From Candidatus Peribacter riflensis (GTDB lineage: Bacteria; Patescibacteriota; Gracilibacteria; Peribacterales; Peribacteraceae): a stretch of DNA of 32,000 nt. The stretch's first letter is position 1, and every line of letters starts with the position of its first letter. The position numbers and the translations under genes were made by a program. Of the stretch, positions 1-32,000 are shown piece by piece. Location of the stretch: contig CP013062.1 of the NCBI GenBank assembly GCA_001430755.1, forward strand, positions 330,001-362,000, in the 5' to 3' direction. The notes beneath the pieces are model-generated. The model did not search any database, was not told where the DNA came from, and saw nothing but the letters and a program-made list of their open reading frames with translations.

Positions 1-1213
1 TCGGGGGCACTTCGTTTGCCTGCGTGAGGTGTTTGGTCTTGGAGAGCGCCTTCACGGGTTGGTCAACGACCGTATCCTGAAACCAGCGGTGGAGCTCCCG
101 TGTGGGGATGCGCCGCAGACGGTTGCGCTGCACCTGCTCGATCAGGGGAAAAATCTTCAGGAGCCCCTCGCGGGTGACGGCGGAGCAGGGGAGGAGCGGT
201 GCGAAACGGCAGAAGATCAAATCGCGCCAGAGATCGTCCACGGCCTTGGCGCGCGCTTCGGTTGTGAGCCGGTCCACCTTATTGAGCAGGATGATGAGCC
301 CCTTGCCGGCCTCGGTGGCCAGAGTGGCGAGGCGCTGATCCTGGTGGCTGATGGGCTCGCACGCGTCGAGCACAAGGAGCGCCACGTCGCACTGCTCCAG
401 TGCCTGGATGCTCCTGAGTACGGCGTACTGCTCGATGCCGCTCTCCACATTCGACTTCCGGCGGATGCCCGCCGTGTCGATGAAGAGGTACTCCTGCTCA
501 TGAAAACGAATGACCGTATCCACGGCATCACGCGTGGTCCCGGGGATATCCGACACGAGCATGGGCGAGACCGAGCGCTGGGGATCAGACATGAACGCGT
601 TGATGAGCGAGCTCTTGCCCACATTCGGCTTGCCGATGACGGCGATCTTCGGCAGGTCGGATTTTTGCGTCTTCGGCTGTTTCTTGAAGTGGAGCTTCTT
701 CAGTTCCTTCGTGACCGCGGCGAGGAGCTCATCCGTGCCGATCGCATGCGGCGCGCTCACGGGGATGACGACGTCCGAGATGCCGAGCGAAAGGTATTCC
801 ACCATCTGTCCTTCGATGGTCGCGGGGTTGTCGCACTTCGTCGGCACGAGAATCACCGGCACGTGGCGGCGGCGGTTTTTCCTCAGAAGGTCGATGATGG
901 AGTGGTCGCTCTTCGTCAGCTCTTCGCGGCTGTTCAGCGTGAACAGGATGAGATCGGCATGTTCCAGTGCGAGCAGTGACTGCCGGTGCACGTCCTGTTC
1001 GAAGCCCTTGTCGGTCGTGCCGCCTCCCATGCCTCCGGTATCGAGCAGCAGAAAATCCATCGTCTTCGTCTCCATGCGGTGCGCCACGTGGTCGCGGGTG
1101 GTGCCTGCCACTTCGCTTTCAATCGCTTTGCGCTCGCCGACGAGCCGGTTGAACAGGGTGGATTTGCCCGTATTCGGTCTGCCGATAATGGCGACGGTGG
1201 GGAGGGAGGGCAT
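1..1213 (-). CDS. der: GTPase Der/EngA (tandem GTPase domains); the C-terminal end lies beyond the window start
   Basis: Absent from the ORF track because there is no stop in the window. Minus-strand translation from ATG 1213..1211 gives MPSLPTVAIIGRPNTGKSTLFNRL (first P-loop). The same frame at ~655..600 gives LPKIAVIGKPNVGKSSLINA (second P-loop). The frame stays open to position 2 (...KHLTQANEVPP, KH-like region). Confidence 0.9.
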   Translation of the reverse strand, partial: MPSLPTVAIIGRPNTGKSTLFNRLVGERKAIESEVAGTTRDHVAHRMETKTMDFLLLDTGGMGGGTTDKGFEQDVHRQSLLALEHADLILFTLNSREELTKSDHSIIDLLRKNRRRHVPVILVPTKCDNPATIEGQMVEYLSLGISDVVIPVSAPHAIGTDELLAAVTKELKKLHFKKQPKTQKSDLPKIAVIGKPNVGKSSLINAFMSDPQRSVSPMLVSDIPGTTRDAVDTVIRFHEQEYLFIDTAGIRRKSNVESGIEQYAVLRSIQALEQCDVALLVLDACEPISHQDQRLATLATEAGKGLIILLNKVDRLTTEARAKAVDDLWRDLIFCRFAPLLPCSAVTREGLLKIFPLIEQVQRNRLRRIPTRELHRWFQDTVVDQPVKALSKTKHLTQANEVPP

Positions 1214-1214
1214 G

Positions 1215-1253
1215 GGGAATACTCCCAGTGTAGCGTGTAACCGGGAGTATCCC
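1215..1253 (-). other. Intercistronic stem-loop between the giant-gene stop (1277) and the der start (1213)
   Basis: ATACTCCC (1219-1226) pairs with GGGAGTAT (1243-1250). GGG (1215-1217) pairs with CCC (1251-1253) across one bulged A, with a 16-nt loop. There is no U-run on the transcribed strand, so it is not a classical terminator. Confidence 0.35.
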
Positions 1254-1276
1254 ATCGCGAAAAGCGCTTCAATTGC

Positions 1277-4200
1277 TCAGCATTTGACCTGTTGAGATCC
1301 GGTGAAGTTGATCGTAGTGGGCACCTGCAGACTGCGGATCTGGTACTGGACGCGCAGTGTCTGGTTGCAGGCAGTGGTGCTGAAGGTTCTGAACGCGATG
1401 ATTTTCGTCACTATTGCGCCCGGCTTCAGTGTGCCCAAGACGCATGAAGTGCTTCCGCAGTTCGCGGCAGACATGAACGCAGCGCCCGGAGGAGTGGTGT
1501 AGTACAGCGTCAGATACGCCGGCGCGTTGCCCGTATTGCGGATGGTAATTTTGTGCGAGAACGTATGTCCCGGGCGAATGTAACTCTGTGCGTTTCCGTA
1601 CGAGGTTGCGTAGGCATAAATTTTGGCGCCAGCGCTGCTGCTCGCTGCCATAGCGGAGGAAACGCTGGAGGAGGAAGAAGCGGCAGAGGCAGTGCTGGCG
1701 ATAGACGCGCTGCTCACGGCGGGGCTGACGCTGCTACTCGCTGCAACGTTGGGGCACTCCTTCCATCCTGCAATGGAGAGACTGTACAGAGAGCACACTG
1801 TTGATGTGCTGCCGATCTGCACGTAGCAGGCAGGCAGAGCACCCGCGCAGGAAATGCCTATGCAGTGCACACAGTCCCCTGGAATACCAGACGAAGAAGA
1901 CGAAGGCGCGCTGCTGACCGAGTGCGCCGTTTCCGCGCTGGAAGACATCGGACCGACACTGCTGCTGGCACTGCTCGAAACGATGATCGGTGGCGGGGGG
2001 CAGCAGCAGCCGATGGGATCCTGCTGTGCGAGCGTCTCGGTGGCGGTATCGGCGAAGCCGAGCAGAGAGCCGAAGAACTGGACGAAGCGCATTGGCCAGC
2101 TACTCTGTGCCGTTACATTCCCTGCTGACCATATCCAATCGGGATGCTGCAGAGCGCATTCTGCCTGTGTCCTGTGTGTGCAGATTGCAAGACAGATGAG
2201 CGTGGAGGGAGTGCTTGTTGCCGAAGATTCGCTGCTGGAGGAGGAAGAAACCGGGGTGAGAGAAGAGCTGCTGAAAGACGCCGAAGATGCGCTGCTGATC
2301 GAAGAAGAAGCGGCGGGAACAGAGGTGACGGAAGACGAGATTCCGACGCAGCGGGCACACTGCGCGTAGCAGGGGGGGTTGCCGCATGCTCCCGAGTACT
2401 CCGCCTGCTGGCCGGCGGGACAATCGATGTGCGCGGCCTGCTGGCAGATATTATTCACGCACGTCGCCAGACAGGTGAATCCCATCTGGCACGAAGCCCA
2501 CGGAGTGGGGGAGCACGAAGTCGAGGAACTGCTCCGGTAAGAAACGCTGCCGGTTGGGACGAATGCCACGGCATCAACGGAGAATGCTCCCAACGGGCCT
2601 TCAATGTTCACGGAGAGAGATCCGGTCAGCGTAACCGCTCCGAGTTTCTGCCATCGGACGCCACCCCACGTGTGGGAACCGGACGGCGCGATTTTCTGGT
2701 TGACGGAGACGTCAAAGTTTTGCCATACATTTTCGTTGATGAACTTAGATTTGTATTGGATATCTGTTGCGTATCCGGGTGACGGTTTCCATGTTGCATA
2801 GATGTCGAATGGGACGGGGTTCTCGAATGCTGTATCGCTGTACCATCCGATCCGTGTGACTGGCGAGGGGCCGCCGCCATGGTAGACGTATGAATCGTTG
2901 TATCCACCCTCTCCTTGTACACGCCGGAAATCTCCGGTCATTGTATAGGGGGGGCTATTGTCGTCGAAGACAATGGTATCGGCGGGGAATTCTTCTGCCG
3001 ACAACGATGATTGCGACGAAGAGCTTTTCGGTGTGCAGGCAGCATCCCTGCAGAGTTTTACGATCTTCAGTACCGTTGTTCGGTTCACTTGTTGGCCGCC
3101 ACTGTACTCATACCGTTCGCCGTAGTACGCAACCACGGGAATGCCGTCCGGCCCGACAGCAAGGGAAGTATAGAGACCAATATCCTGAGCGTTCCATGTC
3201 GCAGGATTCCCTTCGAGCGTCACGATAGCTTTCTGCGCGCATGTCGCATCGTTACACTGGGCGATCTTGAACGTATTCGCGACACCGTCGTGATAGGCAA
3301 GAAGAGGATTCCCGTCTTGGATGACCATGCTGACATACTCGCCCGCGTTCCCCGCGCCGCCGTTGCCATCTACGGATGTGAAAATGGTATTCGCGCTGCA
3401 GGAAGGATTGATGCACTTTGCGATTTCAAGATCGCGTGCCACGTTATTGTAATATGCCAGAACGGGCAGACCATCCTGTCCCATTGCAATTTGCGAGAAC
3501 ATGCCGGAGTGCTGTTGTGATCGAGATTCATTGTGTACCGGCGAGACGAATGCATTGGAGCATTGGGCATCATTGCACTTTGCATATTTGAGACGCTGCC
3601 AAGTGTAGTCCATGTACGAAATAACAGGATTGCCGTCGGCTCCTATTGTGATATCGGTGTATGGTCCTACATGCCCTGTGTTGAATACGGTCTTCCGGTT
3701 TGTTGACGTGCAATCGGTATCGAGGCACTTCGCCACTTTCAGTGTGCCGTTCGCAACACTGAGATAGGAGTAGTACGAAATGACAGGAAGGTTATCGGAT
3801 GGGATGACAATGGCGCTGTACCGGCCCACGTCTCCGACGCTGTCGATCGTACGGATGCTCGCTATTGCCGGTGTGCAGAAACGATCTCTGCAGCGCGCGA
3901 TTTTAAGATTCTTGTTCGTTTGGTCGTAGTACGAAATGACAGGATATCCGTTGCCGTCGAGTGCGATTCCTGCAAAGAGACCGACATTTCCGGAGGTATC
4001 CAGAACGGTAATCGTTGGTGACTCGCAAGATGGAGTGGTGCACTTTGCGACTTTCAAATCGCCGTTTATCTGATCGTAGTAGGCGAGTATAGGAAGATTG
4101 TCAGAGCCGACTGCGATTGATGCGTATTTTCCGGCCAGTTGGCCCGTATCGATCGTCGAGAAGCGCGGGAACCATGGACCGATCATGGTAGCGCCGTAAG

Positions 4201-7200
4201 AAGACGAGTTGCTGCTCGAAGACGCTGCCTGCTGTTTGTTACGGAATACCACCGTAGCGCAGACCGGCCCCGGCTGTACCGTGACCGTGCCCTGCAGCGG
4301 ATCGACGAGAGTCTGTTCCCAGGTGTGGCGCGGCTCCTCAATGATGGCATGGATGCCGGGAGGTACATCGATGAAGGTTGCCCGTCCGTCCTGACTGCTC
4401 TCCCGCGTTGTCGTGCCATCGAGCGTGAACGAAAAGGAGGGCGTGGGATGCACGAGTGCATTCGTCGCATCGAACGCCTCCTTCAGCACGATGACGCAGC
4501 CGGCTTGGGTGGAGGAAACGGAACTGGAGCTCGAAGAACTTGGAAGCGTATTTGAGGAAGAGCTGCTGGTCCTGATCGATGACGAACTCTGCGGCGCTCC
4601 CGTGGGCACGATCTTCACGGCATCCACGGTGTAGCGCTTGCTATTCGGCGCACGGATGAGCACGACAACTTCATCGCCTTTCGTGATCGTGACCCTTCCG
4701 ACTTTCTTGAATGGTACGCCGCCATCCACGATATCGGCTGCGGGAGCGTTCTGCTGGTTGATCGCCCAGATAATGCGCGTTTCATAGGAACTCTCTCCGT
4801 TGAGCCGCTGCCAGACGACGACATTGACGTCGTATGCATTCTCCGCATGTGGCTGCCACGCAGTGAAGACGTCGTACTCGCCGTTGGGAAGATCGTGCGT
4901 GTAGAACCCGGCTTGTGTCGTGAGAAGGCTTCCCGGCTGAGCCGCGTGCAGGCGGTGGTGCTCTTGGTAGCCCGCATCCTCGACCGTGCTCCAACCCGGC
5001 CCCCAAGTGAGAAAGTTCGTGATGCCGGAAACGGAGATCTCATCATCGAATGTCAGTTCTCCGCTTGCGGCGTGCAGTGAGGAAGAGAAAGATGAGACAG
5101 ACGATGCCGAAGAGGAAGAGCTCCTACTTGAGGAGGAAGAAGAGCTGCTGATCGAACTGTTGCCCGAAGAGGAGAGAGAACTCATTGGAGGTGGCGTTGT
5201 CGATTCGCCGATTTTGACACCGAACTTATCGAATTCCTCTGTGATCACAAATTGACCCTGAGCATTGTAGTGGTCCACAAATCGTGCCTGTGGGATGAGC
5301 CAGGTCTCCTGAGTGTTTTCCTGACGCACTTGCTCAATTTCGTACTGCGATCGAGATCCGCCTCCTTTCGATTGAGGATATCCTGAATTGCATACAAACA
5401 GCGGTGTAGATGTGTACTCAAACTGGCTCTTCCAAAAACTGATGTAATCGGCCGAAGCAATGTAATAGTGCTGGGCTTCACAGTGATTCGGGTGCGCAGA
5501 TCGTTGCACGTATGCCATTCCATTGAACGAGATATACGAGGGGAGTATCCGATCGATGACACTGTTCGTTCGAATGAAGGTATAGTCACTCACGTCAAAG
5601 TACTCGCGGTAGCGCAGTACGGAGTTGTCGTTCTGTGTTGCGGTCAACAGGCGGCCGATTCCATTGAACCATGCTTCGTCTGCGTACTCCAGCCGCGTGC
5701 TGTCGGATAGTGTTTGCGTGCGGATACGATTGCTGACGGGATACTTCGTCACTGACGTTGGACATGTGATGTTGTCGGTGAGTGTTCCCGTGGCTGTCGT
5801 GTGCGAGCCGTCGACGACGATGTAGGGATACTCCAGGATATTTGCGCAGGTGGTGAGTGTGGAGAGGGAGAATGCGATCTGCCGTTCAACGCTGGCACCG
5901 GCATCGATTGGTGGCAGGGTGCAGCGAACGGATCCTCCCGTCACAGTACAGTCGGGGTGTGTTCTGGCCACTCCGAGCGATGTGCGGACAAGATTGAATC
6001 CGGAAGGGAGTGCTATCCAAATCGAAGCATTTTCGCGCCTGCTCTCACCTGTATTTTTCACGGTCAATTGGTAGCGGAGATACGGTTCGGCCGACTGCAG
6101 AAATTGCGGACGTACCCGGCTGAGGGATGTGTGCAGCGAGGCGACGGTGCTGCGGCGGCTGCTGCTGGAGGAAGCCTCGATGAGGCACTGTCCGGAACAG
6201 CTGTCTTCATTCGTCGTATTGCCATCGTCACACTGCTCTCCTGGCTGATTGATCATGCCGTCGCCGCAGAAAGGAGCAGGCGAGGAGAGAGACGAAGACG
6301 AGCTACTGCCTGCAGAACTGATTGATGAGGGAGGAGCAACCGAGGAACTGGAGCTGCTGGAGGAAACTGGTGCAACGGAGAAGCTGGAGCTGCTCACCGA
6401 CAATGCACTCGACGTGCTTGAAACGGGCGCCGTCCCCCTCGGCACCAGCTTCACCGCATCCGCCACGAAGTTCGCGGTTTCGCGCGCTGTGATGTACACA
6501 CGGACGGTGGAGCCGTCGGTGATGATAATGGGAGCGGTAGTAATCTTCGCAAATATTGATCCCTCCCAGCGGCGAGTCTCGGCAAAGGTTGCAGGGTCAA
6601 GGCGTTGGTTGACTGCAATGGAAGGGAAATTCTTGCCGGGCTGCCCGACAATGACACCGGCGGCGTTCGTGACGGGCAGGGTGGGATCCCAGGTGGCGTA
6701 GACGTCGTATTCCCCTGTGGTGACAGTGTGAGCGAAGTAACGGGCGAAGGCGTAGCCGGGATTACTCGTCTGCGCTGCATGGCGACGCTGCGTCCCCAGA
6801 TATCCTTTTCCTGTTTCTATCGACCATCCGTTGCCGTCCGCGCGAAAGCGGCTTTCATCCCCTTGCACGTCGTCGAAGGTGATGGTGCCGGGGACGGGGG
6901 GGTCGTTTGGTATCGTCATGGTTCCATACCGCGTGCCTTCAATCACCAGCCCCGGTTGGTTGAGCCATGCAAACTTTGGCAGAGCTTTCCAATCATGCTG
7001 TGCATAGGAGGTATCATGTTCCCCATCAAACCACAGGATGTGGCTCTGGTGGATGCCGGTTGTGAATTGAGCGGGATCCGCACTATTCTCAAGAAACACC
7101 CGCACACCGGCAGGTCTGCTCTCATCGATTTTCGGTTGTAACACTGTCGCGTGGAGCGTCAGTATTTCACTGGAACCGCGCGCAATCGTCGCGATTTCTC

Positions 7201-9166
7201 TCGATCCGCAAAATTCCCCGCCCGGCGTGATAATGCCGCAGCGGACATAGAATTTTCCGGTTGCAGGCTTGCCTAAGTCCGAATCAAGACAACGTGAACC
7301 GAAGAGATAGTTGGCGATATCCACTGTGCAGGAACCACCTCCGCTCGTTGAGCTTCTCTGGGACACATAACAATTGCCACCTACACAAATCTTATCAGAT
7401 GTTATTTCGTACATATAATTCGTCTGTCGCCATTCCTCGTATGGCAACCATGATCCATTCGAAGGCAACACGTAGTGGCCATCCGCCTCTGCTGTAACGT
7501 CAGCAGACAACTTCCAGCGAATCGGCTGGTTGGGGCAATTGTTCGTCCGTGCTTCTGCGAATCCTCCGTCTCCCGCTCCTCCATAGACAACGCAGTGTAT
7601 GCGATTATTATATGATTTGCTTGCGCTCAGATTGAAGCTATCGGGATCAAAGGAAACATTCTGTGCGTCGACGGTGAAGACAAGACCGGAGAGTAACACT
7701 TCATTGAAGTGTTCGCCTTGCACGCCTGTAAATGCCGATCCCACGTAGGGACTTGCACCGTCCTCGGCTGCCGTGAAGGTGAACGAAGAAAGCGGCATTC
7801 CCTTGCGTACCTCCTTTGGGACTGTGCTGACATAGTTATTCGTATAGTTGAATGATTTCAGGTAATCCCCGATCGGCACGCTATCGCCCCCTTGCAGTGC
7901 CCCTGCGCGCTCGATGCGCATCTCCTGCGCATTGGTCATTACTGGATTGCTCGGAATGTGCACCTGTACGGGATAGACGGACTCGATATCGATGTTTTTC
8001 TTCTGCAATGAGTCAAACACCGCGCCCGACTGTTTCCCAACTGCCTTCATGACAGGATCAATCGCATGATTCTCATTCATATTGACGAATACAGTGCGAG
8101 GAGGAGCCATATGCACTGCGTTTTGCCCTATGGTTGGCACAATGATCACTTCCTCTTCCGTTCCGCTCGCAATCGTCAGTTGCTCTGAAAATATAAACCG
8201 CGCGCCTTCGCTGCCGTTCACCAGATTGGGCCGCCCGGGCGCACGCGCGATTGGCAATATTTGACTGCCTTGCCGACGGTACATCGTGTACATTTCAACG
8301 TTGCTGCCGATCTCCTTGTTGCCACAAAAATCATATTGCGCTCCATAAAACATGATCTGGGTATCCAGCTGTTCCAGCACGATATCTTCCCCTTCTGCGC
8401 GGAGTTTCATCGTGAGAATCGGCTTGCCCTCCTGTCCCTTCGTCCAGCGCTCGCCGCACGCGTAGAAATGCGGAATCTGCGTCACGTGAAGACTCCCCGA
8501 TGCAACACTTGGTACGGACGAACTGCTGCTTACGACGCTGCTGCCTTGCACTGCACTTACGCTCAACGCACTCTGCGGCGCAGATTGCGGCACCAGCTTC
8601 ACCGCGTCGGCATTAAACTGCTTCGATTCGCGTGATCCCACAAAGGCCCAGACACGCGATCCGTTGGTGATGGTTGCTGTGCCCAGTTTTACGAATCGCA
8701 CGCCATCCCACACTTGTGTGAGGGGAAAGGACGTGAGCTCACGCTGTTGATTGCGTGCACCAGAGAAAATACGCTTCATGCCGCCGGTGGCGTTTGGCTG
8801 CCAGATTGTATAGAGGACGCTTGTGGCGTTCTGCGCATCCGGCTGCCATGTGACGAAGACATCGTACGTTGCGGGAACGACATGATCGGTATGGAAGACC
8901 GTGTACGATTCCGCTTCGTTATTCGGCTGAACGGTATGTTTGACGTAACTGCCGCGGTAACCGACACCTGTGACGGTCTGCCAGTTCGGGCCGGTCATCC
9001 TGACCGTGATTCCGGGCAGCGCCGTGTTGTCGAAGGTGATTTCGGTGGGTGTTGGCTGTTGCAGCTGGGCGCGCAAGTGCACGATGCCCGTGGTACCGAG
9101 AGCGAGTGTTGCGAGGATGAGCGCGACGCGCATGCGCGGCCCGGTACCTCTGATGAGGGACGACAT
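1277..9166 (-). CDS. Giant secreted multi-domain surface/adhesin-like protein (2,629 aa)
   Basis: Uninterrupted ORF from the track. It has an N-terminal signal-like segment (MRVALILATLALGTTGIVHLRA). Internally repeated modules are separated by long poly-Ser linkers. I saw no recognisable catalytic motif, C-terminal TM helix or LPXTG motif. Confidence 0.9.
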   Translation of the reverse strand: MSSLIRGTGPRMRVALILATLALGTTGIVHLRAQLQQPTPTEITFDNTALPGITVRMTGPNWQTVTGVGYRGSYVKHTVQPNNEAESYTVFHTDHVVPATYDVFVTWQPDAQNATSVLYTIWQPNATGGMKRIFSGARNQQRELTSFPLTQVWDGVRFVKLGTATITNGSRVWAFVGSRESKQFNADAVKLVPQSAPQSALSVSAVQGSSVVSSSSSVPSVASGSLHVTQIPHFYACGERWTKGQEGKPILTMKLRAEGEDIVLEQLDTQIMFYGAQYDFCGNKEIGSNVEMYTMYRRQGSQILPIARAPGRPNLVNGSEGARFIFSEQLTIASGTEEEVIIVPTIGQNAVHMAPPRTVFVNMNENHAIDPVMKAVGKQSGAVFDSLQKKNIDIESVYPVQVHIPSNPVMTNAQEMRIERAGALQGGDSVPIGDYLKSFNYTNNYVSTVPKEVRKGMPLSSFTFTAAEDGASPYVGSAFTGVQGEHFNEVLLSGLVFTVDAQNVSFDPDSFNLSASKSYNNRIHCVVYGGAGDGGFAEARTNNCPNQPIRWKLSADVTAEADGHYVLPSNGSWLPYEEWRQTNYMYEITSDKICVGGNCYVSQRSSTSGGGSCTVDIANYLFGSRCLDSDLGKPATGKFYVRCGIITPGGEFCGSREIATIARGSSEILTLHATVLQPKIDESRPAGVRVFLENSADPAQFTTGIHQSHILWFDGEHDTSYAQHDWKALPKFAWLNQPGLVIEGTRYGTMTIPNDPPVPGTITFDDVQGDESRFRADGNGWSIETGKGYLGTQRRHAAQTSNPGYAFARYFAHTVTTGEYDVYATWDPTLPVTNAAGVIVGQPGKNFPSIAVNQRLDPATFAETRRWEGSIFAKITTAPIIITDGSTVRVYITARETANFVADAVKLVPRGTAPVSSTSSALSVSSSSFSVAPVSSSSSSSSVAPPSSISSAGSSSSSSLSSPAPFCGDGMINQPGEQCDDGNTTNEDSCSGQCLIEASSSSSRRSTVASLHTSLSRVRPQFLQSAEPYLRYQLTVKNTGESRRENASIWIALPSGFNLVRTSLGVARTHPDCTVTGGSVRCTLPPIDAGASVERQIAFSLSTLTTCANILEYPYIVVDGSHTTATGTLTDNITCPTSVTKYPVSNRIRTQTLSDSTRLEYADEAWFNGIGRLLTATQNDNSVLRYREYFDVSDYTFIRTNSVIDRILPSYISFNGMAYVQRSAHPNHCEAQHYYIASADYISFWKSQFEYTSTPLFVCNSGYPQSKGGGSRSQYEIEQVRQENTQETWLIPQARFVDHYNAQGQFVITEEFDKFGVKIGESTTPPPMSSLSSSGNSSISSSSSSSSRSSSSSASSVSSFSSSLHAASGELTFDDEISVSGITNFLTWGPGWSTVEDAGYQEHHRLHAAQPGSLLTTQAGFYTHDLPNGEYDVFTAWQPHAENAYDVNVVVWQRLNGESSYETRIIWAINQQNAPAADIVDGGVPFKKVGRVTITKGDEVVVLIRAPNSKRYTVDAVKIVPTGAPQSSSSIRTSSSSSNTLPSSSSSSSVSSTQAGCVIVLKEAFDATNALVHPTPSFSFTLDGTTTRESSQDGRATFIDVPPGIHAIIEEPRHTWEQTLVDPLQGTVTVQPGPVCATVVFRNKQQAASSSSNSSSYGATMIGPWFPRFSTIDTGQLAGKYASIAVGSDNLPILAYYDQINGDLKVAKCTTPSCESPTITVLDTSGNVGLFAGIALDGNGYPVISYYDQTNKNLKIARCRDRFCTPAIASIRTIDSVGDVGRYSAIVIPSDNLPVISYYSYLSVANGTLKVAKCLDTDCTSTNRKTVFNTGHVGPYTDITIGADGNPVISYMDYTWQRLKYAKCNDAQCSNAFVSPVHNESRSQQHSGMFSQIAMGQDGLPVLAYYNNVARDLEIAKCINPSCSANTIFTSVDGNGGAGNAGEYVSMVIQDGNPLLAYHDGVANTFKIAQCNDATCAQKAIVTLEGNPATWNAQDIGLYTSLAVGPDGIPVVAYYGERYEYSGGQQVNRTTVLKIVKLCRDAACTPKSSSSQSSLSAEEFPADTIVFDDNSPPYTMTGDFRRVQGEGGYNDSYVYHGGGPSPVTRIGWYSDTAFENPVPFDIYATWKPSPGYATDIQYKSKFINENVWQNFDVSVNQKIAPSGSHTWGGVRWQKLGAVTLTGSLSVNIEGPLGAFSVDAVAFVPTGSVSYRSSSSTSCSPTPWASCQMGFTCLATCVNNICQQAAHIDCPAGQQAEYSGACGNPPCYAQCARCVGISSSVTSVPAASSSISSASSASFSSSSLTPVSSSSSSESSATSTPSTLICLAICTHRTQAECALQHPDWIWSAGNVTAQSSWPMRFVQFFGSLLGFADTATETLAQQDPIGCCCPPPPIIVSSSASSSVGPMSSSAETAHSVSSAPSSSSSGIPGDCVHCIGISCAGALPACYVQIGSTSTVCSLYSLSIAGWKECPNVAASSSVSPAVSSASIASTASAASSSSSVSSAMAASSSAGAKIYAYATSYGNAQSYIRPGHTFSHKITIRNTGNAPAYLTLYYTTPPGAAFMSAANCGSTSCVLGTLKPGAIVTKIIAFRTFSTTACNQTLRVQYQIRSLQVPTTINFTGSQQVKC
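1280..1627 (-). other. C-terminal DUF11 / CARDB-like module
   Basis: FSHKITIRNTGNAPAYLTLYYTTPPGAAFMSAANCGSTSCVLGTLKPGAIVTKIIAF. Confidence 0.45.
2550..2985 (-). other. Golvesin C-terminal-like module, copy 4
   Basis: IVFDDNSPPYTMTGDFRRVQGEGGYNDSY...FDIYATWKPSPGYATDIQYKS...VNQKIAPSGSHTWGGVRWQKLGAVTLTG...SVDAVAFVPTG. Confidence 0.5.
3025..4135 (-). repeat. Seven tandem ~45-55-aa propeller-like repeats inside the giant protein
   Basis: There are seven units of G-x-[YF]-x-S-[IL]-A-x-G-x-D-[GN]-x-P-V-[IL]-[SA]-Y-Y...L-K-[IV]-A-[KRQ]-C-x4-C. The Cys pairs read AKCTTPSC, ARCRDRFC, AKCLDTDC, AKCNDAQC, AKCINPSC, AQCNDATC and KLCRDAAC. Confidence 0.75.
4232..4512 (-). other. Possible prealbumin/Cna-B-like fold module
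   Basis: CVIVLKEAFDATNALVHPTPSFSFTLDGTTTRESSQDGRATFIDVPPGIHAIIEEP...WEQT...TVTVQPGPVCATVVFRNKQ. The assignment rests on the pattern only. Confidence 0.3.
4598..5060 (-). other. Golvesin C-terminal-like module, copy 3
   Basis: LTFDDEISVSG...WGPGWSTVEDAGYQEHH...GEYDVFTAWQPHAENAYDVNVVVW...INQQNAP...FKKVGRVTITKGDEVVV...TVDAVKIVPTG. Confidence 0.5.
5865..6140 (-). other. DUF11 / CARDB-like beta-sandwich module
   Basis: LRYQLTVKNTGESRRENASIWIALPSGFNLV...CTVTGGSVRCTLPPIDAGASVERQIAFSL, which has the typical Y.l.V.N.G...a.nv.v.d.lP.g...C...g....C.lg.l.aG shape. Confidence 0.45.
6176..6271 (-). other. Myxococcus-type cysteine-rich repeat
   Basis: FCGDGMINQPGEQCDDGNTTNEDSCSGQCLIE matches the CGDG-x-GE-x-CDDGN-x-DGC-x-C pattern of that repeat family. 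Confidence 0.6.
6437..6885 (-). other. Golvesin C-terminal-like module, copy 2
   Basis: ITFDDVQGDESRFRADGNGWSIETGKGYLG...GEYDVYATWDP...VNQRLDP...WEGSIFAKI...DGSTVRVYI...VADAVKLVPRG. Confidence 0.5.
8588..9040 (-). other. Golvesin C-terminal-like / Xly CBD-like module, copy 1
   Basis: ITFDN...GPNWQTVTGVGYRGSY...ATYDVFVTWQP...SVLYTIW...NQQ...WDGVRFVKLG...ITNGSRV...ADAVKLVP. This follows the family hallmark W..G.Y.V..W...Y.V...NQ...W..LG...G..V...ADAV(R/K). Confidence 0.5.
9068..9166 (-). other. Signal peptide / N-terminal anchor of the giant protein
   Basis: Basic n-region (RGTGPRMR), a hydrophobic core (VALILATLALGTTGIV) and an HLRA|Q site that resembles an AXA cleavage site. Confidence 0.6.
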
Positions 9167-9191
9167 ATGGTATGTGTTGGTAAATCAGGTT

Positions 9192-9220
9192 ATTGTATCA
9201 AAAATGCTCTTTCTGTGCAA
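9192..9220 (-). promoter_or_regulatory. Candidate sigma-70 promoter of the giant gene
   Basis: The minus strand reads TTGCAC (9220-9215), a 17-nt spacer, then TACAAT (9197-9192). An untranslated leader of roughly 20 nt (TSS-dependent) follows, with no SD, before ATG 9166. Confidence 0.45.
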
Positions 9221-9266
9221 TATTTCCGTATTATTGGCTTGTATAAGAGATGGAAATTCTCTCGTT

Positions 9267-9296
9267 TTGGCGCTCCCCGCCAATATTGACTAGAAT
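9267..9296 (+). promoter_or_regulatory. Candidate leuS promoter (leaderless geometry)
   Basis: TTGGCG (9267-9272), an 18-nt spacer, then TAGAAT (9291-9296), followed by 6 nt (CGCGGC) before ATG 9303. There is no SD. Confidence 0.5.
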
Positions 9297-9302
9297 CGCG
9301 GC

Positions 9303-11765
9303 ATGCGTGACGCATTTGACCCCTCCGCCATCGAAGCCAAGTGGCAGAAGAAGTGGGAGGAGGCCCACATCTACGAAACGGATCTCAAGAAGGCCAAAGA
9401 CCCGTACTACTCGCTCGTCATGTTTCCGTATCCGAGCGGGGATAAGCTCCACGTGGGGCACTGGTACAACTTCGCCCCGGCCGACAGTTACGCACGCTTC
9501 ATGCGCATGAAGGGCCATGACGTCATGGAGCCCATGGGGTTCGACGCCTTTGGGCTCCCGGCCGAGAATTACGCCATCAAGAGCGGCATCCACCCCGACC
9601 AGTCCACGCGCTCAAACGTGCAGACGATGGTGAAGCAGCTTCGCCGCATGGGGTGCATGTACGACTGGAGCAAGATGGTCAATACGTCCACTCCTGAGTA
9701 CTACCGCTGGACACAGTGGCTGTTCCTGCAGATGTACGAAAGGAAGCTGGCACTCAAGAAGGAGGCCCCCGTGAACTTCTGCTCCAAGTGCCAGACGGTG
9801 CTGGCGAACGAGCAGGCGCAGGATGGCACATGTGACCGCTGCGGTACGACGGTCATTCAGAAGAATCTGAGTCAGTGGTTCTGGAAGATCACGGACTACG
9901 CTGAACGCTTGCTCGAAGGGCTGGACAATCTGGATTGGCCCGAGAAGACGAAGAGCATGCAGCGAAACTGGATCGGAAAAAAACATGGCATCAACATCAC
10001 CTACGAAGTGGAAGGGACGCAGGAAAAAATTGTCTGCTTCACCACCCGGCCAGATACGAACTTCGGCGCAACGTTCGTGGTGCTTGCCCCCGAACATCCA
10101 TTCGTCCGTAAGGTGTTTGAACGGAAGATTGATCCGACAAAAGGGGAGAATCGTGCGGACCATGTGCGCTGGTACTACGATCAGTCACTCAAGAAGACAG
10201 AACTGGAGCGCCAGGAGGAAGGAACCAAGAAAACCGGGGAATTCACGGGATTTTACGCCATCAATCAGCTCAACGGGTATCGCATGCCCATCTGGGTTTC
10301 AGATTTCGTTCTCGGTGGATTCGGTACCGGGGCCGTCGTAGGAGTGCCCGGCCATGATGTACGCGATTTCGCGTTTGCCCGGGAGTTCAAGCTTCCGGTC
10401 ATCCGTGTTGTTGTGGCGCGCGACGGAGATACTTCACCCATTGAACGTATTGAGCAGGTACAGGAAGCAGAGGGAACGATGATCAATTCCCAATTTCTGG
10501 ATGGCATGAATATTCACGATGCGACGAAGCGCATCATGAGTTATATGGAGGATAAAGGGATGGGACAAATCGTCACCCACTACCGTCTGCGTGACTGGCT
10601 TATCTCCCGCCAGCGCTACTGGGGCGCCCCCATTCCCATCGTCTACGATCCGGAGGGAAAGCCGCATCCGATTCCTGAAAAACACCTGCCGTGGTTGCTT
10701 CCGACGGATGTTGCCTTCAAGCCGACGGGCAAGTCTCCGCTCACCGAGAGCAAGGAGTTCATCAAGCGCACCGAGAAGCTGTTCGGCAAAGGATGGATAC
10801 CCGAGTTCGACACGATGGATACCTTTGTCTGCAGCAGTTTCTATTACCTGCGTTTTCTGGCCGAAGGCGATGAGAGGCGCCTCGTCGATCCCACGATCGA
10901 GAAGAATTGGATGCCCGTCAGCAGCTATATCGGCGGTCCGGAGCATGCATGCATGCACCTAATCTACGCACGGTTTGTGATGATGGCACTCAAAGATTTT
11001 GGCTTCGTGTCACACGAAGAGCCGTTCAAAAAATTAGTTCACCAAGGCCTCATCACGCACAAGGGTGCCAAGATGAGTAAGAGCAAGGGCAATGTGGTGA
11101 GTCCGGATTCCTTCATCGAGCGGTACGGGTCCGATGTCTTTCGCATGTACCTCATGTTCATGGGTCCCTTCACCGATGGTGGCGACTGGAACGATTTGGG
11201 GATCAAGGGAATCGACCGCTTCGTGAAGCGGATGTACGCGCTCTGCACCGAAAAAGTGAACAAAAAAGTTGATCAAGAAAACGTGAGTGCTGCCCTGCAC
11301 CGCACGATCAAGAAAGTCTCTTCAGATATCGAAGGGCTCCGGTTCAATACCGCCATTTCCGCACTCATGGAATTCTTGAACCTCCTCGAGCAGGCAGGGG
11401 GAGTGAACGTCGAAACGGCCAAGATCCTCGTGCGTCTTTTGGCCCCGCTTGCCCCGCATCTCTCTGAAGAGCTATGGGAAGTGCTCGGCGGCCCCTCCTC
11501 CGCCAAGGCTTCGGAGGGCAAGAAAGGGTTCGTCATCGAGCAGAAATGGCCGGCATTCGATGCCGCTCTCACGAAGGCTTCGACACACATCATCGCGGTG
11601 CAGGTGAATGGCAAACTGCGCGGCGAGATCGAGGTGGATGCCGCCACTCCGAAGGAAGAGGTGCTGCAGAAGGCCAAGGCGCATGCCAACGTGCAGAAGT
11701 TCCTCACCGGGAAGGTGAAGAAAGAAATCTACGTTGCAGGAAAGCTTGTGAGCCTGGTGGTGTAA
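9303..11765 (+). CDS. leuS: Leucyl-tRNA synthetase
   Basis: Class I signatures are HVGH (PSGDKLHVGHWYNF) and an exact KMSKS (GAKMSKSKGNVV). Also present are LRDWLISRQRYWG and a CP1 editing-domain-sized insert. Length is 820 aa. Confidence 0.97.
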   Translation: MRDAFDPSAIEAKWQKKWEEAHIYETDLKKAKDPYYSLVMFPYPSGDKLHVGHWYNFAPADSYARFMRMKGHDVMEPMGFDAFGLPAENYAIKSGIHPDQSTRSNVQTMVKQLRRMGCMYDWSKMVNTSTPEYYRWTQWLFLQMYERKLALKKEAPVNFCSKCQTVLANEQAQDGTCDRCGTTVIQKNLSQWFWKITDYAERLLEGLDNLDWPEKTKSMQRNWIGKKHGINITYEVEGTQEKIVCFTTRPDTNFGATFVVLAPEHPFVRKVFERKIDPTKGENRADHVRWYYDQSLKKTELERQEEGTKKTGEFTGFYAINQLNGYRMPIWVSDFVLGGFGTGAVVGVPGHDVRDFAFAREFKLPVIRVVVARDGDTSPIERIEQVQEAEGTMINSQFLDGMNIHDATKRIMSYMEDKGMGQIVTHYRLRDWLISRQRYWGAPIPIVYDPEGKPHPIPEKHLPWLLPTDVAFKPTGKSPLTESKEFIKRTEKLFGKGWIPEFDTMDTFVCSSFYYLRFLAEGDERRLVDPTIEKNWMPVSSYIGGPEHACMHLIYARFVMMALKDFGFVSHEEPFKKLVHQGLITHKGAKMSKSKGNVVSPDSFIERYGSDVFRMYLMFMGPFTDGGDWNDLGIKGIDRFVKRMYALCTEKVNKKVDQENVSAALHRTIKKVSSDIEGLRFNTAISALMEFLNLLEQAGGVNVETAKILVRLLAPLAPHLSEELWEVLGGPSSAKASEGKKGFVIEQKWPAFDAALTKASTHIIAVQVNGKLRGEIEVDAATPKEEVLQKAKAHANVQKFLTGKVKKEIYVAGKLVSLVV

Positions 11766-11772
11766 CTTTGTG

Positions 11773-11802
11773 TGTCATGGTGAGCTCTGTCGAACCATGA
11801 CA
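11773..11802 (+). terminator. Hairpin downstream of leuS (weak terminator candidate)
   Basis: TGTCATGGT (11773-11781) pairs with ACCATGACA (11794-11802), a perfect 9-bp stem with a 12-nt loop. No T-run follows. Confidence 0.3.
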
Positions 11803-11864
11803 TCAGGAACGCGTGCCACCCTTCGACAGTGCTCAGGATGACACGCGTGTTGCAAGCTAGGAGA

Positions 11865-12821
11865 TCACTGCACAGGTGCAGCAACCGGTCCGGGCACGAA
11901 TTTGCCCGCCCTGTCACGATAGAGATCGGGGTCGATCGTGCGTTCGAAGCACACCCGTCCTGTCCCGTGTTCCCAGAAATCCATGCTGCCCGGTTTCATT
12001 GCATAGGAATCGCGGTTCTTGCTAGCAGAATCAGACGTGGTGTCGAACGTGGCACAGAGCGAGAATTTCAGAGCGCTCAGTCGCTCATACCCATACGGCT
12101 CACGTGTATCGGGATCCGATGGGAGCACGAAGCCTGTGAGCGGACTTTGCACTTCACTGAGCGATGCCGGCACTGTGTTCTTGGCGATCCAGAACTCGGT
12201 GACCTGATACTGAATTTGCTGAAGGTCACTGAGTCGTTGCTCGTCGAAGCGCACACGCCGTTGCTCGAAGGGTGAGCCGCTCAGGAAGAATCCGGCGACG
12301 ATGACGACAAGGACGATGCCCGCAAGGCCCCAGCTGACGGTGCGGTTGCCGGAGGTCGGCTGGAAGCTCGTCCGGCGCACATCCCACATTTCGTAACCAA
12401 AGACCAGGCCGGCGACGAGGCCGACGGCAAGGATCTTCAAGAGAAAGCGGACGGTGAGATCCCCATTGAGGAAGTTGAAGAGCAGGGTGATGAGGTCACC
12501 GATGACCACGAGCGCGGCCACGAAGACCGTGAGGTACAGCAGCCACTTGCGGATGCGATACTCAGCCTTTTCCGGATGGCTCGTGAGATCCCGGTGCAGA
12601 AAGCCTGTCGTGAAGGCGAAGGCCGGAAAGAGGACTGTGAGCATGGCCGCGCCCCAGCGGATGGAAGCGCGCACGCCGACCGCATAATCGAGCGGATCGG
12701 GGAACGCAAGATTGATGAACTGGAAGAGGAGCATCAGGCCGCTGATCACGCTCACGTAGAGAGTGACCGTGGCGAGCAGATAGAGGAAGAAGTCGCGCGG
12801 ATAGGTGTGAGAGTCAGACAT
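11865..12821 (-). CDS. DUF5671-like multi-pass membrane protein with an extracytoplasmic C-terminal domain
   Basis: The N-terminus reads PRDFFLYLLATVTLYVSVISGLMLLFQFINLAFPDPL...IRWGAAML...IRKWLLYLTVFVAALVVIGDLITLLFNFLNGDLTVRFLLKILAV...GYEMWDVRR, which matches the remembered DUF5671 pattern. There are 4-5 TM helices. Confidence 0.6.
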   Translation of the reverse strand: MSDSHTYPRDFFLYLLATVTLYVSVISGLMLLFQFINLAFPDPLDYAVGVRASIRWGAAMLTVLFPAFAFTTGFLHRDLTSHPEKAEYRIRKWLLYLTVFVAALVVIGDLITLLFNFLNGDLTVRFLLKILAVGLVAGLVFGYEMWDVRRTSFQPTSGNRTVSWGLAGIVLVVIVAGFFLSGSPFEQRRVRFDEQRLSDLQQIQYQVTEFWIAKNTVPASLSEVQSPLTGFVLPSDPDTREPYGYERLSALKFSLCATFDTTSDSASKNRDSYAMKPGSMDFWEHGTGRVCFERTIDPDLYRDRAGKFVPGPVAAPVQ

Positions 12822-12875
12822 GAGAGAAAGGGGGAAACAGCGGCAGTATACTCCTCTTATTCTGTTCGGGATGGA

Positions 12876-12904
12876 TTGGCGTGTGACCGTGCAAGGAATA
12901 CAAT
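12876..12904 (+). promoter_or_regulatory. Candidate promoter of the M23-domain gene (leaderless geometry)
   Basis: TTGGCG (12876-12881), a 17-nt spacer, then TACAAT (12899-12904), followed by 9 nt before ATG 12914. There is no SD. Confidence 0.5.
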
Positions 12905-12913
12905 GATCCGTCC

Positions 12914-13489
12914 ATGGCTGCCGAATCCCTCTCTATTGTTCCGGCGCTGCGTTTGCCCTTCAATGCCGCGTACCCGGTTCAGATCACTCAGGGTTTCCAT
13001 GGTCCGTTTCACCGGCTCATCGGGCCGCAGCAACTGGACTACGCTCTCGACTTCGGTCTGTCCTACGGATCGATTGTGCGCGCTGCACGCAGGGGGATTG
13101 TGGCTCTGCTGTCGATGGATTCGAATGTGTATTCGTCCGATCCGCAGCCCGATGTCGCAAGGATCCAATTGCTCTCCCGGTTCACGGCGAATTTTATTCT
13201 GCTCGATCACGGCGAATTCCAAACGCTGTATGCCCACCTGCAGAAGGGGAGCCAGCGTGTGGAGCAGGGGCAGGCGGTCGAGGCAGGGCAGGTCCTCGCG
13301 CGTACGGGACGAAGCGGCTGGGTCGGCGATATTCCGAATCTGCACTTTCAGGCGCAACGGTGGACAAAGCAGGATGTGGCGACGGGTCATCGCGGACGCA
13401 CTGCAACGCTTCCGGTTCGCTTTGCTGATTATGATAGGCCGCTTGAGCACGATCAAATCGTCGGGTGCGTGCAGCGGGCGCAGTCCTAA
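12914..13489 (+). CDS. M23/LytM-domain protein (catalytic motif partly degenerate)
   Basis: GFHGPFH...LDYALDF...GSIVRAARRGIV...LLDHGEFQTLYAHLQKGSQRVEQGQAVEAGQVLARTGRSGWVGDIPNLHFQAQR. This has the M23 layout, but NLHF replaces the usual HLHF. No signal peptide is visible. Confidence 0.7.
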   Translation: MAAESLSIVPALRLPFNAAYPVQITQGFHGPFHRLIGPQQLDYALDFGLSYGSIVRAARRGIVALLSMDSNVYSSDPQPDVARIQLLSRFTANFILLDHGEFQTLYAHLQKGSQRVEQGQAVEAGQVLARTGRSGWVGDIPNLHFQAQRWTKQDVATGHRGRTATLPVRFADYDRPLEHDQIVGCVQRAQS

Positions 13490-13947
13490 TTCTGTGATGT
13501 GTCGATGCCACGTTTTTTAAGCTCCGCACAGATTTCCCGTTGCAGGTGATGGAGAAAGAGGACGCGCCGGGGTGCGATGCCAAAATGTCGTGCTGCAGCC
13601 AGACGATGCTGCAGAGTGAGCGAATAGTCATTGTTGGTGAGATCGTGTTCCACGCTCATCATCGGTTCTTCGTGATCGCATCGGTGGATGCAGTAATCCA
13701 TGATGTAGCGCTCGTCTTTGCGCATCAGTGCGATGAGGTGCTGCACATCATCATCGGCTGAAGCACTGGCAACGGAGAGTAATCGCTCACGCAGTTCGAT
13801 CAGCCTTCGTTCCACACGGTCGAGTAGTTCAGAGAGTTTGTATTGTTGTTCGAAGAGGGGCTGATCTCTCGTGGCGGTCGAGATGACACGCCTGATGGTC
13901 GTTTCCACGTCTGCTGCCTTCTCGGCTGCATCGATCACTCCTGCCAT
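13486..13947 (-). CDS. Hypothetical protein (helical, no family recognised)
   Basis: The track ORF 13486..13959 begins at a GTG. I prefer the ATG at 13947 (MAGVIDAAEK...) because a TTGACG-17-TAGTGT promoter sits 8 nt upstream of it. The protein contains CIHRCDHEEP. Confidence 0.5.
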   Translation of the reverse strand: MAGVIDAAEKAADVETTIRRVISTATRDQPLFEQQYKLSELLDRVERRLIELRERLLSVASASADDDVQHLIALMRKDERYIMDYCIHRCDHEEPMMSVEHDLTNNDYSLTLQHRLAAARHFGIAPRRVLFLHHLQREICAELKKRGIDTSQN

Positions 13948-13955
13948 AGCGCGTG

Positions 13956-13984
13956 ACACTAGAAGGGGAGCACGTTCGCGTCAA
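13956..13984 (-). promoter_or_regulatory. Candidate promoter (leaderless geometry) for the 13947 gene
   Basis: The minus strand reads TTGACG (13984-13979), a 17-nt spacer, then TAGTGT (13961-13956), followed by 8 nt before ATG 13947. Confidence 0.45.
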
Positions 13985-13988
13985 TTTC

Positions 13989-15548
13989 ATGAGGGGAATT
14001 CTCTGTTTGCTCTACAATCCTCCCGTGCCCACTCATCCGTTTGATCGTTATGCAGCCTTCACCGATCTCTCCGTGCTCAAAGCTGCGAGTGACCGGCCCC
14101 TGCGTAAATCCGTGCGCGTGAACACGCTCAAGTGCTCCGTAGCGGATTTCAAAGCATGGGCGCAAGAACAGGGGTGGTCCCTCACTCCGGTTCCGTGGTG
14201 GCCGGAGGGATTTTACGTTGATCGCACAGATCTCTCTACTGCTTTGGGCCGTGACCTTCGGCATTTGCTCGGGCACTTCTACATGCAGGAGGCGGCGAGC
14301 ATGCTGCCTGTGGCTCTGCTCGATCCTGCACCCGGCGAAGCGATTCTCGATCTCTGTGCGGCGCCCGGGAGCAAGACCACGCAGATAGCGGCGCGGATAG
14401 GACTAAGGACGAAGGACTTAGGACTAAAGGATTTGAAACACGCGCCACTGGCTTCTGATGATGCCTGTTTGGGTGTAGTTATTGCGAATGACATGCAGGA
14501 GAAGCGGCTTCGGGTGCTCAATGACGCTCTCCAGCGCACGGGCGCGACGAGTGTGGTCATCACGCGCAAAGTGGGCCAATGGTTTTCGAAGCACCTGACC
14601 GAGCGGTTTGACCGTGTGGTCTGCGATGCGCCCTGCACGGCGCAGGGAACGGCGCGCAAAGATCCAACAGCGCTCCAGTACTCCTCACAGGATTCCATCG
14701 AGAAGGCGGCGCGGCTCCAGTACCAGCTGCTCGAGGCCGCCATTCATGCTGCGAAAGTAGGCGGTCGCATCGTCTACTCTACGTGTACGTTAACGCCCGA
14801 GGAGAACGAGGGAGTGGTCCTGCAAATATTGAACAAATTTAGTGATCAACTTGAAGTCATCCATCCCAAGGAAGCCCTTCCTTCAGGGCTCAACTGGGAT
14901 ACGAGTGCCGCAATTTCCGACTCCGAAATCGTCCAAAAATCCCTAAACCCTAACCCTAACCCTAACCCTAACCCTAACCCTAACCTTCATCCTTTCCTCC
15001 GTCTCTGGCCACAGACCTATGACACCGAAGGATTCTTCTGCGCGGTACTCAAAAAGACGAAACCCACGCGCGCAGTCGAACCGCTCGAGATGTTCCCGCG
15101 CGCCGCACGGCTGCTCAGTCGCAAGAATGCAGAGGCCGTCTCACGCCTGTTCACGGAACAGTTTGGCACGGATTTTTTGCAGGATGACGAATGTCTGGTC
15201 GAGAAGGGTAATTTCATTCTCCTCGCAGGTGAAAAGGCACATGCCTTCCCGCTTCCGGTGACGGAGTATGCCATGGGTATTCCCTTCGCGAAGATTCTGC
15301 CGGATGGCAGATACCGCATCACCAATGAGCTCGCATCCCTACGTGGCCATCTGGCCTCGTCCCATGTACTGGAGCTCATGGAGGAGCAACTGCACGGCCT
15401 CCTCGCCGGCAAAGATATTCCTGTCGATTCTGCACTGCGTGGAGACACGATTCTCCGTCACCGTGGGATTTCGCTGGGGGTGGGGCTTTCAAAGGAGGGG
15501 ACGCTCCTGAATAGATTGCCAAGGTGGGTGGTCAAGTTAGGGAGCTAG
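13989..15548 (+). CDS. RsmB/RsmF (NOL1/NOP2/Sun) family rRNA cytosine-C5 methyltransferase
   Basis: RVNTLK, GHFYMQEAASMLP, LDLCAAPGSKTTQIA, RVVCDAPCTAQGTARKDP and GGRIVYSTCTLTPEENE (both catalytic Cys motifs). The track start at 13953 is a GTG that overlaps the divergent gene, so the ATG at 13989 seems more likely. Confidence 0.85.
   Translation: MRGILCLLYNPPVPTHPFDRYAAFTDLSVLKAASDRPLRKSVRVNTLKCSVADFKAWAQEQGWSLTPVPWWPEGFYVDRTDLSTALGRDLRHLLGHFYMQEAASMLPVALLDPAPGEAILDLCAAPGSKTTQIAARIGLRTKDLGLKDLKHAPLASDDACLGVVIANDMQEKRLRVLNDALQRTGATSVVITRKVGQWFSKHLTERFDRVVCDAPCTAQGTARKDPTALQYSSQDSIEKAARLQYQLLEAAIHAAKVGGRIVYSTCTLTPEENEGVVLQILNKFSDQLEVIHPKEALPSGLNWDTSAAISDSEIVQKSLNPNPNPNPNPNPNLHPFLRLWPQTYDTEGFFCAVLKKTKPTRAVEPLEMFPRAARLLSRKNAEAVSRLFTEQFGTDFLQDDECLVEKGNFILLAGEKAHAFPLPVTEYAMGIPFAKILPDGRYRITNELASLRGHLASSHVLELMEEQLHGLLAGKDIPVDSALRGDTILRHRGISLGVGLSKEGTLLNRLPRWVVKLGS
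14398..14442 (+). repeat. Imperfect direct repeat encoding an insertion (GLRTKDLGLKDLKH) after the SAM-binding motif
   Basis: TAGGACTAAGGA (14397-14408) recurs as TAGGACTAAAGGA (14419-14431). The segment sits between APGSKTTQIAARI and VVIANDMQEKR, which adjoin more closely in typical family members. Confidence 0.5.
14941..14985 (+). repeat. Telomere-like hexanucleotide microsatellite, CCCTAAA followed by (CCCTAA)x6, in frame
   Basis: The tract is perfect and is read as AAC CCT, giving (Asn-Pro)6 in ...VQKSLNPNPNPNPNPNPNLHPF... Confidence 0.95.
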
Positions 15549-15555
15549 CACCCTC

Positions 15556-16923
15556 TCACGCGCGTTCGTGTCTCAACAGCCACGACAGCACCGGGGGCGT
15601 TAACAGCGTCGTGAAGATGATGACGATCACGATCACCGAGAACATCTCATCACTGACCACGCCGAGACTCTTTCCGATGGTTGCGAAGATCAAGCCCACT
15701 TCTCCGCGCGGCACCATGCCCCATCCCACGAGCCACTTGCGCACGGGGCCGGCAGCGAGGCCGGCTGCGATCTTCCCGACGAAGGCCACTAATGTGATGA
15801 TGAGTGCCGTGAGCAGGATGGATCCGTTGAACATGGTCTCGAGCTTCACGCTCATGCCGGTCAGCACGAAGAAGAGAGGGACGAGGAAGTGCCCCACCGG
15901 CTCGATCAGGTCCTCGATGTGCCGGTGCGCATGCGGCTCGATCGCGGCGTGGAGCGCCTGCTTCGTCTCTTCATTGCATCCAGCCATGGCCTCTTTCACG
16001 TCGGCCACGACTTTCGGATCCTTGAAGTAGCGGAAGTGCACGGGATCCAGGACGAGGCCTGCGGCGAAGGCGCCGACGATCGGGGCGAGCCCCACCCACT
16101 GTGCAGCCGCAGCGAAGATCAGACAGAATGCGATGGCGAGTGTGAACTTCATGGCGATGCCCGTCTGGATCTTTGAGAATGCCTTGCCCAGCTGCGGCGC
16201 GGCCAGCTGCCCCACGAGGATGGCGCCGATGAGGAAGAGCAGTGCCTTGCTCGTGATCCAGCCGATTTCGAGCGCACTCACGGTTCCCGAGGTCGCGATG
16301 GCCGACACCACCGCGAGGATGATGAGGCCGAGCACATCATCGATGACGGCTGCCCCCAGCACGATCTGCGCCTCTGGCATCTGCAGCTTGCCCAGGTCTT
16401 TGAAGACGCGGGCGGTGATGCCCACGGAGGTCGCGGTGAGCGCCGCACCGAGAAAGAGGTACGCGGCGGTGGAGAGCCCTGGCAGCAGCCATGGTCCCAC
16501 AAGGTACGTTCCCGTGACGAAAGGCAGCACCACGCCGACAATGGCAACCAGAAAGGCCGGCAGGCCGACACGGCGCATCTTCTGGATATTCGATTCGAGC
16601 CCCACCTGAAAGAGCAGGATGACGACGCCTAGTTCCGCGAGGAATGCGAGCGTCCCATTCTCTTTGGCAGGTTCGAATATGTGAATGTTGAGCAGGACGA
16701 GGTTGCCCAGAATCACGCCCATGACGAGTTCACCCAGGACCGAAGCCTGTCCGACGCGCTCCACCAGCCCCGCGATTTTCGCGGCAATGAGCAGGACGGC
16801 GATCCAGAGGAAGGTCGCTGCATACGAATGGGCGCTTCCCCCTTCATTGGCGAAGGCAGCCGTCCCGGCGAGGGCGAGCAGTGGGAGGAGGAGGGCGACC
16901 GGGCGTCGGAGGGCAGTGAACAT
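15556..16923 (-). CDS. Cation:proton antiporter (CPA2 / Kef-type Na+/H+ exchanger family)
   Basis: 455 aa with about 12 TM helices. It shows AAKIAGLVERVGQASVLGELVMGVILG and a FLAELGVVILLFQVGLE-type motif, plus a cytoplasmic His-rich insert (IEPHAHRHIEDLIEP). Confidence 0.8.
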   Translation of the reverse strand: MFTALRRPVALLLPLLALAGTAAFANEGGSAHSYAATFLWIAVLLIAAKIAGLVERVGQASVLGELVMGVILGNLVLLNIHIFEPAKENGTLAFLAELGVVILLFQVGLESNIQKMRRVGLPAFLVAIVGVVLPFVTGTYLVGPWLLPGLSTAAYLFLGAALTATSVGITARVFKDLGKLQMPEAQIVLGAAVIDDVLGLIILAVVSAIATSGTVSALEIGWITSKALLFLIGAILVGQLAAPQLGKAFSKIQTGIAMKFTLAIAFCLIFAAAAQWVGLAPIVGAFAAGLVLDPVHFRYFKDPKVVADVKEAMAGCNEETKQALHAAIEPHAHRHIEDLIEPVGHFLVPLFFVLTGMSVKLETMFNGSILLTALIITLVAFVGKIAAGLAAGPVRKWLVGWGMVPRGEVGLIFATIGKSLGVVSDEMFSVIVIVIIFTTLLTPPVLSWLLRHERA

Positions 16924-16952
16924 GGCGGTGATTGGAAAAAAGAGTTTGGGGT

Positions 16953-16981
16953 ATTCTACGGATGGTTGTCTTCCGGTTCAA
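16953..16981 (-). promoter_or_regulatory. Candidate promoter of the antiporter gene
   Basis: The minus strand reads TTGAAC (16981-16976), a 17-nt spacer, then TAGAAT (16958-16953). About 29 nt then separate the -10 from ATG 16923, with no SD. Confidence 0.45.
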
Positions 16982-17014
16982 GCCTCTTTAGGGGGACTTT
17001 GACTGGTGCTTGGG

Positions 17015-17020
17015 TATACT
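17015..17020 (+). promoter_or_regulatory. -10 hexamer TATACT, 9 nt upstream of the dnaG ATG
   Basis: TATACT (17015-17020), then CTCTCCCCC, then ATG 17030. The only -35-like hexamer is TTGACT (16999-17004), just 10 nt upstream, so the -35 is unclear. Confidence 0.35.
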
Positions 17021-17029
17021 CTCTCCCCC

Positions 17030-18769
17030 ATGGATGAAGTTTCCGAGATCAAGGCGCGGCTACCGATCGAACAACTGGTCGCACAGTACTGCCAGCTCAA
17101 GAAGAAGGGGCGGACTCTGATCTGCCTCTGCCCGTTCCACAACGACACGCATCCGAGTCTGCAGGTCTCGCCCGACAAGGGCATTGCCTACTGCTTTGCG
17201 TGCCAAAAAGGCGGCGACATCTTCAAGTTCTACCAGGAGATCGAGAAGGTGGATTTTAAGCAGGCGCTCAAAGATCTGGCCGAAAAGACCGGTGTGAAAC
17301 TGGAGGAACGTTCGGAGCGGACGAGTCTTCCGAGAGACGAGAAGGAGCGGTTGCGTTCCTGTCTCGAAGCCGCCCAGAAGTTCTTTCGTGATCAGCTGAA
17401 GGTGTCTTCTGTTGCGCAGGAATACATGCGCAAGCGCCAGGTGCCCGCAGAGCAGATCGAGTTCTTCGGCCTCGGTTACGCGCCGGATTCCTTCTCTCTC
17501 ACCTACGAACACCTCTTGAAGCAGGGCTTCAGCCGCAGTGAAATCGTCGCCGCGGGTTTGGGGGTCCAGAAAGATCTGCAGGACGGGCGGATCTACGACC
17601 GGTTTCGAAACCGCCTGATGTTCCCGATCTTCGATCACCAGGGCAATCTGGTCGCCTTCGGTGGCCGGGCGCTGGGCGAGGAGGATGCGAAGTACGTGAA
17701 TTCCGCAGAGGGCCCCCTCTACAACAAATCTGCAATCCTCTATGGACTCAACTTCGCACGCGAGGCGATTCGTGAAAAGAAATCAGTCCTCCTCGTGGAG
17801 GGGTACTTCGATCTGCTCGCCTGCCACCGCGTGGGCTGCCCCAATGTCGTTGCGGTCAGCGGTACGGCGCTCACGGAGCAGCACGTGAAGCTCCTCAAGC
17901 GATCGACGGATACGGCTGTGCTCTGCCTCGATCAGGATCGTGCGGGGCACGATGCCGCCGAGCGTGCCTTCCAGCTCCTCGCCCGCGAGGGGTTTCAGGT
18001 GCAGGCCATTTCCATCACCGAAAAAGATCCCGACGAGGCGGCGAATGCGCATCCCGATGTACTCCGTCAGTTGCTCACCGATGGGGGAGTTCCCTACCTG
18101 GATGTCGTCTTGAGTGAAATACAGAAAGGAGGTACCGCGTCCGTTCAGAGCAAGCGTGCGGCACTGCAAAGGATGCTGCCGCTGCTCGATACCCTCGTTT
18201 CCTCCGTGGAGCAGGGTCACTACATCGCACGGATCGCCACTGCACTCGGTTCTACCGAGACGGCGGTGCGTGATGATTTGAAACGTCTGCCCCGCTTTAG
18301 TCCCCCCGCACATGAGCAGGATAGCAGTGCAGGCGAAAAGTCCGATCATTTCTCACCCATCGAGATCGCACTCGGGCTTTTTCTCGTGTATCCGCAACAC
18401 CGGTCACTGCTGCCCGAGCTCATTGCCCCCGAAGGGGGATTCGCCGGTGCGCTCTACGAGGCACTGAAGGATGCGCCCGAACAGAACGGTTCGGTGCAGG
18501 CACTCCCGCTTCCACCGGAGCACCGGGACCGCGCGGCCATTCTCCATCTCTTCTGCGAAGTGCACGGGTTTCTGGATTGGTCCGAGAGTCTCGCAGTCCG
18601 CGAGATCCGCAAAAACTGCCAGCGTGCCAATCACATCACCCTGAAACTCAAACAGCTCGAGATCGCCCAACTGCTGAAGGAAGCCCGTGTAGACGGGCGT
18701 TCGGCAGAAGAGGCGCAGCTCAGTACGCAGTACCAGCAGGTCCTTAAATTGGCAAAAATGGCAGGATGA
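17030..18769 (+). CDS. dnaG: DNA primase DnaG
   Basis: CHC2 zinc finger CPFHNDTHPSLQVSPDKGIAYCFACQKGGDIFKF and TOPRIM LLVEGYFDLLACH...DQDRAG. The track start at 17006 lies inside the putative promoter, so ATG 17030 (MDEVSEIKARLPIEQLV) is preferred. Confidence 0.95.
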   Translation: MDEVSEIKARLPIEQLVAQYCQLKKKGRTLICLCPFHNDTHPSLQVSPDKGIAYCFACQKGGDIFKFYQEIEKVDFKQALKDLAEKTGVKLEERSERTSLPRDEKERLRSCLEAAQKFFRDQLKVSSVAQEYMRKRQVPAEQIEFFGLGYAPDSFSLTYEHLLKQGFSRSEIVAAGLGVQKDLQDGRIYDRFRNRLMFPIFDHQGNLVAFGGRALGEEDAKYVNSAEGPLYNKSAILYGLNFAREAIREKKSVLLVEGYFDLLACHRVGCPNVVAVSGTALTEQHVKLLKRSTDTAVLCLDQDRAGHDAAERAFQLLAREGFQVQAISITEKDPDEAANAHPDVLRQLLTDGGVPYLDVVLSEIQKGGTASVQSKRAALQRMLPLLDTLVSSVEQGHYIARIATALGSTETAVRDDLKRLPRFSPPAHEQDSSAGEKSDHFSPIEIALGLFLVYPQHRSLLPELIAPEGGFAGALYEALKDAPEQNGSVQALPLPPEHRDRAAILHLFCEVHGFLDWSESLAVREIRKNCQRANHITLKLKQLEIAQLLKEARVDGRSAEEAQLSTQYQQVLKLAKMAG

Positions 18770-18770
18770 A

Positions 18771-18906
18771 GCGAGGAATGAAAGGAAAGAGAGAAAAAAA
18801 GAAAGAAAGGACGATGGGGAGTCGCACATACATTTGGCATGCGATGCTTTTCCGGTTCGTTTCTTTCCTTTGTTTCCTTTCCATCCTTTCTCTTCCTTTT
18901 TCCCTT
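18771..18906 (+). repeat. Polypurine arm / polypyrimidine arm imperfect inverted repeat filling the dnaG-rpoD spacer
   Basis: 18771-18813 is almost pure purine (GCGAGGAATGAAAGGAAAGAGAGAAAAAAAGAAAGAAAGGACG). 18858-18906 is almost pure pyrimidine (CGTTTCTTTCCTTTGTTTCCTTTCCATCCTTTCTCTTCCTTTTTCCC). The inner ends are complementary (AAAGAAA..CG / CGTTTCTTT). Confidence 0.7.
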
Positions 18907-18932
18907 GGCGTCCACTTGAAATTGCCTATACT
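18905..18932 (+). promoter_or_regulatory. Candidate rpoD promoter (leaderless geometry)
   Basis: TTGGCG (18905-18910), a 16-nt spacer, then TATACT (18927-18932), followed by 8 nt before ATG 18941. There is no SD. Confidence 0.45.
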
Positions 18933-18940
18933 GCTCGCAC

Positions 18941-20410
<1,470 letters not shown>

Positions 20411-20573
20411 AAAATTCATGAAAGACAAACCTACGGTTTTTCTCTCATGAGCTCTCTTTTCCCTTACATGGTGTCGCTCAGCGCTGGGTCCCGTCAGAGC
20501 CACCCACCGCTTCGCGACGATTTGTCTATTTCTCAAGTCTTCTGATGACCCAGTCGATGGTAAGATATTTTCC

Positions 20574-21206
20574 ATGTCACATTTCTCTCAATTCCTCGCC
20601 GTTGCGGTCATTCACTTTCTTGCTCTGATCAGTCCGGGGCCGGATTTCGCCATGATCAGCCGCTCAAGCCTGGTCTATTCGCGCCGGTCCGGCATCTACT
20701 CCGCCCTGGGGCTGGCACTGGGGATACTCGTGCACGTTACGTACTCGCTTGTGGGCATCGGGCTCATCATTTCGCAGTCGATCCTCCTCTTCTCGATCAT
20801 CAAGTACTTCGGCGCAGGCTACCTGATCTACATCGGGATCAAGTCTCTGCGCGCCCGGCGCGTGCATCAGACGGCGAAAGATCCTGAAGCAGTGGATCGC
20901 CACCTTCCTGCTCTGGCCGCACTGCGCGTCGGATTCCTCACCAATGTCCTTAATCCCAAAGTCACACTGTTCTTCCTGGGGCTCTTCACGCAGGTGATAA
21001 GGCCGGATACGCCGCTCTGGCTCCAGGTGCTCTACGGGCTCTGGATGTCGCTTGTCACATTCCTCTGGTTTGCGTTCGTGGCATCCGTACTCTCCCATTC
21101 CATCATCCGCAGGAGATTCGTTGCCGTACAGCACATCGTGGAGAGGGTGTGCGGGGGGCTCCTGATTGCCCTTGGCGTGCGTGTTGCAGTGGATCAGTCA
21201 CGGTAA
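20574..21206 (+). CDS. LysE/RhtB-family amino-acid exporter
   Basis: 210 aa with 5-6 TM helices. The N-terminal signature is FLALISPGPDFAMI, and NPKVTLFF is also present. Confidence 0.8.
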   Translation: MSHFSQFLAVAVIHFLALISPGPDFAMISRSSLVYSRRSGIYSALGLALGILVHVTYSLVGIGLIISQSILLFSIIKYFGAGYLIYIGIKSLRARRVHQTAKDPEAVDRHLPALAALRVGFLTNVLNPKVTLFFLGLFTQVIRPDTPLWLQVLYGLWMSLVTFLWFAFVASVLSHSIIRRRFVAVQHIVERVCGGLLIALGVRVAVDQSR

Positions 21207-21270
21207 ACCAGATTGTTCTTGCTTCGCAGAAGAGGGTGGGTATTCTGTCGCCCCTTTTCCCCTCTTCGCA

Positions 21271-21483
21271 ATGACAGGTACTCCTGATGGCGCAAAAATG
21301 AATTACCTCGATGGCCACGTCACCCGAGTGGAAGATACGAGTGTTGAGATCACGGACGCAACGGAGAAAGCCCATATTCTCCATTATCCTCAGGCGAAGG
21401 TGCGGTTTACGGTCGGGCAGGTGCTGCATGTACGTGTCCATAAGGATGGTGCAGGACAGATGGCGATCGATGCAATCGTGTAA
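21271..21483 (+). CDS. Small hypothetical protein (~70 aa, beta-rich)
   Basis: MTGTPDGAKMNYLDGHVTRVEDTSVEITDATEKAHILHYPQAKVRFTVGQVLHVRVHKDGAGQMAIDAIV. The track ORF from 21166 overlaps lysE, so an internal ATG is preferred. I saw no SD or -10, and the start is uncertain. Confidence 0.35.
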   Translation: MTGTPDGAKMNYLDGHVTRVEDTSVEITDATEKAHILHYPQAKVRFTVGQVLHVRVHKDGAGQMAIDAIV

Positions 21484-21514
21484 GTCCGGTGCAGAACAAT
21501 GCTATGCTTTCCGC

Positions 21515-24484
21515 ATGTCAAAGAAGCAGAAGGCAGCTGTTCGTTCCCTTTCCTCTCAGGCGTTTGCGGAGCGCTTTGCCAACCTCAACGAAGGGCAGAA
21601 GCGCGCCGTCGAGACGATCGAGGGGCCGGTGATGGTGGTGGCCGGTCCCGGGACGGGAAAAACGGAGGTATTGGCCATGCGCACGGCGAATATCCTGCGC
21701 CGCACGCAGATGCGTCCGACGAACATTCTCTGTCTCACGTTCTCTACATCGGGGGCGAAGGCGATGCGGGAACGATTGCGGCAGATCATCGGGCCCGATG
21801 CCTACGGAGTCACGGTGAGCACGTTGCACAGCTTCTGCAACGATTTGATTCAACAACACCCGCAACTCTTCGTACATTTTCGTGCGCTGGAGCAGGTGAG
21901 CAACATTGAACGGCTGCAGATTGTCCGTAGAGCAATCAAAGAGCTTGGGCAGCGCTCCGAGCTCTACATGCCCGTGGCGGAGCATGATCGGGCCGCCGAC
22001 GTGCTCGATCGCATCACGCAGATGAAGAAAGAGGGGATTCACCCCGATGATCTGCTGAAACATGTGGAGGTGTACGCCGAGGAGCTGAAGAAAACCCCCA
22101 CCGGCAGGGAGCGGGATCTGACCAGCAAGGCGTACAAAGATGATCTCAGGAAGGTGCAGCAGTTCAAGGAGTTCATTACAGTCTACAGGGCGTACGTCGG
22201 GGAGCTGGCGGCGAGCCACCGGTACGATTTCGATGACATGGTGCTCATCGCACTGGAGGCTCTCAAAGAGCACGAATGGCTGCTCGAATCCCTTCAGGTG
22301 CGCTACCAGTACATTCTGGTCGATGAGTTCCAGGATTTGAACGGCGCGCAGAATCGTCTGCTCGATCTTCTCACGACGTATGCGTACGTCGAGCAGGATC
22401 CCAATATCTTTGTCGTCGGCGACGACGATCAGGCGATCTTCCGGTTTCAGGGCGCGAATATCGGCAATATGAAGTCTTTCATCGACCGGTTCCCGAAAAC
22501 GTCGGTGATGACGCTCGCGACGAACTACCGCTCCACCCAACCGATCCTGGATGCCGCTTCCGCTGTGATTGCTGCCAATCAGGAACGTCTGGTCCATGTG
22601 ATCAAAGGCATCGAGAAAGATCTGGTCGCGGGCAAGCAGAAGGGCGACGTAAAACCGCAGTTCATCCGCTATCCCGATACGAGTACGGAGTATGCGGGCA
22701 TCGCAGGGCTTCTCCGGGACGGGAAGAAGCGGGGAATCCCGTGGAAGGAGATGGCCGTCATCTGCCGCCGGAACGAAGAAGTGCTGGCGGTTGCCGACAC
22801 GCTGACTGCCGCCGGCGTTCCCACTGTGGTCGCTGCCAAGCAGGATTTGATCCAGCACCCGCAGGTTCTGCAGGCGGTGATGCTGCTGCGCGCGATTCAG
22901 GAACCGGAGAATTCCAGTACGCTCGCTGGTGCGCTCGCCCTCCCGTGCTTCGGGTGTCATCCGGCGGCCCTGGGGAAGTTGTTCATCGATTTCCGCACGT
23001 ACAAGCGCACGACGGCGAAAGTGAGCCTGCACGAATTCCTGTTGAATCAGGCGTCACTCCCTCCCGAAATCAAAGCCGCTCACGAGTTCATCATGAGGAG
23101 GAATCAGGGTATTCCAAGTGTGACACTCACGGCGCTCGTGGCAGATGTCCTCACGGAATCACGACTCCTGCCGCCCACGGATGCCAAAGAAGCCGATCCG
23201 CGCATCATCGCGGGCCTGCACGCGTTCTACGAGTACGTGAAGAACCGCTGTTACGAAGTGCGAACGACGTCGCTCGCTACCCTTCTCTCCGATATCGATC
23301 AGTACATGAGCGAGAAGAAACTGCGCCTGGAGTATGACCTGCCGCATCTTACGCAGGATGGTGTGCAACTGATGACCGGGCACGGAGCCAAGGGGCTGGA
23401 GTTCGATGTGGTGATCCTCTCTGATGTCCGGTACCGCAACTGGGGCAACAGGAACAGCGGCAATTCCCTCGCGCTCCCCGATCACCTGATCATGGGAATC
23501 GATAAAGAAGTGGAGAAGAGGGCGGGGCAGGAAGACGAGCGCAGGCTCTTCTTCGTGGCGATGACCAGAGCGAGACGGGAGCTTACTCTGGCCTTTCCAG
23601 AAACGTACCGCAGTGGCGAACAGATGCGCGATGCGCAGGTGAGCAGTTTCGTGGCGGAGGCAGGAGAGAGCGTGGGTGAGATCACGCTGACCCAGGAGCA
23701 TGTTCCGCAGCCGATGGAGACCCTGCGCACCCCGCCGCTCCAGATCGACAAAGCTTTCCGCGCGTTCCTGCAGGAAGTGCTGCAGGAGTACGAGCTCTCG
23801 GTAACCGCACTCAATGCGTTTCTGAAAAACCCGCAGGAATTTCTGTGGGAGCAGCTGCTGCAGAAACCGAGCGAAAAGAAACCCGCCCTGGCCTTTGGTA
23901 CCGCGGTCCATGCCGCCCTCGAAGAAAGGAATTCCGCATGGCAGCGCGGAGAAACATACTCTGTCGACGCGCTGGTGGAGGCCTTTCAGGCCTCTCTCAA
24001 AAAAGAAATCCTCACCCGTGAGGAATGGGAACACTACATGCTGGTCGGCGCAGATATTCTGCGGAGGTATGGAGAAAAAACCTCTTCGGGCATTCCACTC
24101 GTTCTCTCGACGGAACGGACGCTCCATGCAGTGGTGGATGACGTTCCGCTCAAGGGCAAGGTGGACCGCATCGATCTCTTTGAGCCGAACGGCAGGGCGT
24201 GCCGGATACTGGACTACAAAACGGGCCAGACGGTGAAAACGGAGGACGCAGTACGCAAGAAGGAAGATCTGTTCAGACAGCTGAAGTTCTACAAAATTCT
24301 CTGTGACAGCGATCCCAAGTTCATTCACGAAGCCACACTCTTCACGCTCGATTTCATTGGCAACGAGGATGAGGCGAGGAGGGAGATTGATCTCAAAATT
24401 ACAGAAGAGGAAGTGAGAGAGCTGAAAGCGCTGATCAGGCAGGTGTGGGCCAAGATCACGGCGCTGGATTTCACTGCGCTGTAG
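21515..24484 (+). CDS. UvrD/PcrA/Rep-type SF1 helicase fused to a C-terminal PD-(D/E)xK (RecB/Cas4-like) nuclease domain
   Basis: Helicase motifs: VVAGPGTGKTEV, LVDEFQDLNGAQ, TNYRST, GHGAKGLEFDVVI and FFVAMTRARREL. The C-terminus reads GKVDRIDLFEPNGRACRILDYKTGQ...FRQLKFYKIL. The track start at 21311 is a spurious Arg/Cys-rich extension. ATG 21515 has TATGCT 6 nt upstream. Confidence 0.9.
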   Translation: MSKKQKAAVRSLSSQAFAERFANLNEGQKRAVETIEGPVMVVAGPGTGKTEVLAMRTANILRRTQMRPTNILCLTFSTSGAKAMRERLRQIIGPDAYGVTVSTLHSFCNDLIQQHPQLFVHFRALEQVSNIERLQIVRRAIKELGQRSELYMPVAEHDRAADVLDRITQMKKEGIHPDDLLKHVEVYAEELKKTPTGRERDLTSKAYKDDLRKVQQFKEFITVYRAYVGELAASHRYDFDDMVLIALEALKEHEWLLESLQVRYQYILVDEFQDLNGAQNRLLDLLTTYAYVEQDPNIFVVGDDDQAIFRFQGANIGNMKSFIDRFPKTSVMTLATNYRSTQPILDAASAVIAANQERLVHVIKGIEKDLVAGKQKGDVKPQFIRYPDTSTEYAGIAGLLRDGKKRGIPWKEMAVICRRNEEVLAVADTLTAAGVPTVVAAKQDLIQHPQVLQAVMLLRAIQEPENSSTLAGALALPCFGCHPAALGKLFIDFRTYKRTTAKVSLHEFLLNQASLPPEIKAAHEFIMRRNQGIPSVTLTALVADVLTESRLLPPTDAKEADPRIIAGLHAFYEYVKNRCYEVRTTSLATLLSDIDQYMSEKKLRLEYDLPHLTQDGVQLMTGHGAKGLEFDVVILSDVRYRNWGNRNSGNSLALPDHLIMGIDKEVEKRAGQEDERRLFFVAMTRARRELTLAFPETYRSGEQMRDAQVSSFVAEAGESVGEITLTQEHVPQPMETLRTPPLQIDKAFRAFLQEVLQEYELSVTALNAFLKNPQEFLWEQLLQKPSEKKPALAFGTAVHAALEERNSAWQRGETYSVDALVEAFQASLKKEILTREEWEHYMLVGADILRRYGEKTSSGIPLVLSTERTLHAVVDDVPLKGKVDRIDLFEPNGRACRILDYKTGQTVKTEDAVRKKEDLFRQLKFYKILCDSDPKFIHEATLFTLDFIGNEDEARREIDLKITEEEVRELKALIRQVWAKITALDFTAL

Positions 24485-24935
24485 CCTCTCCGTTCCCTGT
24501 TCGCTCTGCGGCTGTCGCATCCGTCGGGTCGGGATGGGCGGCAGAGGATTTCTTTCTTTGAAAGCCGTGCTCTGCCAGCGCTTTGTAGATTTCTTCCAGA
24601 GAAGTTTCGCCGATGCCGGGAATGGCCAGTAATTCCTGCCGTGTGCAGAAGAGCAGCTCGAGTACGCGTTCGATCCCTGCTTTCTCCACAAGTGCATTGG
24701 TTGTGCGGATATTCAGCTCCAACTCCCCGACGTGGAGTGCGCAGCGGGGATTGGTCTTGAAAAACGTTGCGATACTCTCGTCATCCGCGAGTCTCTCTTT
24801 GGCCATGCGGGCAGCCATGTTCGTGCGGATGGTTTCGAGTGTCATTCCCGGCTTGGGAGCGGGCTTGCGCTTTCGGCGGGCGGGCGGTTCCCGGTCCGGT
24901 GATGCCGCATCACTGCGGGGAAGGTCAGTATCCAT
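24471..24935 (-). CDS. Stand-alone RNA polymerase alpha-subunit C-terminal-domain (alpha-CTD, HhH)-like protein
   Basis: VGELELNIRTTNALVEKAGIERVLELLFCTRQELLAIPGIGETSLEEIYKALAEHGF follows the alpha-CTD pattern eLeLSvRs.NcLk.agI.tv.dL...t..eLl.i.n.G.KSl.EI...L...G. A basic Pro-rich N-terminus is present (PARRKRKPAPKPG). The track start at 24962 is a TTG, so ATG 24935 is preferred. Confidence 0.6.
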   Translation of the reverse strand: MDTDLPRSDAASPDREPPARRKRKPAPKPGMTLETIRTNMAARMAKERLADDESIATFFKTNPRCALHVGELELNIRTTNALVEKAGIERVLELLFCTRQELLAIPGIGETSLEEIYKALAEHGFQRKKSSAAHPDPTDATAAERTGNGEATAQ

Positions 24936-24956
24936 AGGCAATGCGGTAGAGAATTG

Positions 24957-24985
24957 ATTCAATGCTCCGTTAGGATTTCTGTCAA
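24957..24985 (-). promoter_or_regulatory. Candidate promoter of the alpha-CTD-like gene
   Basis: The minus strand reads TTGACA (24985-24980), a 17-nt spacer, then TTGAAT (24962-24957). Confidence 0.35.
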
Positions 24986-25044
24986 GTTTGATGTTCGCTC
25001 AGATCGCGCAGGGTCCGCAGTGGCCGGCGGAAAGATTCTTCCGT

Positions 25045-25076
25045 TCTTTAAGGGGGTGGTAATAGTTGCATAATAT
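25045..25076 (+). promoter_or_regulatory. AT-rich/G5 motif copy A (shared with 31035..31062)
   Basis: TCTTTAAGGGGGTGGTAATAGTTGCATAATAT. The blocks TTTAAGGGGG and AATAGTTG, then CATA, recur upstream of the GGDEF-like gene. Confidence 0.5.
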
Positions 25077-25101
25077 TTAAAATAGTTTAAAGTAGAAAAC
25101 A

Positions 25102-26154
25102 ATGTCGGAACAAGCACACCATCTGCAATGGCTTACTGAAGTGCTCCAGCAGGTGCGAGAGGCAGAGGGGGAGCGCGTTGCCACCGACCCGTCTGTGCGG
25201 GACCGTCTTCACTATGGACGCTCAGTCTGCGAACAGGTGCTCCGGCAAAATCCCCAAAGCCAGCTGGCCATTCAGGTGAGAACACAGATTGACCGGCTGC
25301 TATCCTGCGTTCCAGCCAGCAGTGCACCGGCATCCGGGGAGCGCACAATCACACATGCGGAGGCACAATCCATGGATGCCATCATCATGGGCGTGGAGAA
25401 GGGCATGGATCGCCTGCACTCTCTCCTTGAGGAGCGTATGCAGTCCGATACAGGGTACGTGCCAGGCGGCATGTCCGTCCCATTCTCTCTGGTTGATCAC
25501 AACCGTTCCAATCACTACAAGAACTTTCCAAAGACGTGGCTGGATATGCACGAGGGACGATCGTCATCTTCTTACAGGATCGGTCACGGCCAATTCGGCT
25601 ACGATCTGGTTCCCGAGCGTTTTGCACAGGAGCGGAACGATGTCTTCGGACAGTACGATGCCCGACATAACATCATCCGCATGCCAGAAGGGTTCGATCC
25701 CTCCTGCCTGTTCGACCTTGTTTTGCTCTATCATGAACTTTGTCATGTGGCACAAAATCATTCCCTTCGTCAGCGCATGGGTGATGATGAGTACGTGCGT
25801 TTTTATGGATGCGGAGAGAAGAGAGTGCTGTTGCCGATGGAGATTGAAGCCTACGCCCTTCAATTTGAAATGATGGATCGTGTGTTGGGCGGATGGTTGC
25901 GCTCGGGGGCGGCAGACGGTAATTCGCCGCAGCGTCTGGATGCTCTGATGACGCAGATGAATGGAAAAGAGAAACATCGTTGGCTGGCCGGTAACATGCT
26001 CGATGGCATGCGCGCATTCTTTCCACACGGCTGGAGGGATGATCGGTCCCCTCCGGCTTCTTCTGCGTTCTCGCGATCGGTCCAGCGTTCTTACAGCAAT
26101 GAGGGACGGCTGTACACGTTGGATGCACAGGGATTGCCGGTACCGCTGATGTGA
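25102..26154 (+). CDS. Hypothetical protein with an HELxHVxQ zinc-metallopeptidase motif (DUF4157-like)
   Basis: ...HNIIRMPEGFDPSCLFDLVLLYHELCHVAQNH... has a downstream acidic helix, LPMEIEAYALQFEMM. There is no signal peptide. A/T-ending codons are visibly more frequent than in leuS or ftsK. TAAAGT lies 8 nt upstream of the ATG. Confidence 0.6.
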   Translation: MSEQAHHLQWLTEVLQQVREAEGERVATDPSVRDRLHYGRSVCEQVLRQNPQSQLAIQVRTQIDRLLSCVPASSAPASGERTITHAEAQSMDAIIMGVEKGMDRLHSLLEERMQSDTGYVPGGMSVPFSLVDHNRSNHYKNFPKTWLDMHEGRSSSSYRIGHGQFGYDLVPERFAQERNDVFGQYDARHNIIRMPEGFDPSCLFDLVLLYHELCHVAQNHSLRQRMGDDEYVRFYGCGEKRVLLPMEIEAYALQFEMMDRVLGGWLRSGAADGNSPQRLDALMTQMNGKEKHRWLAGNMLDGMRAFFPHGWRDDRSPPASSAFSRSVQRSYSNEGRLYTLDAQGLPVPLM

Positions 26155-26164
26155 TGCTCTCTCC

Positions 26165-26755
26165 TCAGAGAGCGGAGAGGTGACGCCGGAGTGCAAGCGC
26201 AGCACGGCCCCGGTGGCTCGTACTATTTTTTTGTTCAATAGAAAGGGCTGAGAATACACGAGAGAAGCCTTCGGGCCTGAAGCACGCCGAGATCGGAAGT
26301 CCCGGCAGATAGTCTGCTTCCAGTGTCGGAGTAATGATCCCTTCGCAGCGTCCTTCAAAGGTGTAGGTGGCTCCGAGGGGATCCACGTACGCCAGCACGC
26401 AGACGAAGGCGGCGCGCTTGTTCTCTTCCTCTTTCATGCGTTCCAGAAAATGCGCGATCCACTGCTCATCCGTCGCCTCCGGCCCCGCGCCCCAGCGGCG
26501 CGTGTGGATGCCCAGCTCATCTTTGAGTGCCTCTACGATGATCCCGGAGTCATCGGCGACGGTGGGCACCTGTGTCCGTTCGAAGTAGAAGCGTGCTTTC
26601 TGAAGCGCATTGGCTTCAAAAGTCTCTCCGGTCTCGGGCGGGACCTCGGTGAGGTCGATGTGTCCGGGGGTGAGCACTTCCAGCGGAAGCCCCTCAAGCA
26701 CGGAGGAAATTTCGATGATCTTGCCGGGATTGTTGGTTCCAAGCAGGAGCCGCAT
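26165..26755 (-). CDS. rdgB: dITP/XTP pyrophosphatase (RdgB/HAM1 family)
   Basis: MRLLLGTNNPGKIIEI...ETGETFEANALQKA...VADDSGIIVEAL...GIHTRRW...SHRGRAALAL. The track ORF up to 27049 adds a spurious 98-aa Arg/Ser-rich N-terminus. ATG 26755 has TACAGT 6 nt upstream. Confidence 0.9.
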   Translation of the reverse strand: MRLLLGTNNPGKIIEISSVLEGLPLEVLTPGHIDLTEVPPETGETFEANALQKARFYFERTQVPTVADDSGIIVEALKDELGIHTRRWGAGPEATDEQWIAHFLERMKEEENKRAAFVCVLAYVDPLGATYTFEGRCEGIITPTLEADYLPGLPISACFRPEGFSRVFSALSIEQKNSTSHRGRAALALRRHLSAL

Positions 26756-26813
26756 GCCCCTACTGTAGAGGAAAACAGGCTTTGGTGGCGGTTTTTGCAT
26801 GCCGGAGTTTTCG

Positions 26814-26884
26814 TTCGACAGAGGGGGGGTGAGGCGTACGCTGAGCGCAGAGTCAGGGCCGTTCATTTCCTTTTCGTCAGGAGG
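26814..26884 (+). promoter_or_regulatory. Candidate promoter plus canonical Shine-Dalgarno sequence for the small membrane ORF
   Basis: TTCGAC (26814-26819), a 17-nt spacer, then TACGCT (26837-26842). AGGAGG (26879-26884) lies 5 nt before ATG 26890. Confidence 0.45.
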
Positions 26885-26889
26885 ACGCC

Positions 26890-27093
26890 ATGAAGAAAAC
26901 ATCATGGTGGGTAAAAGTTGGCCGGCTACTCGGTTGCTGGCGGATTGTCGTCTCTCTCCTGTTCGGCGTTGCCATCTGCTACATGCTGTGGCAGATGGGC
27001 ACCGAGATGCCGACCTGGAAGCGAATCGCATTCGCCGGTTGCGAGGCATCTATCGTGAGCGGATCGCTCGGGTGGTTGCTTCACCAATGGTGA
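26890..27093 (+). CDS. Small two-TM membrane protein (67 aa)
   Basis: MKKTSWWVKVGRLLGCWRIVVSLLFGVAICYMLW...IAFAGCEASIVSGSLGWLLHQW. It has a strong SD at optimal spacing, and a classical intrinsic terminator follows. Confidence 0.6.
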   Translation: MKKTSWWVKVGRLLGCWRIVVSLLFGVAICYMLWQMGTEMPTWKRIAFAGCEASIVSGSLGWLLHQW

Positions 27094-27148
27094 GACGAAG
27101 GTCTCACACTTCACCCGCCTTCCGGCTTTCGGGAGGCGGGCGTTTTTT
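27090..27148 (+). terminator. Two consecutive hairpins; the second is a classical Rho-independent terminator
   Basis: GTGAGAC (27090-27096) pairs with GTCTCAC (27101-27107), a perfect 7-bp stem. CCCGCCTTCC (27114-27123) pairs with GGGAGGCGGG (27131-27140), a 10-bp stem with one G-U and a 7-nt loop. A T6 run follows at 27143-27148. Confidence 0.8.
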
Positions 27149-27470
27149 GACACGGGAGTGTGGAGAGGTGGTGGCCTTATGTCACGCCCATTTCTTCATA
27201 CATCGCGTGCAGCCAGTCGAGTGTATCGGTGACGGATTTATCACTCTGCTCCAGAGGAGGTTCTGGAAGACGATTGGGACGATGAAGCATGTTCTGTTCC
27301 GGAGACAGGGGGAGTTCCAGTCCGCGCACTGCACAAACCATGAAAGGAGGGGGGAAGAGATAGGTGGCCCCATGCTCACGGAGGGGGAGAGGGAGTTCAA
27401 CAGTTCTCTCTTCTGGCTTGTGCACTGCGCATGAAAGGGCGGTGACCACTTTACCGATGCCAAGGGAACC

Positions 27471-29744
27471 TTACGGCGTGGCCATCTTCTCGATGTAGAC
27501 CTTCCGCGCTTTCGCGCCCTCGACAGGTCCAATGAGCCCTTTCTGCTCCATGATGTCGAGGAGCTTGGCCGCGCGGGCGTAACCGACCGACATCCGACGC
27601 TGGAGCAGGCTCGCCGAGGCCTTGCCGGTCTCCTGCACCACTTTCACCGCCTCGAAGAAGAGGTCGTCGCCGCCGTTGTCATCGGCATCGAGATCGATCT
27701 GTGCGTAGGGTTGCGACAGACTCTGTTCGCCCTCCTCGCCCTCCTCATCTTCCGCCATGGCGATCTGTTCGGTGATGCGGCCGCCGCCGGCGATCTTCAC
27801 CGCGTTGATCACGCGTTCCACTTCTTTGGTCGCCACGAAGATACCCTGAATGCGCACGGGATCGGGCGTGGAGGCAGTCATGTAGAGCATATCGCCCTTG
27901 CCCAGCAGATCTTCGGCGCCGATGCCGTCCAAGATCGTGCGGGAGTCGACCGCGCTCACCGTGCGGAAGGCGATGCGCGTGGGGATATTGGCTTTGATGA
28001 GGCCGGTGATCACGTCCACGCTCGGGCGCTGGGTGGCGATGATGAGGTGCATCCCCACGGCGCGTGCCATCTGGGCGATGCGGGCGATCATCGTCTCGGT
28101 GTCGCGCCGGTACTGGCGCATCATGAGGTCGGCGAGCTCGTCTACCACGATGATGATGCGTGGGAGAAGGTTCTCTTCATCCGTCTGCTTCTCGTTGTAC
28201 TCATCCAGATTCCGCGCGCCGGCATCGGAGAAGCGGTGCAGCCGTCGGCCCATTTCTGCCACCGCCCAGCGCAGGGCCTGCAGGGCCTTTTCGGATTCGG
28301 AGATCACGGGGGTGAGCAGGTGCGGAATGCCGTCGTAGGGGGTCAGCTCCACGCGCTTGGGATCGATGAGAATGAATTTGAGTTCATTGGGCGCGTTCTG
28401 GTAGAGCAGCGAGGTGAGGAACGTATTCATGCACACGGATTTGCCCGAGCCGGTGGCGCCGGCGATGAGCAGGTGCGGCATGTCGTTGAGAGCGGTCACC
28501 ACCGCAGCGCCGCCGACATCCCGTCCGAGCGGGAGCGAGAGCTGCGAGGTGCTTTGCGTGAATTCCGGGCTCTCGAGGATTTCTCGCAGGTGCACGGTGG
28601 TCCGCTTGCTGTTTGGCATCTCGAGGCCCACCAATGATTTACCCGGGATGGGGGCCTGAATACGCAGACTCGGTGCGGCGAGTGCGAGGGCCAGGTCATC
28701 TTTGAGGTTCTCGATCTTGCTCAGTTTCACTCCCTCGGCGGGCAGGAGCGTGAACTGTGTCACCGTGGGACCGGGGTGGGCATCGCGCATGGTTACCTCG
28801 ATCTCGAATTCCTCCAGTTTCTCCTCGATCTTCCTGGCCTGCAGTTTGAGCTCCTCATCGTCGATGGTGAGCTCGCTGTGTGCGTCTTCGAGCAGATCCA
28901 GACCCGGGAACGTCCACTCCTCGAAGCGCGTGTCTTTCATCTGCAGGATGTCTTTGATTTTCGCCTTCACGTTCCTCTCGCTCTTCTCGGCGGCGATCTT
29001 CTTGGCCAATGCCTTCTTATTTTCCTTCTGTGCGAAGGCGGGGCGCACAATGTTGAGTTCCGGCCCATCGCTGTCCTGTTCCACCAGGTCTTCGTCCGTT
29101 TCCTCCTCTGCAACCTTCGCCTTTTTTATTTCTTCGTTGCGTGCGGCACGCAGGGGGCGGGGCCGTACAGCTTCACGCCGGGTTGTCAGATCGCGGATCA
29201 TTTGTACGATCGCACCCAGATTGGGCTCGAAGGAGATTACAATGCCGATGAAGAAGAGCGCGCCTAAGACGGTGTACCCCACGGGACGCGAGAAGAAGAG
29301 CAGAAAAGGAACGCTGGCGAGAAAGCCGATTGCCCCGCCCAGTTCCTCCTTTCTGGTGGCGATCTCCTGAATCGGGGCGCCGATGTGCATGAGCCCGAGA
29401 AAACTGGCGAGACAGAGCACCAGTCCCGCTGATCGTTTCGCCTTGAAGTGTTCCTCGCCCGTGAAGAAGTGCAGCAGGGCAGAGATGATCAGAACTGATG
29501 GGAAGATGATGCTCCACTTTCCGAAGAAGAACGTGAGCACCGTGCGCACGGCGCCGCCGGCCGAACCTGCCTGTTCCCTGAGCGAGAGCAGGATGAGCAC
29601 GCCGAGCGCGAACTGCACGACGCCGCTCACCTGCCGCCGCGTGGCGGGACTGAGCTCAATGCCGGGTGACGAGCGCTTCTTGGGCCGCTTGAGTGTACGA
29701 CGATGCCGGGGCACGGTTCGTATTCTACCGCACACCGCCTCCAT
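27471..29744 (-). CDS. ftsK: DNA translocase FtsK/SpoIIIE
   Basis: N-terminal TM helices, a charged linker, Walker A LIAGATGSGKSV, IIVVDELADLMM, and the gamma winged-helix ASASLLQRRMSVGYARAAKLLDIMEQKGLIGP. Confidence 0.95.
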   Translation of the reverse strand: MEAVCGRIRTVPRHRRTLKRPKKRSSPGIELSPATRRQVSGVVQFALGVLILLSLREQAGSAGGAVRTVLTFFFGKWSIIFPSVLIISALLHFFTGEEHFKAKRSAGLVLCLASFLGLMHIGAPIQEIATRKEELGGAIGFLASVPFLLFFSRPVGYTVLGALFFIGIVISFEPNLGAIVQMIRDLTTRREAVRPRPLRAARNEEIKKAKVAEEETDEDLVEQDSDGPELNIVRPAFAQKENKKALAKKIAAEKSERNVKAKIKDILQMKDTRFEEWTFPGLDLLEDAHSELTIDDEELKLQARKIEEKLEEFEIEVTMRDAHPGPTVTQFTLLPAEGVKLSKIENLKDDLALALAAPSLRIQAPIPGKSLVGLEMPNSKRTTVHLREILESPEFTQSTSQLSLPLGRDVGGAAVVTALNDMPHLLIAGATGSGKSVCMNTFLTSLLYQNAPNELKFILIDPKRVELTPYDGIPHLLTPVISESEKALQALRWAVAEMGRRLHRFSDAGARNLDEYNEKQTDEENLLPRIIIVVDELADLMMRQYRRDTETMIARIAQMARAVGMHLIIATQRPSVDVITGLIKANIPTRIAFRTVSAVDSRTILDGIGAEDLLGKGDMLYMTASTPDPVRIQGIFVATKEVERVINAVKIAGGGRITEQIAMAEDEEGEEGEQSLSQPYAQIDLDADDNGGDDLFFEAVKVVQETGKASASLLQRRMSVGYARAAKLLDIMEQKGLIGPVEGAKARKVYIEKMATP

Positions 29745-29745
29745 G

Positions 29746-29782
29746 CAAAGGTTTCATTTTGGCTTGCCGACCGAAACCTTTG
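29746..29782. promoter_or_regulatory. Perfect 10-bp inverted repeat in the ftsK / reductase divergent region
   Basis: CAAAGGTTTC (29746-29755) and GAAACCTTTG (29773-29782) are separated by 17 nt. The right arm overlaps the TTGGCA -35 at 29780-29785. Confidence 0.5.
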
Positions 29783-29808
29783 GCACTGGCATTCTGCTTT
29801 GCTAGCAT
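29780..29808 (+). promoter_or_regulatory. Candidate promoter (leaderless geometry) of the reductase gene
   Basis: TTGGCA (29780-29785), a 17-nt spacer, then TAGCAT (29803-29808), followed by 6 nt (GGGGCT) before ATG 29815. Confidence 0.5.
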
Positions 29809-29814
29809 GGGGCT

Positions 29815-30729
29815 ATGCGTGTTCTCGTCTTCGGCGGAAGGGGGTTTCTCGGCCAGTATTTTCTGAGAATCTTCCCCGATGCCCTTGCACCTTCCGTCGA
29901 CATCACCGATGCGACGGCGGTGGCGCACGCCCTTGATGAAGCGCAGCCCGATGTCGTCATCAACGCTGTCGGCAGAACGGGGTCGCCCAATGTGGACTGG
30001 TGCGAAGAACATAAGCTGGAGACCATGCACGCCAATGTCCTGGGCCCTCTGGTGCTCATGGAGGAGTGCAGTAAGCGCGGCATCTATTGGGTGCATTTGA
30101 GCTCCGGATGCATATACGAAGGAACAAAAGGAATGAAAGGAACAAAAGGAGAAAAACGAACGAAAGGAGAGCAGGAAGAGGGATGGACGGAGGAAGACGA
30201 GCCGAACTTCACCGGGAGTTTCTATGCACGCAGCAAAGCGCTGTGCGAACGGGCTATTCGGGAATTCCCTGGCATGCTCATTCTGCGCTTGCGAATGCCG
30301 TTTGATGGCTCTTCGCACCCCAAAAACCTCATCACGAAGCTTGCGAAGTACGCACGCGTGAATGATGAAGAGAATTCCATCACCTGCCTTACAGATTTTC
30401 TCGTAGCGACCAAAGTGCTGATCGATCGGCGCGCCACGGGGATCTACAACATGGTGAACGAGGGCGTTATCTCGCCCTACCGCATCATGGAACTCTATCG
30501 TGAGGTTGTTGACCCGCATCATTCTTTCGAACGCCTGCCCCTTCCTTCGCAGGCGGGTGTCACCAAAGTTGGCCGCAGCAACTGTGTGCTCTCAACCACG
30601 AAGCTGGAGGGGGAGGGGATACGCCTGCGCCCCGTGGAGGAGGCGGTGAGGGAGTCTCTTTTTCAGATGAAGAATGCAGCTTCACACAGCGAAAAAAGTG
30701 ATATTGTGAATACATCTTTTGTTCAATAA
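29815..30729 (+). CDS. NAD(P)-dependent sugar-nucleotide reductase, RmlD / NRS-ER (dTDP-4-dehydrorhamnose reductase)-like
   Basis: MRVLVFGGRGFLGQ (Rossmann GxxGxxG), GRTGSPNVDWCEEHKLETMHANVLGP, SFYARSKALCE (YxxxK) and LRLRMPFDGSSHPKNLITKL, which resembles the NRS/ER-type reductase pattern. Confidence 0.75.
   Translation: MRVLVFGGRGFLGQYFLRIFPDALAPSVDITDATAVAHALDEAQPDVVINAVGRTGSPNVDWCEEHKLETMHANVLGPLVLMEECSKRGIYWVHLSSGCIYEGTKGMKGTKGEKRTKGEQEEGWTEEDEPNFTGSFYARSKALCERAIREFPGMLILRLRMPFDGSSHPKNLITKLAKYARVNDEENSITCLTDFLVATKVLIDRRATGIYNMVNEGVISPYRIMELYREVVDPHHSFERLPLPSQAGVTKVGRSNCVLSTTKLEGEGIRLRPVEEAVRESLFQMKNAASHSEKSDIVNTSFVQ
30121..30174 (+). repeat. Three tandem 18-bp purine-rich repeats, in frame
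   Basis: The repeats are GGAACAAAAGGAATGAAA, GGAACAAAAGGAGAAAAA and CGAACGAAAGGAGAGCAG. They encode GTKGMK GTKGEK RTKGEQ, inserted between SSGCIYEG and WTEEDEPNF. Confidence 0.85.
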
Positions 30730-30733
30730 GAGT

Positions 30734-31018
30734 ATGGAGTTGCAGAGAAGTGGGATAATGATTCTGTCTATGAACGTGGAAGGGAATGTCGGCTCGGTCG
30801 ATGTCCTGCTCCCGGAGGGGATGGCTCATATTGGTTTAGAATCTCAGCTCAATGCTTTGATCGGGCGCTGTGCCGTGACGCCGGAACGCCATAAGAAGGG
30901 GAATGGCGAGAGAAAATGTTGTCGTGTGAATATCCGGCTGGATTGCATGGCAGAGAAAACAACGCTCGACATCACGCGAATTTTGCGGAGTCTCCAGTGC
31001 GAAGTTCTTGACTGTTGA
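30734..31018 (+). CDS. Small hypothetical protein (~94 aa)
   Basis: MELQRSGIMILSMNVEGNVGSVDVLLPEGMAHIGLESQLNALIGRCAVTPE...CRVNIRLDCMAEKTTLDITRILRSLQCEVLDC. It has an alternating beta/alpha-like pattern and lower GC. The start is uncertain (the track TTG at 30719 overlaps the upstream gene). Confidence 0.3.
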   Translation: MELQRSGIMILSMNVEGNVGSVDVLLPEGMAHIGLESQLNALIGRCAVTPERHKKGNGERKCCRVNIRLDCMAEKTTLDITRILRSLQCEVLDC

Positions 31019-31034
31019 ATGTCATGAAGACGAA

Positions 31035-31062
31035 CTTTTAAGGGGGAATAGTTGACATATAT
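31035..31062 (+). promoter_or_regulatory. AT-rich/G5 motif copy B, containing a consensus TTGACA
   Basis: CTTTTAAGGGGGAATAGTTGACATATAT. It shares TTTAAGGGGG, AATAGTTG and CATA with 25045..25076. TTGACA is at 31052-31057, followed by the self-complementary CATATATG. Confidence 0.5.
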
Positions 31063-31236
31063 GTTATATATGACACAATTTCATGTGTGTCTATACCTTT
31101 TCAAAAGCGCTATTTCCTGACTCTTAATGAAGTCTTAAGCTGCTGACCCCTACGCCCGCCCGCTCCCGCTCTTCCCATCCATCAGGAACGACTCACCACC
31201 GGCCCGGACCGCGAAGCGGCTACGCTGGAGCAGGTC

Positions 31237-32000
31237 ATGCGTCTGCTGCACGATCTTGAGCAAGAGGCGCGCAGAACCAATGATGCGTCGTACCAGGAAA
31301 GCATGATCGAGAAACTGCGCTCACAGCTGCCCGACAAGATGCGCCGGCTGCTCGACATGCACATGCGCGTGACCGATCGCCGCTTGGCGCACCGGTACCC
31401 CGGCGATCCGGAGAAGACCGTACGCGTCTCCAAAGCCATTCGCAGCAAGACCACGCGTGACGTACACGCGGAGAATCTGTATGACTCCATTCTCTCCACG
31501 CCCGAATTTCCCATCCACTCCAAGGCATACGGCAGCTCACTCATGAACCGGCACCTCGCGACGATGGCGATCGACCGGGCTCCGCCTTCCATGCTCGAGA
31601 CGTACGGCTGGATGTCCTTCGACATGAACGGCGTGAAGGGGATGGTCGACTGCACCACGTACCAGAACGTGACGCACTACCTGCAGGCCACCGCGCAGTT
31701 CCTGCTCGATCGCGAGGGGCAGACGCGGAAGTGGCTTGAGAGCCGGAAGGTCAAGGTGACTCCGCTCGCTGCGGGTGGAGACGAGTTCGCCCTTCTGCTG
31801 GACGGCGATGGGCCGATGTCCGCAGGATTTTTTCAGGAGACAGTCAGCCGCTATCAGGCAGAATTCGCCAATAGCAGGCATCTCGCAAGTTTTCTCGATT
31901 TTAACAGCCGGTCCGTGCAATTGGAATACAGCATGCCGACCGAGTCACAGAGGGCAGTATTCTTTGGCATGAGCCAGGCCGAACAGGACAAGCACCTTGA
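31237..32000 (+). CDS. Divergent GGDEF-motif (palm-domain nucleotide cyclase-like) protein; the 3' end lies beyond the window
   Basis: Absent from the ORF track because there is no stop in the window. Frame 1 is open from 31147 to 32000. ATG 31237 is preceded by GGAG 6 nt upstream. The translation includes ...SLMNRHLATMAI...GWMSFDMNGVKGMVD...VTPLAAGGDEFALLLDG, with GGDEF encoded at 31774-31788. GC3 is high, as in host genes. Confidence 0.55.
   Translation, partial: MRLLHDLEQEARRTNDASYQESMIEKLRSQLPDKMRRLLDMHMRVTDRRLAHRYPGDPEKTVRVSKAIRSKTTRDVHAENLYDSILSTPEFPIHSKAYGSSLMNRHLATMAIDRAPPSMLETYGWMSFDMNGVKGMVDCTTYQNVTHYLQATAQFLLDREGQTRKWLESRKVKVTPLAAGGDEFALLLDGDGPMSAGFFQETVSRYQAEFANSRHLASFLDFNSRSVQLEYSMPTESQRAVFFGMSQAEQDKHL

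What the first reader, a model, noticed from the sequence alone, without database searches (positions are those of the whole stretch)
1277..9166. A 7.9-kb single ORF encodes a 2,629-aa secreted mosaic protein between der and leuS
This one gene takes up about a quarter of the window. The sequence shows a signal-like N-terminus and four paralogous ~150-aa golvesin/Xly-like binding modules. It also shows a seven-blade Cys-clamped repeat, two DUF11/CARDB-like sandwiches and a Myxococcus-type Cys-rich repeat. About 530 aa (roughly residues 225-760) are unassigned. The C-terminal third is Cys-rich (CSPTPWASCQMGFTCLATCVNNIC, CCCPPPP, GDCVHCIGISCAGALPAC). All modules are joined by poly-Ser linkers that may be glycosylated. 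I saw no catalytic motif and no recognisable cell-wall or membrane anchor. Codon usage is visibly richer in A/T-ending codons than in the flanking housekeeping genes. This combination is typical of host- or glycan-binding surface fibres, but the specific architecture is one I cannot place in any described family. It is the most likely lineage-specific, functionally novel element in the window.
Basis: partly seen in the sequence, partly recalled or inferred. Interest (0 to 1): 0.7.

Follow-up and report, generated by a model that had tools for sequence, protein, structure and literature searches.

The report
Giant modular sugar-binding surface protein
This is a real 2,629-residue secreted protein of the tiny groundwater bacterium 'Candidatus Peribacter riflensis', built from four sugar-binding-type modules, a seven-bladed propeller and several spacer modules; it was most likely made to stick to sugars on another cell, and its gene was already listed, but not dissected, in the 2016 genome paper.

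Summary
The ORF is real and exactly as described: window 1277-9166, minus strand, 2,629 aa. Its DNA is identical in three independent assemblies, and the protein is on at least 20 contigs.

It is gene RIFOXYC2_FULL_PER-ii_58_32_312 of 'Ca. Peribacter riflensis' (candidate phyla radiation, CPR). The 2016 genome paper lists it as a hypothetical protein among 20 large Cys-rich, probably extracellular proteins that "may function in attachment".

- **Sugar-binding-type modules.** Four paralogous ~150-aa modules are distant Golvesin_C / xanthan-lyase C-terminal modules with a CBM6-like beta-sandwich fold (AF2 pLDDT 84; profile hit to PDB 6F2P, E 3e-5).
- **Repeats and small domains.** There are seven C-x4-C repeats, one DUF4215/myxo repeat and DUF11 domains.
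- **The "unassigned" 536 aa.** This is one copy of a ~370-aa all-beta module. It occurs, often in tandem, in only 8 protein clusters out of 1.84 billion; every one whose source names an organism is Patescibacteria/CPR.
- **Anchor and catalysis.** No catalytic domain and no known anchor was found.

In 22 related genomes der and leuS are neighbours and none carries this gene there, so it is a lineage-specific insertion.

Best reading: a secreted, disulfide-stabilised, multivalent glycan-binding adhesin. It is a new member of a known kind, and interest is moderate.

The parts
1277..9166 (-). Whole gene: 2,629 codons plus stop. It equals RIFOXYC2_FULL_PER-ii_58_32_312 / PeribacterA2_0320 (ALM09711.1).
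9192..9219 (-). Sigma-70-like promoter match (TGCACA-16-TACAAT with an upstream TG), 26 nt before the ATG.
   Evidence: This is a consensus match only.
9068..9166 (-). Residues 1-33: signal peptide (Arg-rich n-region, h-region VALILATLALGTTGIV, possible cleavage after LRA). An alternative start at Met12 is used by the JGI gene call.
   Evidence: It is the only hydrophobic segment and there is no lipobox. No signal-peptide predictor was available.
8579..9061 (-). G1, residues 36-196: Golvesin_C/Xly-type CBM-like beta-sandwich.
   Evidence: Golvesin_C E 6e-5, model positions 12-131 of 132; AF2 pLDDT 84.
6884..8491 (-). U1, residues 226-761: a two-subdomain all-beta module seen in few proteins, those of named source being Patescibacteria/CPR. 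It carries a ~100-aa Cys-rich insert at residues ~531-631.
6425..6883 (-). G2, residues 762-914: second CBM-like module.
6173..6271 (-). Residues 966-998: DUF4215 / myxo_disulf_rpt Cys-rich repeat (4 Cys).
   Evidence: 27.4 vs 27 bits; 38.8 vs 20.8 bits.
5747..6145 (-). Residues 1008-1140: DUF11 beta-sandwich (4 Cys).
5189..5746 (-). U2, residues 1141-1326: unassigned block (2 Cys), with no homologue found anywhere.
4586..5071 (-). G3, residues 1366-1527: third CBM-like module.
4223..4504 (-). Residues 1555-1648: probable SpaA/prealbumin-like fold domain (2 Cys). Tentative.
   Evidence: E 5e-4 to the SpaA_2 region of the L012 protein. No Pfam hit of its own.
3035..4174 (-). Residues 1665-2044: seven 50-68-aa repeats, each ending in C-x4-C. 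Inferred to be a 7-bladed beta-propeller.
   Evidence: No Pfam or PDB sequence match. The fold was not modelled.
2546..3001 (-). G4, residues 2056-2207: fourth and most divergent CBM-like module.
1733..2524 (-). Residues 2215-2478: three small Cys-rich modules (10, 6 and 6 Cys) separated by Ser linkers. Includes CCCPPPP and a hydrophobic MRFVQFFGSLLGF motif.
   Evidence: Similarity of the third module to P0013's CxxC...W.EC units is by eye only.
1280..1639 (-). Residues 2510-2629: C-terminal DUF11-like beta-sandwich (4 Cys). The protein ends ...QQVKC with no sorting signal.
   Evidence: DUF11 19.3 bits, E 0.0015.
1..1255 (-). der (engA), 21-61 nt downstream on the same strand, with no terminator-like hairpin between. 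Probably co-transcribed.
9303..11765 (+). leuS, divergent neighbour.

Best explanation
The gene encodes a 281-kDa Sec-exported, non-catalytic, modular protein of 'Ca. Peribacter riflensis' that most likely acts as a multivalent glycan-binding adhesin.

After export, its Cys-containing modules are locked by disulfides. Four CBM6/35-like lectin modules of the Golvesin_C / xanthan-lyase C-terminal type are spaced along the chain. Between them sit beta-sandwich spacers (U1, two DUF11, a SpaA-like domain), one seven-repeat propeller-like domain and small Cys-knots. All are joined by about 300 residues of flexible, possibly O-glycosylated poly-Ser linker.

Several weak sugar-binding sites on one long tether would give avid binding to a polysaccharide surface. 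The most plausible target is the envelope or extracellular polysaccharide matrix (EPS) of a partner or host cell.

Shown: the gene is real, its module composition, the fold class of the G module, its rarity, and its insertion between der and leuS. Inferred: secretion, disulfides, sugar binding, glycosylation, and the target.
For: **Reality of the gene.** The DNA is identical in three independent assemblies and the protein is on at least 20 contigs, including the 1.25-Mb complete genomes. The gene contains no DNA tandem repeats.

**Export.** There is a single N-terminal hydrophobic segment with a positively charged n-region. All ten Cys-containing modules have even Cys counts: 10, 4, 4, 2, 2, 14, 10, 6, 6, 4.

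**G modules.**
- The four modules are paralogous.
- G1 and G2 match Pfam Golvesin_C over nearly the whole model at E 6e-5 and 1e-4.
- Homologous modules in P0014 and the L084 protein pass the Pfam cut-off (56.6 and 56.9 vs 31.6 bits). They match the window's G profile at E 1e-9 to 1e-29.
- A 10-module profile hits PDB 6F2P, Paenibacillus xanthan lyase, residues 905-1037, at E 3.4e-5.
- The AF2 model has pLDDT 84 and pTM 0.83.
- Foldseek hits are CBM6 with bound neoagarohexaose (E 1e-5), 6F2P (TM 0.65, 23% identity), gingipain adhesin domains, CBM28 and a xanthan-binding module.

**Sugar binding in this domain family.** Bacteroides Cbeg4/5 modules of the same family (IPR033803) bind defined glycans (PMC9166713). 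The xanthan lyase carries an unclassified terminal xanthan-binding module (PMC10881899).

**No enzyme, phage or defence domain**.

**Organism context.** The genome paper reports many large exported Cys-rich proteins, a probable symbiotic lifestyle and heavy investment in surface sugars (PMC4736985).
Against: - The window's own G modules score below the Golvesin_C cut-off (23.5 and 22.7 vs 31.6 bits).
- No ligand is known, and conservation of a binding site could not be examined.
- CBM-like folds also serve as protein-binding or purely structural domains, for example Cry toxin domain III and Eph receptors.
- No anchor to the cell was found, so the protein may be released rather than surface-bound.
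- The signal peptide was judged by eye only.
- About 190 aa (U2) and the Cys-rich C-terminal modules have no assignment and could hide an activity.
- The U1 model is only moderately confident (pLDDT 61).
- There is no evidence of expression.
Confidence: 0.55

Rival explanations
1. It is a component of the bacterium's own cell envelope. It would be held on the cell by its CBM-like modules binding the cell's own rhamnose-, perosamine- or sialic-acid-containing surface polymers, forming a hydrated, glycosylated outer layer rather than recognising a partner.
For: The genome invests heavily in surface polysaccharides and in possible protein-glycosylation genes (PMC4736985). No covalent or membrane anchor was found, so binding to the cell's own glycans would explain retention. 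A CBM35 that binds the producer's own wall is a known precedent (cited in PMC11002231). The sequence is identical in every assembly checked, whereas the paper locates strain variation in the large exported proteins as a class. The gene appears to be co-transcribed with essential der.
Against: There are no SLH or other S-layer domains. The gene is absent from the same site in 22 related genomes, and U1 homologues are very rare, so it cannot be a core envelope part of the lineage. Four divergent lectin modules suggest more than one ligand.
Confidence: 0.2
2. It is a released or loosely bound polysaccharide-capture scaffold. It would bind environmental or host-derived polysaccharide (EPS or detrital glycans) to keep substrate near the cell for scavenging.
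For: The closest solved relative of the G module sits on a polysaccharide lyase. CBM arrays with Ser-rich linkers are typical of glycan-degrading systems (general knowledge). No anchor was found.
Against: No glycoside hydrolase, lyase, cohesin or dockerin is present in the protein or in neighbouring genes. The propeller, DUF11 and Cys-knot content resembles adhesins more than scaffoldins.
Confidence: 0.12
3. It is a toxin or effector delivery protein, with binding modules that target a cell and an unrecognised toxic or lytic module in the unassigned parts.
For: About 190 aa (U2) and about 260 aa of Cys-rich C-terminal sequence have no assignment.
Against: No toxin, peptidase, nuclease or RHS/polymorphic-toxin hallmark was found in Pfam, NCBIfam, PHROGs or PADLOC. 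The C-terminus is a DUF11-like sandwich rather than a variable toxin tip. There is no adjacent immunity-like gene, because der follows directly.
Confidence: 0.04
4. It is an assembly artefact or a decaying pseudogene, with chimeric joins through the Ser-repeat DNA.
For: The gene is long, has low-complexity linkers and a somewhat lower GC3 than most neighbours.
Against: The 7,890 nt are identical in an ENA re-assembly, an NCBI MAG and a JGI metagenome, even though one of them differs in the flank. The protein is on at least 20 contigs including curated complete genomes. No tandem DNA repeats were found. The frame is intact and every module has an even Cys count.
Confidence: 0.01

Closest known systems
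Golvesin_C (PF25275) / IPR033803 'CBM6-CBM35-CBM36_like_2' modules: C-terminal domain of Paenibacillus nanensis xanthan lyase (PDB 6F2P) and Bacteroides lectins Cbeg4/Cbeg5
   Same: The ~150-aa beta-sandwich shares the motifs (I/V)xDD, GxYxVYxxW, VNQ and (A/V)DAVKLV. The profile matches 6F2P residues 905-1037, and the AF2 model superposes with TM 0.65. Members of the family bind glycans (PMC9166713).
   Different: Here there are four divergent copies in one non-catalytic 2,629-aa chain, and each scores below the Pfam cut-off. The ligand is unknown. Cbeg4/5 have one copy plus an Fn3 domain, and in the lyase the module is appended to an enzyme.
Large Cys-rich extracellular proteins of 'Ca. Peribacter riflensis' (Anantharaman et al. 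2016, PMC4736985, Table S4)
   Same: This gene is one of the 20 listed proteins (62 Cys, 2.36%, 2,629 aa). It shares their signal peptide, large size, weak Myxococcus Cys-repeat similarity and proposed attachment role.
   Different: It has among the lowest Cys content of the entries read from that table (2.4%, against a reported 7.2 +/- 2.4% for the 14-gene cluster) and is not stated to belong to that cluster. The paper gives no domain analysis. The G modules, U1 module, propeller repeats and insertion site are described here for the first time.
Golvesin_C + DUF11 mosaic proteins of other uncultured bacteria (P0014 Peribacteraceae MDD4287826.1; P0013 Patescibacteria MBU2259054.1; the L084 1,581-aa protein)
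   Same: They use the same module vocabulary and partly the same order. P0014 reads SP-G-(sandwich)-G-U1-G-DUF11 with Ser linkers. The L084 protein reads SP-Gx3-DUF11x8.
   Different: Identity is only 20-35% per module, and module number and order differ. None of them has the Cys-clamped propeller together with G modules. None sits between der and leuS.
Cleaved-adhesin (K1-K3/HagA) domains of Porphyromonas gingivalis gingipains
   Same: They have a similar beta-jelly-roll fold (Foldseek E 3e-5 to 9e-4) and are used in multiple copies as adhesion modules on a large secreted protein.
   Different: There is no sequence relationship (12-16% identity) and no protease domain here. The organism and secretion route differ.
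Serine-rich-repeat and other Gram-positive modular adhesins (SRRPs, MSCRAMMs, AgI/II)
   Same: They are long secreted chains of beta-sandwich binding and stalk modules with Ser-rich, often glycosylated, spacers. The U1 model weakly resembles integrin leg, Als3, Sdr and AgI/II stalk domains.
   Different: There is no LPXTG signal and no long dipeptide Ser repeats or DNA tandem repeats. The matches have low TM scores (below 0.2) and the model is of moderate confidence.

Membership tests
Golvesin_C (PF25275) / IPR033803 CBM6-CBM35-CBM36_like_2 | Each module scores above the Pfam gathering cut-off (31.6 bits). | tested here: not met
   G1 scores 23.5 bits (E 6e-5) and G2 22.7 bits (E 1e-4), both over model positions ~10-131 of 132. 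G3 and G4 give no hit.
Golvesin_C (PF25275) / IPR033803 CBM6-CBM35-CBM36_like_2 | Homology to bona fide members, shown through intermediate sequences. | tested here: met
   P0014 (56.6 bits) and the L084 protein (56.9 bits) pass the cut-off. The same stretches match the window's G profile at E 1e-19 to 1e-29.
Golvesin_C (PF25275) / IPR033803 CBM6-CBM35-CBM36_like_2 | CBM6/35-like beta-sandwich fold matching a solved member. | tested here: met
   The AF2 model has pLDDT 84 and pTM 0.83. Foldseek gives 6F2P at TM 0.65 and E 3.6e-5, and CBM6 2CDP at E 1.4e-5. The sequence profile hits 6F2P residues 905-1037 at E 3.4e-5.
Golvesin_C (PF25275) / IPR033803 CBM6-CBM35-CBM36_like_2 | Binds carbohydrate. 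| not testable with these tools
   Only precedent is available: Cbeg4/5 glycan-array binding (PMC9166713) and the xanthan lyase terminal module (PMC10881899).
DUF11 (PF01345) repeat surface proteins | Match above the Pfam cut-off (24.6 bits). | tested here: met
   The whole protein scores 30.8 bits over two stretches, the best at residues 1030-1109. The C-terminal copy alone scores 19.3 bits.
DUF4215 / TIGR02232 myxo_disulf_rpt | Cys-rich acidic repeat above the curated cut-offs. | tested here: met
   Pfam 27.4 vs 27.0 bits; NCBIfam 38.8 vs 20.8 bits. There is a single copy at residues 966-998.
Seven-bladed beta-propeller | Seven sequence repeats of blade length. | tested here: met
   Seven 50-68-aa repeats carry the conserved pattern G.Y.S[IL]A....G.P[VL][IL][SA]YY...LK[IV]A[KR]C....C. 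P0002 has 14 such units.
Seven-bladed beta-propeller | Closed propeller fold, or a match to a known propeller family. | not tested
There is no Pfam hit even at E<=10 and no PDB sequence hit.
Sortase-anchored (LPXTG) surface proteins / SRRP adhesins | C-terminal LPXTG-type motif followed by a hydrophobic segment and a charged tail. | tested here: not met
   There is no LPXT[GAS], NPXTG or LAXTG anywhere and no C-terminal hydrophobic segment. The protein ends ...TGSQQVKC.
Bacterial lipoproteins | Lipobox [LVI][ASTVI][GAS]C at the end of the signal peptide. | tested here: not met
   No lipobox was found, and the first Cys is residue 237.
SLH-anchored S-layer proteins | SLH domains. | tested here: not met
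   There is no SLH hit. By contrast, the unrelated protein at the same site in L004 has two SLH domains.
Polymorphic toxins / phage tail fibres / defence systems | A recognisable toxin, phage or defence domain. | tested here: not met
   No hit in Pfam, NCBIfam, PHROGs or PADLOC.

The most novel reading that the evidence does not exclude
The protein is the host-recognition tether of an episymbiotic CPR bacterium. Four divergent Golvesin_C-type lectin modules would read the surface polysaccharide of a specific partner cell. They are carried on a long glycosylated chain that also contains two domain families not yet described: the ~370-aa U1 module, seen here only in a few uncultured bacteria that are Patescibacteria/CPR where the source is named, and a C-x4-C-clamped seven-blade propeller. 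The der|leuS slot, which holds three unrelated large surface-protein genes in three Peribacteria lineages, would be a swap site through which these bacteria change their surface repertoire and host range.
Probability: 0.25. Interest if true: 0.6.

Novelty: new member of a known kind. Interest (0 to 1): 0.35.

Why it matters
CPR bacteria make up a large share of bacterial diversity. Most are thought to live attached to other cells, yet the molecules that mediate attachment are almost unknown.

This protein is a concrete, testable candidate. It has four separable lectin-type modules with a confident model, which could be expressed and screened on glycan arrays.

It also marks two module families that are absent from Pfam and PDB: U1 and the Cys-clamped propeller repeat. 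In addition, it points to a genomic slot next to der where different Peribacteria lineages keep different large surface proteins.

The value is as a lead for experiments, not as a new principle. Giant mosaic adhesin-like proteins are common, and this class was already flagged in the source genome paper.

Tried and rejected
**Searches that failed or added nothing.**
- Full-length word-indexed homology search: swamped by poly-Ser words. It returned only the protein itself and one propeller-sharing Peribacteria protein.
- The same search with linkers masked as X: same result.
- A search with the four-module alignment returned nothing, not even the protein itself.
- PDB sequence searches found nothing for the whole protein, the 4-module profile, the U1 profile or the propeller profile. 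Only the 10-module G profile found 6F2P.
- PHROGs and PADLOC gave no hits, so phage tail fibre and defence readings were dropped.
- Tandem Repeats Finder found no DNA repeats in the gene, so assembly collapse was rejected.
- Local searches of U2, the SpaA-like domain, the Cys modules and the DUF11 copies against all fetched proteins and loci gave no relatives.

**Weak or limited results.**
- The U1 AF2 model has pLDDT of only 61. Its Foldseek hits (integrin legs, sialidase CBM, Als/Sdr adhesins) have TM below 0.2. They support only 'tandem beta-sandwiches'.
- The metagenome scan with A1 returned one locus, L084.

**Idea rejected.** Horizontal transfer judged from GC3 was considered and not adopted. 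GC3 of 0.634 lies at the low edge of, but inside, the range of the neighbours.
Full report
**1. The observation**

The window holds a single ORF at 1277..9166 on the minus strand. It starts with ATG and encodes 2,629 codons, 281 kDa.

The der (engA) gene follows on the same strand. It starts at 1255 or, with a better ribosome-binding site and a typical Der N-terminus, at 1215. The leuS gene (9303-11765, +) is divergent. A sigma-70-like promoter match lies 26 nt upstream of the ATG.

The gene is not an assembly product:
- The exact protein is indexed in 40 blocks of the collection, and 24 contigs were read.
- The 7,890 nt are identical in an ENA re-assembly, an NCBI MAG (GCA_003500185.1) and a JGI metagenome, although the MAG differs in the flank.
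- The Ser linkers use mixed codons, and Tandem Repeats Finder finds no DNA repeat.

**2. Identity**

The protein equals ALM09711.1, ALM10813.1, ALM11915.1 and ALM13018.1, 'PeribacterA2_0320' of 'Candidatus Peribacter riflensis'. UniRef names it 'DUF11 domain-containing protein'. It is on 20 contigs, the longest 1,248,181 bp.

In the supplement of Anantharaman et al. 2016 (PMC4736985) it is RIFOXYC2_FULL_PER-ii_58_32_312, at 331363..339252 (-). It is annotated 'hypothetical protein' and lies between engA (_311) and leuS (_313). Table S4 lists it among 20 Cys-rich large proteins (62 Cys, 2.36%, 2,629 aa).

[quoted passage not shown] It also notes weak similarity to Myxococcus Cys-rich repeats. 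So the gene and the class-level idea are published. The domain dissection below is not.

**3. Anatomy (protein residues)**

| Residues | Module | Cys |
|---|---|---|
| 1-33 | signal peptide | 0 |
| 36-196 | G1 | 0 |
| ~197-225 | Ser linker | - |
| 226-761 | U1 | 10 |
| 762-914 | G2 | 0 |
| ~915-965 | Ser linker | - |
| 966-998 | DUF4215/myxo repeat | 4 |
| 1008-1140 | DUF11 | 4 |
| 1141-1326 | U2, unassigned | 2 |
| ~1327-1365 | Ser linker | - |
| 1366-1527 | G3 | 0 |
| ~1528-1554 | Ser linker | - |
| 1555-1648 | SpaA-like (tentative) | 2 |
| 1665-2044 | seven C-x4-C repeats | 14 |
| 2056-2207 | G4 | 0 |
| 2215-2478 | three small Cys modules separated by linkers | 10, 6, 6 |
| 2510-2629 | DUF11-like | 4 |

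- Ser-rich linkers total about 300 residues.
- Every Cys-containing module has an even number of Cys, and the G modules have none. This fits disulfide-bonded extracytoplasmic folding.
- The only hydrophobic segment is residues 11-31. There is no LPXTG, lipobox, SLH domain or C-terminal membrane segment.

**4. The G modules**

- The four copies are paralogous, with 26-37% identity and E 1e-5 to 1e-27.
- G1 and G2 match Pfam Golvesin_C across almost the whole model, but below its cut-off: 23.5 and 22.7 bits against 31.6.
- The link is closed through intermediates. Modules of P0014 (Peribacteraceae) and of the 1,581-aa protein in metagenome locus L084 pass the cut-off at 56.6 and 56.9 bits. The same stretches match the window's G profile at E 1e-19 to 1e-29.
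- A profile of ten G modules hits the C-terminal domain of Paenibacillus nanensis xanthan lyase (PDB 6F2P, residues 905-1037) at E 3.4e-5. The shared motifs include the final (A/V)DAVKLV strand.
- AF2 on G1, using only its three paralogues as the alignment, gave a confident beta-sandwich with pLDDT 84 and pTM 0.83.
- Foldseek hits were CBM6 with bound neoagarohexaose (E 1.4e-5), 6F2P (best TM, 0.65, at 23% identity), gingipain K1-K3 adhesin domains, CBM28 and a xanthan-binding module.

For function there is only precedent. Cbeg4/5 modules of the same InterPro family bind a defined glycan motif (PMC9166713). The xanthan lyase is said to carry an additional, unclassified terminal xanthan-binding module (PMC10881899).

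The only two invariant columns across the ten modules are an N-terminal Asp and the Asp of the DAV motif. From my own knowledge of CBM6/35, residues from the first and last strands hold a structural calcium. This was not tested here.

**5. The 'unassigned' 536 aa (U1)**

- An exhaustive HMMER scan of 1.84 billion representative proteins found only eight proteins at E<=1e-3.
- The four whose sources name an organism are Peribacteraceae, Peregrinibacteria or 'Patescibacteria group'.
- Local iteration shows that U1 is one copy of a ~370-aa two-part module. It is tandemly repeated three times in P0016 and twice in P0004, P0005 and P0008. It often ends the protein with the motif SHIxWxDxD...W...T.NGTxY.
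- The window's copy carries an extra Cys-rich insert of about 100 aa.
- The same proteins also carry G, DUF11 and DUF4215 modules. P0014 reads SP-G-sandwich-G-U1-G-DUF11 with Ser linkers, partly collinear with the window protein.
- The U1 profile has no PDB match.
- AF2 with 14 sequences gave an all-beta model of moderate confidence (pLDDT 61). Two better-defined sandwiches appear, and the insert is disordered.
- Foldseek hits were integrin leg domains, a sialidase CBM, and Als, Sdr and AgI/II adhesin stalks. All have low TM, so they support only 'tandem beta-sandwiches'.

**6. The propeller-like region**

Seven repeats of 50-68 aa follow the pattern G.Y.S[IL]A....G.P[VL][IL][SA]YY...LK[IV]A[KR]C....C. 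The only relative found, P0002 (Peribacteria RIFCSPHIGHO2_02_FULL_52_16), has 14 such units, 34% identity, plus FG-GAP and DUF4215 repeats.

There is no Pfam hit even at E<=10 and no PDB hit.

**7. Genomic context**

A LeuS-based scan of one genome per species returned many Peribacteria loci. In the 22 of these loci where der could be located, der and leuS are divergent neighbours:
- In seven genomes the gap is at most 130 bp.
- In most others it is 0.4-1.9 kb, and in two of them (L006, L020) a GNAT acetyltransferase ORF was identified there.
- None has G or U1 modules at this site.

The 7.9-kb gene is therefore a lineage-specific insertion.

Two other lineages carry unrelated large surface-protein genes in the same slot and in the same orientation upstream of der:
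- L004: 915 aa, SLH x2 plus the Beta_propel domain.
- L012: 1,269 aa, TSP_3 x14 plus SpaA-like domains.

In the window there is no terminator-like hairpin between the giant gene and der. Either der is read through from the giant gene's promoter or it uses a promoter inside the gene's 3' end.

GC3 of the gene is 0.634, against 0.635-0.83 in nine neighbours. The lowest values (0.52-0.56) fall in the codon windows that cover much of U1 and U2.

**8. Mechanism**

Most likely (0.55), this is a Sec-exported, disulfide-stabilised, non-catalytic chain. It presents four lectin-type modules, a propeller and small Cys-knots on long Ser linkers, giving avid multivalent binding to a polysaccharide surface.

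- **Target.** Whether it is a partner or host cell, the cell's own envelope (rival, 0.2) or free polysaccharide (rival, 0.12) cannot be decided here.
- **Retention.** How the protein is kept on the cell is unexplained. Possibilities are an uncleaved signal anchor, or binding to the cell's own glycans through one of the CBM-like modules.
- **Glycosylation.** Linker glycosylation is an inference. It is consistent with the paper's note of multiple dolichol-phosphate-mannosyltransferase-like genes.
- **Other rivals.** An effector with a hidden toxic module (0.04) and an artefact (0.01) are unlikely.

**9. Novelty and verdict**

The gene is already listed and its class already discussed in the literature. 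Its architecture belongs to a small, Patescibacteria-associated set of G/DUF11/DUF4215/U1 mosaics.

New here:
- the domain dissection;
- the assignment of the G modules to the Golvesin_C / xanthan-lyase CBM-like family;
- recognition of U1 as a repeatable module seen so far in only a handful of uncultured bacteria;
- the seven C-x4-C repeats as a family outside Pfam and PDB;
- the der|leuS insertion slot.

It is a new member of a known kind (giant modular adhesin-like surface proteins). Interest is 0.35.

Noticed in passing
window 1-1280 and 9167-9302; loci L004 7135-9879(-), L012 5602-9408(-): The der|leuS slot holds three unrelated large surface-protein genes in three Peribacteria lineages: this 2,629-aa gene, an SLH + Beta_propel 915-aa protein, and a TSP_3 x14 + SpaA 1,269-aa protein. 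All lie upstream of and co-directional with der. In seven related genomes the two genes are at most 130 bp apart.
   Followed up: partly
window 1215-1279: Only 21-61 nt and no terminator-like hairpin separate the giant gene's stop from der, an essential ribosome-assembly GTPase. Either der is co-transcribed with the 7.9-kb gene or it uses a promoter inside that gene's 3' end.
   Followed up: partly
L084 9884-14629(+) (metagenome contig Ga0172379_10000166): A 1,581-aa protein with a signal peptide, three Golvesin_C modules (56.9 bits) and eight DUF11 domains. It lies between aspS and mfd. It is an independent example of the G + DUF11 combination, in a 62% GC organism that was not identified.
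   Followed up: partly
window 1982-2209 (residues 2320-2395): A hydrophobic motif, MRFVQFFGSLLGF, follows a Cys cluster and precedes CCCPPPP. A similar VFVRFFESLWARL motif sits after a Cys-rich unit in the Patescibacteria homologue P0013. Its function is unknown.
   Followed up: no
window 11865-12821 (-): A DUF5671 protein (95.6 bits), a family I know mainly from CPR genomes, lies just beyond leuS. The genome paper gave it a weak gspG-like label.
   Followed up: no
window 24471-24962 (-): A stand-alone 163-aa ORF carries an RNA polymerase alpha C-terminal-domain / helix-hairpin-helix match (44 bits). It overlaps the 3' end of the UvrD/PD-(D/E)XK helicase-nuclease gene on the opposite strand. 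It is unclear whether it is a real gene.
   Followed up: no
window 9133-9166: The start codon is ambiguous. The JGI gene call begins at Met12 (2,618 aa), which has a GAGG-like motif 12 nt upstream. Met1 has no Shine-Dalgarno-like sequence but sits 26 nt after the promoter-like site.
   Followed up: partly
collections searched: Neither the genome-collection scan with LeuS nor the metagenome scan with the G modules returned the source organism's own contigs. Yet the exact protein is indexed on many Rifle contigs. The source genome seems to be missing from those two collections, so close Peribacter relatives could not be examined.
   Followed up: no
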